The position numbers and the translations under genes were made by a program. A DNA stretch of 64,000 nucleotides from an uncultured Porphyromonadaceae bacterium (GTDB taxonomy: Bacteria; Bacteroidota; Bacteroidia; Bacteroidales; Muribaculaceae), in assembly GCA_947174235.1 (NCBI GenBank), contig CAMWID010000002.1, positions 62,833-126,832 on the forward strand, written 5' to 3'. The notes under the pieces were generated by a model, which was not told the origin of the DNA, made no database searches, and was given only the letters and a program-made list of their open reading frames with translations. This document shows, piece after piece, positions 1 through 64,000 of this stretch (positions are counted from its first letter, which is position 1; every line of letters starts with the position of its first letter).

Positions 1-1292
1 TAACCGCGTTCGTAGACGATTTCAAAATCATTTCCGAAACGTTTTTTCAATCCTTCAAGAGGGGTGATTTCATACGCCGCTTTCAGAGAAGAGCTACCGC
101 CGCCGACAGTCATCATCTTGATGGCATTCTCACCGATGACAGCAATTTTCTTCCCTTTTGAAGGGTCGAGAGGAAGAATATCGCCTTGGTTCTTAAGTAG
201 TACGATACCTTCGCCGCCGATCTTCCGGCAAGCCGCCTTATGTTCGTCGCTTACCATAGATCCCCAGGGGCGGTTGCGGTTCATGGTCGTACGGAATGTG
301 AGACGCAACACTCTTCTCACCTTGTCGTTAAGCTCGTCTTCGGAATACTTTCCTGATTTGATCCCTTCGAGATATGGATTGGCGAGCCAGTAATTATCGT
401 AAGCATTCGAGACTCCGTTTGTAAGCCCGTTGGTCCAGCTTCCAAATTCCATGTCGAGCCCTCCGGTCACGGCAGTACCGGTGTCGTGTACGGCTCCCCA
501 GTCTGATATTACAGCGCCGTCCCAGTTCCATTCACCTTTAAGGATATCGTTCATGAGGATAGGATTGTAGCTTGCATGTTCGCCACGGAAAAGGTTGTAG
601 CCACCCATAAAGCTCCATGCGCCTCCGTCGATAGCAGCCGCCTTGAATGCGGGAAGGTAAATTTCATACAAGGTTCGGTCATCCACGATAGGATTGGAAG
701 TGTGGCGGTTGATTTCGTTGTTGTTGAGGGCGAAATGTTTTACACATACCGCCACCCCGTTGCTTTGCACTCCTTTTACATAATCAGTTGCCATCACTCC
801 GGCAAGAAACGGGTCTTCACCCATATATTCAAAGTTTCTGCCGCACAGAGGTGTTCTGTAGATGTTGATGCCGGGACCGAGAAGGACGGCTTTGTTGCGG
901 AATCGTGCCTCTTCACCTATGCTTTTCCCATACAGAGACGCCATTTCCGGATCCCAAGTGGCGGCGAGACAGGTGAGTGATGGGAATGCCGTGCAGGAGT
1001 CGTTGGTCCATCCTGCCTGTTCCCATTCGTCCCACAATACTTCCGGACGTACCCCCATGGGACCGTCGGTGCACCATAGTTCAGGTATGCCGAGCCGTGG
1101 AACGCCGGGGGCGCTGAATTTTGACTGGGCGTGGATGATGTTGATCTTTTCCTTCAAAGTCATCCTTGACAGTGCGTCTTCAACCCTTTCTTCAAGGGGT
1201 TTGCTGTCGTCAAGATAGACTGGCGCCGATGCGGAGATAGAGCCGGCTCCGCAAAGAGCTAACGATGAAATTAAAACTGTGAAAAGTTTCAT
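1..1292 (-). CDS. GH3 beta-glucosidase, partial (3' end runs off the window start); BT3314-like member of the beta-1,6-glucan PUL
   Basis: Manual minus-strand translation from ATG at 1292: MKLFTVLISSLALCGAGSISASAPVYLDDSKPLEERVEDALSRMTLKEK...GVPRLGIPELWCTDGPMGVR...GRNFEYMGEDP...CVKHFALNN...GAVISDWGA. Signal peptide plus GH3 motifs (KHF, SDW nucleophile). Missing from the ORF track because there is no stop in the window. Confidence 0.93.
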   Translation of the reverse strand, partial: MKLFTVLISSLALCGAGSISASAPVYLDDSKPLEERVEDALSRMTLKEKINIIHAQSKFSAPGVPRLGIPELWCTDGPMGVRPEVLWDEWEQAGWTNDSCTAFPSLTCLAATWDPEMASLYGKSIGEEARFRNKAVLLGPGINIYRTPLCGRNFEYMGEDPFLAGVMATDYVKGVQSNGVAVCVKHFALNNNEINRHTSNPIVDDRTLYEIYLPAFKAAAIDGGAWSFMGGYNLFRGEHASYNPILMNDILKGEWNWDGAVISDWGAVHDTGTAVTGGLDMEFGSWTNGLTNGVSNAYDNYWLANPYLEGIKSGKYSEDELNDKVRRVLRLTFRTTMNRNRPWGSMVSDEHKAACRKIGGEGIVLLKNQGDILPLDPSKGKKIAVIGENAIKMMTVGGGSSSLKAAYEITPLEGLKKRFGNDFEIVYERG

Positions 1293-1323
1293 GATACCAT
1301 TATTGAGTTAGTAGAGATTTCTG

Positions 1324-1331
1324 CAAAGTTA
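1324..1331 (-). promoter_or_regulatory. Bacteroidetes -7 promoter element (TAACTTTG) for the GH3 gene
   Basis: caaagtta on + strand = TAACTTTG, matching TAnnTTTG, ~30 nt upstream of the ATG. Confidence 0.6.
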
Positions 1332-1409
1332 AACAAATTTCGCGGAAAATAAACTTTCATTTCTCCTTTTCTGCCGTGATGCACTTTATTTTCCCGCCGA
1401 GATATTTGA

Positions 1410-1453
1410 TAAAACCGGCGGCAAGCCGGAATGACTGTACCGCCGGTCAAAAC
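1410..1453 (-). terminator. Rho-independent terminator-like hairpin between SGBP and GH3
   Basis: Minus strand accggcgg...ccgccggt stem followed by tttt. Confidence 0.55.
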
Positions 1454-1501
1454 CTGCTGAAATCTGTTTTTACCTGTTGATTCTTTACCTGTTTGTAGTT
1501 T

Positions 1502-3523
1502 TTATAATTTTATCATGTCGATAGTTCCGTTTGTAACACCTCCGGTGAGGTCGATCGTTATACGATATGTGGCTCCTTCCTCAAGGTTGATTCCGGGAGC
1601 GAGTTCGAAATTCCCAGGAAGAGAGATTAAAGCTGAAGCATTTTCAGTCAGAGTCAATGTGTTGTCTCCGGAAAATTCACCGCCCCAGCCATCCTGCATA
1701 AAGAACTTGAAACTGAGATAGTCAGTGCGGAAACGCACGCCTGTCCATGAGCCTTGTTCCGGTCCGGCTTCTCCTGTGAACTGATAGATGCCGGGGGCTA
1801 TCTGTGCAACACAGTATGCCGCTCCGGGATCCCATCCAAACTGAGAGTTCATACTTGGGGATCCTACTCCCCAGCCCATCATCCAGATCGCGCCGCCGTT
1901 GTCGAATGTAGCCTCTTCGCCATTCCACATCATAATCGCGGAGATTGTTTTTGCCGATTTGTTGATCTTTATTTTATAGTCTCCGTCAACCACATTGATT
2001 TTGAAATCGTTTGAATCCTCGTCAAATGTGAAGTAGTCGGGGTCGGCGTAATATTCGTCAAGACCGGTCAGCCCTGTTATGCCGAGCGTGTCACCTTGTC
2101 TGAATGTCACCGTGCCTTCGTAGGAACTGTTGTCGGATGTGGAAAGTTTTATTCCTCCCACAGTGACAGGTTTCTCTTCAAATTCCTGTTCGCCGGTATC
2201 AACCACGGAAAGCACACCGGCTGAGTTTCCTGCCGAAAGATCTACTGTGAACACATAGACATGATTGGGCTCAAGGTTCTTGCCATCCGCAAGATAGAGA
2301 TTGCCGTTGTCATGACCGTCACTGCCAGTTCCTACTTTTACAATGTCGCTTGTAGAGGTCAGAGCGTCTCCTCCGAATTCACCTCCCCATCCCATTTGAT
2401 GGAAGAATTTGAAGTTGATGCCGTCTGTAGAAACGGTCTGTCCGCCGACAAGGGTGATCTGATATTTCCTGTCGCCTATTGGAGCCATGCACAGGGCGTT
2501 TTCCGTAGTCCATCCGACTTCATTGGAGCCGACGGATGGTTTGCCCACATTGGTGCCGATCACCCAGACAGCCCCGCTGCCGTCTTCATTCAATGTCGCC
2601 GGATCATTTCCGTTGAGGAGGTAGACACGGAAATATTGCATCTGCATGTCGGCGATTATGCGGTATGAACCGGATGCCGGCAGGAATGTCAACGCCCCGT
2701 CATCTTCCTTTTTAAAGAAGTCCGGATCTATCCACCAGTCTGAATAGTTGGGGAAGCCGGAAGGAGTGATAGTCTGCCCGGTGGTGAGTTTAATGTCGGC
2801 ATGAGCGTGAGTGTCGTCTATAGATTCAAACTGGATGTCATTGAACATGAGTTTTGTAAAAGGACTTCCCTCGAACGTATAGGTATTGAAAGACACAGTA
2901 TATTTTCCCGGATTGGCATTTGAGAAAGGTATCGGAGCTTCCGCGCCGACCGTGATGGCATTGCTTACATATCCGAAAGTGAGCTCGTTGCCGTTTTCTC
3001 CCAGTTTCGGAGTCTTTATAAATCCCTTCAATTCCTGAGGCAGACGCTCTGTGAATGAATATACGTACCTCTCTTGTTTTTCCATCGTATATTCCGTGCC
3101 GTCTTCAGCCACGAACGTCAGTGAGGGATAGTCAGGATGTGTCACCATCACTTCATATTCGAGTTCTGTCTTTGTGAAATTGATATTCTGGAGTGAGAGC
3201 ACAAGTGTCGCGCGACCGTCAGGGATGTTGGCGAGATATGGCACGTATATGGCTCCTTCATAATCTTTCCCGTTGTCTTTGGTGCGTATCACGTCTTCGC
3301 TGACCAACTCTTCCCCGAAATATAGCCGGGCGCGAAGTGTGGACAATGGAACTTCAGCGTCTGAGGCATTGATCGTAAATCTGAGACTGTCGCCGAAGCA
3401 GGCGGTTCCCAGTTCGGTTTTTACCCCCATCTGAGGATTGCCGACTTTCCAGTCTTCATCATTACACGATGTCAGTGTTGCAACTGCCGCAAGGGTCAAT
3501 AATGCATATTTTGTCGTTCTCAT
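1502..3523 (-). CDS. Surface glycan-binding lipoprotein (SGBP; DUF5125/DUF5121-like, BT3313-like)
   Basis: Lipobox LTSC; two internal repeats ending FKFFxQxGWGGEF; lies downstream of susD and GH30. Confidence 0.8.
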   Translation of the reverse strand: MRTTKYALLTLAAVATLTSCNDEDWKVGNPQMGVKTELGTACFGDSLRFTINASDAEVPLSTLRARLYFGEELVSEDVIRTKDNGKDYEGAIYVPYLANIPDGRATLVLSLQNINFTKTELEYEVMVTHPDYPSLTFVAEDGTEYTMEKQERYVYSFTERLPQELKGFIKTPKLGENGNELTFGYVSNAITVGAEAPIPFSNANPGKYTVSFNTYTFEGSPFTKLMFNDIQFESIDDTHAHADIKLTTGQTITPSGFPNYSDWWIDPDFFKKEDDGALTFLPASGSYRIIADMQMQYFRVYLLNGNDPATLNEDGSGAVWVIGTNVGKPSVGSNEVGWTTENALCMAPIGDRKYQITLVGGQTVSTDGINFKFFHQMGWGGEFGGDALTSTSDIVKVGTGSDGHDNGNLYLADGKNLEPNHVYVFTVDLSAGNSAGVLSVVDTGEQEFEEKPVTVGGIKLSTSDNSSYEGTVTFRQGDTLGITGLTGLDEYYADPDYFTFDEDSNDFKINVVDGDYKIKINKSAKTISAIMMWNGEEATFDNGGAIWMMGWGVGSPSMNSQFGWDPGAAYCVAQIAPGIYQFTGEAGPEQGSWTGVRFRTDYLSFKFFMQDGWGGEFSGDNTLTLTENASALISLPGNFELAPGINLEEGATYRITIDLTGGVTNGTIDMIKL

Positions 3524-3544
3524 GAGTTTTTTGCTTGAATGTTA

Positions 3545-5038
3545 TCAGTTCCAGGCGTATGATACCGCAGACTTTGAGGGTACTGTTGTTGAGAAATGGT
3601 GTTCCCCGTCTTCCACAGTCACGGTTATAGCCATTGAATTGTTGTTGCTCATCACAAGGGCATAAGAGCCGTCAGTGTTCTTGAACGCTGAGTAGGTGAG
3701 TCCGTTTGTAGTGAATCCTTTTGTGCCTATCCTTACGGCGTCCGGTTTTACCACGCTGCTCATATGGGCGATGATGTAGTAATGTGAGTTTCTTGTCAGG
3801 GTTGTGTAATCCTTGTTGATGTCTACTGCCCCGAAACATGTGGAGCAGCCTCCTGGACGATACGGACCACGGTCTTCGTCAAGCATAAGGTTCCATACGA
3901 TCACACCTTTGCACCATCTGTTGACTGTGCCGAGCGCCACTTGTTCCATGTCGTCAAGAAGCCTTGCGCCAAGATCTCTTCCGTTGTTCCAGGTGCCGAT
4001 TGAAGTCTCCGTGAACACAAGGTCCATACCCGGCGCGGCATTGTGTACAGACACGAGTTCTTCCTTGTCACCGCCGTAATTGTGGTATGCCGCGCCGTCA
4101 AGATACTCGGCAGCTTCCTCGTCAGCATAGATGTTGACCGGATACCCTTTCTGAGATTCGATGTTGTCGTAGTTGTAATTGTGGTCGAAAGCATACACTT
4201 TGACATCGAGGCCGGCATTTTTAAGGGCAGGACCGAGACCGTTCTTTACGAAATCACGTTCCTCTTCCCAGCTCATGTAGCATGATGCGGAGTTGCCACG
4301 GTTCAGAGGTTCGTTCTGTGGGGTTACGGAGAAGATCTCTATTCCGTTCTGTTTGAAAGCCTGCACCCATTTCACGAAATAAGTGCCGTAGTCCTGATAG
4401 TATTTAGGGTTTAGTTGACCGGATGTCCAGCTGTCGAAAGGCTCCAGAGATTCAAGATCCTTGACCTTCATCCATTTCGGCGGGGTCCATGGAGTACCCA
4501 TGATCTTGAGCGAGGGATTGACGGCGAGAATTTCCTTCAGTACTGGTATCACATATTTTGTTTCTTCCTCCGTAAGGGCGAAATTTTCGATCCCTTCTTT
4601 GTCGCAGCATGTATATTCGCTCAGGGAGAAGTCGGAGCATCCTATGGCGATTCTTACATAGCTGAAACCGTAACCGTTGATTGGATCGAATGTCACTTCA
4701 AGGAAAGCCCTGCGGTCTTCAGGTTTCATCTGAAGGAGGTTGTAGCATGTGGAGCCGGTCACCGCGACACCGAACCCGTCCATGGTCTGATACTCCTCTT
4801 CGGGCATAAGGGTGATGCATGTGGGCGACATGTTGTCCTTTTTGCTGAAGGGCAGCCATGATTCCGTAAGGTCTTTCGACCGGTTTGTGGTTGTCGTGAT
4901 CATCCTGACGTCGGAGCCTGAGGCAGGTTCCGGTTCCGCCGAAGGTTGGGGACCTATTTTCACACTGTTGTCGCAGGAACACATTCCGAGTGATCCGAGA
5001 GATATTATTGAAGCGAATAGGATTTTATAATTGTTCAT
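3545..5038 (-). CDS. GH30 (GH30_3-like) endo-beta-1,6-glucanase lipoprotein, BT3312-like
   Basis: Lipobox MCSC; YQTMDGFG, RIAIGCSDFS, TPQNEP (acid/base), FTETS (nucleophile), WNLMLD motifs; PUL synteny. Confidence 0.88.
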   Translation of the reverse strand: MNNYKILFASIISLGSLGMCSCDNSVKIGPQPSAEPEPASGSDVRMITTTTNRSKDLTESWLPFSKKDNMSPTCITLMPEEEYQTMDGFGVAVTGSTCYNLLQMKPEDRRAFLEVTFDPINGYGFSYVRIAIGCSDFSLSEYTCCDKEGIENFALTEEETKYVIPVLKEILAVNPSLKIMGTPWTPPKWMKVKDLESLEPFDSWTSGQLNPKYYQDYGTYFVKWVQAFKQNGIEIFSVTPQNEPLNRGNSASCYMSWEEERDFVKNGLGPALKNAGLDVKVYAFDHNYNYDNIESQKGYPVNIYADEEAAEYLDGAAYHNYGGDKEELVSVHNAAPGMDLVFTETSIGTWNNGRDLGARLLDDMEQVALGTVNRWCKGVIVWNLMLDEDRGPYRPGGCSTCFGAVDINKDYTTLTRNSHYYIIAHMSSVVKPDAVRIGTKGFTTNGLTYSAFKNTDGSYALVMSNNNSMAITVTVEDGEHHFSTTVPSKSAVSYAWN

Positions 5039-5110
5039 GATTTTGGTCTTTATGTCGGGGCGTCATACGGTAGGATGCGCCCCGAGGTCATTGGGTATTT
5101 TTTATTTATC

Positions 5111-6640
5111 TCAATATCCGGGATTCTGGACAAGATTGTCGTTTGCGTCAAGTACTGACTGCGGAATCGGGAGACGGTAGGAATTGGCAGTGAACGGGGT
5201 CTTTTGGGCGTGTCGTCCGCTGTCTTTGGCAAACACGGCGTTCATCACTTCCTCGACCTTGTCAAGACGCACGAGGTCAAACCAGCGTTCACCCTCGAAC
5301 GCGAGTTCGAGACGTCGTTCTTTTAGATAGGCATCGAGAAGAGTTTCTCGGTTCGCACGGGCTGACTGAGGAAGTTTGTTGAGTCCCGCACGTTCGCGTA
5401 TCCTGTCGATTATATCAGCTGCGGCATTCAGATTTTGAGATTCTCCCATTATATAAGCCTCCGCCTTCAGCAGAAGGATATCGGCATAACGGTATTTGAT
5501 ATTTGAAGTATACGCCGAGCGGCATTTATACATGAATGCGTAATTGTCGGAAGGGTAGTAGTTGCTCCATCCGCATTCATAAAACACGATGCTCTCGTTT
5601 TTGCGTATCTTGTCTCCTTCCGCGTCAAAAGCGTTGATGAGGTCTCTGGATGGAGTCACCCATTTCGCCCATGTGAAAGAATAATCCCAGTCTTCGAGGG
5701 TTCTTCCGTACATCCATGACTCCCAGTTGCCTGATCCGGAGGGGTAGTGCACTTCAAGGATAGCTTCTTTCGTGTTCAGTTCAAGAGGCATTGCTGTGAA
5801 ACCGTCTTTTACCGCGCCGTCCACTCCATAGAGATGAGTGAAGTCGTCGATGATGTCGTATCCTGAAGCTGCCAGCTCGTCAGCATATTGAATCACCTTG
5901 TTATAGTCGCGGAGCGGTTTCTCCGCATACACCTTGCAAAGGAGCGCTTTCGCCACATCTTTTGTAAATACGGTCTTGTCTCCGGTGGACGAAGGGGCAT
6001 ATCTCACTGCCTCGAGAAGGTCTTCCTCGATCGCCTGATAAGCCTCGAGTTCTGTGTTCTGTGCCGGGAAATAAGCGGAATATGAATCTTCGATATTGTC
6101 AGCCGTGATGTTTCCCGCTACGGTCTTGATGACAGGTATGTCTCCCCACATCCTCACCATGTCGAACCATATCATGGCACGATATATCTGAGCCTGTGCG
6201 CGGTATGAATTGATTTCGTTTTCCGACAGGCTGCCGTCAGCCACTTTGTCGATGTTCACAATCATTTTTGTGGCATATGCCGCATCGGTCATGAAACGGT
6301 CCCAGTCGCGCGCCACCACGGAGTTGGATCCTTCTATGGAGTTGTCTTCGTAGGGCTGGACTTCCGCACCGGTGGTACCGGCATAGGCATTGTCGGAATG
6401 ACACTCCGCGATGAGCAGTTTGTCGAGATGCCAGTGTTCCTGGCGTCCGCGCAGTTTGCCGTCATACATTGTTGTAAGATAGCTTTCCACCGCTGCACGG
6501 TTTGGAAATACGATCTCTTCCTGATCCTCGGTCACACCTTCGGTCACATCGGAATAGTCTGAAACAGGATCATATTGTGTCGAGCACGCTCCTAACAGGC
6601 ATGCGGCTGCGATCAATCCGGGAATATATAGTTTTTTCAT
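5111..6640 (-). CDS. susD: SusD/RagB family lipoprotein
   Basis: Lipobox LGAC; YRYADILLLKAEA, ERRLELAFEGERWFDLVR, QNPGY end. Confidence 0.95.
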   Translation of the reverse strand: MKKLYIPGLIAAACLLGACSTQYDPVSDYSDVTEGVTEDQEEIVFPNRAAVESYLTTMYDGKLRGRQEHWHLDKLLIAECHSDNAYAGTTGAEVQPYEDNSIEGSNSVVARDWDRFMTDAAYATKMIVNIDKVADGSLSENEINSYRAQAQIYRAMIWFDMVRMWGDIPVIKTVAGNITADNIEDSYSAYFPAQNTELEAYQAIEEDLLEAVRYAPSSTGDKTVFTKDVAKALLCKVYAEKPLRDYNKVIQYADELAASGYDIIDDFTHLYGVDGAVKDGFTAMPLELNTKEAILEVHYPSGSGNWESWMYGRTLEDWDYSFTWAKWVTPSRDLINAFDAEGDKIRKNESIVFYECGWSNYYPSDNYAFMYKCRSAYTSNIKYRYADILLLKAEAYIMGESQNLNAAADIIDRIRERAGLNKLPQSARANRETLLDAYLKERRLELAFEGERWFDLVRLDKVEEVMNAVFAKDSGRHAQKTPFTANSYRLPIPQSVLDANDNLVQNPGY

Positions 6641-6670
6641 TTGAATGTCGTTTTTAAGGGTCTGAGAGAA

Positions 6671-9640
6671 TTAGAATGTCACGTTAAGTCCGAACACGTA
6701 GCTTCTGCATTGGGGATATGTGCCCCAGTCGATACCCTGTACCGCGCCGCTGTTCCCCCATTGGTTCACTTCAGGGTCAAAACCTTTGTATCTGGTGAAA
6801 GTATACACGTTTGAGGCGGTGAAATAGGGTTGTATCTTGGAGATGCCGATTTTTTCCATCCATTCTCCCGTGATATTGTAAGACAAAGAGATGTCTTTGA
6901 TACGCAGATAGCTGCCGTCTTCTATGAAGTATGTGGAGTTCTTCATATCATATCCGGCTTTCGGCACGTCTGTGATCTGTCCGGGGATTCTCCATCGGTT
7001 AAGCACTCTCGTCGTTTGGTTTTTTCCGTCATACATACCCTCTGTTTCCATACGGGACGCGTTGAATATGTCGTTTCCGTAAGATCCTTGAAGGAATATG
7101 CTGAGATTGAATCCTTTCCAGGAAAATGAGTTGGTCATGCCGTAGGTGAAATCAGGGTTCGGATCGCCGATGTAGGTACGGTCGGAAGAGGAAACACGTC
7201 CGTCGCCATTGAGGTCGCGGTACATGAGCTCACCGGTCTCGGGATCAACACCGTCGCTGATATATCCATAGAATCCGCCGAGCGGACGTCCGGGTTCATT
7301 TCGTACCACGTTTTCATTGACATATTCGGATGTCTTTGCATCTGTATATATCTTCTGGAGTGAGAGTTTTGTGAGTTTGTTGCGGTTGAACGACATGTTG
7401 AACTCAGTGTCCCACGAAAATTCACCCTGGAAATTGTGTGAGGTTATCGAGAACTCGAAACCTTTGTTCACCATCTCTCCTTCGTTTCTTTGTATCGTGC
7501 TTGCGGCGGCGGCTCCGGCAGGCAATGATACCCACATGAGCATGTCAGATGTTTTCTTGTAATAATAGTCGGCGGCAAGGTTTATGCGGCTGTTGAGCAC
7601 GGAGAAATCTACGCCGATTCCCCATTGGGTCGTGGTTTCCCATGTGAGGTCGGTGGTGCGGAGGTTTGCCTGTGTGATAGTGGGCACCGCATTTTCCTTA
7701 CCCTCTTCATACCAGGGGATTCTGTTGATGTTGTAACGCTGGAGATACGCGTAGTCGCCGATTCCGCCCTGGTTGCCGGTCTTGCCCCAGCCACCGCGCA
7801 GTTTGAGATCGCTGACCCATGCCACATCTTCCATAAAAGACTCCTGATTGATTCTCCATGCCGCTGAAACAGAAGGGAACGCCTTCCATCTGTGGTCGGG
7901 ATGGAGTTTTGACGAACCGTCATATCGGATATTGGCGGTGACGAGATAGCGGGAGTCATAATTGTATGCCACTCTTCCGAGATAAGACATTATCCCCCAT
8001 TCGGAAGCCGCCGAGCCGGCGCCGTTCAGTCCGATCATGTTTGCGGCGTTGAGGGTCTGTATTTTATCATCACGATAGTGTGATCCGCTGATATAGCTGT
8101 TGCGATAATCGGAATCGGTCCATGAAGATCCCGCCATGATATCTATGGCATGTTTGCCAAACTCGCGTTTCCAGTTCAGGATATTGTCCCAGGTGAGGAC
8201 GGTGTTCTGGTTACGGTTGTCGCTCCCTTCACCGTATTGTTCGCGTCCGCGTGTGGTGGACACGGGGTCAAGGAAAGTGGTGTTCAGTGCGTTTCTGCGG
8301 TCAAGCGTGAATTTGCTTTGGAAGGTAAGACCGGGCATAAACGTGAAAAACAGTTCTCCTGATGCGAGAAGTCTGTTTTCTCTGTTGCGGTTATATTTCT
8401 GTCTGGCTATGTTTTCGATGGGGTGTTGCAGGTTTACACCATAGAAATTGTTGTAATATTGTTCAGGATTCGCAGGATCCCAGACGGGGGCGTAGGTAGG
8501 GGTGTTGATCGTTGACAGAATCACGCCGCCGCGGCTTGCGCCGGTGCCCATCGCGCCGCCCCCGTTTGAGGAATAGTCAGAGTAAGAGACATTGGTTTTA
8601 ACAGTCAGCCATTTATAGAGCTCGCTTTCCACATTCATACGGAAATTGTAGCGTTGGTAGAATGAGGCTTTGATTATGCCGCCGTCGCGCTGGTATCCGC
8701 CTGAGAAATAATACTTAAGTTTTTCTGTGGCTTGTGAAATGCTCACATTATAGTTTTGGGAAGAACCTGTCCTGAAGGTCTCGTCCTGCCAGTCAGTCAT
8801 GTCGGAAAGCCCGTCCGGTACAGCCACGAGTCCTATCTCGTCTTGAAGATCCTTATATTGCTGATAGTTCAACACATCGATTTTCTTTACAATCTCTGTG
8901 AAGCCCCCTTGCACGTTGAGTGTGACCTGAGCTTTCCCTTGTGATGCGTGTTTTGTTGTGATGAGGATCACGCCGTTTGCACCGCGAGAGCCGTAGATTG
9001 CAGCGGCAGAGGCATCCTTTAGAATCTGCATGCTTTCGATGTCGTTTGGCGACAGGAAGCTCAGATTGTCTACCGGCACACCGTCAACCACGTATAGGGG
9101 GTCGTTCGATCCGTTCATTGAAGTGGTGCCCCGCACACGGATGGTCATGCTTCCTCCGGGGGCACCGTTGGGAGATGACACCGCGATTCCTGCAGCCTTA
9201 CCTTGCAATGCCTGTGCCGCCGAGATAATGGGACGGTTGTCGATATCTTTTTCTCCGATTGTCGATACCGCAGTTGTGAGGTCTTTGCGTTTCACCGCAC
9301 CGTATCCGATCACCACCACTTCTTCAAGATTCTCGCTGTCATCCTCGAGAACGACTTTCATGCCTTGCGCGGCTTTCATTTCCCGTGAGATACATCCCAC
9401 GTATGAGAATACGAGAGTGGAGCCTTCAGGAACAGAAAGTGAGAAATTTCCGTCGATGTCGGTGGAGGTTCCGATTTTTGGATTCCCTTTTACTCCGACT
9501 GTGACGCCGATTAGAGGCTCGTCTGTTTTGTCAGTCACGGTTCCCGAAGCTGTTATGTCGGCGGCAGACGCTGACATCCGGCAGGTCAGGAACATGACTA
9601 AAAATAGAGCCAATGATAGAAGATTTGACTTCGTTTTCAT
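6671..9640 (-). CDS. susC: SusC/RagA TonB-dependent transporter
   Basis: Start trimmed to MKTKSNLL at 9640; plug motifs PLYVVDG, LKDASAAAIYGSRGANGVILITTK; ends GLNVTF. Confidence 0.95.
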   Translation of the reverse strand: MKTKSNLLSLALFLVMFLTCRMSASAADITASGTVTDKTDEPLIGVTVGVKGNPKIGTSTDIDGNFSLSVPEGSTLVFSYVGCISREMKAAQGMKVVLEDDSENLEEVVVIGYGAVKRKDLTTAVSTIGEKDIDNRPIISAAQALQGKAAGIAVSSPNGAPGGSMTIRVRGTTSMNGSNDPLYVVDGVPVDNLSFLSPNDIESMQILKDASAAAIYGSRGANGVILITTKHASQGKAQVTLNVQGGFTEIVKKIDVLNYQQYKDLQDEIGLVAVPDGLSDMTDWQDETFRTGSSQNYNVSISQATEKLKYYFSGGYQRDGGIIKASFYQRYNFRMNVESELYKWLTVKTNVSYSDYSSNGGGAMGTGASRGGVILSTINTPTYAPVWDPANPEQYYNNFYGVNLQHPIENIARQKYNRNRENRLLASGELFFTFMPGLTFQSKFTLDRRNALNTTFLDPVSTTRGREQYGEGSDNRNQNTVLTWDNILNWKREFGKHAIDIMAGSSWTDSDYRNSYISGSHYRDDKIQTLNAANMIGLNGAGSAASEWGIMSYLGRVAYNYDSRYLVTANIRYDGSSKLHPDHRWKAFPSVSAAWRINQESFMEDVAWVSDLKLRGGWGKTGNQGGIGDYAYLQRYNINRIPWYEEGKENAVPTITQANLRTTDLTWETTTQWGIGVDFSVLNSRINLAADYYYKKTSDMLMWVSLPAGAAAASTIQRNEGEMVNKGFEFSITSHNFQGEFSWDTEFNMSFNRNKLTKLSLQKIYTDAKTSEYVNENVVRNEPGRPLGGFYGYISDGVDPETGELMYRDLNGDGRVSSSDRTYIGDPNPDFTYGMTNSFSWKGFNLSIFLQGSYGNDIFNASRMETEGMYDGKNQTTRVLNRWRIPGQITDVPKAGYDMKNSTYFIEDGSYLRIKDISLSYNITGEWMEKIGISKIQPYFTASNVYTFTRYKGFDPEVNQWGNSGAVQGIDWGTYPQCRSYVFGLNVTF

Positions 9641-9747
9641 GTCTGTTGGTTTTATGAGTTTTATGGTTTCTTGCTTCTTTTGCAGGATTCGGCATAGGTT
9701 GCGAATGTTCAATCCAGAGTATGTGGATATAGCAAAATCCGGTGATG

Positions 9748-9755
9748 CAAAATTA
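9748..9755 (-). promoter_or_regulatory. -7 promoter element (TAATTTTG) for the susC operon
   Basis: caaaatta on + strand. Confidence 0.55.
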
Positions 9756-9774
9756 GGCTGATAAAGCCATATCT

Positions 9775-9790
9775 GTATCACCGGGTAAAT
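9775..9790. promoter_or_regulatory. Candidate operator copy 1 (GTATCACCGGGTAAAT)
   Basis: 15/16 identical to 11727-11742; upstream of the susC promoter. Confidence 0.45.
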
Positions 9791-9917
9791 AGATAAAGTA
9801 AATGGGTCTAAAATGTAAAATTGTGTGCTATAGTATATTGATATTGCGTATGGAGGCTAAGAAAGTAAATGTGGTTTTCATGGGAAGCAAGTTGTCATGC
9901 AAATGAATCGCTCCTTT

Positions 9918-11633
9918 TCAGGAAGGGCGTTCCATGAATTTCCCGAGAGTCCTTACGGTTTCCGCGAATTTTTCCTTCGGAATGATGGCTTTGTTGCGCA
10001 CCTTGAACCGGTTGTTGTATACCGTCTGCGGAGAGCAATGCAGGAAGTCCGCGATCTTCACGCTGTCGGTGATTCCGAGTCTTACGAGGGCATAAATTCT
10101 GAGTTCGGTGTTGAGTAGCTCACCATCTTTCGGTATGATCCTCTTGTCTTCTTGCAGGAGAGAGTTGAAATCTTTTACGAAGTCCGGATATATATGTAGG
10201 AAAATAGTGTCAAAACTGTGATAGAAATCTTTCAGTTCCTCTTTTGTGAAATCATGGCTCGAGGTAGCCTGTTCGATCTCTTTAAATTTCCTTGTGACAG
10301 CTTTCACATGAATGCTCTTTCTGAAATCTTCAAGTTTACGGATATAATTGGAGCAGATAGTGAATACATATCCGATATATTCCTCCTTGACATAATTCGC
10401 CTCGTTGAGTTCATCGTTTTTTGTCTGCAGGTCATTGTTAAGATCTTTAAGTTTGGCATTGGCTTCCGCGAGTTGCCGCTGGGCTTCGGAGAGTTCCGAC
10501 AGGTTTTTGCTGAGCGATTTGTTTGCCTCGTCAAGGTTTGTCCGTTGCTTTTTGAGGCGCCTGTTCTGCACTATAATAATTGTCACCGTGGCGAACAGTA
10601 TCACGGCAAGCAGGCACACGACAACAAGAAACAGACGTATCCTCTGCTCCTGTTTCTTGTTTCTTTCCTGATATGCGAGATTGATGGAGCCTATGGTTTT
10701 CGTGATACTCAGTATGCGCACCCTGTTGGGGAAAGACCGTGCCTGGTCGAGACTATAATTGATATAGGAATAAGCATGGTCGATATCATTTTCGGCGAAC
10801 AATATTTTGGCAAGATCTTCCATCGATGCTATTTCCGCGTTTGCCGTCTTCACATCCACAATCGAAGAGAGTGCCATATATTTTTTTGAATTCTCTTTAT
10901 CCCCCTTCCATTCATACAGCTTGGAGAGCATGTAGGCTTCTTTCGCGTCACGACGTGTATTGAGTCCTGATTCGGCAAGCCTCTTTTCAAGGGAGGGGAT
11001 GAGAGAGTCGTCGGTTTTGTCAGTGCCAAGCACGTCCCACCCTTTATACCACAGATAATCCGGATGGTCGGGGGTGAGTGTAGCCATTATGGAATCCTTG
11101 TAGGCACGTTCCTTGATATAATACCGGTTGCCGTCGCCTCCGGCGTAATTCCCGAGATGACTGTAAAGATAGATCATTTCACCGAAATATTCTGTCAGGA
11201 GGTCATCGGGAAGAGACTCGCGGTTTATCCGGCTCATTATCTGAGAGGCTTCGCTTAGAAGCCCTGTCCCTGTCAAAAGATTTGATTTGCTGAGCAGGGT
11301 TCTGGCTTTCCATTCGCTGTTGCCGTTTCTATTGGCGATGTCAAGGTTGAGGTCGATATACTTCAATGCTGAGTCGGCGCGGAAAGTCGCATATTCTTCT
11401 GCGAGCAAACCATTGGAAAGAAATCTGTCGAAGTCGGATGACGCATGTTTCTTTTTTTCCATTATCTCACCTATCTTCAATAATTTCTGACGTTGGAAAT
11501 CTTTCTGTCGGGTGAGTAGTGAATCAAGGATATGTATGTAGTCAGAGGCATCTCCCTTTAGATCTTGGGCGACAACGATTGAACGGAAGAGTGTTGTTAG
11601 CAGCAGGAGCAGCAGGAGTTTTTTCAAAATCAT
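9918..11633 (-). CDS. SusR-like membrane-spanning transcriptional regulator (DUF6377-like, BT3309-like)
   Basis: N-terminal signal/TM, helical periplasmic region, second TM (LFLVVVCLLAVILFATVTIII), coiled coil, C-terminal HTH-like ELRIYALVRLGITDSVKIADFLHCSPQTVYNNR. Confidence 0.85.
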   Translation of the reverse strand: MILKKLLLLLLLTTLFRSIVVAQDLKGDASDYIHILDSLLTRQKDFQRQKLLKIGEIMEKKKHASSDFDRFLSNGLLAEEYATFRADSALKYIDLNLDIANRNGNSEWKARTLLSKSNLLTGTGLLSEASQIMSRINRESLPDDLLTEYFGEMIYLYSHLGNYAGGDGNRYYIKERAYKDSIMATLTPDHPDYLWYKGWDVLGTDKTDDSLIPSLEKRLAESGLNTRRDAKEAYMLSKLYEWKGDKENSKKYMALSSIVDVKTANAEIASMEDLAKILFAENDIDHAYSYINYSLDQARSFPNRVRILSITKTIGSINLAYQERNKKQEQRIRLFLVVVCLLAVILFATVTIIIVQNRRLKKQRTNLDEANKSLSKNLSELSEAQRQLAEANAKLKDLNNDLQTKNDELNEANYVKEEYIGYVFTICSNYIRKLEDFRKSIHVKAVTRKFKEIEQATSSHDFTKEELKDFYHSFDTIFLHIYPDFVKDFNSLLQEDKRIIPKDGELLNTELRIYALVRLGITDSVKIADFLHCSPQTVYNNRFKVRNKAIIPKEKFAETVRTLGKFMERPS

Positions 11634-11726
11634 CTCAATTGATTGGTATTTTGGAAATAAGGAATTTGGACAGTTTCAATTTTTGACAAATTTAATTCAA
11701 AAAAAACATTCAACCAAATAAAAATG

Positions 11727-11742
11727 GTATCACCGGATAAAT
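11727..11742. promoter_or_regulatory. Candidate operator copy 2 (GTATCACCGGATAAAT)
   Basis: 15/16 identical to 9775-9790; upstream of the regulator's TAAATTTG element at 11687-11694 (minus). Confidence 0.45.
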
Positions 11743-11807
11743 CGTAATCTGAGTTAGCGTTGTAAGCGGCTTGCATACTGTTTTTTTGAAAATGACGTTA
11801 GTTGTGT

Positions 11808-12656
11808 ATGGTCAGAAGATTACTGAGAAATATATCTGTCGTAATATTGTGCGCCGCCACCATATGTTGCGGACGTGTGCAGAAGGAACGTGATGCCGGG
11901 GAGGTAGCGACGGCGCGGGTGGATTATGCGGCGTTGCATTATTGGGACAGCTATGATTTCTCTTCTTGCGGATCAAGCCATGATTCCTTGGTTATGGAGA
12001 ATGCGTTTTCCGTCTACGTGTCCTTGTTGGCGGAAACGGAGACGTCACACAGGGAAGCGGCAGTTGATTCGCTTCTTGTGAGGGTTGAACGCTATAAAGA
12101 GGGATATGAATTGATAAATGATATGGCGTGGCGGTATCTCGACGATCCAAATTCTCCATTCAGAGATGAAGATACGTTTATAATATTTCTGAGACATGCC
12201 GTACAGTCACAGGTTTTGCCTGAGGAGGCACGCATGCGAGCGAGATACAGGCTTGATCAGGCGATGATGAATCGTCCCGGTATGGCGGCGGCAGGATTCC
12301 CTCTGACCACCAGGGAAGGAGTGCGCATGGATTTTAGAGACGTGATCATGGGGGATACTACGCTTGTGATGTTTTATGATCCCGATTGTGACCAATGCAA
12401 GAAAATCTCCGGAGAATTGTCGCGTACTCCTTTGCCGGCGACGCTGAAGATTGTTGGGGTGGATGTAGCCGGCGACCGGTTGTTTTGGGAAAAGACAAAA
12501 TGGAACTTTCCGGCAGACTGGGTTGTATGTTTTGCCGAGATATCACTTGAAGATGAGGAAATTTATCACTTCATGGCATTGCCCACATTTTATATGTATG
12601 ATAAGGAAGGATGCATAATATTGAAGGATCCGTCTCCATCGCGGTTGTTTGAATGA
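11808..12656 (+). CDS. DUF5106-like / thioredoxin-fold lipoprotein
   Basis: Putative lipobox (TICC); HYWDSYDF N-terminal motif; FYDPDCDQC CxxC; LPTFYMYDKEGCIILKD redoxin-type C-terminus. Confidence 0.75.
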   Translation: MVRRLLRNISVVILCAATICCGRVQKERDAGEVATARVDYAALHYWDSYDFSSCGSSHDSLVMENAFSVYVSLLAETETSHREAAVDSLLVRVERYKEGYELINDMAWRYLDDPNSPFRDEDTFIIFLRHAVQSQVLPEEARMRARYRLDQAMMNRPGMAAAGFPLTTREGVRMDFRDVIMGDTTLVMFYDPDCDQCKKISGELSRTPLPATLKIVGVDVAGDRLFWEKTKWNFPADWVVCFAEISLEDEEIYHFMALPTFYMYDKEGCIILKDPSPSRLFE

Positions 12657-12740
12657 TGAAGTAATGTTGTGTATAGTAGTAATTTATAATTGAAAATGGA
12701 ACCTTTATTGAAAATTTTGATAAAATAATATGTTAAAAAA

Positions 12741-12772
12741 TTTGCATAAGAAATGCTGATTGCTTAAATTTG
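12741..12772 (+). promoter_or_regulatory. Consensus Bacteroidetes sigma-A promoter for the pilus operon
   Basis: TTTG (12741-12744), 20-nt spacer, TAAATTTG (12765-12772). Confidence 0.75.
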
Positions 12773-12779
12773 TGACCGA

Positions 12780-13364
12780 AACCACGCTGATGTGCCGCGA
12801 TTGAAATCGGCACGGATGGGTGGGTTCAGGACATATTGGAAAGGCGTTTACACGCGCTTGTTTTTTGACGCATCTGAATCTCGCAAATTCAATCATCCTG
12901 TCAAAAAAACAATGCAACGGTAGATGCCCATGGGTATGTTATATTCCTTCTGCTGTTTTTCGGTTTACGGAAAACAGTAGAACTATATAATAGTATCGGC
13001 GTGGGTTTCTTCGTTGCTCGTTCTGACAGGATAGGCAATGCGAGAGCCTGATGCGCCGGACGAGCAACGGGTACAGACTCCCACGTTTTTCTATTTTTAC
13101 ACCTGACTAACCATGTCGGTAGCATCCGGCAGACGCATGAGAGGAGTCCATAGTCGCATAAAATGCGTTGCATCTATGGATAACGATATTGTCACTATCT
13201 GAAATTGACTCGTCGACAGGCTTGCTTAATTTATTTTACAGAGCTGACTTCATTTTCATAGAGCAAAAAAAAGTCTGACATTCCTTCTTCCGAGAAGGGT
13301 GTGTAAGACTTGTCATATCATTACATTGAAAAACTGAAACTAATACTTTTTAATTTATCTAATT
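12780..13364 (+). ncRNA. Putative structured 5' leader or ncRNA upstream of the major pilin gene
   Basis: No credible ORF; at least six visible hairpins between a consensus promoter and the first ATG. Confidence 0.4.
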
Positions 13365-15365
13365 ATGTTTATGCGAAAATCTTATTTGCTCTATGCAATG
13401 GGCGCAGGACTTGCATTCGGAGCGTGCAGTTCAGAAGAGACACTTCCTCAGGAAGGAAATGTAGTGGAGAAATCCACATCGTTCTATGTGAACGTTTCGA
13501 TCACCACTAATTCCGACATGGGAACACGTGCGGGGAGCGAGGACTATAACGGAACCGGCAATCCTGACTTCGAGAAAGGTGAGGCATCGGAATCTGTTGT
13601 GAACACGGTATATTTCGTGTTTTACGATGAAGCCGGTGTAGTGGTCGGACAGCCCGTGCTTGTTCCTGTGGATGCATTTGATAATGTGACTTCCGATTCA
13701 GATGGCGAAAACGTTTTGCGTAGTTACACCTCTATCGTTCAGGTGGATGTGAACAGAGGTGAATCGCTTCCTTCTCAGGTCATGTGCTACGTGAATCCTG
13801 TGTCGCAAGAAGGTCTTGCCAATTCTCTCCAGAACGTGGAGACTGTCACACGAGAAGAGTTCCAAGGAGAGAAAAATGGTTTCTCCATGTCCAACTCTGT
13901 CTATTATGCCACAAACGAGTCCGGTCAGACACTTACGCGTGCGGTCAACATAGAGAAGGAGCAGTTGTTTAAATCAATGGAAGAAGCTGAAAGTGCTGTG
14001 GCGGAAAATGAAAACGCAGCACGTGTAGTGATAAATGTGGAGCGTTATGCTGCGAAAGTTAATTTTGAGTTCGCAAAAGATGATGTTGTCAGTGATTATG
14101 TGCCTGCCAACACAGACGTCACACTTACTTTCGTTCCTGAGAAATGGGATGTCAACGCTACCGACAGGACTACATTCGTGACCAAGGCGTTCCGTAGTGA
14201 CGGCGGTCTTGGAAGCCCCGCCGGAAGCAACATGACTTATGGCGAGGTAAATGCCGAGATTGCCCGCAACGATAATTGGAATTGGAACTCATATCTATAT
14301 AGCAGAAGTTACTGGGGATTCTCACCATCTTATTATTCAGTAAACTTCCCGTCTATCGCTTATGATGTGATGAATAATGAGGATAAATTCTATTCTCTGG
14401 ATTATCTCACGTTTGATGACATAATCGGGAAAGGCAAGGTTCCGTCTTCCACCGCTACCCATGTATATGCGAAAGAGACAACAGTGTCACATCGTGGATT
14501 GACAAGCTCGAATCCTGCTGCCGCAATCGCATCCGCTGTGCTCGCAGGTCATTATGTAGTTTCGCTCAACGGTACAGAAGTGAAAGATTCTGAAGGTAAA
14601 GACTTGACATTCTATACAATGGGCGTTGATGAGAAAGGTGTTGCACAGGTATTCTTCAACGCGGCTCTTGAAGACGGGAATATTGTTTCTGAAGTGACCG
14701 GCGCTCCCACGATGATTGAGTATATGGTCAACAAGGAGACGGTGCTTCTCGTGCGTAACAATGCTGACAATACCTACGAACCGCTTTCAAGCAACAATCT
14801 CGCCCGCGTGTTCGACGCTTTGGAGATCGTGCGTCCCTCAGATGCTGTATACGACAAGCTCGGCAGCCATTCCGCTTCCCGCACAGTTACTCTTCAGATC
14901 GGTGACCTCTCGAAAGTGGAAGCCGGCTACACATTGTGTATCAATGTCGGAAACGGTGCCCAGGAGATTTTCAATGGCACTGCTTCCGTTCCTGAAGGTC
15001 AGATCGCTTTGGTAGATGCCAACGCTACATTGGCGAGGGCTACTCAATGGGCAAACAGATATAACGAGGGTAGAGCCTTCTTCAACATTCCTATCCGCCA
15101 CCTCGGATGGTATGCAGGGACCAATCCAAATAAAGACGCGTCAAATTCATCAATTGATTATTCCAAGGCAAGGGTGGGAGACTTCGGACTTGTCCGCAAC
15201 CATGTCTACAATATCAATGTCAATTCGATCACAGGTCTCGGCACTGCCGTGTCGGAACCGGAAGAACCGATCGTACCCCCTGTGGAGACTCAGGATTACT
15301 TCGTGGCATACCGTCTGAACATACTCAACTGGGCTATCGTGCCAGTGCAGGATGTAGATCTTTGA
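13365..15365 (+). CDS. Type V pilus major subunit, Mfa1 family
   Basis: Lipobox FGAC; GTRA maturation site; VERYAAKV; C-terminal GLVRNHVYNINVNSITGLG...ILNWAIVPVQDVDL. Confidence 0.88.
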   Translation: MFMRKSYLLYAMGAGLAFGACSSEETLPQEGNVVEKSTSFYVNVSITTNSDMGTRAGSEDYNGTGNPDFEKGEASESVVNTVYFVFYDEAGVVVGQPVLVPVDAFDNVTSDSDGENVLRSYTSIVQVDVNRGESLPSQVMCYVNPVSQEGLANSLQNVETVTREEFQGEKNGFSMSNSVYYATNESGQTLTRAVNIEKEQLFKSMEEAESAVAENENAARVVINVERYAAKVNFEFAKDDVVSDYVPANTDVTLTFVPEKWDVNATDRTTFVTKAFRSDGGLGSPAGSNMTYGEVNAEIARNDNWNWNSYLYSRSYWGFSPSYYSVNFPSIAYDVMNNEDKFYSLDYLTFDDIIGKGKVPSSTATHVYAKETTVSHRGLTSSNPAAAIASAVLAGHYVVSLNGTEVKDSEGKDLTFYTMGVDEKGVAQVFFNAALEDGNIVSEVTGAPTMIEYMVNKETVLLVRNNADNTYEPLSSNNLARVFDALEIVRPSDAVYDKLGSHSASRTVTLQIGDLSKVEAGYTLCINVGNGAQEIFNGTASVPEGQIALVDANATLARATQWANRYNEGRAFFNIPIRHLGWYAGTNPNKDASNSSIDYSKARVGDFGLVRNHVYNINVNSITGLGTAVSEPEEPIVPPVETQDYFVAYRLNILNWAIVPVQDVDL

Positions 15366-15446
15366 TAAAGAAGTGATTTGCCAGATTATATCTTGCCTGA
15401 GACATTGATCGGGCGCACACTCTCTCCGATCCTCCCTCCGTAAAGG

Positions 15447-15473
15447 CTATGGGGGGCTGATACCTCCCCATAG
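15447..15473 (+). terminator. Stem-loop after the major pilin gene (attenuator or mRNA stabiliser)
   Basis: ctatgggggg/cctccccatag ~10-bp stem; no U-tract. Confidence 0.45.
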
Positions 15474-15495
15474 TCACCAATAAAATAGAATTAGC

Positions 15496-16533
15496 ATGAT
15501 ACGTCAAATTATTCGTTCAGTCACAGCAGGAGCCTTATATGCCGCCGCCGGCATATGGCTGGCAGGATGCGGCATGGTCAATGATGATCTCCAGCCGTGT
15601 ACTGTCTCATACAATATGAAGTTTGTGTATGATTACAATATGCTATATGCGGATGCCTTCCCATCGTCAAATGTCCCAGTCTATGTGTGGGGGTTCGATG
15701 CAGACGGCAATCTTGCATGGAGCGGCAGCGATACGCATGAGGCTCTTTCCAAGAGCGGGTTCTCCATGCCGATTGATATAGAACCCGGCACATATGAGTT
15801 TGTGGCATGGTGCGGTCTGGTGCAGGATGACCCGTTCCGGCTCGCGACATATATCCCGGCATCCAAAGAGGAGCTGGAGGTAACGCTGACTACCATGAAG
15901 GGAAGTGACGGAATCTCTTATTCCGACACGGATCTTCCCCCGCTTTATCATGGATATATAGAACCGACAGAATTTATTTCCAATCCGGTGGGGAATGTCA
16001 GACAGGATGTGACCATGCACCTTATGAAGGATACGAAGACTGTAAGGGTGATGCTTCAGCATCTTGACGGTTCCCCGATAGAGCAGCGTGATTTCTCGAC
16101 AGTCATCATGGACAACAACAGCCACCTTGCATGGAACAATGATGTGCTTCCGGCTTCTGAATTTGAATACCGTCCGTGGTTTGTGAATTACGGTCAGGTT
16201 GTCATGCCTGGCTCGCGCGGCTCGAGGGCGACGACGTCTGTAGCCACGTTGCTTTTCGAACTCACCACCTCCCGCCTGATGGCTGATCATGATGCGGTGC
16301 TTGCGATCCACAGGAACTGGGATGACCGCGATGTAGTCAGAATACCGCTTATCGACTATCTGTTGCTTGTGAAAGGGCATTACAACGAAAGAATGTCTGA
16401 CCAGGAGTATCTTGACAGGATGGATGAGTTCAACATAGTGTTCTTTATTGACCGTAACAGCAACTGGTATACCGCGTCCGGCATACTTATCAACAACTGG
16501 ACCGTGGTGCCTCCGCAAAATGAGGGAATCTAA
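15496..16533 (+). CDS. FimB/Mfa2 family pilus anchor lipoprotein
   Basis: Lipobox LAGC; FVYDYNMLYADAF, LMKDTKTVRVMLQ, YLDRMDEFNIVFF, INNWTVVPPQ; no N-terminal TRA site. Confidence 0.88.
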   Translation: MIRQIIRSVTAGALYAAAGIWLAGCGMVNDDLQPCTVSYNMKFVYDYNMLYADAFPSSNVPVYVWGFDADGNLAWSGSDTHEALSKSGFSMPIDIEPGTYEFVAWCGLVQDDPFRLATYIPASKEELEVTLTTMKGSDGISYSDTDLPPLYHGYIEPTEFISNPVGNVRQDVTMHLMKDTKTVRVMLQHLDGSPIEQRDFSTVIMDNNSHLAWNNDVLPASEFEYRPWFVNYGQVVMPGSRGSRATTSVATLLFELTTSRLMADHDAVLAIHRNWDDRDVVRIPLIDYLLLVKGHYNERMSDQEYLDRMDEFNIVFFIDRNSNWYTASGILINNWTVVPPQNEGI

Positions 16534-16544
16534 AGAGATGAGAG

Positions 16545-18305
16545 ATGGAAACCAGATTAAAAGATAATGGAGAGGGTCGGTGCCGGGGTCGCCTCATGTC
16601 AAAGTTATCCGCTATAGCCGTGGTGTCTGCGGTTGCGGGGATCCTCTCAGGGGGATGCGGACTTGTGAATGATCCGGAGCCGGATAAGATTTATCCCGAT
16701 GCTCCCGCCGTCTACCGTATCGGACTGGAGGTGTCGGTGCCTGACAATTCCGGGAAACGTGCCACACGCGCCACATATGGCGGGACTGACGGAGGAGGTC
16801 ATGAACAGGTGGAGTCATATTTCCCTGACATGTATGAATGCGCGTTGAATCCCGGTGACGTGGCTGTCTATATTTTCGCGAGGAGAGGATCCGGGAATTA
16901 CAGTCTGATATATGACAGCTCGAACGACGAAGGATTCAGGATCATCGGATCGCCGCTGACGGGGTACAGTGTGTTGTCGACAATACCGTTTGAGAACTAT
17001 CGGCTTGATCTTGCGGGACTGTCGCAGACATCTACCGTAGATCTGCGTCTTGTGGCGCTCGCCAACCGGCATACTGAGCTTTCGGGCGGCGCCGGCGGGG
17101 AGTATCCATATGTGAAAGTCGGAACTGGCTATGACGAGGCGATGACTCAGATCTCTGATAATCTTCCTGAGTTTACATTGCCAAGCGGATGGAATCCCGG
17201 GAACACGGTCGCAGGTGAACCGCGCTACATACCTATGTTCGGTCAGGCGGAATGTACTGTTAACGCATTGGAATTTTATCATTCGGAATCATGGCAGACT
17301 GTTTCCATGGAAGATGTCATGATGCTTCGTTCGTTGGCAAAGATAGAGATCAACGACAATATCGACAACCGTGAAGCCACGGAAGACCGTTATCCGAGGA
17401 TAGAGTCCGCGACCCTTGATTACAAGTACAGCACGGGGAAACTTCTTCCGTATAATTTTTCCGGCTATACCAACGGCTCTCAGGTTGAGAAAGTCAATCT
17501 CGGATCAGCCGGTGACCGTGAGACCAGAATCATGACGTTGATCACAGGCACATATTACGGAGATGGAGCCGAAGCCGGGAAACGGGTGAGATTCTTTAGA
17601 GGTTATTGTCCGGAGCAGATGATAGAACGCGACGGATTGCCGGAAGTGAATATCACTATAAAGCCTGCGGCATCATCTTCTGAAGACGAATATTCGCATT
17701 ATACGGTTCCTCTCTACGGGTATAACGGCGGTGAGTTCAGCTGGGGTACGAATAATCAGCTTCTAAGAAACCATATATATAGAATCAATGTGAACAGCGT
17801 GGGCACTCCGGCAGACATCACTGTGCAGGTGATGCCATGGGAATCCGAAGAGATTACCTGGGATTATACAGACAATCCGGGATTTGCGGACGGTGGTCAG
17901 ATACAGTGGGTTGCCGGAACTTACAACAGTATCGACATGTCAACGGCAAGACTGATTGTAAATCCTGTCACCGATGGCGCCGCCGTATGTTCTTTCCATA
18001 TGATTCAGCCGCAGGGAGCCACTTGGCGCGCCTATCTGATAGACACGGAGGGTGAGACCCAGGGAGCGTTCCATTTCGTGGATGAGGAGGGCAACAAGGT
18101 AGATGTGCCGCAGGGAAACGTGGGAGAGGAGGCGGTATTGCGGATATTGCCGTCACAGACCGCCCAGACTTTTACTAACGCGGCACGTCTTCAGATTCTG
18201 GTCACCACTGCCGACGGAACCCGAACGATCATAGCCGATGTGCTGAACGGACAGTATGGCGACAACACGTATTTCACCATCGTTCAGAACGGTACGGGTA
18301 ATTAA
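16545..18305 (+). CDS. Minor type V pilin lipoprotein with extra C-terminal beta domain (alternative start 16596)
   Basis: Lipobox SGGC; ATRA site; LLRNHIYRINV...VMPW pilin C-terminal motif followed by ~140 further residues. Confidence 0.75.
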   Translation: METRLKDNGEGRCRGRLMSKLSAIAVVSAVAGILSGGCGLVNDPEPDKIYPDAPAVYRIGLEVSVPDNSGKRATRATYGGTDGGGHEQVESYFPDMYECALNPGDVAVYIFARRGSGNYSLIYDSSNDEGFRIIGSPLTGYSVLSTIPFENYRLDLAGLSQTSTVDLRLVALANRHTELSGGAGGEYPYVKVGTGYDEAMTQISDNLPEFTLPSGWNPGNTVAGEPRYIPMFGQAECTVNALEFYHSESWQTVSMEDVMMLRSLAKIEINDNIDNREATEDRYPRIESATLDYKYSTGKLLPYNFSGYTNGSQVEKVNLGSAGDRETRIMTLITGTYYGDGAEAGKRVRFFRGYCPEQMIERDGLPEVNITIKPAASSSEDEYSHYTVPLYGYNGGEFSWGTNNQLLRNHIYRINVNSVGTPADITVQVMPWESEEITWDYTDNPGFADGGQIQWVAGTYNSIDMSTARLIVNPVTDGAAVCSFHMIQPQGATWRAYLIDTEGETQGAFHFVDEEGNKVDVPQGNVGEEAVLRILPSQTAQTFTNAARLQILVTTADGTRTIIADVLNGQYGDNTYFTIVQNGTGN

Positions 18306-18331
18306 TAATCTAACGCTGACATGACAAAATC

Positions 18332-20872
18332 ATGAAACTTGACAAAATAATATATAGCCTTATCGCTTTCTCCGGGATCTTTTTTGCCGGAGGATGTGTT
18401 GACGAGACCGATATTCCGGGCTCCGGAGACAGTGTGCGCGACGGATATATAAACGTTACCCTGCGCAGCTCCCGTCTCACGCGTGCCACGGAAGACGGGA
18501 TCGATACATTCAATGAGAATCTGATTGAGTCTGCTGTATTGCTGCTTTATCCCGATGACGGCACCGCAGGCTCAGAAGAGACCTATGCACCGACATTGAG
18601 CCAGAAGTTTGACGGACTTGACGCGAAATCGTCAGCGACATTGCATGTTGTGCTGTCGGAATCTGTAAAAAAGCGTCTTTTCGGCAATGACGGCACGAAA
18701 AAGTGCAGGGCGTATGTCTTTGCCAATTTGCCTGAAGATGTGACCGGAGCTATCACTTCATCTACCACGGTCTCAGAAATAAAGCGCATGACCGTGACTT
18801 CTCCTTTTGAGATGTCGTCCGCACCCGCCTCATTTGTAATGGACGGCACAGGAGAAGTAAGTCTTGCATCTGACGGTAAAAGCGCCGATGGCAACGTGGA
18901 GTTGCAGAGGGCGGCGTCAAAGATCACGCTCTCCATAAGGGTGCCGCAGGAGATCGCTGTCGGAGAAGGGGATGATGCCACTGTATGGTATTCCCGGCGG
19001 GACAATATGACGGCGGCTGTCATGAACGGTGTAAAAGTGTCAGCTGTGGTGCCGTCGAATCATGAAAACACTGACAGTGACTATTATTCCATGCCGATAC
19101 AGCAAGGTCAGCAATCAGGACCGAGGAGCCTTGTGTTGAAAGATGGCGCCTCTCAGAATGACGACTCCGGATTTCCATACGTGGTAAATGTGCCTTTTTA
19201 TACATATCCCAACACTTGGGAGGAAAGTGCCGGAGAGACACACCGGACGTTTATCACTCTCATGGTGCCATGGAGGGAAGGGACGGACGGCAGTTTCAGG
19301 ACAAGTTATTATCAGGTGCCTATCAACCGTGAAACATCGATAGCAAGGAACGTGGCGTATAATGTGAATCTTAACGTAGGTGTGTTGGGAAGTTTTGTGC
19401 CCGACGAGCCTTTCGAGTTGACAGATTGCAGCTATACGGCGGTTAACTGGAGTGAGGAACGGATAGATGTGAATATATCCGATTACCGTTATCTTGTGGT
19501 TGACACAGAGTATTATGTCATCAACAATGAGCCGTCGGTCTCTATTCCGGTTTATACTTCGCATCCTTCAAGGGTAAGTAACGTCACTGCCACTTATTAC
19601 CGTTATAACGTCACTTCCCAGGGGAACGAGACTCCGGTAGAAATCACTCAGGCTGTGAACGAGGCGACAGGTGCGTTCACCGGAGGTGCGTCCGGAACGG
19701 GTTGGGGCGCGACACAAATTCCATCAAATAATGGAAAAACCATCTGGCAATGTGAGTTGGGCGCCCGTCAGAATCAAAACAATGTCACGCTTGAATTGAC
19801 TCATGATATGATCCAGTGGGAACCGCATAGCACTGAGACAGGTTGGGGAACCACATACTATCCGGCGATCAGTCAGTCTCAGCTACCGACATCAACAATA
19901 AGCCTATTCACCCCGACAGACAATGCCGAATACTCACGTTATGAATTTGAGATTAAAATCGAGCATACCGATAATCCAAATTATAGCCAGACCATAAAAG
20001 TCGTGCAGTATCCTGCAATGTATATCGAAGCTATTCAGAATAATCCGGTAGAAGGCTCATCCGCGACCGAAGGTAACATGTATGTAAACAGAAATCAGAA
20101 TCGAGGTGACTATTCATGGATAAGAGCTACGGGATTAAATGGAAGCAATGTAAATCCTAATCAGTATATTCTGACAACAACTGTTTTGACATCAAATGAT
20201 TATATTCTTGGCGATCCCAGAAGTAAAGATTATACTAATCTTGGAATATCAGGAGAGACTACTTCTACAAATGAAAGGAATTTGAATTCGAACTGGTTCA
20301 GAACAGATGATATGGATGGTGTATCAAGAATTTTGAAATATTACTATCCGACAGATGATGATTCTGCAATGAAAAATTATTTAGCTCCCAAGTTGCGTAT
20401 AGCGTCCTCTTATGGGGTATCCCAAACAATGTCATATACTGCTGCACAACGTAGATGCGCAGGGTATCAGGAAATGATGGCTCCGGCGGGCAGATGGAGA
20501 ATTCCGACAGTGGCAGAAATAGAATATATGATATATTTGTCTAATGAGGGTTATATCCCGGCATTATTTGGTTCAGGATCTACATATTGGAGTGCGCAAG
20601 GAGGTGTAACCGCAACTTTATCGGCAGATGGAAAGTTGCCGGATCCATCCGGTTTTAGTGGTAATAATTATGTGCGGTGTGTATACGACGAATGGTATTG
20701 GGAGGGAGACACGATCCCGGGAACCGGATCAGGGCTTCCGTATCAGAAGACTTATTCATTTACTTGGGGTGACAGGGAAATTGACTTTTCCACCACGCAG
20801 ACACGCTCCACTGATGGAAAAGGTGGTGCCAAAACCGCTGCAAGCCTTATAGATAGAATCAGAAACAATTAA
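18332..20872 (+). CDS. Large minor or tip pilin with C-terminal C-type-lectin-like module
   Basis: Lipobox AGGC; LTRA; LQRAASKI; IARNVAYNVNL; C-terminal GRWRIPTVAEIEY...YWS...YVRCVYD. Confidence 0.72.
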   Translation: MKLDKIIYSLIAFSGIFFAGGCVDETDIPGSGDSVRDGYINVTLRSSRLTRATEDGIDTFNENLIESAVLLLYPDDGTAGSEETYAPTLSQKFDGLDAKSSATLHVVLSESVKKRLFGNDGTKKCRAYVFANLPEDVTGAITSSTTVSEIKRMTVTSPFEMSSAPASFVMDGTGEVSLASDGKSADGNVELQRAASKITLSIRVPQEIAVGEGDDATVWYSRRDNMTAAVMNGVKVSAVVPSNHENTDSDYYSMPIQQGQQSGPRSLVLKDGASQNDDSGFPYVVNVPFYTYPNTWEESAGETHRTFITLMVPWREGTDGSFRTSYYQVPINRETSIARNVAYNVNLNVGVLGSFVPDEPFELTDCSYTAVNWSEERIDVNISDYRYLVVDTEYYVINNEPSVSIPVYTSHPSRVSNVTATYYRYNVTSQGNETPVEITQAVNEATGAFTGGASGTGWGATQIPSNNGKTIWQCELGARQNQNNVTLELTHDMIQWEPHSTETGWGTTYYPAISQSQLPTSTISLFTPTDNAEYSRYEFEIKIEHTDNPNYSQTIKVVQYPAMYIEAIQNNPVEGSSATEGNMYVNRNQNRGDYSWIRATGLNGSNVNPNQYILTTTVLTSNDYILGDPRSKDYTNLGISGETTSTNERNLNSNWFRTDDMDGVSRILKYYYPTDDDSAMKNYLAPKLRIASSYGVSQTMSYTAAQRRCAGYQEMMAPAGRWRIPTVAEIEYMIYLSNEGYIPALFGSGSTYWSAQGGVTATLSADGKLPDPSGFSGNNYVRCVYDEWYWEGDTIPGTGSGLPYQKTYSFTWGDREIDFSTTQTRSTDGKGGAKTAASLIDRIRNN

Positions 20873-22857
20873 TGGGATATTATATGAACTTGAAATTTAT
20901 CAAAAATATAACGCTGTTTGTCTCTTTGGCGATTTCAGGGGCTTGTTCGCAGAATGATATCCCTGACAGTCCGGCAGGGGGAGCGACGGAAGATGGAAAC
21001 TCCTTTGTGGTAGAGGCTTCGCTTAATGTCTCCGGAATAAGGATGACAGGAACCAGGGCTATGGGACAGACTCCGGATTACGCGTCTCTAAAACTTTATG
21101 CCGTAGAGTTTGAGTGTGCCAATGCCGACAATCCCGCAGAGAATGTGATTTCGAACATCTACGATAGCGGAGATGAGATCACGGAGGAAACCTATAACAA
21201 TGCTGATCTTGTGACCTTCAAAATCCGTTTGAACAAAACGGAATCTCCACGGGTGATCCATCTGATAGCGTTGCCGGCGACTTCAGATCTTGAAATCGGA
21301 TATGGCACCGAGGCTTACGTTATTCCTCAGCTTACTACATCCGGCGGCTCCGACGCATATTGGAAAAGGATTGTTTTCCCTCAGGGCTACGGTATTCAGA
21401 ACGAGGATGTCTGGGAGACGTTGCCGGAAGTGAATGACAAATTTACAAGAGTGCCGATGCTGCGAAATTTCGCGCAGGTGTCTGTGGAGAATAACGCCAC
21501 TTCGTTTGAGCTTACGGGATTCGCGTTGATCAACGTGCCGGATATGGGTTCGGTAGCCCCGTGGAATTATTCGGAGGGAGTGTTCGCCGGATTTCTGGAT
21601 GCGTCAGGGAGTATGAAAACATATCAGGAAATTTCCGGGAAAGATGGAAAGGGATATGCCGGCTTCCTTCCTGCCGGCAGTAGCCTCACAGATCTGAGCC
21701 CGGAGGGGATGACATACGATCTGACTCCCAAATTCCTGTATGAACGCCCTTTCCCTCAGAATAACCTTGACCGTACGTATGTGATAGTGAGGGGAAGATA
21801 TGGTAATGACAGTGCCGACACCTATTATAAGGTCGATCTCGGCAATCTTGACAGCGATAGCGGCATATTCAATTATTACGATTTGTTGCGCAATTTCGAT
21901 TATCATGTCACAATAAATTCGGTGGGGACAAGCGGTTATCCCGATCCGGCGCAGGCGGCTTCCGGAGTGGTCTACAATAATTTCTCATTTGATGTTGACA
22001 CAAGGAGTCTGACCAACATATCCAACGGGAGCGAAATCCTATTTGTCAATTTCACTTCGGCTGTCATCACCCAAGATTCACAGACCGATATAGAATTCAA
22101 GTATCGCTACAGGGATGTCGGCGCTTCCACAGGTTCCAACAACGGAGAAATCTCCTTGATCGGTCTTGAAAACGGAGATGTGATAGAGTCAGTCACGACT
22201 GATACTCAGGATGATGCCGCCGGATGGAGAACGGTCAGGATCAAGACATATGCGCCGTCAAATGAAATGAAGACGCAGGAGTTTGTAATAGTCGATCCCC
22301 GGACAGGACTTGGCAGGACGATCACCCTGATTCTCAGGAATCCATGGCAACTGCTGAATCCGGAGGAATTTGCCGGAAGGTATACCTCGACATATCCAGA
22401 TGCCGAAAATCAGGAGTTGCGCAGAGGGAAAGCCGGCTATTCTCAGGGACGTTATCTCACTGTTTTTTTCAATCTTCCTGACGAATTGCCGGAAGCGATG
22501 TTCCCGTTGACGTTTACGGTTGAGTCGGACAGACAGGACATTGAGAATGACCCTGTGGGTAACCTTCTTGTGACGAGCGGCGAATCAATGTTTGTGGAAG
22601 GAGCCACCAGGATCCAGTATGAAAAGACTGTTACCTGGAGACAATATAATGATGAGAAAACTACGGAAGAACCCAATAATACGATAGTTTTTGAAAACGG
22701 TCGGACTATCCATAGAGTGCGTTGCCGCTTTCTGACAATCACTTCCATTCCTTCCGGAACTCTTACCACCAATGTCAGGATACGGAATCCATATTTCAAC
22801 GACATTACGGTATCGTTTGAACGGGTGTATGATATAAATTTCCCGGAAGTAGAATAA
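20872..22857 (+). CDS. Minor type V pilin lipoprotein (DUF4906-like)
   Basis: Lipobox SGAC; GTRA; VPMLRNFAQV; LLRNFDYHVTINSV; TAATG overlap with the preceding stop. Confidence 0.72.
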   Translation: MGYYMNLKFIKNITLFVSLAISGACSQNDIPDSPAGGATEDGNSFVVEASLNVSGIRMTGTRAMGQTPDYASLKLYAVEFECANADNPAENVISNIYDSGDEITEETYNNADLVTFKIRLNKTESPRVIHLIALPATSDLEIGYGTEAYVIPQLTTSGGSDAYWKRIVFPQGYGIQNEDVWETLPEVNDKFTRVPMLRNFAQVSVENNATSFELTGFALINVPDMGSVAPWNYSEGVFAGFLDASGSMKTYQEISGKDGKGYAGFLPAGSSLTDLSPEGMTYDLTPKFLYERPFPQNNLDRTYVIVRGRYGNDSADTYYKVDLGNLDSDSGIFNYYDLLRNFDYHVTINSVGTSGYPDPAQAASGVVYNNFSFDVDTRSLTNISNGSEILFVNFTSAVITQDSQTDIEFKYRYRDVGASTGSNNGEISLIGLENGDVIESVTTDTQDDAAGWRTVRIKTYAPSNEMKTQEFVIVDPRTGLGRTITLILRNPWQLLNPEEFAGRYTSTYPDAENQELRRGKAGYSQGRYLTVFFNLPDELPEAMFPLTFTVESDRQDIENDPVGNLLVTSGESMFVEGATRIQYEKTVTWRQYNDEKTTEEPNNTIVFENGRTIHRVRCRFLTITSIPSGTLTTNVRIRNPYFNDITVSFERVYDINFPEVE

Positions 22858-22881
22858 TTATTAAAATAACAGCAACAGCAT

Positions 22882-23469
22882 ATGAATAAATTGACAAAGA
22901 TATTGGCTGCGTCCGCGCTTTCCGGGATATGGGCAATTCCGGCGCAGGCGCAGGAGCTGGGGATAAAAACCAATCTGCTGTACGACGCGACGGCGTCGCC
23001 GAGTCTCGGTTTTGAGGTCGGTGTCGCATCGAAATGGACAATCGATGTGAGCGGAAGTCTTAACGGTTGGGATGTAGGCGGTCATAAGTGGAAACACTGG
23101 GAAGTGCAGCCTGAGGCGAGATACTGGTTCTGCGAACGCTTCCAAGGTAATTTCCTGGCAGTCCATGCCATAGGAGGGCAGTTCAATATCGGAAATATCG
23201 GAGGGCTCAAAGATTTTCTCGGCACGGAATTTTCCCGATTGAAAGACCATCGCGTTCAGGGCTGGGGTGTAGGAGCGGGAATCGCTTACGGGCATACATG
23301 GGCGCTCGCAAAACATTGGAATATCGAGGCGGAGATAGGTTTCGGATGGATATATACCCGTTTTGACGAATATCCCTGTTCCGTATGCGGCAACAAGGAG
23401 AAAGAGAATGCCGTCCATAATTATGTGGGACCGACCAAGGCGGCTCTAAATCTGGTTTACATCTTTTAA
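22882..23469 (+). CDS. DUF3575-like outer-membrane beta-barrel protein
   Basis: Signal peptide; GIKTNLLYDATASPSLGFE, QPEARYWFCE, YVGPTKAALNLVYIF ending in Phe. Confidence 0.85.
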   Translation: MNKLTKILAASALSGIWAIPAQAQELGIKTNLLYDATASPSLGFEVGVASKWTIDVSGSLNGWDVGGHKWKHWEVQPEARYWFCERFQGNFLAVHAIGGQFNIGNIGGLKDFLGTEFSRLKDHRVQGWGVGAGIAYGHTWALAKHWNIEAEIGFGWIYTRFDEYPCSVCGNKEKENAVHNYVGPTKAALNLVYIF

Positions 23470-23481
23470 GATTCCCTTAAA

Positions 23482-24942
23482 ATGAACAGTATGACAAAAT
23501 ACATATTAGCTGTCGGGATGCTTTCTGCAGCAGTGCCGGCGTCAGCATCGTCACCGCGATACAATCCGGCGGATATAAAGATAGAAGGTCTTGAGGTGAT
23601 TAAGGATGGAAGCCGTGTGCTTGTGAATTGCGACATAGATGCTTCCGCATTGAAACTCAAGTCGAACCAGGATGTGACAATCACGCCTCTGTTGACTTCC
23701 AGGTCAGACTCCCTGTTTTTGTCTCCCCTGACCATAGCAGGGCGCAACAGGTATATTTTCCATGAACGCCGTAACGATCTGTCGCCGGATTCCCGGGGGA
23801 TGTATCACAACGGCAAGGACGCATCATCAATAAGATATGCGGCATCCGCCGCATACGACGGATGGATGAATGACTCCGGTCTCTCCTTTATCCTTGACTG
23901 GGCGGGATGCTGCAACGCTCCCGAGATGTCTGAGCGTATGGATTATGCCGGTCTTGATATGGGGGAAACATCGGTCAATGATCTTCTGGTTTTTGTAGAG
24001 CCGGAGGGTAGCGGGGCAAAAACACGTCATGTGGACGGCAGGGCGTTCATAGACTTTCCTGTCAACAAGACTGTCATCAATGCCGACTATCGCAACAATG
24101 CTGTGGAACTTGCGAAAATAGTACGGACGATCGATAATGTCAGAAGTGACGAAGATGTCACCATAACGTCAATTACGATAAAAGGTTTCGCATCTCCTGA
24201 AGGTCCGTATGCCAATAATGAGCGACTCGCCAAAGGGCGTACCGAAGCGTTGACGGAATATGTGCATGATCTCTATAAGTTTCCTGAAACGGTCAGGTTT
24301 TCATCAGAATGGGAAGCTGAAGACTGGGATGGTCTCCGTTCTTATCTTGAGAAATCGGAAGTGCATGGAAAATCAGGAATTATCGACATTATCGACAGCG
24401 ATCTTCTTCCGGATGAAAAAGAGGCTAAGATCCGTTCCACTTATCCTGAGGAATACTCCCGTCTGTTGACGAATGTTTTTCCGGGTCTGCGGCATTCTGA
24501 TTATGTAATAGAATATACTGTAAAAGAGTATACCGACGCTGAAGAAATCATAGATGTCATGAGGAAGGATCCCTCAAAACTAAGTCTGTCGGAGTTCTAT
24601 TTCGCGGCGCAGTCGGCAGAACCGGGAAGTGAGCTTTTCAACGAGATATTCGAGACAGCCGCCCGGCTGCATCCTACAGACGAGATGGCTAATCTCAATG
24701 CCGCCAACGCGTCATTGTCAAGGGGAGATGCAGTCGCAGCATCGAAATATCTTGAAAAAGCGGGCTCTTCAGATGAAGCCATATATGCGGGTGCGATTGT
24801 GTCGGTGATGAACGATGACTTTGAATCGGCTCGGGCATCGCTTGAAAAAATCCATAGTTATCCGGCTGCAAAAGAATTGCTGGATAGACTCGAGGATCTT
24901 AAAAGAGCGCGGCAGGGATACGTAAAAGTAATCAGGCGATGA
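23482..24942 (+). CDS. DUF3868-like protein with OmpA-like (peptidoglycan-binding) domain and TPR-like tail
   Basis: AFIDFPVNKT, ITIKGFASPEGPYANNERLAKGRTEAL (OmpA-like), ANLNAANA helical tail. Confidence 0.82.
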   Translation: MNSMTKYILAVGMLSAAVPASASSPRYNPADIKIEGLEVIKDGSRVLVNCDIDASALKLKSNQDVTITPLLTSRSDSLFLSPLTIAGRNRYIFHERRNDLSPDSRGMYHNGKDASSIRYAASAAYDGWMNDSGLSFILDWAGCCNAPEMSERMDYAGLDMGETSVNDLLVFVEPEGSGAKTRHVDGRAFIDFPVNKTVINADYRNNAVELAKIVRTIDNVRSDEDVTITSITIKGFASPEGPYANNERLAKGRTEALTEYVHDLYKFPETVRFSSEWEAEDWDGLRSYLEKSEVHGKSGIIDIIDSDLLPDEKEAKIRSTYPEEYSRLLTNVFPGLRHSDYVIEYTVKEYTDAEEIIDVMRKDPSKLSLSEFYFAAQSAEPGSELFNEIFETAARLHPTDEMANLNAANASLSRGDAVAASKYLEKAGSSDEAIYAGAIVSVMNDDFESARASLEKIHSYPAAKELLDRLEDLKRARQGYVKVIRR

Positions 24943-25037
24943 AACTTGCGCTATATCAACGGTCTGTAGGCACATGGTTGACAATACGCATGGAATATCA
25001 GTAACTCCACTGTAGCGATATGAATGAAATATACGTT

Positions 25038-25079
25038 AAGATCAATCAAATCATATAAAAGATCAATCAAATCATATAA
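25038..25079. repeat. Perfect 21-bp tandem duplication (AAGATCAATCAAATCATATAA x2)
   Basis: Read directly: 25038-25058 and 25059-25079. Confidence 0.9.
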
Positions 25080-25099
25080 AACAAGCAGTATTATTTATT

Positions 25100-25133
25100 A
25101 AAAAGGAGATTGTTGTGAAACAATCTCCTTTTT
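25100..25133. terminator. Bidirectional Rho-independent terminator between the pilus operon and fructokinase
   Basis: aaaaaggagattgtt-gtga-aacaatctccttttt, perfect 15-bp stem between convergent genes. Confidence 0.85.
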
Positions 25134-25154
25134 CGATTTGGTTCTGGATTTGTG

Positions 25155-26036
25155 TCAGTGGGTTAGGGAAGCCGGAAGTTCGGGCATGGCTCCAGCCTGT
25201 GTGCAGACGAATGCTGATGTCTCTACGGCACGGTTGTGTGCTTTCTTGACACTTTTCCCTTTGAGGATGCTGGAAATGAAAGCGGCAGTGAATGAATCCC
25301 CCGCCCCTACGGTGTCTTCCACCTTTACCACCGGGGTAGGCTGGAACGATACGTTGCCCGGTGTGAATACGTAGCTGCCGTTGACCCCGCATGTGAGAAT
25401 CAGCATCTTGAGATTGTACTTGCCGAGAAGGATCCAGCATTTGTCCTGAAGATCGATTCCGGGATAGCCGAAAAGGCGGCTGATAGTGACGAGTTCCTCG
25501 TCATTTATCTTGAGGATATTGCATCTTTCCATCGACTCGCAGATAGTTTCTTTTGTGAAGAACCCCTGACGGAGATTGATGTCAAAAATTATGAGCGGAT
25601 CGTTTTCTTCGGGAATTGCGTCGATAAACCGTGTGATTGTTTCGCGCGACACGATATTTCTCTGAGCGAGAGATCCGAAGCACACGGCTTTTGTCTCCTT
25701 GGCGAGATTTTCAAGAGCCGGAGTGAAAGGGATGTTGTCCCACGCCACATTCTCTTTGATATCATATTGGGGGATGCCTGCCTGATCGATCTCCACCTGA
25801 ACCGTGCCGGTAGGGTAGGGCACGGTGTCGATGAGCATGTTGAGTCCTTTGGAATTGAAATTGTCAAGGATTTCCTTTCCGAGAGCGTCGTCGCCTACCG
25901 CGCTCACCACGCAACTGCGTAGACCGAACTGAGAGACATGGTATGCGAAATTAGCTGGTGCGCCACCTATTTTCTTACCATCCGGAAGAACGTCCCAAAG
26001 GGCTTCTCCCATTCCTACTATATATTTGTCTGACAT
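25155..26036 (-). CDS. PfkB-family carbohydrate kinase (fructokinase, BT1757-like)
   Basis: GEALWDVLP, GGAPANFAYH, DTVGAGDSF PfkB signature; fructan PUL context. Confidence 0.92.
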   Translation of the reverse strand: MSDKYIVGMGEALWDVLPDGKKIGGAPANFAYHVSQFGLRSCVVSAVGDDALGKEILDNFNSKGLNMLIDTVPYPTGTVQVEIDQAGIPQYDIKENVAWDNIPFTPALENLAKETKAVCFGSLAQRNIVSRETITRFIDAIPEENDPLIIFDINLRQGFFTKETICESMERCNILKINDEELVTISRLFGYPGIDLQDKCWILLGKYNLKMLILTCGVNGSYVFTPGNVSFQPTPVVKVEDTVGAGDSFTAAFISSILKGKSVKKAHNRAVETSAFVCTQAGAMPELPASLTH

Positions 26037-26042
26037 ATATGT

Positions 26043-26152
26043 TGAATTTTGAATTTTAAAAAGTGGGTTTTGGGTTTTGATGTGCTCACTTTGTTCGCAC
26101 TACACTCAAGAAAAGCTCATGCATTATGAATTATGCATTATGCATTATGCAT
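26043..26152. repeat. Heptamer tandem repeats in the permease-kinase spacer
   Basis: ttgaatt-ttgaatt at ~26042-26055; catgcat-tatgaat-tatgcat-tatgcat-tatgcat at 26118-26152. Confidence 0.75.
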
Positions 26153-26161
26153 TGATAAAGC

Positions 26162-27349
26162 CTAAACTTTCCTGATTCTTGAGATAAAATATACGAGATA
26201 AACAACCGGAATGCACATGACGGCTACGGCACCGGTCTGATTTCCGATGAAATCGCTTGCATATCCCATTGCGAGAGGGAATACCGTGCCTCCGAAGAGC
26301 CCCATGATCATAAGTCCGGAGACTTCGTTTTTCTCTTTCGGTGATGCGAGAAGCGCCTGAGAAAATATTATGGAGAAAATGTTGGAGTTGCCGAATCCTA
26401 CAAGCGCGATGCCGGTATAGATAATTTCAAGAGACTGAGCCGAGAACAGTATCACTACTGCCGCGAGCATCATCAACGCGCTGATGGCGAAGAAGACGCG
26501 GGGAGAGACGTATCGCAGAATGAACGCGCCGAGGAAGCAGCCTATAGTGCGGAAAATGAAGTATAGACCGGTGGCGAAACTTGCTTCTTCGAGGGGAAGG
26601 GCAAGACGCTCCATGATAATTTTCGGGGCGATAGTGTTGGTGCCCACGTCAATTCCGACATGACACATGATGCCGAGGAAGCACAGCAGGATGAATGGAG
26701 TGCCGAGAAGCTTTACGCATTCCTTTATTCCGGAAGCCTTGTCAGGTCTCTCTTCCTCGATGGGTGTAGCCGCGAGGGCGGAGATCGAAAGGAAGCTGAC
26801 GATAGCATATATAACGAACAGGGCTCTCCATCCAAGTCCGAATGTCGGGAGGTAGGTTGTGGCTGCCCATGCAGCGATCACGGGAGCGAGGAATGAGGCG
26901 ATCGCCTTTACAAACTGACCGAAAGTCAGGGTGGATGCAAGTTTGTCTCCGCTTATGAGATTCGTCACGAGAGGGTTGAGCGAGGTCTGCATGATGGCGT
27001 TGCCGATTCCGAGGAGGGAGAACGATACAAGCATGGTGTAATATCCGTCGCCGGTGATAGGGATGATAAGAGACAATGTAGTCACCACGAGGCTGACGAG
27101 CACGGTCTTCTTACGTCCGATCCTGTTCATCAGGATTCCGGTAGGAACCGAAAAGAGGAGAAACCAGAAGAATACGAGCGAAGGGAAGAGGTTTGCCTGA
27201 GAGTCGGAAAGACCGAGATCTTTCTGGACATAATTGGATGCGGTTCCCACAAGGTCAACGAAGCCCATCGCAAAGAAACAGAGCATCACAGGCACTATCT
27301 GGAGAAGCGTGTTGCGCTTGGATTGCATGATTGTAGCTGACATTTCCAT
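26162..27349 (-). CDS. MFS sugar (fructose) permease, BT1758-like
   Basis: ~12 hydrophobic segments; FFAMGFVDLVG, QTSLNPL, LTFGQFVKAIASF; start uncertain (27349/27343/27328). Confidence 0.9.
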   Translation of the reverse strand: MEMSATIMQSKRNTLLQIVPVMLCFFAMGFVDLVGTASNYVQKDLGLSDSQANLFPSLVFFWFLLFSVPTGILMNRIGRKKTVLVSLVVTTLSLIIPITGDGYYTMLVSFSLLGIGNAIMQTSLNPLVTNLISGDKLASTLTFGQFVKAIASFLAPVIAAWAATTYLPTFGLGWRALFVIYAIVSFLSISALAATPIEEERPDKASGIKECVKLLGTPFILLCFLGIMCHVGIDVGTNTIAPKIIMERLALPLEEASFATGLYFIFRTIGCFLGAFILRYVSPRVFFAISALMMLAAVVILFSAQSLEIIYTGIALVGFGNSNIFSIIFSQALLASPKEKNEVSGLMIMGLFGGTVFPLAMGYASDFIGNQTGAVAVMCIPVVYLVYFISRIRKV

Positions 27350-27372
27350 ATGTAGATTGAGTGTCAAAAATT

Positions 27373-29217
27373 TCAGATGTTGATTGAATATACTTTCAAA
27401 GATTCTATTCTTGCATTGCCGCTTTCAGTCTTTATGGATAGAGAGCTGTAAGGCTCGTGAGGGAATACAAGATTGGTCATTACGAACTTTCCGTCATTGC
27501 CGAAGAGCTCGATGCTTGAACGGTCGATAAATATCCTGAGGTTTACTTTCCCGTTCTGTTCGAAAGTGGGGGAGACAGTCACTGCGGGGAAGTTTTCACT
27601 GAAATCCACCACACCGCTCTCCCTGCGGTCGAAATCCATCGTATGTTTTTGAGGGTCATAAGTCATTACGACTTTGTCTCCGGATTTGTTTGCAAGAGTC
27701 ATGATCACGGAAGTGGCGTTTTTTGAATCGAAAGAAGCGGTGATTTCGCAGATGCCGCCATTGGCGGAGGGGAGGGATACCGACATGCCTTTCTTGCCTA
27801 CCGATTTCCCGGATAGGGAAGCCACGGTTTTCCCTCTCATTTTCTCCAGTTCGGGCGATGGTACGGATGCCAGATAGATCTGTCCGTCGGGCTGTGTAAA
27901 GAGTTTCATTTCGCGGGGGAGAGTATTCGCGCTGCGGTACTGTGATGTCGGCACATCAGCAGCATATTGCCAGTTGCTCATCCATCCGATCACGGTACGG
28001 CGGTTGTCGGGAGCACCGCTCCAGCTCACGGTGGCGTAATGGTCTTTGCCGAAATCCATCCATTTGGTCGGGATGTTTCCATCAGCGTCGGTGTCGGCGG
28101 TGAATTTCTTGCCGTCGAACTCACCGACGAAATATTGTGTCGCGCTTCCTCCGAAAGGACCTCCGGGATTGAGATTGCAAAGGAGCACCCATTTTTGGCT
28201 GTCTGTGCCGTCGACAGGGAGTCTGAACAGATCAGGACATTCCCAGACACCGTCTTGAGCGCCGATACCTTTTCCGAAAGCGCTCTGGAGAGTCCAGTTC
28301 TTCAGATCGGGAGATGTGAAGAAAAGCATTTCATGGTCAAGGGCGTGGGCGAGCACAAGATTCCATTCCTTGGTATCTTCATTCCAGAACATGTTAGGGT
28401 CGCGTGCTTCTGTCTCAAGGGTAATTATAGGATTCCCCGGATATACAGAAAAAGTCTCTCCGTTGTCTGAGCTTGACGCGAGGCTCTGCATCTGGCTTGT
28501 GCCTGCAGAGGTATATAACGCGATAACTGCATCTTTCCCCATTCCGGCTGTATTTTCTTTGTCTATGACACAGCTTCCGCTGAATATGGATCCAAGTCCG
28601 TCAGGATATATGGCTAACGGATGGTGCTCCCAGTTTACAAGATCGGAAGAGGTGGAATGTCCCCACGTCATATTCTGCCATTTTGAGCCATAAGGGTTAT
28701 GTTGATAGTAAAGATGCCATATCCCGTCTTTATAAAACATCCCGTTGGGGTCATTCATCCATCCGTACATTGGAGTGTGGTGATATCGCGGTCGGTATTT
28801 TGTCTCACGGTCAGTAGAGTCGAAAGTGTCCGAGAGATGTATCCCTTCCCAGCACACCGCGTCTTTCGCTTCCCGTATCGAACTTCTTCCATGAGGCGCG
28901 ACGATATCAAGGATTACATTGTGTCCTTTATATTTTGATATGTCGAACGGGACGGTGTAATCAGTCTTTGACTGCGCGAGCCTTACATAAATGGTTTCGG
29001 CGATCTTGCCATCGACCAATACGTTGATGCGGGCGTCATCGATGCTTTCCTGTACAGGGAGGATAAGAAAATCACTGTCGCCTGTGACTCTTACAAGGGT
29101 GTTGTTCACTCCAAGATGATTCACTTCCACACCATCCGCAGCTAAGGCGGTGGATGGGATGATAAGAGAGGCGCCTGCCATGAGTGCGGCTGTGATTCGG
29201 TCAGTTATTTTTTTCAT
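27373..29217 (-). CDS. GH32 beta-fructofuranosidase/exo-fructanase with DUF4980-like N-terminus (periplasmic)
   Basis: Start trimmed to MKKITDR at 29217; WMNDPNG, RDPN, WECPD catalytic motifs intact. Confidence 0.93.
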   Translation of the reverse strand: MKKITDRITAALMAGASLIIPSTALAADGVEVNHLGVNNTLVRVTGDSDFLILPVQESIDDARINVLVDGKIAETIYVRLAQSKTDYTVPFDISKYKGHNVILDIVAPHGRSSIREAKDAVCWEGIHLSDTFDSTDRETKYRPRYHHTPMYGWMNDPNGMFYKDGIWHLYYQHNPYGSKWQNMTWGHSTSSDLVNWEHHPLAIYPDGLGSIFSGSCVIDKENTAGMGKDAVIALYTSAGTSQMQSLASSSDNGETFSVYPGNPIITLETEARDPNMFWNEDTKEWNLVLAHALDHEMLFFTSPDLKNWTLQSAFGKGIGAQDGVWECPDLFRLPVDGTDSQKWVLLCNLNPGGPFGGSATQYFVGEFDGKKFTADTDADGNIPTKWMDFGKDHYATVSWSGAPDNRRTVIGWMSNWQYAADVPTSQYRSANTLPREMKLFTQPDGQIYLASVPSPELEKMRGKTVASLSGKSVGKKGMSVSLPSANGGICEITASFDSKNATSVIMTLANKSGDKVVMTYDPQKHTMDFDRRESGVVDFSENFPAVTVSPTFEQNGKVNLRIFIDRSSIELFGNDGKFVMTNLVFPHEPYSSLSIKTESGNARIESLKVYSINI

Positions 29218-29388
29218 AAGTGGTTTAATTGATTTCTTAAAATTGATGAACCTTGAAAACATTCTTTTTACCATGCAGAGGCAGGAGGAGGACTCCATGC
29301 CGGAAAACTTATCAAAGGATGTCGGCTGATAGCCATGAGAAATTTTCACAATGCAAAACTACAATATAAAGGAAAGTCGCGATATAAC

Positions 29389-29417
29389 AAATGATGCGTT
29401 ATGTGTAAAAAATGTTG
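29389..29417. promoter_or_regulatory. Candidate HTCS binding site (AAATGATG...AAATGTTG, 21-bp period) between divergent promoters
   Basis: Lies between TAGTTTTG (minus, 29354-29361) and TAATTTTG (plus, ~29468-29475); similar pairs at 32363-32389 and 44125-44152. Confidence 0.45.
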
Positions 29418-29494
29418 AATGTCATAATAAATTATAGGAATTACATTTTTTTTCATAGGATTATGCTTAATTTTGCGGGAAATAACTGCATATC

Positions 29495-32236
29495 ATGAAA
29501 AAATTAATCGGCTTAATATTGACAGTCCTATCGCTTGCGGTCATAGTGTCATGTGGAACTGATAAAAAATACAGGATCGGAGTTTCCCAATGCAGTCAGG
29601 ATGACTGGCGTGCGAAAATGAACGATGAGATCAACCGAGAGATCATGCTTCACGAAGATGCGGCGGTAGAGATACGCTCGGCGAATGACGACAGCCGCAA
29701 ACAGATAGAGGATATAAGATATTTCGTGGATAATAAATTTGATATCCTCATAGTCTCTCCCAATGAGGCAGCCGCCCTCACGCCGGTGATAGAGGAGGTA
29801 TATAGAAAAGGTGTTCCGGTGATAATATTCGACCGCAATATCAACTCTGATTCCTATACAGCGAGGATTGGTGTGGATGACAAAGGTCTGGGTAAATCCG
29901 CTGCCCATTATGCATTGCATCTTTTGGGAAAGGAACCCAAGGCTATCGAGATTTTCGGTCTCCCCGGATCCACCCCGGCTGAAGACCGCCATTCCGGATT
30001 TGTGAATGAATTTACATCCCGGGGAGGTATACTGCTGGCAAGCGAGGCGGGAAACTGGAACAAGGAAGATGCCATCCCCCTTGTCGATTCGCTTCTCAGG
30101 GTTTACAATGATGTGGATCTTATATTCGCCCATAATGACAGGATGGCTATAGGAGCGTCGGAAGTGGCTTCAAAAGCAGGAAGGAGAGACATAAAGATAA
30201 TCGGTATAGACGCGGCTCCGGAAATCGGGATAAAGGCGGTGACGGACGGTGTGATAGATGCCACATTTCTTTATCCGACGGAAGGTCACAGGCTTATACA
30301 GACGGCATTGCATATATTAAAGGGTGAGCCTTATGAGAAGGAAACCTTGATTCCGGTATCGTCAGCCGTAGACAACACCAACGCCGATATCCTGTTGCTC
30401 CAGAATGAAACTCTCAATGCCGAGACCGGAAAAATGAAAGTCTTGAAGAGCCGTATCGACGACTATTGGGCGCAACATTCGTCGCAGACGTTTCTTTTTT
30501 ATGCCAGCATCGTCATCCTCGTGCTGCTTAGCGGCTTCCTTTTCCTTCTGTTGCGTACGTTCTGGATGAACAAGCGTCATCAGGCTGTCCTTCTTGACCA
30601 AAACAGGCTGCTTGAGGCGGAGAGGGACAAGCAGAAAGAACTGAACCGGAAGCTGGAGGAAGCCACACAGTCCAAACTTATGTTTTTCACCAACGTAAGT
30701 CATGACCTGCGCACACCTTTGACATTGATATCAGAACCGGTGTCACAATTGGCTGATGCCCCCAATCTTACGTCGCAGCAACATGCCCTGATGAAAATAG
30801 CTGATAAAAACGTCAGGATACTTCACCGTCTGATCAACCAGATACTTGATTTCAGGAAATATGAGAACGGGTTGCTGAAACTTCATCTGACAGAGATAGA
30901 TTTCAGCAAAGTTGTGGCGGACTGGATGGATTCTTTCAGGGAGATAGCCAGGAAAAGGGATATCCGATTCCATCTTGAGACACCCTCCGGAGGGGAACAG
31001 GTGAATATGGCAGTGGATGTAGAAAAGCTTGAACGTGTGTTTTTCAACATTGTCTCCAACGCTTTCAAATACACAAGAGACAACGGCGTGATCACGGTCT
31101 CCTATGCGTTGAGCGACAATAATCTCATATTGAAGGTAAGCGATACCGGCGAGGGTATAAGCGAACGTGATCTCGGAAATATATTTGACCGCTTTTTCCA
31201 GGTGGAACGCGTGCATCCCAAAGGCTCCGGCATAGGATTGTCGCTGGCAAAAGCTTTCGTCGAGCTTCACGGAGGCGAAATAAGTGTGGAAAGTGAAGTC
31301 AGCAAGGGTTCTGTGTTCACAGTGACGATACCCGTGATTCATGTGGCGGAAAAGGTAGAGAATGTCACAAAAAATATAGGAGCCGACACAGTGGAGTCGG
31401 AACTCGGTCAGATAGAGGGAGCCGCTGATTTTGATCAGAACAAACCTGTGCTTCTTGTGATAGACGATAATGAGGACATACGCCGGATGGTGGGTGAACT
31501 TATGGGTGACGACTACAATATAGTAACAGCCTCAAATGGTGCCGAAGGAATAAAAAGAGCCGCCAAGTATGTGCCGGATCTTATTATATGTGATGTCATG
31601 ATGCCGGTCATGAACGGACTTGAATGTTGCCGAAGGATCAAGGAGGAGGTTTCCACTTCACACATACCGGTGCTGATGCTGACGGCATGTTCGATGGATG
31701 AGCAGCGTGCGCAGGGATATGAAAGCGGTGCGGACGGCTATCTCTCGAAGCCGTTCTCGTCTCAGGTTCTCAAATCGCGTTGCACCAACCTTATAAAAAA
31801 CAGGATGCGCATAAAAGAGGTGTGGGGAAATCCTATGGTTGCCGCCGTGTCTGCGCCAAAGACAGAGAAGAATGACAAGAAGCAGGTATCAAAGTCTTTG
31901 GAGGTGGAGAATGCTTTTTATGCGAGGTTTCTTGAGATTTTTGATACGGAAATGGGTAATGCTGATGTGAGCGTCGACAGTCTCGCGTCTGAAATGGGTC
32001 TTGAGCGCACACAGTTTTACCGTAAGATAAAGGCACTTACCAACTATTCTCCGGTAGAGCTGATGCGTACGCTCCGTCTTAAGAAAGCGCGCACCCTTGT
32101 CACCGGGACAGACAAGACCATAAGCGAGATAGGCTATGAGGTAGGATTCTCCACTCCGGCGTATTTCACCAAATGTTACAGGGAGGCTTACGGAGAGACT
32201 CCTACGGAAACAAGGTCAAGACTCGGCGGAAGCTGA
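29495..32236 (+). CDS. Hybrid two-component system 1 (periplasmic sugar-binding domain-HK-RR-AraC), BT1754-like fructose sensor
   Basis: RIGVSQCSQDDWR sensor; H-box FFTNVSHDLRTPL; GSGIGLSL; receiver CDVMMP; AraC EVGFSTPAYFTKCY. Confidence 0.93.
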   Translation: MKKLIGLILTVLSLAVIVSCGTDKKYRIGVSQCSQDDWRAKMNDEINREIMLHEDAAVEIRSANDDSRKQIEDIRYFVDNKFDILIVSPNEAAALTPVIEEVYRKGVPVIIFDRNINSDSYTARIGVDDKGLGKSAAHYALHLLGKEPKAIEIFGLPGSTPAEDRHSGFVNEFTSRGGILLASEAGNWNKEDAIPLVDSLLRVYNDVDLIFAHNDRMAIGASEVASKAGRRDIKIIGIDAAPEIGIKAVTDGVIDATFLYPTEGHRLIQTALHILKGEPYEKETLIPVSSAVDNTNADILLLQNETLNAETGKMKVLKSRIDDYWAQHSSQTFLFYASIVILVLLSGFLFLLLRTFWMNKRHQAVLLDQNRLLEAERDKQKELNRKLEEATQSKLMFFTNVSHDLRTPLTLISEPVSQLADAPNLTSQQHALMKIADKNVRILHRLINQILDFRKYENGLLKLHLTEIDFSKVVADWMDSFREIARKRDIRFHLETPSGGEQVNMAVDVEKLERVFFNIVSNAFKYTRDNGVITVSYALSDNNLILKVSDTGEGISERDLGNIFDRFFQVERVHPKGSGIGLSLAKAFVELHGGEISVESEVSKGSVFTVTIPVIHVAEKVENVTKNIGADTVESELGQIEGAADFDQNKPVLLVIDDNEDIRRMVGELMGDDYNIVTASNGAEGIKRAAKYVPDLIICDVMMPVMNGLECCRRIKEEVSTSHIPVLMLTACSMDEQRAQGYESGADGYLSKPFSSQVLKSRCTNLIKNRMRIKEVWGNPMVAAVSAPKTEKNDKKQVSKSLEVENAFYARFLEIFDTEMGNADVSVDSLASEMGLERTQFYRKIKALTNYSPVELMRTLRLKKARTLVTGTDKTISEIGYEVGFSTPAYFTKCYREAYGETPTETRSRLGGS

Positions 32237-32263
32237 CCGAAAACTGACCGTAAGCGAAATTTG

Positions 32264-32315
32264 CGCTCCATGGATTTCCATCATTTTATGACCGGATTCC
32301 ATGGGGCGTTTTTTT
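32264..32315 (+). terminator. Terminator after HTCS1
   Basis: cgctccatgga/tccatggggcg stem followed by 7 T. Confidence 0.7.
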
Positions 32316-32470
32316 GAGACCGTAACGTCAGATTTTAATTTTTTCAGCTTTCTTTTGCACGAAATTGATGTGCGATGATATAAATGTTGCGTAATTTATA
32401 AAAAAACGTGCTTGCAATGAATTTTGATAGTACAGACAACATGAATTATATATGCCGGATTCTCCAGATG

Positions 32471-32631
32471 TTAATTTTGCGGCAGAATTTTAACCAAAAC
32501 TAACATAACATGAAAAAAGAAATCCTCAGCGCACTCATGATCCTTTTCACGGCGGTCATGATGCAGGCACAGGAGATCACTGTGCAGGGAAAGGTGATTT
32601 CGCGTGTGGACGACGAGCCGCTGATCGGCGC
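32471..32631 (+). repeat. 161-bp perfect direct repeat, copy 1 (-7 element, 5'UTR, first 40 codons of susC1)
   Basis: Base-for-base identical to 44512-44672 (offset 12,041); mismatches at both flanks. Confidence 0.95.
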
Positions 32632-35548
32632 GTCTGTGATATGTGAAGTCACAAAGAAAGGGACGTCAACGGATATTGACGGAAGTTTTACACTGAAGGT
32701 GCCGGAAGGAGCGTTGTTGAAAATATCTTATGTGGGATATACCTCTGCCGAAGTCAAGGCGGCTCCCGAACTGACGGTATATCTTGACGAGGATGCCGGA
32801 CTGCTCGACGAACTTGTGGTGGTCGGCTATCAGACGGTAAGGAAAGCGGATCTCACAGGTGCGGTGTCTGTGATGGACTTGAAAGATCCCCTCAGTGAAA
32901 ATTCCGGAAATATCATGAGCTCCATGGCAGGGAGACTGCCCGGTGTGAATGTAGTTCCTGACGCCGCTCCAGGCGGGACCGGCTCTATCCGGGTGAGGGG
33001 TATGTCGACTGCAAACTCAAGCAACGACCCCCTTTATGTGATAGACGGTGTGCCTACCGACAATATCAATATAATAAACCCCGGAGATATAGAGACAATG
33101 CAGGTGCTCAAGGATGCGGCTTCCGCATCTATCTACGGATCACGTGCGGCAAACGGAGTGGTCATAATCACTACCAAGCATGGGAAAGGTGACAAAATGA
33201 CGATAAACCTGAATTATGCACTGAGCGCCCAGACGGTGGCTAAACGCTATAAAATGTTGAATGCCGAACAATGGGGGCAGGCATATTGGATAGCGTCGCG
33301 CAATGCCGGAATGGAACCGTCGATCCCGCTTTATGGCAACGGAGACGTTCCCCATCTTGTGGAATATGTCAACGGCAATACAAATTTCCCGACAACCGAC
33401 ACCGACTGGCAGGATCAGGTCTATCAGACTGCATGGACCAACAATCTTACCGCCTCGGTATCAAACAATACGGAAAAGGGGGCAGTATTGTTCTCCATGA
33501 ACTATATCAATCAGACCGGCAATATCATATCTTCATTCTATCGTAGGTATTCCGCACGTATAAATTCGCGGTATGATTTTGGCAAATATATCACGGTAGG
33601 AGAAAACCTTGTTATAGCGAATTGGAAAAACAGAGGTGTGGACGTGACCGGCGACCGAGGAATCCCGTTCACTGCCATGAGCCAGCATCCCGCACTCCCG
33701 GTACGTGGAGTCAACGGGGACTGGGCACGTCCTCTCGAACTTATTGGCTCGGATCTCGCCAATCCTGTGCAGCTCATAGACAACGCCCGCGACAATGACC
33801 TTTCAAACTGGAGGATACTCGGCAACGCATATCTTGAAGTGAAGCCGGTGGACGGTCTTGTGCTTAAGACAAATATAGGAATAGAGCACAGCCAGTATTT
33901 CAACAATATGCTCGGCCGCAGAGTAAATCCCGGGGATGTGAACAGTATGAGTTCAGTTTACGGTCAGGGAGACACCTGGACATGGACCAACACGGCAAAC
34001 TACAATAAGACATTCTCCGACAGTCATCATCTCATGGCACTTATAGGTTCGGAGGCGATAGGATATACTTTCAAAGACCTTTCCGCATCACGTGAGGATT
34101 ACATGTTTGAAGACACTGATTTCATGCAGATCGGCGCAGGATCAGGCACCCGCAACAACGGAGGCGGGAAAACCCAGTGGAGCGTCTTCTCTCTGTTCGG
34201 CAAGATCGATTATAATTATTCCGACCGTTATCTGGCATCTTTTACAATACGAAGAGATGAAAATTCCAGATTCGCGAAGGGTAACCGTTCGGGTGTGTTC
34301 CCGGCTTTCTCTCTGGCATGGCGTCCTTCCGCAGAATCTTTCTGGCGTGGCAACACGGTGCTTACAGACATTAAGGTGCGTTATTCATGGGGTCAGAACG
34401 GCAATGCCAACATTCCGCCGCTTTATCCATCCTATTCCACATATATCTACAACACCGGGAACGGCGCATATGATATCTCAGGAACAAATTCGCAGACCAC
34501 ACCGGGCATAACCCTCGCTTCTTCCGGCAATCCGGATCTCAAATGGGAGACCACAACCCAGAACAATATCGGTGTCGATCTTCAGTTTTTCAACGGGGCT
34601 GTGAATCTGACGGCAGATTATTATATCAAGAAGACCACCGATATGCTCACTATTCCGCCCGCGCTGGATGTGGCGGGAGAGAATGCCGCTATATGGCTCA
34701 ATACCGGCAGCATGCGCAATAACGGATGGGAAGTGTCGTTGCAATATGTCAGTCCTTCTTACGGAGATTTCTCATGGAACGGCTCACTGAATGTCTCTCA
34801 ATATAAAAACAAACTTCTTAATCTCAATTCAGTCCAGAAGTTTATCGGCGGCGATGTCCGTCTGATTCCCGGAGAGGCAATGGGCGTTTATTACGGCTAT
34901 GTGTGTGACGGTATTTTCCAGAATGAGGCAGAAGTCGCCAACCATGCCCGCCAGACCGGGGCGGCTCCCGGACGCCTGATCTACAGGGATCTTGACGGAA
35001 ACGGAGTCATCGACGACAATGACCGCTGCATAATAGGCAATCCGAATCCTGAGGTTTCGTTAGGATTGAATCTCGCGTTTAAATATAAGGCTGTCACTCT
35101 TGACATGTTCTTTGCCGGAGATTTTGGGCAGGATCTTATCAATCACATGAAAAGGCAGCTGTATTCAATGAACTACGGCAATCTTACAACCAACAGAAGT
35201 GTGGATGTGCTCAATGCCTGGACTCCGGAGAACAAGAGTAGCGATATTCCAGCCCTCTCACTTACCGATGACAACAACGAAGCGAGATTCTCTTCATATT
35301 ATGTGGAAAACGGATCGTATATGAAGATGAAATATCTGAAACTTTCGTATTCATTTCCTGAAAAGATTGCCAATACTATCGGAGGAAGAGGTATAGATGT
35401 CTACGGACAGATCGAGAACGTGTTCACTCTCACGAAATATAAAGGGCTTGATCCCGAATTGCTCCCGGGGACATACGGGTCACTCACTGACAACGGTGCC
35501 TATCCGCGTCCAAGGACGTATACAATAGGAGTCAATATCCAGTTCTAA
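32510..35548 (+). CDS. susC: SusC-like TonB-dependent transporter, fructan module 1
   Basis: PLYVIDG, LKDAASASIYGSRAANGVVIITTK, ends GVNIQF. Confidence 0.95.
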   Translation: MKKEILSALMILFTAVMMQAQEITVQGKVISRVDDEPLIGASVICEVTKKGTSTDIDGSFTLKVPEGALLKISYVGYTSAEVKAAPELTVYLDEDAGLLDELVVVGYQTVRKADLTGAVSVMDLKDPLSENSGNIMSSMAGRLPGVNVVPDAAPGGTGSIRVRGMSTANSSNDPLYVIDGVPTDNINIINPGDIETMQVLKDAASASIYGSRAANGVVIITTKHGKGDKMTINLNYALSAQTVAKRYKMLNAEQWGQAYWIASRNAGMEPSIPLYGNGDVPHLVEYVNGNTNFPTTDTDWQDQVYQTAWTNNLTASVSNNTEKGAVLFSMNYINQTGNIISSFYRRYSARINSRYDFGKYITVGENLVIANWKNRGVDVTGDRGIPFTAMSQHPALPVRGVNGDWARPLELIGSDLANPVQLIDNARDNDLSNWRILGNAYLEVKPVDGLVLKTNIGIEHSQYFNNMLGRRVNPGDVNSMSSVYGQGDTWTWTNTANYNKTFSDSHHLMALIGSEAIGYTFKDLSASREDYMFEDTDFMQIGAGSGTRNNGGGKTQWSVFSLFGKIDYNYSDRYLASFTIRRDENSRFAKGNRSGVFPAFSLAWRPSAESFWRGNTVLTDIKVRYSWGQNGNANIPPLYPSYSTYIYNTGNGAYDISGTNSQTTPGITLASSGNPDLKWETTTQNNIGVDLQFFNGAVNLTADYYIKKTTDMLTIPPALDVAGENAAIWLNTGSMRNNGWEVSLQYVSPSYGDFSWNGSLNVSQYKNKLLNLNSVQKFIGGDVRLIPGEAMGVYYGYVCDGIFQNEAEVANHARQTGAAPGRLIYRDLDGNGVIDDNDRCIIGNPNPEVSLGLNLAFKYKAVTLDMFFAGDFGQDLINHMKRQLYSMNYGNLTTNRSVDVLNAWTPENKSSDIPALSLTDDNNEARFSSYYVENGSYMKMKYLKLSYSFPEKIANTIGGRGIDVYGQIENVFTLTKYKGLDPELLPGTYGSLTDNGAYPRPRTYTIGVNIQF

Positions 35549-35564
35549 AAAATCAGAAAACAAT

Positions 35565-37241
35565 ATGAAATCTCTAAAACAATATATTAAAGAGACGGTC
35601 TTGATGACGGCGGCTGTCTCGTCAGGCTTCGCGTGCACGTCATGCGGCGATATGCTCGACACAAAACCGCAGGGTCAGTTCACCGCAGGACAGATTGGGG
35701 AGGATGAGGCTTCCGACCTTATGACTGCCGCTTATGCCACACTTCTTTGTCATTATTTCGGCAACAACGAGTCGTTTGCCGGTCCCATCAACAACTGGGT
35801 CATAGACCTTCGTTCGGACGATGCCCTCAAAGGTGGTGACGGAGTTACCATGGAAGGCTATATGCATCAGCTTGAAATAGGCAATGTGCAGAGCGACAAT
35901 GATGTCATAAATTTCAAATGGCGCAACAATTATTTTTCTATTTCGCGATGCAACACGGCGATCAAGGCGATTCTTGCGGCAGGTAGTCTTTCTGAATCGG
36001 CAAAAGCGGCGTATGTCTCGGAAATGAAAACGCTGCGTGCATACTACTATTTCGATATGTTCCGTCTGTTTAAGAAATTCCCTTATTTCGACGAGACAGT
36101 CGCAAATCCCTCTCAATGCCGTGCGGATGAATACAGCCGTGACCAGATAGCGGGTTTTATACGTCAGGATCTCAGAGATGCTTATGACAACCTTCCCGAA
36201 AGTCAGGAGCAGGCGGGCAGATTCAACAAATATGTGGCGGCATCTATTCTCGCGAGAGTAGATCTTTTCCTTTCCGAATGGGAAGAGGCTGAGAAATATG
36301 CGGGACTGGTGATATCATCCGGCAAGTATGAGCTTTATCCCAATTTTCTGGATATGTCGAAGCCGGAATATAACAACATGTATGAGTCTGTCATGGCGGT
36401 GCAGTTTTCTTCCGCCAATTCTCCGGATCAGTTCAATTTCAACAACTGTCTCAACTGCACATGGTCGGAAGGAAACCTTTATGGAAATGGAGATGATTTC
36501 TATCTTGCATCGCAAGACCTCGTGAACGCTTTCCGCACAGACGCCAACGGTCTTCCCTATCTTGAGGGGAATCAGAACTCCGAAAGTGTCCTTTCCGCCG
36601 ATTATGAAGGGAATGTGGATCCGCGCCTTGATTTTACCGTAGGAAGGATCGGGATGCCATGGCGGTCACACATGTATAATGAAAGATGGTGCCGCAATCT
36701 TGAACTGTATGGTCAGTATTCCGGCAAAAAGCCTTATCCGGCGCCTGAGTCTCCTTATGTAAAGCCGGGTATCGTGCCATGGGGCGCCTCTTCTCTGAAT
36801 TATATCATAATCAGATATGCCGACGTGCTCCTGATGAAAGCCGAGGCGCTGATAGAACAAGGCAAAGATCTTGATGAGGCGAGAAATCTCGTGAATATGG
36901 TAAGGGCAAAGGCGGCGAGGTCGGTAGATCCCCGGTATGAGCCGATAGATATCAATCCGCAGATCGCCAATTATGCGGTTGGGCAATATTCCGCGACATC
37001 CTGGAATCAGGATTATGCTCGCAAGGCTGTGAGGCATGAGCGTCGTGTGGAACTTGCCATGGAAGGTCTCAGATGGTTTGACCTCCTGCGCTGGGGAACC
37101 GCCATCGAGACTGTCTCAAAATATTATCAGTTCGAGACAGCTTTCCAGCCGTATTATTCTTCGGCAAGTCTTTCGGAAGATGAGTTGTATTTCCCTATTC
37201 CACTCAACCAGAAAGACAACGCCGGTGACCTTTATAATTAA
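35565..37241 (+). CDS. susD: SusD-like lipoprotein, fructan module 1
   Basis: Lipobox CTSC; RSDDALKGG, DPRLDFTVG, IRYADVLLMKAEA, ERRVELAMEG. Confidence 0.93.
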   Translation: MKSLKQYIKETVLMTAAVSSGFACTSCGDMLDTKPQGQFTAGQIGEDEASDLMTAAYATLLCHYFGNNESFAGPINNWVIDLRSDDALKGGDGVTMEGYMHQLEIGNVQSDNDVINFKWRNNYFSISRCNTAIKAILAAGSLSESAKAAYVSEMKTLRAYYYFDMFRLFKKFPYFDETVANPSQCRADEYSRDQIAGFIRQDLRDAYDNLPESQEQAGRFNKYVAASILARVDLFLSEWEEAEKYAGLVISSGKYELYPNFLDMSKPEYNNMYESVMAVQFSSANSPDQFNFNNCLNCTWSEGNLYGNGDDFYLASQDLVNAFRTDANGLPYLEGNQNSESVLSADYEGNVDPRLDFTVGRIGMPWRSHMYNERWCRNLELYGQYSGKKPYPAPESPYVKPGIVPWGASSLNYIIIRYADVLLMKAEALIEQGKDLDEARNLVNMVRAKAARSVDPRYEPIDINPQIANYAVGQYSATSWNQDYARKAVRHERRVELAMEGLRWFDLLRWGTAIETVSKYYQFETAFQPYYSSASLSEDELYFPIPLNQKDNAGDLYN

Positions 37242-37268
37242 CGAGTTATTCAAATTGATGCAGACGAT

Positions 37269-38738
37269 ATGAAATCTATATTAAGAAACGGTTTATTCGG
37301 GGTGGCAATCTCCTTTGCCTGCGCATTTACCTCATGTGGAGAATTTGAACCTACCGGCTATGATGCCGTTCCGGATCTGGCTACCGCCAACTCCCTCAAG
37401 GCGGAGGTGAACGGCCATACGATCAATGTGAGCTGGGAACTTCCTTCACGCGGAGATATATCTTCCGTGCTGTTTATAAAAAATGCTGACACATCCAATC
37501 CTGTGACACTCGCTTCCGACGCCACGTCAATTCAGGTGAAAGGTCAGCCAATGGGTGTGGAAGGTCTTTTCACGGTTAAAATTTGTTATGCCGACAGATA
37601 TGTGTCGGATGGCGTTTCTGTAACGGCAGTCCTTCCAGTTGAAGAGCTTCCGGGTGTAAGTGATCTGAAAAAAGAGATTTCCGGACGAACGGTTACCCTT
37701 AGCTGGTCATTGCCGTCGGGTGGGGATATAACCGGAGTGAGGGTGTTCCGTGACGGGAACACGGATGCCGCCATAACGTTGCCTGCAGGATCCACATCCT
37801 GCGAGCTTAAGGCGCAGCCTATGGATGTTGACATGACTTATACCGTTGAAGTGATCTATGATGAGTATTATCCTTCTGACGGAGTGTCGATCACTGCCAA
37901 GGTTCCGTATATTGCTCCTAAAATGGGATACCTGCTTCTTGCGGAGAAGTGGCAGGATCTTCCGGATGATGACGAACGCGCGGCTGCTGAATGGTTCTCC
38001 GGTCAGGAGAATGCGGAGTTTATCCGTCCGTCGCAGGTGGCAGACCTTGACGCTGACCTTTATCCTGTGGTCTGGATAGAAATAGATCGTGTCGGGCTTC
38101 CTTTGGGATGGGAGAACCTTCCATCAGAAGTGACTTCTCCGGACGTGATCGAAGCCCTTAGGTCATATTCGGCAAACGGAGGCAGTCTTTATCTCGCCAA
38201 TATGGCGACACAGCTTACGGTGCCGCTCGGAATGGTGCCTGCCGACATGGCTCCGACGGTATATGGCAACGGAGACGGAGGCACAGGCGATGACGTATGG
38301 GTGATCAATCCTTATCTCGGCTGGGATTTCAGGGATGGCAGTGACCAGGGGTTCTACGACCGCACGTCGCACGCAATCTTCAAAGACCTCGTATTGGAAG
38401 ATCCTAACAATTATGGATATGACAACCTTCCCCTTATCGGTCCCGGTCAGCGTGAAGATCATAACTGTCTGTGGGATTGCAATATTTATGGCAGAGGCAA
38501 CCAACCGGACGTAATAAGGAATTTCGAGGTCACAACCGGCTCCCTTGTACTCGCGACATGGGGACACGTAAGGGATCATTGCGTGGCGGGTCTGGTAGAG
38601 TTTTATGCCAACGGCACTCACGGCGCCTGCGTGGCAAATGGGTTCGCAGCTTATGAATGGAATCAGAACTCAGGACCCAATCCTTATAAACACAATGTGG
38701 AACAGCTCACAAAAAATATTCTTGATTATCTTAAATAA
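37269..38738 (+). CDS. SGBP lipoprotein with two tandem FN3-like repeats and DUF4960-like C-terminal domain
   Basis: Lipobox FTSC; repeats SWELPSRGDI...SDGVSVTA / SWSLPSGGDI...SDGVSITA; PDDDERAAAEWF, EDHNCLW, NILDYLK. Confidence 0.8.
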   Translation: MKSILRNGLFGVAISFACAFTSCGEFEPTGYDAVPDLATANSLKAEVNGHTINVSWELPSRGDISSVLFIKNADTSNPVTLASDATSIQVKGQPMGVEGLFTVKICYADRYVSDGVSVTAVLPVEELPGVSDLKKEISGRTVTLSWSLPSGGDITGVRVFRDGNTDAAITLPAGSTSCELKAQPMDVDMTYTVEVIYDEYYPSDGVSITAKVPYIAPKMGYLLLAEKWQDLPDDDERAAAEWFSGQENAEFIRPSQVADLDADLYPVVWIEIDRVGLPLGWENLPSEVTSPDVIEALRSYSANGGSLYLANMATQLTVPLGMVPADMAPTVYGNGDGGTGDDVWVINPYLGWDFRDGSDQGFYDRTSHAIFKDLVLEDPNNYGYDNLPLIGPGQREDHNCLWDCNIYGRGNQPDVIRNFEVTTGSLVLATWGHVRDHCVAGLVEFYANGTHGACVANGFAAYEWNQNSGPNPYKHNVEQLTKNILDYLK

Positions 38739-38743
38739 CCGCC

Positions 38744-38784
38744 CATGCCACAGGACACCGTTTCAGACGGTGTCCTGTGGCATG
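38744..38784 (+). other. Perfect 18-bp stem-loop between SGBP1 and GH32 (no U-tract)
   Basis: catgccacaggacaccgt-ttcag-acggtgtcctgtggcatg. Confidence 0.8.
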
Positions 38785-38803
38785 CAAAATAAAAAAGCTT
38801 ATA

Positions 38804-41188
38804 ATGAGGAAAAAAGCACGAATATCAATTTTATCTGCTGCAATTTTGGCATCGTTTTCTTCTCATGCTGATATTGTGGCTCATTTTTCAATGGATGTCA
38901 AAGATGGCAGGATAGAAGAGACTGTAAGCGGCGACAAATTCGAGGTTGAAGGTAATTTTGTTCCGGAGAATGTGGCGGGTGCAGTTGGAAAGGCTCTCCG
39001 TTTTGACGGATATACCTCTCATATAAAAGGTGTGTTGGGAGACATTCTTCCCACCGGATGCCGGAAAATGACTGTGTCGGCTTGGGTGGCGGTGCCATGC
39101 TATCCTATAATACAACTTGACACTGACACTTCCGAAAAAACAGCGATATTGTCGTGCCTTGATGATAAGAACAAAACCGGGTTCGGGTTTTATCTTGGAT
39201 TTGACGGAAAGTATTCTTTCCGGATGTTCATAGACGGCTGGCCTGTCAGCATCGATGTCAATTCGCCGTTGCCTACTTATCGCTGGAACAACCTTGTGGC
39301 GGTGGTCGACTGCGACTCCAAGACGGCGATATTATACAACAACGGTGAAGAAGCCGGGAGATCAAAGGTGAACGGCAGCATCTCGTTCGAGGCTTCCGAT
39401 TTTTACATGGGACAGGGTGAAGAGTCAAGAATGTCAGGGCCGTTCCAGCTGATGTCGTTCAACGGATTGATAGATGACATCTCTGTATGGGACGAAGCTC
39501 TTGAAGTGGGGGAGATACAGGGCGTCGTGCCGGAAAACGAACCTGATCTTGATATCCCTGCATCCCGTTTTGCGGACGATATATTGCGTCCGAGATTTCA
39601 CGGTATGCCTGCAGCAGGATGGACAAACGAATGCCACGGGATGTATTATTCGGATGGACGCTATCATCTGTTTTTCCAGAAAAACGGGGATGGCCCGTAT
39701 ATGGCGAGACTGCACTGGGGACATATTTCGAGTGAGAATCTGTATGACTGGCGCGAAGAAAAGATCGCGCTGGCTCCAGGCGAATGGTATGACATAAAAG
39801 GATGTTGGAGCGGCTGTGTGTTTTCTGACGATGTTATTACCGGCGGGGTTCCGAACGCCATATATACTGCAGTGGATTATTCCAAAGCGATGATAGCGCA
39901 GGCAGCTCCTGAAGATGCGTCTCTTGACAACTGGACTAAACTCGGATCCAATCCAATAATAAACGGACGTCCGTCTGGATTGTCGGATGACATAAGGGAT
40001 CCATATTTTTTCCGTGACGGAGACAACGCTTACATAATTGTCGGAACCTCGAAAGACGGGGTGGGAGCCGCCACACTCCATCGGTATGATGTGTCTTCAG
40101 GGAGGTGGAGCAATAACGGAGACATGTTTTATACCGGAACGTCGCTGTCGCAGGATGGACGTTTCTGGGAGATGCCTAATATCACACGTATGCCGGACGG
40201 ACGCTGGCTGTTCACCGCGACCCCTCTTGAGACAATGCAGGGGGTACGTACATTGTATTGGGTAGGGAATATCAGCAGTGAAGGAAAATTTGTACCTGAT
40301 CCGGATTTTTCTACCCCCGGACTCGTCGAGATGAACTCAAAGGAAGGATTCGGAATGTTGTCACCCACAATATATCAACATGACGGAAAGACGATAGTAT
40401 TGGGTATCGTGCCTGATAAATTGGGCTCTGTGACTAATTGGAATCTTGGATGGGCACATTGCTATTCGTTGCCGAGAGAATGGAGTCTCGCCGGCGACGG
40501 TACCCTTTTGCAAAAGCCGTATGAAGGGCTGAGCGGTCTGCGTACATCGGTGATGTATTCACGCGAAGGCTTTGATCTCGAAGGGTCAGAAGATCTTTCC
40601 CCGGTAGAGGGGAGATCAGTAGAGTTGTGCGGTGTGTTTGAAGTAGGATCATCTCCGTTCGGATTCCGAATCTTCAAGAATGGTTCCTCTTCCGCCGACA
40701 TCACGTATGATCCCGCCTCGGGTGAGCTTGTGGCTGATTTCAGCCGGATACAGAGACTCGTGAATGACGGAGGGGTATATGACGGGGTGTACCGGTGTCC
40801 GCTTCAGGAAAAACCGAAGTCGGGAGATGATTTAAAAATCAATGTATTCATAGACCATTCGATATTGGATATATTTGTCAACGACAGATATGCCACATCG
40901 ATAAGAGTGTTTCCCACAGACAGTGATGCCGACGGAATAGAGGCTTATGCCTTATCACCGGTAAAGGTAAAAGATCTGAAGGCGTGGATTCTGGATGTGG
41001 ACAGTGGCTCTTCAGGCATAAATCAGGTGTATGGAGATAATGGCTCCGGTGGCGCCAAGAAAGTCGATGTCTATAATCTTTCCGGAATCAGGCTGCCTTC
41101 GCAGGTTGATTCCGGGTCAGCGACGGAAGGTCTTCCTGCCGGAATCTATATAGTAGGAGGACGCAAGGTGATTGTGGATAGCATTTGA
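38804..41188 (+). CDS. Multidomain GH32: LamG/ConA-like N-terminus, GH32 catalytic and C-terminal domains, T9SS-type C-terminal signal
   Basis: Signal peptide; GKALRFDGY, WNNLVAV, FNGLIDDISVW (LamG-like); WTNECHG, RDPY, WEMP; FIDHSILDIF; tail VYNLSGIRL...GLPAGIYIVGGRKVIV. Confidence 0.85.
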   Translation: MRKKARISILSAAILASFSSHADIVAHFSMDVKDGRIEETVSGDKFEVEGNFVPENVAGAVGKALRFDGYTSHIKGVLGDILPTGCRKMTVSAWVAVPCYPIIQLDTDTSEKTAILSCLDDKNKTGFGFYLGFDGKYSFRMFIDGWPVSIDVNSPLPTYRWNNLVAVVDCDSKTAILYNNGEEAGRSKVNGSISFEASDFYMGQGEESRMSGPFQLMSFNGLIDDISVWDEALEVGEIQGVVPENEPDLDIPASRFADDILRPRFHGMPAAGWTNECHGMYYSDGRYHLFFQKNGDGPYMARLHWGHISSENLYDWREEKIALAPGEWYDIKGCWSGCVFSDDVITGGVPNAIYTAVDYSKAMIAQAAPEDASLDNWTKLGSNPIINGRPSGLSDDIRDPYFFRDGDNAYIIVGTSKDGVGAATLHRYDVSSGRWSNNGDMFYTGTSLSQDGRFWEMPNITRMPDGRWLFTATPLETMQGVRTLYWVGNISSEGKFVPDPDFSTPGLVEMNSKEGFGMLSPTIYQHDGKTIVLGIVPDKLGSVTNWNLGWAHCYSLPREWSLAGDGTLLQKPYEGLSGLRTSVMYSREGFDLEGSEDLSPVEGRSVELCGVFEVGSSPFGFRIFKNGSSSADITYDPASGELVADFSRIQRLVNDGGVYDGVYRCPLQEKPKSGDDLKINVFIDHSILDIFVNDRYATSIRVFPTDSDADGIEAYALSPVKVKDLKAWILDVDSGSSGINQVYGDNGSGGAKKVDVYNLSGIRLPSQVDSGSATEGLPAGIYIVGGRKVIVDSI

Positions 41189-41329
41189 GCGTGGGTCTTA
41201 AAACGTATGCGGGATTTTGTCAAAATGAAGAGACAAGATCCCGTTTTTTTATGCCATTAATTTGACTGTCCGGGATAAAAGAATTATTTTTGCAGAGCAG
41301 TTTATGACAATCAGAGACTTCTGTACTAT

Positions 41330-44083
41330 ATGAAAAATTCCAATATACTTTCATTCATATTATTTATATTTCTGACAGCTATTTTTTCTCCCGGATGTGG
41401 AAGAGGCAGCCATAAAAAATTCAGAGTAGGGGTGTCACAGTGCAGTGGTGATTATTGGCGCTCAAAGATTAATGAAGATATTCAGAGGGAGCTATTGTTT
41501 CATGATGATGTGGAGATCGAGATAAGGTCGGCAGATAATGACAACGTCCGCCAAGAGGCTGATATCCGATATTTCATGGACAACGGTTTTGACCTTATAA
41601 TCGTGTCGCCCAATGAGGCGGCTCCTCTGACACCTGTTGTCAGCGAAGCTTTCAAAAAAGGGATACCTGTCGTGACGTTCGACCGCAGGGTGGAAGGCGA
41701 TGATTTCACAGCCCATATGGAGGTTGACAATTACGAACTTGGAAAGTCAGTGGCACAGTATGCCTGTTCTCTGATAAAGCACCCCTTAAGGGTGATAGAG
41801 ATTCAGGGCAAGAGGAGCACCTCTCCCGCTATAAGACGGCACGAGGGTTTCATGGATGAGATTCAAAAGTATCCCCATGCGAGTGTTTTGGCGAGTCCGG
41901 AGGGTAACTGGAGCGATGTAGAGGCGGAACGTCTCACGGATTCATTGCTTGATATATATCCTGAAACCAATCTTATATATGCACATACAGACTTTATGGC
42001 TATCGGGGCATCGAAAGCAGTGGATAGGGCAGGAAGAAATGATATATATATCATTGGAATCGATGGGTTCCCCGACGATGGAATCCGAGCTGTAAAGGAG
42101 GGGAGAATGACCGCCTCTTTTCTATATCCGACAGAAGGGGAACGGATTTTGAGAATAGCTATGGCAATTCTCAACGGCGAGAAGTATGAGAGGATCACGC
42201 AGGTGCCGCCATTGTCGGCGGTTGATAAAACCAATGCGGATATCATCCTGTCACAAGACTCGCTCCTCACAAGCGAGACCGCAAAAATTAATCTCTTGCG
42301 AAGTCAGCTTGACGAATATTGGAACCGTCACTCCATGCAGACTCTCCTGTTGTATGCCGTTATCGTGATCATGCTTCTTCTGGGAGGGCTGATTTTTGTA
42401 TTGCTGAAGACAGTAAATTCCAACCGCAGGCACCAGAAAACGCTGGAACAAAAGAACACTCAGCTTGAGACAGAGCAAGAGAAACAGAAAATGCTTTATG
42501 AAAGACTTGAGGAGGCGACACGGTCAAAACTGGTATTCTTTACAAACGTGAGTCATGACCTCCGGACTCCGCTGACTTTGATCTCAGGACCTGTTGAACA
42601 ATTGGCGGAAGCTGATTATCTCACGCCCCGTGACAAATCGCTGATGCTTATGGCACGTAAGAATGTGAATATTCTCGGCAGGCTTATAAATCAGATTCTT
42701 GATTTCAGGAAATATGAAAACGGCAAGACTGATCTTGTCCTTTCAGAGGTGGATCTGCCAAAGTTGATCGAAGAATGGGTCGAGGCTTTCAGGGAGATGG
42801 GGAATAAAAGAGATATAAGGCTCGTTTCAGACATCTGCCGCTCCGGTTCGGGAATGACAGCGGTGGATGTGGAGAAGATGGAAAGGGTCTTTTTCAACCT
42901 TATGAGCAATGCTTTCAAACATACACCCGACAACGGGGTCATAAAAGTGGCATATTCAACCGACGGAAGTTCTGTTTCTATTTCAGTCAAAGACAACGGG
43001 GAAGGGATATCCAAAGAGGACTGCGGCAGGATATTCGACCGTTTTTTTCAGGCGGATAAGGAAAGACCGAAAGGCTCGGGAATCGGTCTTGCATTGACAA
43101 AGGCATTTGTGGAACTGCATGGCGGCATGATATCCGTGGATAGCGAGAAAGGTCGCGGGAGTGAATTTGTCGTGACAATTCCCGTGCGCCACTGTGACAT
43201 GAAGGCGGGTAGTGTGATTCCTGCAACCGTCACCAGGTCGGATATAGAGGCGGAGTTGTCGTTTGCCGAAGATGATACTGAAAAGTTTGATTCCGATAAA
43301 CCGATCATACTTGTCATAGATGACAACCGTGACATACGCCGGATGATAAGGGATCTGCTGGAGGACAGCTATAATATCATCCATGCCGGGGATGGGTTTC
43401 AGGGCGTCAGAATGGCGGTGAAGTATGTGCCTGATCTGATTATATGTGACGTTATGATGCCGGAGATGGACGGTATGGAATGCGTACGTCGTATAAAGGA
43501 TGAGGTTTCCACGTCTCATATTCCTGTCCTCATGCTGACTGCCTGCACTCTTGACGAGCAGCGGGCGGAAGGGTATGACAACGGTGCCGACGGTTATTTG
43601 TCGAAGCCGTTCAGCGGTTCAGTCCTTGCGGCAAGATGTCGCAATCTTCTCCTCAACCGGAAACGAATAAGCGATCTCTATAAAAACGGGGTATCACACC
43701 CGATAGCCGGGAAGGATAAGACCCGGTTGCCACAGTCAGGGATCAAAACGCCGAATGATGTGGAGAGTGAATTTTATTCCGGATTTGTAAAAATAGTGAC
43801 ATCACGTCTTTCCGACACGAGTCTGAATATTGAGGAGATCGCGTCAGAGATGGGATTAAGCCAGTCACAGTTTACAAGGAAAATAAAAGCCCTCACCAAT
43901 TATACACCGGTTGAAATAATCCGAAAAATGCGTCTTAAAAAAGCGAAAACACTTCTTGCCGGCACCGAGAAGACTGTCGGTGAAATTGCTTTTGAGGTAG
44001 GGTTTAATTCTCTTGCATATTTTTCTAAATGTTACAAGGAAGAGTTCGGCATATCTCCTTCGGAGCTCCGAGGAAAGAAATAG
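41330..44083 (+). CDS. Hybrid two-component system 2, paralog of HTCS1
   Basis: RVGVSQCSGDYWR sensor; FFTNVSHDLRTPL; CDVMMP; EVGFNSLAYFSKCY. Confidence 0.93.
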   Translation: MKNSNILSFILFIFLTAIFSPGCGRGSHKKFRVGVSQCSGDYWRSKINEDIQRELLFHDDVEIEIRSADNDNVRQEADIRYFMDNGFDLIIVSPNEAAPLTPVVSEAFKKGIPVVTFDRRVEGDDFTAHMEVDNYELGKSVAQYACSLIKHPLRVIEIQGKRSTSPAIRRHEGFMDEIQKYPHASVLASPEGNWSDVEAERLTDSLLDIYPETNLIYAHTDFMAIGASKAVDRAGRNDIYIIGIDGFPDDGIRAVKEGRMTASFLYPTEGERILRIAMAILNGEKYERITQVPPLSAVDKTNADIILSQDSLLTSETAKINLLRSQLDEYWNRHSMQTLLLYAVIVIMLLLGGLIFVLLKTVNSNRRHQKTLEQKNTQLETEQEKQKMLYERLEEATRSKLVFFTNVSHDLRTPLTLISGPVEQLAEADYLTPRDKSLMLMARKNVNILGRLINQILDFRKYENGKTDLVLSEVDLPKLIEEWVEAFREMGNKRDIRLVSDICRSGSGMTAVDVEKMERVFFNLMSNAFKHTPDNGVIKVAYSTDGSSVSISVKDNGEGISKEDCGRIFDRFFQADKERPKGSGIGLALTKAFVELHGGMISVDSEKGRGSEFVVTIPVRHCDMKAGSVIPATVTRSDIEAELSFAEDDTEKFDSDKPIILVIDDNRDIRRMIRDLLEDSYNIIHAGDGFQGVRMAVKYVPDLIICDVMMPEMDGMECVRRIKDEVSTSHIPVLMLTACTLDEQRAEGYDNGADGYLSKPFSGSVLAARCRNLLLNRKRISDLYKNGVSHPIAGKDKTRLPQSGIKTPNDVESEFYSGFVKIVTSRLSDTSLNIEEIASEMGLSQSQFTRKIKALTNYTPVEIIRKMRLKKAKTLLAGTEKTVGEIAFEVGFNSLAYFSKCYKEEFGISPSELRGKK

Positions 44084-44511
44084 CCTTGTAATTCATGATA
44101 TTTATTTCCGATTTGCGCTGTAAAAAATGATGCGCGGATATAAAAAATGTTGACTCATATAATATATATGTATTGACATATAGTATTTTATATGCGACGC
44201 TTCAATGTTTTTCCATGCTTCATGACCGGATGCGGTGGCAAGCGGACCAAAGTGTGCGGGCAAGTTGCCAGGCAGTTATATATTCATTATTTATATCTTT
44301 TATACCACTGAGGGAAACAGTAAGAAATTTCTCAATGTCTTCATAATTTGTCGCCTTTAAGATATTGTTTTGTAGGAATATCTATAAGGATATTTTTGAA
44401 TCCGGGCGGTATTGTTTATAAAAAATCAGCAAACATTTGAACAATATGGGAATGTTCAGAAAAATTATGGGGTAGCCAACATATGTTATATGCCATGATT
44501 TGGAGACGGCA

Positions 44512-44672
44512 TTAATTTTGCGGCAGAATTTTAACCAAAACTAACATAACATGAAAAAAGAAATCCTCAGCGCACTCATGATCCTTTTCACGGCGGTCAT
44601 GATGCAGGCACAGGAGATCACTGTGCAGGGAAAGGTGATTTCGCGTGTGGACGACGAGCCGCTGATCGGCGC
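44512..44672 (+). repeat. 161-bp perfect direct repeat, copy 2 (-7 element, 5'UTR, first 40 codons of susC2)
   Basis: Identical to 32471-32631. Confidence 0.95.
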
Positions 44673-47600
44673 CACCGTGAGATGTGTGGACAGTAACAAA
44701 GGCACCGCCACCGACATCGAAGGCGGATTTACCATCAATGTTCCGGAGGGGGCTCTTCTGACGGTATCTTATGTAGGTTATAAGACCGTCGAGGTAAAAG
44801 CCGAACCGGAAATGACTATTTATCTTGACGAAGACACAGGGCTTCTTGATGAGCTCGTTGTTGTAGGCTACCAGACCATGAAAAAGGCCGACCTCACAGG
44901 CGCGGTTTCCGTGGTATCGACCAAATCTCTCGAGACCTCTTCCGACAGCGATCCGATGCGTGCGCTTCAAGGGAAAGTTCCGGGCATGACAGTGACAGCC
45001 AACGGCTCGCCAAGCGGCACCGGGTCTGTAAGAATAAGGGGTATCGGGTCGTTTAATGCCTCTCAGGATCCTCTGTTCGTGATTGATGGCGTACCGACAA
45101 CCGCCACCTTAAATTCATTGAACATGAATGACATCGAGAGCATGCAGGTGCTCAAGGATGCCGCATCGGCTTCAATCTATGGATCCCGAGCCGCTAACGG
45201 TGTCATCATAATCACGACCAAAAAAGGTAAAAATTCGGGGAGTGACAAAGTCAATGTCAGTTTTTCAGCTAATTTCTCGACACAGTTTTATTCTTCGCAA
45301 TCGAAAATGAAGCTTCTCAACACGCCGGAATACGCCACTGCAATGGCGCAGGCGGCTCTCAACGATGGTCTTGATCCCGCTGCGTATGCGTCGAGCTACG
45401 GACTTAACCTCAACGCCACCAGCGGCTATCCTATCAAGGTCTATGACATCGCTACAGGAGAATACCGCAATTACAAGGTCAACGGCTATTACGACGGTTA
45501 TATCAACAACAAACGCACGATGCTGATGTCAAATACCGACTGGCTTGACGAAATATCGCGCACCGGATTCTCTCAGCATTATGACATATCGGTATCAAAA
45601 GCTACTGAAAAGGGCACTTCTTTCTTCTCATTGGGCTATAAGAAAAACGAGGGTATTCTTAAGTATACCAATTTTGAAAATATCGCGGCGCGTATCAACA
45701 CATCCTACAATATATCAAAGGTTGTGACCGTAGGTGAGAATTTCACGCTGACATATACAGACCAGGTGGATTGCCAGCCTCTTGAAAACGCGCTGAAGAT
45801 GCCCTCCTCAATCCCTGTGTTCGAGATAGACGGCACAACTTACGCAGGTCCTGTGGGAAGTATGGCAGACCGTCAGAACCCGCTCCGTGAATTGGCGTTC
45901 AACAAAGACAACGCCCTGAATGTATGGCGTCTTTTCGGAAATGCATATGTCGATCTTAAACCGGTGAAAGGTTTGCTGCTCCGTTCAAATTTTGGTCTTG
46001 ACTATGACGCCGCCTTCATCCATTCCTACAATTATACGTTCCATAGCGACATTGTGAACAATGACACCAATTCAACCACCCTGTCGCAGGCAAACGATGC
46101 GAAATGGACATGGACAAATACCGCCAACTATAATTTCACATTAAACAACGATCACAATTTCATTGTGCTCGCCGGTATGGAAATGTTCCGCCAGAGCAGA
46201 ATAGATTTCTCGGCATATAACGAGAACTATGACATAGAGACTCCGGACTATATGTATCCGGACGCGTCCTCGGGAGTGGAAAGGGCAACCGGCAACAAGT
46301 CGGCATATGCGCTCGTGTCATATTTCGGCAAAGTGGATTATAACTGGAAAGATCTCCTTCTCGCTTCGTTCACAATCCGTCATGACGGCTCCTCAAGATT
46401 CGGAAGCAACAACCGTTACGGTACATTCCCTGCAGCCACCCTTGGTTACCGTCTCTCAGAGAATATCAACAAATCATGGCTTGATGATCTTAAGATACGT
46501 CTCTCATGGGGTAAGACCGGTAACCAGGCAATTTCCAACACGGCACGTTATGCCCTCTATATCGCTGACTATGGCAACGACCGCGTGACCTCTACCGCCT
46601 ATGACCTTCTTCTCCAGCAGAGCGGCATTTTCCCTTCGGGATATTATGCGAGCCAGACCGCCAATCCGAACCTCAAATGGGAAACAACAATACAGTATAA
46701 CGCGGGCGTGGATTTCGGTCTGTTCAGAAACAGGCTCACCGGATCTGTTGACGCATATATCAAAGATGTAAAGGATATGCTTATCATCCCCGCATATCTC
46801 GGATCTATGGGTGAGGGAGGCGCGTCATGGCTCAACGGTCCGTCGCTCAGAAACTGGGGTATGGAGTTCCAGGCATCTTGGAGAGACGAGCTTGCATGCG
46901 GACTCGGTTATCGCGCGTCGCTGAACCTTGACTTCTTCCGCAACCGCGTCACGTATCTTCCTTCTACCACAACCGGTTCATATGTACACACCACGACAGA
47001 GAATCTTGTGCAGTCGAAACGTCCGTTCGGATCAATCGTCGGTTATGTGTTTGACGGTCTTTTCCAGAATCAGGAGGAGGTGCTCGCCTATGGACAGGAC
47101 AACGCAAGGGTAGGAGGCATGAGATATGCCGACCTTAACGGCGACGGGAAGATCACGGCTGATGACCAGACATGGATTTTCAATCCGGTTCCCGATCTTT
47201 CGTTCGGTCTTAATGTGGAATTGAATTACAAGAATTTCGATTTCCAGATGTTCTGGCAGGGTGTGCTCGGACAGGATGTCTACAACAACCAGAAATTCCA
47301 GAATGATTTCTGGAGCGTCACAGACGCAGGCAGCAACAAAGGTGTACGTGTGCTTGACGCATGGCTTCCCGAAGTAAACACGAAATCGACAATACCGATG
47401 CTTACCACAAACAACAAAGGTGACGAGGGGAGAGCCTCATCCTACTTTGTGGAGAATGGTTCGTATGGAAAACTGAGAACTCTTCAGATCGGTTACAATC
47501 TTCCGTCGACAGTACTGGAGAGACTTCGCATGAGCAAGGCGAGAGTCTACGTCTCAGGGCAGAACCTTCTTACAATAAAGAGCTCCAGCCTTACTTGTAC

Positions 47601-47673
47601 GGATCCTGAAAACCCCAACTGGGCATACCCGATCCCTACATCAGTTTCTTTCGGTCTTCAACTCGACTTCTAA
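44551..47673 (+). CDS. susC: SusC-like TonB-dependent transporter, fructan module 2 (resembles the BT1763 lineage)
   Basis: ALQGKVPGMTVTANGSPSG, plug motifs, DPENPNWAYPIP...GLQLDF; BT1763 similarity from recall, unverified. Confidence 0.95.
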   Translation: MKKEILSALMILFTAVMMQAQEITVQGKVISRVDDEPLIGATVRCVDSNKGTATDIEGGFTINVPEGALLTVSYVGYKTVEVKAEPEMTIYLDEDTGLLDELVVVGYQTMKKADLTGAVSVVSTKSLETSSDSDPMRALQGKVPGMTVTANGSPSGTGSVRIRGIGSFNASQDPLFVIDGVPTTATLNSLNMNDIESMQVLKDAASASIYGSRAANGVIIITTKKGKNSGSDKVNVSFSANFSTQFYSSQSKMKLLNTPEYATAMAQAALNDGLDPAAYASSYGLNLNATSGYPIKVYDIATGEYRNYKVNGYYDGYINNKRTMLMSNTDWLDEISRTGFSQHYDISVSKATEKGTSFFSLGYKKNEGILKYTNFENIAARINTSYNISKVVTVGENFTLTYTDQVDCQPLENALKMPSSIPVFEIDGTTYAGPVGSMADRQNPLRELAFNKDNALNVWRLFGNAYVDLKPVKGLLLRSNFGLDYDAAFIHSYNYTFHSDIVNNDTNSTTLSQANDAKWTWTNTANYNFTLNNDHNFIVLAGMEMFRQSRIDFSAYNENYDIETPDYMYPDASSGVERATGNKSAYALVSYFGKVDYNWKDLLLASFTIRHDGSSRFGSNNRYGTFPAATLGYRLSENINKSWLDDLKIRLSWGKTGNQAISNTARYALYIADYGNDRVTSTAYDLLLQQSGIFPSGYYASQTANPNLKWETTIQYNAGVDFGLFRNRLTGSVDAYIKDVKDMLIIPAYLGSMGEGGASWLNGPSLRNWGMEFQASWRDELACGLGYRASLNLDFFRNRVTYLPSTTTGSYVHTTTENLVQSKRPFGSIVGYVFDGLFQNQEEVLAYGQDNARVGGMRYADLNGDGKITADDQTWIFNPVPDLSFGLNVELNYKNFDFQMFWQGVLGQDVYNNQKFQNDFWSVTDAGSNKGVRVLDAWLPEVNTKSTIPMLTTNNKGDEGRASSYFVENGSYGKLRTLQIGYNLPSTVLERLRMSKARVYVSGQNLLTIKSSSLTCTDPENPNWAYPIPTSVSFGLQLDF

Positions 47674-47693
47674 TCCACAATTATCAGATTATC

Positions 47694-49433
47694 ATGAAAT
47701 CAATCAAACTTCAAATACTTTCCTCTTTGGTTGCCCTTGGCTTCACCGCCTGCAACGATTTTATCGATGTGCCGCCTACCGGAGTGATCGACGGAGATCT
47801 GGCATATTCACAGCCTGACAAAATGGTTAACGCGGCTTATGCCTCATTGGGCGATTGCTGGTATACCTATCCCTTCAACTTATGGCCATATGGCGACCTT
47901 TCTTCAGACGACTGTCTAAAGGGGGGCGGCGGCACGACCGACACCGGGTATCATCCGATGGAGATATGGTCTACCCTGACATCAACTCCGGGAGAACTCG
48001 ATGAGCTGTGGTACAGACTTTACTGCAATATATCCCGTTGCAACCGTGCATTGGTGGCGCTTGAGCAATACGGGGTGGAGAAACTTGGAGAGAAGACAGC
48101 CGCACAAAGGACCGGTGAAGTGCATTTCCTCCGTGGTCACAGCTACTTCAAACTCCTCACGATGTTCCGTCAGATACCCTGGGTGGACGAGGAAGTTTTC
48201 AAGAACAACTCGCAGGAACAGACAAGAAATGATGAATTTACATATGAAGAGCTTTTCCAAAAGGTGATTCATGAGTTTGAACTTGCTTACGAGGCTCTCC
48301 CGGAAGAAGTGACAGACGGTGGAGGTCGCGCAAATAAAATAGCTGCCGCGTCATATCTTGCGAAATGTTATCTTACGATAGCGTGGGGCGACGGCTACGA
48401 GGCCACCGACGGTGTGAATTTCATAAATAAGGAATATATGCAGAAAGTAGTGGACTATACGGATGATGTCGTTAGATCACGCTACGGTTATCTTTCTGAT
48501 TTCGGCGATATATTCCTTCCGGAATACAAGAACAGCGAGGAGTCGATCTTTGCGGTGCAGACCTCACAGTATACTGAAGACAATACCCGTTTCGGCAGGG
48601 CAAACTGGTCGAACATGCTTAACGGTTGCTGGGGAATGTGGTCGTGTGGCTGGGACTTTCATAAACCCTCTCAGAATCTTGTCAACGCATATAAGACACA
48701 AGATGGTCTTCCCATGTTTGATGACTATGACGCGAGCAACGCTTATCCTGTCAACGGAAATGTAAACTCACAGAAGTGGGATCCGAGACTTTTCCATACT
48801 GTGGGGATGCCATCATTCCCTTATAAGTATGAGTCGGAATATATGATGACCACCCAGAATTCAAGAACTCCCAACACCTACGGATTCTACACATCGCTCA
48901 AAGATGTGCCTCAGCGTAGCGGTGGAGAGACATTCGATGGTTCATGGCAGGCTTTCGCGATGAATGATTATGTGTTCCGTTACACAGATGTCATGCTTAT
49001 GAGAGCGGAGGCGCTTATTGAACTCGACCGTCTCGAGGAAGCCCGTACGATAATCAACGACATACGTCAGCGTGCCGCGGATTCTATCGACAAACATATT
49101 GCCTATGCAAAAGATTTCTGCCAGATCTCACTCTATCCCTCCACATATTTCACTGTCAAAGATACGGCGCGTGAATGTCTCCGCTGGGAACGCCGACTTG
49201 AGATGGCTATGGAGAGCAGCAGATATTTCGACCTGCGCCGCTGGGGTATAGCGTCTACCGTGCTTAACTCTTATTTCCAGAAGGAACAGAATTCAAGTTA
49301 TGACGGAGTGAGCTACGGACAGTATCTTCAGGACGCCTATTATACTCCGGGCAAAAATGAGTTTTATCCCATCCCGTATAATCAGTTGTATTATGTGCCG
49401 GGTCTTTATGTTCAGAATAAAGGATATAATTGA
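47694..49433 (+). CDS. susD: SusD-like lipoprotein, fructan module 2
   Basis: Lipobox FTAC; SDDCLKGG, DFHKPSQNLVNAY, DPRLFHTVGMP, ERRLEMAMESSRYFDL. Confidence 0.93.
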   Translation: MKSIKLQILSSLVALGFTACNDFIDVPPTGVIDGDLAYSQPDKMVNAAYASLGDCWYTYPFNLWPYGDLSSDDCLKGGGGTTDTGYHPMEIWSTLTSTPGELDELWYRLYCNISRCNRALVALEQYGVEKLGEKTAAQRTGEVHFLRGHSYFKLLTMFRQIPWVDEEVFKNNSQEQTRNDEFTYEELFQKVIHEFELAYEALPEEVTDGGGRANKIAAASYLAKCYLTIAWGDGYEATDGVNFINKEYMQKVVDYTDDVVRSRYGYLSDFGDIFLPEYKNSEESIFAVQTSQYTEDNTRFGRANWSNMLNGCWGMWSCGWDFHKPSQNLVNAYKTQDGLPMFDDYDASNAYPVNGNVNSQKWDPRLFHTVGMPSFPYKYESEYMMTTQNSRTPNTYGFYTSLKDVPQRSGGETFDGSWQAFAMNDYVFRYTDVMLMRAEALIELDRLEEARTIINDIRQRAADSIDKHIAYAKDFCQISLYPSTYFTVKDTARECLRWERRLEMAMESSRYFDLRRWGIASTVLNSYFQKEQNSSYDGVSYGQYLQDAYYTPGKNEFYPIPYNQLYYVPGLYVQNKGYN

Positions 49434-49455
49434 TCTATAGAAAATTTAGAATCAT

Positions 49456-50964
49456 ATGAAGACAAAATATAATTATATATCGGCATTGGCTGCCGGACTG
49501 ATAGCTGTCACCGGCTGTCAGGACAAAGACTATGAGATAAGTGACCCGATTATCGCTCCTGTGACGGAGGAGGCTCTGAAAGGGGAGCTTATAGATGACA
49601 ACTACGTGTGGAGCTGGACTCCGTCAGAAGGGAAAGCTATGCAGGTCACAGTATTGCGCGACGGGCAGATGCTTGGATCGGAAACTTCATCTACCGGTTC
49701 GTATGTACATCACGATGTGGAAACAAAAGTTCCATACACCTATATATTCAAACTGACAGACGGAAGCAATTTTTCAAAAGGTGTAATAAAATCCTATACC
49801 CGCAATGGGGCGGATCCGGTCAGCAATGTCACTCTTGCCCAGATCGAGAAAGAGAACGCTGCATACGACGCGCAGGTGGAATGGCAGACTTCGGGAGATG
49901 CCACGGAACAATTGTTTGTAGCCACTTCCGGTAGCAGAACCCTGTCGGAGACGTTGGCTCCGGGTATCGACAGCTATATCATCAGCAATGTGCTTGACGG
50001 AGAGGAGTGGAACGTGACGATCACGGCATCAAACGCTGACGGCAGGTCGCTTCCCGCCACCGGTTCGTTGAAGATAGGGAAGACCGCTATCGGATTCCTG
50101 AGTGAATATCCCACGGAGGAAGATCTGATCGCGGGAGGTGATGACGACGAGGCATGTGCGTGGCTCTGGCTTAAGAGCGAATATCCGGCGGCGTCTTATG
50201 TATATTTCGGAGATATCGCTTCCTCTAAAGACCTTGAACCATACCGGGTGCTGTTCTGGATCAGGGATCTGGAGAACCGTCCGGAAGATGATGTGTTTAA
50301 CATGCCCTCAGTGGTGAATGATGCGACACCGTTTGTTAAGGAGTGGTATGCCGCCGGTGGCAATCTGCTCCTCTGGAGCCATGCCACGGCATATGTCGGA
50401 ACTCTCGGAAGACTTGAGACGGATATGCTCCGTTCCAACGATCGTTCCATCGGATTGGGCAGCGGAGGCTGGAACGGCGATACATGGATGATGGCGGTGC
50501 AGCTTCATCCCGGCAGCCGCTTCAAGAAGGATTTCTCTACCCATCCCATCTACAAAGGTCTTGACATAACTGAAACAGACCGGACCAAACTTATCGCATT
50601 CAAGGGCGCTGGATGGACGGAAGATCATAACTGCCTTTATTTCAACATTCCATCTGTGCTGACAGGACTCGGTAATCAGGAGGAGGCATGTTATATCGCA
50701 CTGACACAGACATACGGCATATATCCTCTCGGCACTTGGGATTCACAGATAGATTGGGTTTCGCAGCTCAATGTCTGGGAGGCACGTCAAGGGAATACGG
50801 AATTCAAGGGAACAGTTCTCTGCATAGGCAACGGTGGTTGTGAGTTCTCTCTTAAAAATGCGGACGGCACGCCCGATATCTCAGCATATCCCAAGAACAA
50901 TCCATATCAGGGAAATGTGCTAAAACTTGCGAAAAATTCACTTGAGTATCTTAAAACACGATAA
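49456..50964 (+). CDS. SGBP lipoprotein with DUF4960-like C-terminal domain
   Basis: Lipobox VTGC; GDDDEACAWLW, EDHNCLY, NSLEYLK; shares motifs with SGBP1. Confidence 0.8.
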   Translation: MKTKYNYISALAAGLIAVTGCQDKDYEISDPIIAPVTEEALKGELIDDNYVWSWTPSEGKAMQVTVLRDGQMLGSETSSTGSYVHHDVETKVPYTYIFKLTDGSNFSKGVIKSYTRNGADPVSNVTLAQIEKENAAYDAQVEWQTSGDATEQLFVATSGSRTLSETLAPGIDSYIISNVLDGEEWNVTITASNADGRSLPATGSLKIGKTAIGFLSEYPTEEDLIAGGDDDEACAWLWLKSEYPAASYVYFGDIASSKDLEPYRVLFWIRDLENRPEDDVFNMPSVVNDATPFVKEWYAAGGNLLLWSHATAYVGTLGRLETDMLRSNDRSIGLGSGGWNGDTWMMAVQLHPGSRFKKDFSTHPIYKGLDITETDRTKLIAFKGAGWTEDHNCLYFNIPSVLTGLGNQEEACYIALTQTYGIYPLGTWDSQIDWVSQLNVWEARQGNTEFKGTVLCIGNGGCEFSLKNADGTPDISAYPKNNPYQGNVLKLAKNSLEYLKTR

Positions 50965-50976
50965 AGACGAATCTAA

Positions 50977-52497
50977 ATGAAATTATATGATGCAATATTG
51001 CTTGCGGTATTGTGTATCGGTGCTATTTCATGCGGAGACAGCAAGTTTGACCTCAAGCCGGAATCTCCTTCAATAACAGAAGATCCCGACACCCCTGTAG
51101 AGCCGGGCACGCCGTCTGAATCTAACAGAAATGAACAATATCGTCCGCAGATACATTTCACTCCGTTCAAGAACTGGATCAACGATCCCAACGGAATGGT
51201 GTATGTAGACGGTGTCTATCATCTGTATTATCAGTATAATCCTCAAGGAAACAGTTGGGGAAACCTCAGCTGGGGACATGCCACATCAACGGATCTCGTA
51301 CATTGGACCGAGCATAATGTGGCAATGACTCCCAATGAATGGGGCATGATATTCTCAGGAAGCGCGATTGTAGACAAAGATAATGCCGCAGGATTCGGCA
51401 AGGATGCCATACTCGCGTTTTATACCGGAGCCGATGCCCATCAGCAACAGTGTCTCGCCTATAGCACTGACGGCGGCATGACTTACACGCAATATGAAGG
51501 TAACCCTGTGATCACAAACACGGAACTGGGTGATTTCCGCGATCCGAAGGTGATATGGCATGAAGAGAGCAAGACATGGATAATGTTGCTTGCCCTCGGA
51601 TGGGATCACAAGATCGAGCTGTGGGGATCGAAGAATCTGAAAAACTGGGAAAAATATTCGACCTTCACCACGGATTGCGCGAGATCAAATATCGGGCAAT
51701 GGGAATGTCCCGACCTGTTGCGTATGCCTTATGAAGGTGGTGAGAAATGGGTAATGATAGTCAGCAATAATCCTGGAGGTCCAGCAGGAGGTTCGGGCAT
51801 TGAATATTTTGTAGGAGATTTCGATGGCAGGGAGTTCACCGCTATGGCTCTTGACTATCCATTGTGGCTTGATTATGGTTCAGACAACTATGCCGGAGTT
51901 ACCTGGAGCAATACCCCCGGAGGGCGGTATGTCATGATCGGATGGATGAACAATTGGAATTATTGCGGCGACGTGCCCTGTAGTCCATGGAGGTCCGCGA
52001 TGACACTTCCCAGAGAGCTGTCGCTTAAAAACGTGAACGGAAGTCCGCTGCTCGCAGCCCCGGTAATTAAAGAAATCGAGGTGATTGCCGGAGAGTGGGA
52101 GAATTCGGCTGACGGTTTTGTTGGAGAAGCGGACGCTTTTGAGGCGAAATTTGACGTAGACCTTACAGAAAACTCTGTTTTCCGTCTTGAAAACTCTTAC
52201 GGACAATATCTTGAGGTCGAGGTCAATGCGTCAGCCGGGAAGATGATCGTGAAACGTACTTCAACCACCGGTGAGACGGGATTCAACAATCTTTTCTCCG
52301 TGCCAAGTATCTCGGCTCCTTTCAACAGCGATGCCGACGTTATGGAACTGCATGTGTTTGTGGACAGGTCCTCAGTAGAGATCACCAGCGCTGACGGCAC
52401 CATGTGCATTACAAATATTGTTTTCCCACGAGAATCCTATAACCGGATTTCCGGTGTGGGGGCGATAAGTTTCAGGAAATTTAATTCGATATGGTGA
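50977..52497 (+). CDS. GH32 fructanase lipoprotein (surface-anchored)
   Basis: Lipobox AISC; WINDPNG, FRDPKV, WECPD, FVDRSSVE. Confidence 0.92.
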   Translation: MKLYDAILLAVLCIGAISCGDSKFDLKPESPSITEDPDTPVEPGTPSESNRNEQYRPQIHFTPFKNWINDPNGMVYVDGVYHLYYQYNPQGNSWGNLSWGHATSTDLVHWTEHNVAMTPNEWGMIFSGSAIVDKDNAAGFGKDAILAFYTGADAHQQQCLAYSTDGGMTYTQYEGNPVITNTELGDFRDPKVIWHEESKTWIMLLALGWDHKIELWGSKNLKNWEKYSTFTTDCARSNIGQWECPDLLRMPYEGGEKWVMIVSNNPGGPAGGSGIEYFVGDFDGREFTAMALDYPLWLDYGSDNYAGVTWSNTPGGRYVMIGWMNNWNYCGDVPCSPWRSAMTLPRELSLKNVNGSPLLAAPVIKEIEVIAGEWENSADGFVGEADAFEAKFDVDLTENSVFRLENSYGQYLEVEVNASAGKMIVKRTSTTGETGFNNLFSVPSISAPFNSDADVMELHVFVDRSSVEITSADGTMCITNIVFPRESYNRISGVGAISFRKFNSIW

Positions 52498-52536
52498 CAG
52501 CATAATCCTATCGGGTGATCATTGATTGAGAACAGG

Positions 52537-52569
52537 AGTCCGGATATCATGATGATGTCCGGACTTTTT
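52537..52569 (+). terminator. Terminator ending fructan module 2
   Basis: agtccggatatca-tga-tgatgtccggact then tttt. Confidence 0.8.
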
Positions 52570-52729
52570 CATTAGCCGGAGAAGCATATGTAATAATGTG
52601 GGCGATAGAGTGTTGGAGGAAGAGTCTGAGAATTGGTAGGGGAAACTGATTGAAATCTCGTGAATTTGGTTTATATTTGCGGCAGAATAGCAATAATCGC
52701 TTATAGTATTAATTTAAACCTGACAGAAC

Positions 52730-54121
52730 ATGAAATTTTTAAACCACGCCCGCAAGGCTTTGCTCGCGAGCGCTGCCATCATGTTGGGTGCGTCTGTATC
52801 TTACGGCGCCAACCTGAAGTATGTATTCTATTTTATCGGTGACGGTATGGGGAGTGCAGAGGTGACAAACGCCCAGCTGTTTAATAAGAAGGTTCTTGGC
52901 AACGATTCCCCGTTGCTTATGACCACTTTCCCTGTGGTTTCGCTCATCACCACTCATTCAGCCAGTTCGGATGTGACAGATTCCGCCGCCGCAGGTACTG
53001 CTCTCGCTACGGGGCACAAGACTAAAAACGGAATGCTCGGTATGGATGCCGACACTGTGGCTGTGACCTCGATAGCCCGAACATTGTTTGAGAACGGTTA
53101 CGGGGTGGGTCTTGTGACGACGGTAGCGATAGATGACGCGACTCCCGGCGCATTCTATGCTCATGTTCCCAACCGCAGGATGTTCTATGAAATAGGAAAA
53201 GAGCTTGCGGAATCCGGCTATCAGTTTGCCGCCGGGGCTTCATTGCGTGGCACAAAAGATAAAAATGGCAATGACAACGGTCTGATGGATCATTTCAAGA
53301 AAAATAACGTGGCGGTAAGTTACGGTCTTGACGGGATTGACAAGAAAGCTAAAAAGCAACTTGTGCTGAGTCCGTTTCACGCTGAAATGGACAATGAGGT
53401 GGGGCTTGCAATAGACTCTCTTGAGAATGCGCTTACTCTCCCTGAGATGACGCAGGCTTGTCTTGACCATCTTCTGCGCACATCTCCCGGACGTTTCTTC
53501 ATGATGGTGGAAGGAGGAAGCATAGATCATAACGGTCATAGCAATGACGGCGGAGCTTCTGTAAGGGAGACGATCAATTTTGACAATGCCTTGAAGATAG
53601 CCTATGATTTTTACCTCAAGCATCCCAATGAGACTCTCATCCTTGTTACTGCGGACCATGAGACCGGGGGAATGTCGGTAGGGTGTAAGACCACCGGATA
53701 CAGTGCGCGTCCTGAGGTTGCCCGCGCACAGAAGATTTCAAAAGACAAATTCAATGAGTATTGCAGAGATCTTGTGAAATCCGGCACTACGCCATCGTGG
53801 GAAGAGATGCAATCATTCCTCTCCGAAAAATTGGGATATGGATCAGCCGTGATACTCAGTGATGAGGAAATGAACGGATTGCGCGATGTATATGCCACAT
53901 CTTTTATGAAGAAAGAGCCATGGCGGTTTGTGGACAAGGCAATCTCTATTCTGAATGCCAAGAGCGGATTCGGATGGACCACCGGAGATCATACGGGACA
54001 TCCGGTGCCGGTTTATGCCATAGGTGTTGGGGCTGATAGATTTACTAATTTCAATGACAATACAGATCTGCCAAAGAAGATTTTGAAAATCACGGGAAAA
54101 ACACCGAAGTCACGTAAATGA
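52730..54121 (+). CDS. Alkaline phosphatase (PhoA family)
   Basis: FIGDGMG, VTDSAAAGTALATG (catalytic Ser), EGGSIDHNGH, TADHETGG, HTGHPVP. Confidence 0.93.
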   Translation: MKFLNHARKALLASAAIMLGASVSYGANLKYVFYFIGDGMGSAEVTNAQLFNKKVLGNDSPLLMTTFPVVSLITTHSASSDVTDSAAAGTALATGHKTKNGMLGMDADTVAVTSIARTLFENGYGVGLVTTVAIDDATPGAFYAHVPNRRMFYEIGKELAESGYQFAAGASLRGTKDKNGNDNGLMDHFKKNNVAVSYGLDGIDKKAKKQLVLSPFHAEMDNEVGLAIDSLENALTLPEMTQACLDHLLRTSPGRFFMMVEGGSIDHNGHSNDGGASVRETINFDNALKIAYDFYLKHPNETLILVTADHETGGMSVGCKTTGYSARPEVARAQKISKDKFNEYCRDLVKSGTTPSWEEMQSFLSEKLGYGSAVILSDEEMNGLRDVYATSFMKKEPWRFVDKAISILNAKSGFGWTTGDHTGHPVPVYAIGVGADRFTNFNDNTDLPKKILKITGKTPKSRK

Positions 54122-54144
54122 CATAAAGTGCGATTCCATAAAAA

Positions 54145-54198
54145 CATCCAATCACAAGAAGGGGGCTGTCAAGACAGCCCCCTTCTTGTGATTGGATG
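54145..54198. repeat. Perfect 26-bp inverted repeat with 2-nt centre (terminator or REP-like palindrome)
   Basis: catccaatcacaagaagggggctgtc-aa-gacagcccccttcttgtgattggatg between convergent genes. Confidence 0.9.
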
Positions 54199-54296
54199 AG
54201 ATTGCAATTCGGAAAGTGTACTCTTTAGCGCTTTCTATAAAATTTCGCGGTCGTAGGGTGGTGATCATAAGAGCGAGTCCTTGAATTTTAACACTC

Positions 54297-54566
54297 TTAC
54301 GAAAGGATTGCCAGGGGTCCGTCCACATATAACATCTCCGTACGTCTGGCGCAGGTCTCGCATGCAGGAAATACATAAACCTTATTATCCGACGAGAACG
54401 CCCGCCTTGCAATGGCACCCTCCGTAGCCGGACGGTCACATATTTCGTGTGCGCAACGGTCTGCCTTCAGACCGGTGGACTTTTCCCAATATTCGAGTCT
54501 TGAGGAGAATCCTTCCGGAGCAGGGGTTACAGACGCGCTCATCACGTTTTTCATCACGGTTGCCAT
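54297..54566 (-). CDS. Small Cys-rich hypothetical protein (89 aa), possible metal-binding
   Basis: YWEKSTG, CAHEIC, YVFPACETC; AT-rich upstream region; sits alone between two palindromes. Confidence 0.6.
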   Translation of the reverse strand: MATVMKNVMSASVTPAPEGFSSRLEYWEKSTGLKADRCAHEICDRPATEGAIARRAFSSDNKVYVFPACETCARRTEMLYVDGPLAILS

Positions 54567-54603
54567 AATATATTATCGATTGGTTTCTGTCAGTTACATG
54601 TAC

Positions 54604-54654
54604 ATAACAAAAATTCACTGAAAATGGATAGCATTATCAGTGAATTTTTGTTAT
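54604..54654. repeat. 18-bp perfect inverted repeat with 15-nt spacer (terminator of GH3 or operator of the small ORF)
   Basis: ataacaaaaattcactga (54604-54621) / tcagtgaatttttgttat (54637-54654). Confidence 0.8.
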
Positions 54655-54678
54655 ACGGTCCCTATTAATCGTTTGTTA

Positions 54679-57288
54679 TTAATTGATTGTGATCCGGAAT
54701 GATTTCAGTAGGTTGTCATCAGACGTACCGCCGTAGGACACCTCATAATCACCTTTCATGATCTCCATATTTCCTGTGACGGGATCGTATGTCTCGAAGG
54801 AAGCCGGGGTCAGGATAAACTCAACTGCTTTTTGTTCACCTGCCTTAAGATTGATTCTTTTGAATGCTTTCAAGGATTTTAATGGTCCGTCAGGATCGTT
54901 GAGATTACGGACGTATATCTGGACTACTTCGTCCCCGTCAAGTTTCCCTGTATTTCTTACGGGGATGGCGAACTTGAAATCATTTCCCGCCTTAATAGTG
55001 TTGTTCCTGAGTTTAATATTTCCGTAATCAAAGGATGTGTAGCTGAGACCGTGACCGAAAGGATAGAGAGGAGTCCCGTCGAAGAAACGGTATGTACGTC
55101 CCTTCATGGAGTAGTCCTCGAAATCGGGGAGATCGTTTGTCGAGGCATAGAATGTTATAGGGAGACGCCCTGCGGGATTGTAATCGCCGGCGATAACTTC
55201 AGCGAGTGCGGTTCCTCCCGCCTCACCGGGATAGAACGCATCTATTATGGCATCGCAATGGTCAGCCTGCCAAGGAATCGCCACTGCGCTTCCGGCACAC
55301 AATACAAACACAAGAGGTTTCCCTGTGTTTTTCAACGAACGCATCAATTCAGTCTGTACAGACGGAAGTTCTATGACTGTACGGTCTCCTTTACGGAATC
55401 CGGGGTAATCCACATCCATTTCCTCACCTTCGACAGCGGGAGACAGACCGCCGGCGAATATTATTACGTCAGCGTCTTTGACTTTGCTTATGATGGCGTC
55501 TGTGTCAAACTCTTCAAGATTTCCAATGTCGAATGTAAGGACTGCGCCGTCATAAGCCTGATAATAATCCAGAACTATGTCATATTGCTCTCCGGCGGTC
55601 ACGTCAATATCATACTTGCGGTTGTTGAACACTCCGTCATGCCATTCTGAAGCGATCTCTTTGCCGTTGACAGAAATCCTGAAGCCGTCGTCAGCGGAAA
55701 TGAATATCGTTTTCTTTCCTGTCTTTTCAGGAATATATGTTGTCTCGAAACGCGCGGAGAAATTTGTGAAAGGGACATCAGGGGCGAATGCGGTGGCTCC
55801 CTGTGCGCGGAAATTGAGAGGATTTGAATATTGCGCGACAGTCACAGGTTCACCTTTCATTTCAGGATTTGTCCAGAAAGATCCCCTCATACCTTTTTTC
55901 CCGTCGATGGAAAAATTGGCGAAATCACTTCCGGTCATGACCTTGTTGTCAACAAGGTTGCAACCTTTCTCATAAACAATGTCAGCTTCCGGAAACCGTT
56001 GCCTTATTCCATCCAGTATTGTGACGGTAGATTTCGGCTCTCCATTGTAGTTAGCCCACATCATGACGGAATCGTTGGCGTTGGGACCCAGGACAGCGAT
56101 TTTTCTGATATGCTTTCCAAGGGGAAGTACATTGCCATCGTTTTTCAACAGAGTCATTGATTTGCGAGCCATTTCGAGAGCCTGCGCCCGGTGGGCAGGA
56201 GCTCCGATAGTGTCAGGGGAAAAAGATGCCCACGGCGTCAGCATGTCATCGAAAAGATTTCCAAGCTGGAAACGGGCACGCAAAAGTCGATGTACGGAGA
56301 CATCGATATCCTCTTCTCTTATAAGACCCTCTTTAACGGCATCGACAAGAGTATGGAAAGCCCCGTCCACACATTCGAGGTCATTCCCGGTCAACACGGC
56401 GTCGGCGGCCGCATGTTTTGCGTCGGGATGAGTCAGATGGGCGCCCTTTCGGTAGAAATCGGAGATCGCTCCACAGTCGGAAACCACGACATCGTCATAT
56501 TTCCACACATCGCGCAGAATATGTTTGAGAAGAGTCTTGCTTGCGCAGCACGGTTCCCCTTCAAAACGGTTGTATGCGCACATCACCTCTTTTACACCTT
56601 CATCGCAGACAAGAGTCTTGAAAGCCGGAAGATATGTTTCCCAAAGGTCTTTTTTGTCGATATTTTCGGCATTATACTCATGTCTGTTCCATTCAGGTCC
56701 GCTATGCACGGCAAAATGCTTCGCGCAAGCGTGCAATTTGTTGTATCGTTGGTCGGGATCACCTTGTAACCCGCGCACCACAGCTGCCCCCATCACCGAA
56801 GTCAGATATGGATCCTCTCCGTAGGTCTCCATTCCACGTCCCCATCGGGGATCGCGGAAAATGTTGATGTTTGGTGTCCAGACAGTAAGCCCGCTGTATT
56901 GCGGACGCGTGCCGTTTTCCACTCCTTCGTTATATTTCGCGCGCTGTTCGGTTGAGACAATGTCAAAAGTGGTGAATACCGCATCTGGGTCGAAAGTCGC
57001 CGCCATGCCGATTGTCTGGGGAAAAACAGTGGCTACACCGGCGCGTGCCACACCATGAAGATCCTCGTTCCACCAGTTGTATTCAGGGATCCCGAGTCTG
57101 GGGATCGCCGGAGAATTATGTCTCATAAGCGACACTTTCTCTTCGAGTGTCAGACGTTTGAGAAGGTCGGAAGCGCGTTCGTCGGCAGAATAGGAGGGAT
57201 CTTTGAAGATTTCAGTCTGCGCGAAAATTCCAAGCGATCCCACAATGGACATCACTCCGGCGGCATAGATTTTGATTGAAAGATTCAT
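54679..57288 (-). CDS. GH3 glycosidase with PA14 insertion and FN3-like C-terminus (beta-xylosidase/beta-glucosidase type)
   Basis: Start trimmed to MNLSIK at 57288; RDPRWGRGMETYGEDP, CAKHFAVHSGPE, VVSDCGAI, FSARF/ADDGFR PA14, YPFGHGLSYT. Confidence 0.92.
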   Translation of the reverse strand: MNLSIKIYAAGVMSIVGSLGIFAQTEIFKDPSYSADERASDLLKRLTLEEKVSLMRHNSPAIPRLGIPEYNWWNEDLHGVARAGVATVFPQTIGMAATFDPDAVFTTFDIVSTEQRAKYNEGVENGTRPQYSGLTVWTPNINIFRDPRWGRGMETYGEDPYLTSVMGAAVVRGLQGDPDQRYNKLHACAKHFAVHSGPEWNRHEYNAENIDKKDLWETYLPAFKTLVCDEGVKEVMCAYNRFEGEPCCASKTLLKHILRDVWKYDDVVVSDCGAISDFYRKGAHLTHPDAKHAAADAVLTGNDLECVDGAFHTLVDAVKEGLIREEDIDVSVHRLLRARFQLGNLFDDMLTPWASFSPDTIGAPAHRAQALEMARKSMTLLKNDGNVLPLGKHIRKIAVLGPNANDSVMMWANYNGEPKSTVTILDGIRQRFPEADIVYEKGCNLVDNKVMTGSDFANFSIDGKKGMRGSFWTNPEMKGEPVTVAQYSNPLNFRAQGATAFAPDVPFTNFSARFETTYIPEKTGKKTIFISADDGFRISVNGKEIASEWHDGVFNNRKYDIDVTAGEQYDIVLDYYQAYDGAVLTFDIGNLEEFDTDAIISKVKDADVIIFAGGLSPAVEGEEMDVDYPGFRKGDRTVIELPSVQTELMRSLKNTGKPLVFVLCAGSAVAIPWQADHCDAIIDAFYPGEAGGTALAEVIAGDYNPAGRLPITFYASTNDLPDFEDYSMKGRTYRFFDGTPLYPFGHGLSYTSFDYGNIKLRNNTIKAGNDFKFAIPVRNTGKLDGDEVVQIYVRNLNDPDGPLKSLKAFKRINLKAGEQKAVEFILTPASFETYDPVTGNMEIMKGDYEVSYGGTSDDNLLKSFRITIN

Positions 57289-57386
57289 TAGGATGATAAA
57301 TAGGTTATTATTGTATTTGGCTATTTTTTCAGGTTGGCAGGGTTGATGAAATGTCTGCCTGCTATTCATATGCAAATATAAGCAAA

Positions 57387-57416
57387 AATCGGTGAAAGAT
57401 TTATCTTTCACCGATT
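57387..57416 (-). terminator. Terminator of the lysC-lysA operon
   Basis: aatcggtgaaagat-tt-atctttcaccgatt perfect 14-bp IR, T-run on the minus strand. Confidence 0.75.
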
Positions 57417-57473
57417 AAAAATAATTTGTCGTCATTATTTATAGCCAATTGCCGATAACCTTCCGGGTATCGA

Positions 57474-58622
57474 TCAACGGCTGAAGAGAGATCCGGGGAG
57501 AACGCGGCAATTATATGATGACGCCATCACTTCGCCGTATGCCCCCGCCGAACGCATGGCTATAAGGTCGCCGCGTTTTGAAAGCGGAAGAAGCTCGTCA
57601 GTGCCGAAAGTGTCTGAAGATTCACATATCGGACCGACCACGTCATATACAACTTCTTCAGATGATGTGGAGGTGAGATTCTCGATCTTGTGATGTGCCT
57701 GATAGAGCGCGGGACGAATCAGGGCTGTCATGCCTGCATCGAGGATCAGGAATTTTTTACCGATTCCTTCCTTGACATAGGTGACCCGGGAAATAAGCGA
57801 TCCGCATTGCGCCACAATCGCCCTTCCAAGTTCAAAATGCACCTGCTGCCCGGGTCTGAGCTTAAGGTTTTCGTGAAATATAGAGAAATAGCTCCGGAAG
57901 TCCGGAATCGGGTTCTTGTCGGGGTCATCATAATCGATCCCGAGTCCACCACCGACGTTGATAGAAGCGAACTCTATCCCTTTATACTTGTCCTGAAGCT
58001 CGTTGATTCTCTCGCATAGTATTTTGAAAGGAGTGAGATCCGTCACCTGTGACCCGATGTGGAAGTGAAGTCCCTTGAACTCTATCCATTCGGATTTGAG
58101 GCAACGTTCTATCAGACGTTCCAGCATAGGGAGGGGAATGCCGAATTTGTTTTCGGCGAGTCCTGTCGTGATATAATGATGGGTATGTGCATCGATCTCC
58201 GGATTTACCCGTAAAGCGACAGGGGCTTTTTTCCCCGCCTCTTTTGCAATAGCCTCTATAGCCTCTATCTCAGGTTCGGATTCGGCGTTGAAACATCCTA
58301 TCCCATATTCGAGAGCCACCGCTATTTCCTCATCAGTCTTGCCTACACCGGCAAATACAATCTTGGGTGCCGGGAACCCGGCGTCGATAGCGGCTTTTAT
58401 CTCCCCGAGGCTCACGGTGTCGGCTCCAAGACCTGACGCCGCTATGCGTTTGAGAATCTCAGGATTCGCATTCGCTTTGACAGCGTAATGGACATGAAAC
58501 CCCGGATAATCGGCAGTACGCCTTACAGTCTCAAGGGTATTGTCAAGGAGTTTTACGTCATAATAATAGAATGGCGTACGTTCGGCGCGCATTCTGTCTA
58601 ATGGGAAATAAGTCTTTTCCAT
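57474..58622 (-). CDS. lysA: Diaminopimelate decarboxylase
   Basis: YAVKAN (PLP lysine), HFHIGSQ, ELGR, VGPICESSD, AGAYG. Confidence 0.96.
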   Translation of the reverse strand: MEKTYFPLDRMRAERTPFYYYDVKLLDNTLETVRRTADYPGFHVHYAVKANANPEILKRIAASGLGADTVSLGEIKAAIDAGFPAPKIVFAGVGKTDEEIAVALEYGIGCFNAESEPEIEAIEAIAKEAGKKAPVALRVNPEIDAHTHHYITTGLAENKFGIPLPMLERLIERCLKSEWIEFKGLHFHIGSQVTDLTPFKILCERINELQDKYKGIEFASINVGGGLGIDYDDPDKNPIPDFRSYFSIFHENLKLRPGQQVHFELGRAIVAQCGSLISRVTYVKEGIGKKFLILDAGMTALIRPALYQAHHKIENLTSTSSEEVVYDVVGPICESSDTFGTDELLPLSKRGDLIAMRSAGAYGEVMASSYNCRVLPGSLFSR

Positions 58623-58624
58623 TA

Positions 58625-59935
58625 TCAGAAAATATTTTCGCTAAGAAGTTTCAGTGCTTTGATTTTATCTTCCTTACGGATGAGCAGAGATATATTGTAA
58701 TTGCTGCCGCCATAAGATATCATTCTGACAGGCACGTCCTTAAGTGCGTTGACCACGGTGGCTTCAAACCCTTTGTTTTCCCACTGCAGGTCACCTACAA
58801 CGCACACTATGACCATGTCGTGATCGACAGTGACATCCCCGAGTTCCGACAGCTCCCTGACTATGCTGTCAAGACAGCGCTCATTGTCGATTGTCACAGA
58901 CACGCCGACCTCAGAAGTCGTGATCATGTCGATAGGGGTGTGGTATTTCTCAAAAATTTCAAATACTTTGCGCAGGAATCCATATGCGAGGAGCATGTGG
59001 CTGCTCTTGATCTTTATGGCTGTGATATTGTCTTTTGCCGCGACAGCCTTGATAGTGTGGGTGGGTTCGGCGTTGTAGATTGTAGTTCCCGGAGCTTCCG
59101 GTTCCATAGTGTTGAGGAGCCTTACCGGAATATTCGCATGTTTTGCGGGCAGCACACACGTGGGATGAAGAATTTTTGCTCCGAAATATGCGAGTTCCGC
59201 CGCCTCTTCAAAATGTAGTTCGCTTACCGGAGTGGTGCCTTCTACAAATCTCGGGTCATTGTTGTGCATGCCGTCGATGTCAGTCCATATCTGGATTTCT
59301 TCTGCATCCGTGGCGGCTCCCAGCAGGGATGCGGTATAGTCACTTCCTCCGCGCTGGAGATTGTCGATCTCTCCGTCCATATTCCGGCAAATGAATCCCT
59401 GGGTGAGATAAATCTGATGTCCCGGATGGGCGGCAAGTGTTTCCATCGTTTTTTCTTTGATGAAATTCTGATCCGGCTCGCCGTTTCGGTCGATACGCAT
59501 GAATTCTGTGGCGTCAAGGAGAATCGCGTCAAGACCTATCTGACGCATGTAGAGAGATACGAGATTTGTGGAGAGTTTTTCTCCAAACGCCACGACTTCC
59601 TTTTCCTCTTTTATAGAGAATGGGCGGTCAACATATCCACGCAGAGATGAGAAGACTTCATCTATATATGTCAAAGCCTTGTCCCGCAGTTCTGTATCCG
59701 ACAACAGCTCGGCAGCCGTGTCCTTGTACTTGATCTCAAGGTCATCAATCTGTTTTCGTGCATTGCCCGGCTCCGCATCATGAATGCTCTGTGAAATACT
59801 TATGAGGCTGTTTGTGGTGCCCGACATAGCGCTGAGCACGACCAAGACGTTGCCTTCGGCAGCCACAAGGGCTACCATGTTCTTCATCCTTTGGGCGCTT
59901 CCGACGGAAGTGCCGCCAAATTTCATTACCTTCAT
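58625..59935 (-). CDS. lysC: Aspartate kinase
   Basis: KFGGTSVG, RGGSDYTA, IWTDIDG, ELAYFGAKILHP, two ACT domains; 2 bp from lysA. Confidence 0.95.
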   Translation of the reverse strand: MKVMKFGGTSVGSAQRMKNMVALVAAEGNVLVVLSAMSGTTNSLISISQSIHDAEPGNARKQIDDLEIKYKDTAAELLSDTELRDKALTYIDEVFSSLRGYVDRPFSIKEEKEVVAFGEKLSTNLVSLYMRQIGLDAILLDATEFMRIDRNGEPDQNFIKEKTMETLAAHPGHQIYLTQGFICRNMDGEIDNLQRGGSDYTASLLGAATDAEEIQIWTDIDGMHNNDPRFVEGTTPVSELHFEEAAELAYFGAKILHPTCVLPAKHANIPVRLLNTMEPEAPGTTIYNAEPTHTIKAVAAKDNITAIKIKSSHMLLAYGFLRKVFEIFEKYHTPIDMITTSEVGVSVTIDNERCLDSIVRELSELGDVTVDHDMVIVCVVGDLQWENKGFEATVVNALKDVPVRMISYGGSNYNISLLIRKEDKIKALKLLSENIF

Positions 59936-60246
59936 ATTTAAACTGGATCGAATTTACAGATGGATGCCAATAGACATATAACGACACCTATAAATGAAAA
60001 ACATTTAAATGATAAACACTGTAGAAAAACTACCTGTAGAAAATTTGCGCAAATTTAATAAAAATGATTCATAAAACCCTAATATTGTTGTCTCAAACAT
60101 TTCATTTTATGAAAAAATTAAGAAATATGCAGAAAAAATTGAAAAAAGATGAATCGGAGGTTATTCCGGCAAGGAACAGGTAATGGGAAATATGCAATTC
60201 AGTCAGCATGCGTCAACATTTACGGATGACGGTTGTTTGAAAAGTT

Positions 60247-61149
60247 ATGAAAATTCCACTGTTGACTATACTGATGACGCTGTGTATGCACCTGTCATGT
60301 TATTCTCAGTTCGATATGGTCGAGCCGGTCAATCAATCCGACTACGGCATGGTAAAGACAAATCTGACACTGGGATATGACCGTGCGTTCGGCTCGGTTC
60401 CCGACAATATATCCGCTCGTGTGTCGTATCAGATAATAAACAAGCCATTCCTTACATTCTCTGCAAATGCAAGGATCAATACTCTATGGGCAAATTTTGA
60501 TTCTTCCGACTTGTCGAAAGATATGGATGCATGGGACATCGGATTGAACGGCAACCATTCATATGGAAGTTTTGGATTTACAGCCACCGGTTTTCTTCCA
60601 TTATTCGGCAAGCCTCTCGCATTGCTGACAGTGGGGAATGCCGAATGGTCGAATCATTGTTTCGGCAGAGTATCCGGTCTTGTGGCGGGTGTGTATCTTT
60701 TTAAGCTTACGCCAGACACCCAATTCGGCGCAGGTGTGCTCGGAATGATCAATACGGCATCCAAGATACCGGTACTTCCTGTCATCATTTTCCGTCACAG
60801 GTTTGATTCCTCCTGGGCGATAAATATATATGGAGGACTGTTTGGACTGGAACATAGGTTGAACGATAACAATATGCTTACCTTGGGAGCGGATCTTGAT
60901 GTGCGCAGCTTTTATTTCAAACCCCATGTGGAAGGCTGGCCGGAAAAATGCCGTTTCACAATGACCTCATTACGACCGGCGTTGAAATTCAAACACCGTT
61001 TTTATAAGAACTTCTATGGGGAGGTTCATGCGGGAGTCTCGTTTAAAATATCAGGCAGGGTATCGGGTGTGACCGGCAAGGCGCGGTATCTCGATTTCTC
61101 TGAAAAGCCGGCTTTCTTTTTAAAAGGAGTGCTCAGCTATGCGTTGTGA
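60247..61149 (+). CDS. Hypothetical exported protein, probable outer-membrane beta-barrel (DUF6268-like)
   Basis: Signal peptide; alternating amphipathic strands; VLPVIIFRHRF. Confidence 0.6.
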   Translation: MKIPLLTILMTLCMHLSCYSQFDMVEPVNQSDYGMVKTNLTLGYDRAFGSVPDNISARVSYQIINKPFLTFSANARINTLWANFDSSDLSKDMDAWDIGLNGNHSYGSFGFTATGFLPLFGKPLALLTVGNAEWSNHCFGRVSGLVAGVYLFKLTPDTQFGAGVLGMINTASKIPVLPVIIFRHRFDSSWAINIYGGLFGLEHRLNDNNMLTLGADLDVRSFYFKPHVEGWPEKCRFTMTSLRPALKFKHRFYKNFYGEVHAGVSFKISGRVSGVTGKARYLDFSEKPAFFLKGVLSYAL

Positions 61150-61175
61150 CAGCGTGAGGTTTTGGCAATATTATG

Positions 61176-61237
61176 AAAAAATAGCATGTCGCACACCCCC
61201 GCCGCTCTTTGGCAGGGATGTGCGACACGCAATTTTT
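61176..61237. terminator. Bidirectional terminator-like hairpin between convergent genes
   Basis: tgtcgcaca (61187-61195) / tgtgcgaca (61219-61227) stem flanked by A- and T-runs. Confidence 0.65.
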
Positions 61238-61262
61238 CATTGCATTATGATTATTTTGATGA

Positions 61263-63395
61263 TTATTTTGCTTCGGGGGTCATTCCGATATTCTCAAATA
61301 TGAAAGAATATATGTCGGCATATTCATCAATGACTTTCGACATGGGTTTTCCACCTCCGTGTCCGGCTTTGCTGTCGATGCGGATAAGCTTTGGAGCGTC
61401 GCCGGTGTCAGATGCCTGAAGGGTGGCGGCATACTTGAATGAGTGCGCCGGGACAACCCTGTCATCATGATCTGCGGTTGTCACGAGAATTGCGGGATAA
61501 GGGGTTCCGTCGTTCTTTATGTTGTGGATAGGAGAGTAAGACAGGAGATAGTCTGCCATCTCTTTGGAGTCGGCACTCGTACCGTAGTCAGATGCCCAGT
61601 TCCAACCGATGGTGAAAAGATGGTAGCGCATCATATCCATCACACCCACTTCCGGAATAGCAACCTTGAATAGGTCTGGACGGAGATTCACAGTGGCGCC
61701 CACAAGCAGCCCGCCGTTGCTTCCGCCGACAATTGCGAGATGTTCCGGTGAAGTCCATCCTTCATTTACCAGATACTCTCCGGCAGCGATGAAGTCGTTG
61801 AAAACATTCATCTTGTTCATCTTTGTTCCGGCGAGATGCCATTCCTCACCATATTCGGAGCCGCCGCGAAGATTTGCCTGTGCATAAATGCCTCCGTTTT
61901 CAAGCCACAGCATCCTGTTGGCGGAGAATCCGGGAGGGAGAGAGACATTGAAGCCTCCGTATCCATAAAGGTAGACAGGATTTTTACCATTCTTTTCAAG
62001 ACCCTTTTTGTAGGTGATGAACATTGGTATTTTTGTGCCGTCGGCGGAAGGATAAAACACTTGTTCCGTCACGTAGTCATCCATATTGACACCGTTGATT
62101 TCCGGTGCGCCGATAAACTTGCTTTCCCCGGTCTCGATGTCATATGAATATCTGGCGGCAGGATATACAAAAGAGGTAAGTGCGTAATAGACTTCATTGT
62201 GGTCTTTATCGGAAGAAATTCCGATTGTGCCGAATGTCGGCAATTCAATTTCCCGGATAAGTTTACCGTCAGAAGTATAGACATATGCGTGTTCGGCGGC
62301 GTCCTCCTCAAAAGTGACGATCAGTTTGTCGCCGGCGAACTGGGCTGCCGCCATTACACCTTTCCCTTCAGGGATAACCTCTTTCCAGTTCTCTTTCTGC
62401 GGACGGTTAAGATCTGCCACCATAAGACGGTTTTTCGGGGCATTCCAGTTGGTCAAGATATAAGCCTTGTCTCCGATTGTTTCCATCACATTCATTTCGT
62501 AGTCCTGCGTTGGCTCCATCACCACCCAGTCGCCCCCTTTCTTAAGATTCTTGACCTTGATGGAATTTCCGAGACCTTGTCCCGCACCTGTAAGGAACAT
62601 CCATGTCTCATCCTCAGGAACAAAAGCGGAATGGAAATAAAGGGGATGTTCTTTGTCTTCATATACGAGGCGGTCTTCATTTTGGGAAGTGCCGATCTTG
62701 TGATAATATATCTGATGGTTTTCGTTGGCATTTGAAAATTCCTTCCCTTTTTCAGGACGCGGATAGGCGCTGTAGTAGAACCCGTCGCCGTCCCATTCAG
62801 CTCCGGTGAATTTTGCCCATTCGATATGGTCGTCGAGCAATTTGCCGGTCTTGGCGTCCATCACAAATATCTCGTTCCAGTCAGAGCCGCTTCTTGAAAT
62901 AATATACGCGGCGTATTTCCCGTTGTTGGAGAAACTTATCCCCTGGAGCGCTACGGTGCCATCTTCAGAGAGAGTATTCGGATCAAGGAAAACTTCAGGT
63001 GTGCCGTTGAGAGAGTCGGTACGGTAGAGTACGCTTTGGTTCTGAAGCCCGTCGTTCTCATAGAAATAATATTTGCCGTCTTTGTGTTTGGACGGTAGTC
63101 CGGTTTTTTTGTAATTGTTGAGGGCAGTGAGCCTTTCCCTGATCGTATTTCTGAAAGGTATTTTTGAAAGGTATGCCTCTGTTATGGCGTTTTCGGCTTT
63201 CACCCATTCAAGAGTTGCGGGAGCCGTGTCGTTTTCGAGGGGTCGGTAGGGGTCGGCGACGACAGTGCCGAAATAATCATCGGTCACCGATGCGTCGGTG
63301 GGAGCGGCGGGATATTCTATCTTTGTAGAAGAACAGGAAGCCGCGATCATGCCGGTCATTGCAGACATAAGAGCAGTTTTAAAGAGTCGGTTCAT
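61263..63395 (-). CDS. Prolyl oligopeptidase (S9A), lipoprotein
   Basis: Lipobox AASC; DPYRPLE; GGSNGGLL (catalytic Ser), DDRV (Asp), AGHGGGK (His). Confidence 0.95.
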   Translation of the reverse strand: MNRLFKTALMSAMTGMIAASCSSTKIEYPAAPTDASVTDDYFGTVVADPYRPLENDTAPATLEWVKAENAITEAYLSKIPFRNTIRERLTALNNYKKTGLPSKHKDGKYYFYENDGLQNQSVLYRTDSLNGTPEVFLDPNTLSEDGTVALQGISFSNNGKYAAYIISRSGSDWNEIFVMDAKTGKLLDDHIEWAKFTGAEWDGDGFYYSAYPRPEKGKEFSNANENHQIYYHKIGTSQNEDRLVYEDKEHPLYFHSAFVPEDETWMFLTGAGQGLGNSIKVKNLKKGGDWVVMEPTQDYEMNVMETIGDKAYILTNWNAPKNRLMVADLNRPQKENWKEVIPEGKGVMAAAQFAGDKLIVTFEEDAAEHAYVYTSDGKLIREIELPTFGTIGISSDKDHNEVYYALTSFVYPAARYSYDIETGESKFIGAPEINGVNMDDYVTEQVFYPSADGTKIPMFITYKKGLEKNGKNPVYLYGYGGFNVSLPPGFSANRMLWLENGGIYAQANLRGGSEYGEEWHLAGTKMNKMNVFNDFIAAGEYLVNEGWTSPEHLAIVGGSNGGLLVGATVNLRPDLFKVAIPEVGVMDMMRYHLFTIGWNWASDYGTSADSKEMADYLLSYSPIHNIKNDGTPYPAILVTTADHDDRVVPAHSFKYAATLQASDTGDAPKLIRIDSKAGHGGGKPMSKVIDEYADIYSFIFENIGMTPEAK

Positions 63396-63621
63396 GTCGG
63401 TTTAGGTTGATAAACTTGAAAAAAGAAAGGAGAAGCAAATATTCTCCCGGACAGTCTCTCCCGCATGAGCGTAAGAAACGATGCCGACAGCAAATTTAAT
63501 CAAAATTTTTTATAAGATAAATAAAATTCAATGAATATCACATGAATGACACATATCTATTGATTATGATTGGAGATTAAGACAAGTTTGGTTAATTTTG
63601 TGATAAAATATAATTCGAGCC

Positions 63622-64000
63622 ATGAAACGGACCATACTTGCATTTTTGCTTTCATTTTTATTCCTTTCTATATATGCCAATCCTGTAGACAGGCTTATCG
63701 AGCGTATTGACAAAGGATCTTCCAAAAAGTTCAAGACAGAACTTATCTCCGGAGATAAGGATTTCTTTGAGCTTGACCAGGAAAAAGACAAGGTAGTTGT
63801 CAGAGGCAACACCTGGGTCAACATCGCCGTGGGAGTCAATTGGTATCTCAAACATTATGCCGGCATTCATCTGTCGTGGAACGGCATGACCGCCGTGCTT
63901 CCGGACTCTCTTCCGCGAGTGGATAAGCCGGAACGGCGGGAGACGGATCTTTCATTGCGTTATGATTTCAATTATTGTACCTTCTCGTATTCAATGCCTT
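63622..64000 (+). CDS. GH89 alpha-N-acetylglucosaminidase, partial (5' end)
   Basis: Manual translation MKRTILAFLLSFLFLSIYANPVDRLIERID...GVNWYLKHYAGIHLSWNG...LRYDFNYCTFSYSMP; TAATTTTG element at 63593-63600. Confidence 0.88.
   Translation, partial: MKRTILAFLLSFLFLSIYANPVDRLIERIDKGSSKKFKTELISGDKDFFELDQEKDKVVVRGNTWVNIAVGVNWYLKHYAGIHLSWNGMTAVLPDSLPRVDKPERRETDLSLRYDFNYCTFSYSMP

Follow-up and report, generated by a model that had tools for sequence, protein, structure and literature searches.

A 161-bp direct repeat at the 5′ ends of two tandem susC genes in a Muribaculaceae fructan locus: a probable gene-conversion tract at a conserved promoter and leader

The window, by which we mean the whole 64-kb stretch of DNA that was analyzed, comes from a Muribaculaceae gut bacterium, GTDB Sangeribacter-like. 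Two tandem modules of regulator, transporter and enzyme genes lie in it beside a divergent set of core genes, and a perfect direct repeat overlaps the start of each susC gene. The features are as follows, with the evidence for each in parentheses.

25155-26036, minus strand: fructokinase PfkB, divergent core gene (Pfam)
26162-27367, minus strand: MFS transporter, divergent core gene (Pfam)
27373-29349, minus strand: DUF4980-GH32, divergent core gene (Pfam)
25183-44545, no strand: G061-like block (95-99% identical to MAG G061; other G061 genes, 74-85%)
29495-32236, plus strand: HTCS1, with PBP sensor (Pfam Peripla_BP_4, HisKA, HATPase_c, Response_reg and HTH_18)
32437-32451, plus strand: conserved motif CAACATGAATTATAT, 20 nt before the susC1 -7 box and outside the repeat (alignment)
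32471-32631, plus strand: repeat copy 1, with -7 box, 5′ leader and susC1 codons 1-40 (exact match to copy 2)
32510-35548, plus strand: susC1, TonB-dependent transporter, type 1 (Pfam CarbopepD_reg_2, Plug and TonB-dependent barrel)
35565-37241, plus strand: susD1 (Pfam SusD_RagB)
37269-38738, plus strand: SGBP1, DUF4960, of the levan-binding SGBP family (Pfam PF16324)
38777-41188, plus strand: LamG-GH32 fructanase of module 1 (Pfam Laminin_G_3, Glyco_hydro_32N and Glyco_hydro_32C)
41330-44083, plus strand: HTCS2 (Pfam domain set as in HTCS1)
44477-44491, plus strand: the same motif (CAACATATGTTATAT) upstream of susC2 (alignment)
44512-44672, plus strand: repeat copy 2, with the same elements before susC2 (exact match to copy 1)
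44551-47673, plus strand: susC2, type 2 (Pfam; barrel in the monophyletic type-2 clade)
47694-49433, plus strand: susD2 (Pfam)
49456-50964, plus strand: SGBP2 (Pfam)
50977-52497, plus strand: GH32 of module 2 (Pfam)

The dietary fibres open to a gut bacterium depend on its PULs, and SusC/SusD alleles set the specificity for fructans (inulin or levan). The gene calls of the original prediction, which was made from the sequence alone (two PBP-sensor HTCSs, two SusC, two SusD, two DUF4960 SGBPs, one LamG-GH32 and one GH32), were borne out by Pfam. With its PBP-sensor HTCS, SusC/SusD, GH32s, DUF4960 SGBP, fructokinase and inner-membrane sugar transporter, the locus fits the BT1754-type fructan PUL. 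The PfkB, MFS and DUF4980-GH32 set also flanks HTCS1 in three related loci (G010, L033 and L050).

The two repeat copies are exactly identical over 161 nt in direct orientation, with start points 12,041 nt apart; identity extends 0 nt further to the left and ends after base 161. Here the original prediction of a perfect repeat over the -7 box, 5′ UTR and first 40 codons of two susC genes was reproduced to the coordinate. The tract occurs twice in the whole 3.44-Mb draft genome. Each copy includes TAATTTTG (32472-32479 and 44513-44520) and a 30-nt leader; the ATG is at 32510 in copy 1 and at 44551 in copy 2, and 122 nt of each copy are coding, enough for 40 susC codons and 2 further nt. Adjacent paralogous sequence is ~65% identical, which would give a chance of 0.65^161, or ~1e-30, for such a tract, so its identity is far above chance; the left flanks of the two copies are ~27% identical (ungapped). 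Third-codon positions of susC1 and susC2 are 100% identical in codons 1-40 and 33% identical in codons 41-80, which makes the tract a sharp-edged patch and is the pattern on which chance or simple conservation was rejected as its source. The predicted decay of similarity past the repeat needs correcting: the 86-70% identity just downstream comes from amino acid conservation, and there is no decay at synonymous sites, where the drop is immediate. The tract was also considered as a structured RNA or a member of a known RNA family, and this was rejected (only a 17-bit chance match in Rfam; fold z = -0.7).

Amino acid identity between module 1 and module 2 is 54% for HTCS, 44% for SusC, 38% for SusD, and 30% for both SGBP and GH32, values by which the two modules are old, deep paralogs. 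Their order, HTCS1-C1-D1-SGBP1-GH32-HTCS2-C2-D2, is kept in at least eight other Sangeribacter/Muribaculaceae species (G007, G010, G036, L036, L037, L038, L056 and L057), among which orthologs within each susC type are 75-91% identical in amino acids and the susC 5′ ends are non-identical. Since these species have the tandem layout without identical 5′ ends, the repeat did not create the layout, which, given the deep paralogy, long predates it.

Profiles of susC1/susC2 identity were compared across genomes. The window is at 100% from -39 to +122; G017 reaches 98-100% before the ATG but not beyond it; between about -50 and +350 the values are 82-98% in L036 and 76-94% in L037; in G036 and L056 the match is exact for 52-55 nt around the ATG; and G007 and L057 have no elevated tract. 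A tree of the barrel segment places C1, C2 and C3 in one monophyletic clade each, set apart by long branches, with two label changes, the minimum. The tree of the -40 to +360 segment has C1 and C2 intermixed, with 10 label changes of which at least seven are forced by well-supported branches, and its clusters, like the nearest neighbours, follow genome or lineage. Two such clusters are {G000_C2,(G000_C1,L031_C1)}, where G000 is the window's genome (support 100/98), and {L034_C1,L036_C1,L036_C2} (support 100/100). We read the conflict between the 5′ end and the barrel as pointing to recurrent interlocus gene conversion.

The tract itself is a mosaic. In copy 1 the 5′ part (32471-32552) carries copy-2-type bases, and the 3′ part (32553-32622) has no difference from the copy-1 ortholog of G061, a MAG whose module 1 shows 98.6% identity to that of the window. 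Inside the tract G061 copy 1 differs from the window at eight scored sites and by a 1-nt insertion after 32485; all but one of the eight fall in 32482-32552, where the window bases are copy-2-type. Strains from three metagenome runs (X1-X3) have intermediate states, with a copy-1-type G retained at 32499 in X2 and X3 and a T retained at 32623 in X1. A further site, 32576/44617, is A/A in the window, A/G in the MAG L077 (GCA_029056395.1) and G/G in X3. The A>G at 44617, in copy 2, is the sole difference between the L077 locus and the window in 21,677 nt, and the L077 repeat copies match at 160 of 161 positions. A mosaic tract with strain-level intermediates fits stepwise conversion. The direction of each conversion step is something that we infer; the searches turned up no near relative of the window's susC2 allele that would orient conversion in the 3′ half of the tract.

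Exchange between genomes has left junctions at the same place. The regulator in front of a type-3 module is HTCS2 in L034 but an HTCS1 ortholog in L050, so the predicted re-partnering of susC/susD cassettes with different HTCSs is indeed seen in related genomes. L034 (type 3) and L036 (type 2) carry these different cassettes behind an HTCS2 of 91-95% identity. Their alignment runs at 89-95% identity through HTCS2, without a mismatch over the ~100 nt before and up to ATGAAAAA, and at 63% beyond it; the break is at +8 of the ORF, and homology comes back downstream. A break ~680 nt into susC was rejected for this pair, because BLAST had run through the conserved plug, and sliding identity and alignment gave +8. 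In L050 a position-1 promoter/leader of the L057_C1 kind is fused near +22 to a type-3 body, and L050 has a cassette non-orthologous to those in the same slot of L057 and L048, with the break in conserved sequence. Chimeric junctions at the start codon are therefore present in genomes other than that of the window.

In the window, the right edge of the G061-like block lies inside repeat copy 2, where identity to G061 falls from 99-100% to ~81%. Divergence from G061 is 4.9% to the left of the copies, 1.4% between them and 19% to the right; the step at copy 1 (4.9% to 1.4%) has a 2-lnL support interval of ~1 kb (31618-32677) and is not a point. The susC2 gene is ~81% identical in nucleotides to the G061 allele and the promoter immediately upstream 99-100%. 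Mis-binning, or a chimeric contig joined at the shared leader, could affect the comparison with G061, although the GH32/HTCS2 region is in single copy there. By the alignments of L034/L036, L050/L057 and G000/G061, the promoter/leader is a site of cassette exchange between genomes. At the left edge of the block, G061 contig C335 oddly joins DUF5106 to fragments of DUF6377 and PfkB.

Upstream of the tract, CAACATnnnTTATAT is kept in 34 of 34 aligned type-1, type-2 and type-3 susC genes and occurs only twice in the 64-kb window; it is a candidate for a shared operator of the fructose-sensing HTCSs.

We consider it likely that recent interlocus gene conversion, acting on the 5′ ends of the ancient tandem paralogs susC1 and susC2, produced the 161-bp repeat. 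Recent gene conversion had been named in the original prediction as an alternative, and is the best explanation in view of the paralogy, sharp edges, mosaic, intermediates and tree conflict. Such conversion would be non-reciprocal homologous recombination, presumably dependent on RecA, whose role we infer. The tract takes in the core promoter (-7 box), leader, signal peptide and start of the N-terminal extension. This segment is the most conserved nucleotide stretch of the modules and gives short runs of identity in diverged DNA, so that recombination would resolve there; conservation of the leader for a regulatory or export function would focus the crossovers. Paralogs would have been homogenised at this segment repeatedly and independently in several species, and whole susC-susD-SGBP-GH32 cassettes would be exchanged between genomes at this same segment, by replacement or by coupling to a different HTCS.

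Identity could in principle arise without recombination, from extreme purifying selection on a shared promoter/leader/signal-peptide element. The leader is conserved across species and types 1-3 (consensus TAAnTTTGCGGCAGAA...AACCAAAACTAACATAACATGAAAAAAG), and the fructan-PUL promoter of Bacteroides thetaiotaomicron is 91% conserved before swapped susC/D alleles (Joglekar et al. 2018, PMC5967196). We judge selection highly improbable as the source, however, because 40 of 40 third-codon positions are identical and the next 40 codons are saturated, because orthologs from other species are only 68-81% identical to the window in codons 1-40, and because even G061 copy 1, for all its closeness over module 1, differs at eight scored sites in the tract. 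Equally improbable is that the real 5′ ends differ and that the assembler merged them or wrote a single consensus at both places, although the window is from a 138-contig draft MAG and its one difference from L077 falls inside the tract, so that consensus calling at the repeat may have erased or created one SNP and the 'perfect' identity could really be 160/161. Against this, the repeat core forms its own k=31 unitig in the three metagenome runs, at about twice the depth of the four flanking unitigs (X2, 38 versus 16-22; X3, 24.9 versus ~10); in X2 and X3 it is joined to all four flank unitigs, and these strains have private edge SNPs. Both copies were assembled independently in L077, and both run in frame into correctly aligned, divergent paralogs. 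The assembly error that had been offered as another alternative is thus excluded by the 2x-depth unitigs and the second MAG. All sequences used are MAGs or k=31 unitigs (Logan contig runs); X1-X3 come from one study and L077 from the window's MAG project, sources that are not fully independent, and the phasing of copies rests on synteny with species whose copies differ, since no read spans the repeat.

The original prediction favoured another origin, in which the 12,041-bp unit is a present or past circular module, integrated Campbell-style at a susC 5′ end and still able to excise or amplify. Its geometry is correct: direct repeats bracket a self-contained regulator-plus-transporter unit, a crossover between them would loop out susC1-susD1-SGBP1-GH32-HTCS2, and 161 bp is enough length for RecA-mediated recombination. 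The stretch between the copies is also the part least diverged from G061 (1.4%, with change points in or at the copies), and cassettes stand behind different HTCSs in other species. We nevertheless find the circular origin very unlikely. The present layout cannot be credited to integration through the repeat when the modules are deep paralogs (30-54% identical in amino acids) and the tandem order is found in at least eight species with non-identical susC 5′ ends; the tract mosaic is common to both copies and has stepwise strain intermediates; and the left flank is 95% identical to G061 where resident DNA should be at ~80%, a pattern of divergence zones beyond what one integration could produce. 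A single Campbell event was also rejected as the source of the mosaic tract: an extra conversion is needed anyway and the left flank is left unexplained, which makes it no more parsimonious than two conversions. The single-module HTCS1-susC2 allele that was predicted is absent from 30 related loci, the genus representatives and the X1-X3 strains. Module 1 is missing in L033 and L032, where GH32 remnants point to ordinary deletion. In X1-X3 the module and its flanks have the same unitig depth, giving no signal of loss or amplification from k=31 unitigs, which cannot span the repeat. Pfam scans of the large ORFs in the window detected no recombinase domain, and an exact 42-mer of the tract had 0 matches in JGI metagenomes, a result uninformative on recombinant junctions. 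The direct repeat does leave the 12-kb module open to rare deletion or duplication, and its excision or amplification in the present day is physically possible; no sign was seen of such events at a frequency that could be detected.

Gene conversion, then, is the reading that we prefer. Beyond it we entertain, as a tentative idea that is more doubtful than not, that the promoter-leader-signal-peptide segment of susC is a maintained 'universal joint', the basis of a recombinase-free, promoter-anchored cassette system of Muribaculaceae fructan loci. If so, modules would be re-partnered among fructose-sensing HTCSs and imported across species at ~80% ANI, and identical joints, as in the window strain, would let the 12-kb module be lost or amplified reversibly.

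The locus gives a nucleotide-resolution view of how alleles may be reshuffled through a conserved promoter/leader and the first susC codons: regulators and promoters would stay put as the transporter and enzyme cassette changes, and tandem paralogs would keep a common 5′ end. This suggests a concrete route for rewiring PUL modules and for importing them across species without mobile-element genes. It also marks susC 5′ ends as phylogenetically misleading and as weak points in assembly.

The underlying processes are already known, and the locus is a further instance of them. Interlocus gene conversion, or concerted evolution, of bacterial paralogs is a general phenomenon, seen for example in tuf genes and rRNA operons. 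The tract resembles it in being short, sharp-edged and non-reciprocal within diverged paralogs, with polymorphic strain intermediates, and in grouping by genome where the rest of the gene groups by ortholog. Unlike the tuf and rRNA cases, only the promoter-proximal 5′ end of the outer-membrane transporter gene is homogenised here, with the substrate-facing barrel and partner genes 30-45% identical, and the segment doubles as a breakpoint for cassette exchange between genomes. In Bacteroides fragilis, SusC/SusD shufflons switch reversibly by means of inverted repeats and a site-specific recombinase of their own. There too, identical susC 5′ ends couple one promoter to alternative susC/susD bodies, but our locus has direct repeats, a separate promoter and regulator for each copy, and no recombinase gene in the 64-kb window; a site-specific shufflon was rejected on the repeat orientation and the Pfam scans of large ORFs.

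Strains of B. thetaiotaomicron carry, at the same place in their fructan PUL, SusC and SusD alleles that are 49% and 39% identical in amino acids (PMC5967196). That PUL likewise has a fructose-type HTCS, and its allele divergence is near that of susC1/susC2 and susD1/susD2 (44% and 38%); its alleles are found in different strains, whereas ours are in tandem in one genome. The study gave no breakpoint mapping, conversion tract or recombination mechanism, and the word 'recombination' is absent from it. In B. ovatus and B. xylanisolvens, mosaic PULs have been traced to homologous recombination in core 'node' genes on either side (Pudlo et al. 2022, PMC8845570); the exchange is attributed to chromosomal transfer followed by homologous recombination, and no mobile-element genes remain. 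Common to that system and ours is non-orthologous PUL content in one chromosomal slot of related genomes. Its crossovers are in conserved housekeeping genes outside the PUL, so that whole PULs are exchanged, whereas here the breaks fall in the PUL itself, no more than a few dozen nt from the susC start codon, and cassettes are re-partnered with regulators.

The two susC genes of the window begin with a perfect direct repeat of 161 nt (start-to-start spacing, 12,041 nt). The exact match, described in the original prediction, was verified and both edges were checked: identity extends 0 nt further leftward and ends after base 161 rightward. In each copy, TAATTTTG, a -7 box of the Bacteroidota kind, is followed by a leader of 30 nt and by the start of a susC gene (122 coding nt, from the ATG); the 3.44-Mb, 138-contig draft genome (GC fraction, 0.467) holds these two copies only. 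The predicted gene map was upheld by Pfam, scans with which found no recombinase gene among the large ORFs of the 64-kb window; the tract matched no RNA family, and its fold is unremarkable.

Features of the fructan locus (genes by Pfam)
32471-32631: repeat copy 1, start of susC1
44512-44672: repeat copy 2, start of susC2
Minus strand: fructokinase, MFS transporter, GH32
Plus strand, in order: HTCS1, susC1, susD1, DUF4960 SGBP, LamG-GH32 (module 1, behind HTCS1); HTCS2, susC2, susD2, DUF4960 SGBP, GH32 (module 2, behind HTCS2)

Scattered over many contigs of the same genome are at least 10 copies of another repeat family, ~170 nt long and 97-100% identical (e.g. C7:1066-1235, C7:55862-56031, C12:50259-50426 and C44:4244-4414). 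It has no relation to the susC tract and could represent a miniature mobile element or some other short repeat.

The modules are old paralogs, with amino acid identities of 54% (HTCS), 44% (SusC), 38% (SusD), 30% (SGBP) and 30% (GH32). Third-codon identity between susC1 and susC2 is 100% over codons 1-40, 33% over codons 41-80 and 20-47% beyond. Similarity had been predicted to decay past the repeat; the 86-70% nucleotide identity just beyond it is there and is due to amino acid conservation of the N-terminal extension, but synonymous sites do not decay, and by third-codon identity the patch is sharp. Most related loci are labelled Sangeribacter (family Muribaculaceae). The two-module order recurs in related genomes G007, G010 and G036 and loci L036, L037, L038, L056 and L057, where orthologs are 74-88% (susC1) and 82-91% (susC2) identical in amino acids. 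In a tree of the barrel region (+700..+1700), each of the susC types 1, 2 and 3 forms a clade of its own, set apart by long branches. Since the tandem layout is shared by these relatives and the barrel types are monophyletic, the event that gave rise to the layout cannot have left the repeat as its scar.

Nor is it an assembly artefact. A second MAG from NCBI (L077, GCA_029056395.1) matches the window over 21.7 kb with one difference and has both repeat copies. Three gut-metagenome runs (X1-X3) contain strains ~99% identical to the window, in which the repeat core is its own k=31 unitig at ~2x neighbour depth with all four unique flanks attached (X2: 120 nt, depth 38 versus 16-22 in neighbours; X3: 132 nt, 24.9 versus ~10). 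On the second MAG and these unitigs, the repeat is real. Unitigs of k=31 do not phase left with right flanks, and the order HTCS1-susC1...HTCS2-susC2 rests on contigs of other species, whose susC 5′ ends differ (e.g. G007:C88 and G061:C112/C347).

The within-genome identity profile of susC1 and susC2 varies by species.

Within-genome susC1/susC2 identity (positions relative to the ATG)
Window: -39 to +122, 100%
G017: upstream of the ATG only (contig starts there), 98-100%
L036: about -50 to +350, 82-98%
L037: about -50 to +350, 76-94%
G036, L056: around the ATG, exact runs of 52-55 nt
G007, L057: no raised tract

A tree of the -40..+360 region mixes types 1 and 2, requiring 10 label changes, of which well-supported branches force at least seven; the barrel tree needs two, the minimum. 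Its clusters track lineage, not type.

Clusters in the -40..+360 tree, with support (C1 and C2, types 1 and 2; G000, the window's genome)
{G000_C2,(G000_C1,L031_C1)}: 100/98
{L034_C1,L036_C1,L036_C2}: 100/100
{L037 and L038, both types}: 98/98
{G036 and L056, both types}: 95/83

From these trees and profiles, we read the pattern as concerted evolution through interlocus gene conversion, a textbook process, of which the perfect tract in the window is the youngest example. The two genomes lacking homogenisation, L057 and G007, also each have an AAA-ATPase_like + PD-(D/E)XK (PDDEXK_9) gene in an HTCS-susC spacer (L057:12759-14321, minus strand, position 2, behind HTCS2; L023:3150-4763, plus strand, position 1, behind HTCS1, in G007); with n=2, the overlap may be coincidence.

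In the strain-level INTERMEDIATES, the tract is composite. Over module 1, the MAG G061 (locus L031/L073) and the window are 98.6% identical, yet copy 1 of G061 departs from the window tract at eight scored sites and has one extra nucleotide inserted after 32485. Of the eight sites, seven lie in 32482-32552, and at those sites window copy 1 has the copy-2 bases, both of its own copy 2 and of G061 copy 2. From 32553 to 32622, both window copies agree instead with G061 copy 1, unlike G061 copy 2. A copy-2-type 5′ part followed by a copy-1-type 3′ part makes the tract a mosaic common to both copies, and a shared mosaic cannot arise in fewer than two conversion steps: copy 2 would have converted the 5′ part of copy 1, and a later conversion would have equalised the 3′ part. 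Intermediate conversion states are found in X1-X3 and L077: X2 and X3 retain a copy-1-type G at 32499, X1 retains a copy-1-type T at 32623, two changes at 44661-2 are private to X2, and site 32576/44617 is A/A in the window, A/G in L077 and G/G in X3. The lone difference between the window and L077 may be a consensus effect within the repeat, so that 'perfect' may be 160/161 in some cells; either value leaves the gene-conversion reading unchanged.

This segment also acts as a joint where genomes exchange cassettes. L034 and L036, long contigs from different catalogues, are 89-95% identical across module 1, HTCS2 and the spacer, with a perfect match over the ~100 nt that end at ATGAAAAA; from codon 3 onward identity is 63%, with a type-2 module in L036 and a type-3 module in L034, and downstream homology returns at 76%. 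L050 and L048 carry orthologs of the L034 type-3 module (75-79% nucleotide identity over 7.8 kb). In L050 this module sits behind an HTCS1 ortholog, adjoining the divergently oriented GH32, and its promoter and leader are ~93% like the position-1 type of L057 and G007 from -110 to +22, with the type-3 body thereafter. The predicted swapping of regulators and transporters thus holds in relatives, where the same cassette stands behind either HTCS (L034 versus L050), at an evolutionary scale. HTCS2 orthologs across species (loci L032-L059 against window 41330-47673) are 56-68% identical in amino acids and 62-76% in nucleotides, whereas the adjacent susC2/susD2 are less diverged (82-91% and 80-93%), with the step at the susC2 start; either faster regulator evolution or separate histories would account for this.

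A further case is G061, which is 74-85% identical to the window's genome in housekeeping and downstream genes but 95-99% identical between 25183 and about 44545. The two differ by 4.9% over 25720-32470, by 1.4% over 32632-43166, by 0.9% to 44511 and by 18.9% across the body of susC2; maximum likelihood places the change point of the first step at 32552 (2-lnL support, 31618-32677; delta-lnL, 94). The conspecific X1-X3 repeat this step at copy 1 (0.8-2.3% before, 0.04-0.6% after). G061 is a fragmented MAG and may be mis-binned or contain a chimeric contig fused at the leader that both share; its GH32/HTCS2 region is present in one copy only. The L034/L036 and L050 cases are independent of it. 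Another G061 contig (L078, G061:C335, 2,899 nt) joins DUF5106 and the opening ~175 codons of a DUF6377 (SusR-like) regulator to the C-terminal part of the PfkB fructokinase, genes 13 kb apart in the window with a type V pilus operon between; either G061 has undergone a deletion or rearrangement here, or the contig is a chimera of assembly.

Across 34 aligned promoters of types 1-3, the order is CAACATnnnTTATAT, ~20 nt, TAAnTTTG, CGGCAGAA and an A-rich leader ending AACATAACATGAAAAAAG. CAACATnnnTTATAT (the CAACAT motif) is kept before all 34 fructan susC genes examined; in the window it occurs in two places only, each ahead of a susC (32437-32451 and 44477-44491), 20 nt upstream of the -7 box, and is a candidate common operator of fructose-type HTCSs. 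Sequence farther upstream tracks position (HTCS1 or HTCS2 side), and the gene body tracks cassette type. The simplest mechanism, which we infer, is that the core promoter, leader and signal peptide, being conserved for their function, would supply short identity runs for homologous recombination within DNA otherwise 20-50% diverged, and that both conversions and crossovers would resolve there. The core-promoter string TAnnTTTGCGGCAGAAT of both susC genes occurs a third time at 52672-52688, where it precedes by ~45 nt the alkaline-phosphatase gene lying after module 2. The pattern TAnnTTTGYGGCAG has four matches in the entire 3.44-Mb genome, the fourth (contig C103) without AAT, and in Lepagella muris (L060) the alkaline-phosphatase gene directly follows module 1. 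These observations suggest possible co-regulation of that gene with the fructan locus.

The original prediction proposed that a circular module, Campbell-integrated through the repeat, may have created the present layout. Its excision geometry for a crossover between the copies is right, and re-partnering of regulators and transporters is real on an evolutionary timescale. Against this origin, however, the tandem state is old and conserved across species, the tract is a mosaic with stepwise strain intermediates, a single integration leaves the 95% left flank in G061 unexplained, and no single-module HTCS1-susC2 allele was found among 30+ related loci. Module depth equals flank depth in X1-X3, as measured on k=31 unitigs, which do not phase flanks across the repeat. 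Between direct repeats of 161 nt, rare deletions or duplications mediated by RecA would be expected to occur. Where module 1 is absent (L033 and L032), a C-terminal GH32 remnant persists, which points to ordinary deletion. In L033 (2766-8570), susC1-susD1-SGBP1 is missing and a C-terminal GH32_1 fragment lies ahead of HTCS2; this remnant implies that module 1 was not deleted by way of the leader repeats. HTCS1 is retained there as two overlapping HSPs and is possibly disrupted.

Mosaic PUL content arising by homologous recombination at flanking core genes was described by Pudlo et al. 2022 (PMC8845570). In Bacteroides thetaiotaomicron strains, Joglekar et al. 2018 (PMC5967196) found fructan-PUL SusC/SusD alleles 49%/39% identical behind a 91%-conserved promoter, and did not address the mechanism. 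The underlying processes are known; the present analysis adds that both allele types stand in tandem, unlike in B. thetaiotaomicron, that their 5′ ends evolve in concert, and that breakpoints fall no more than a few dozen nucleotides away from the start codon.
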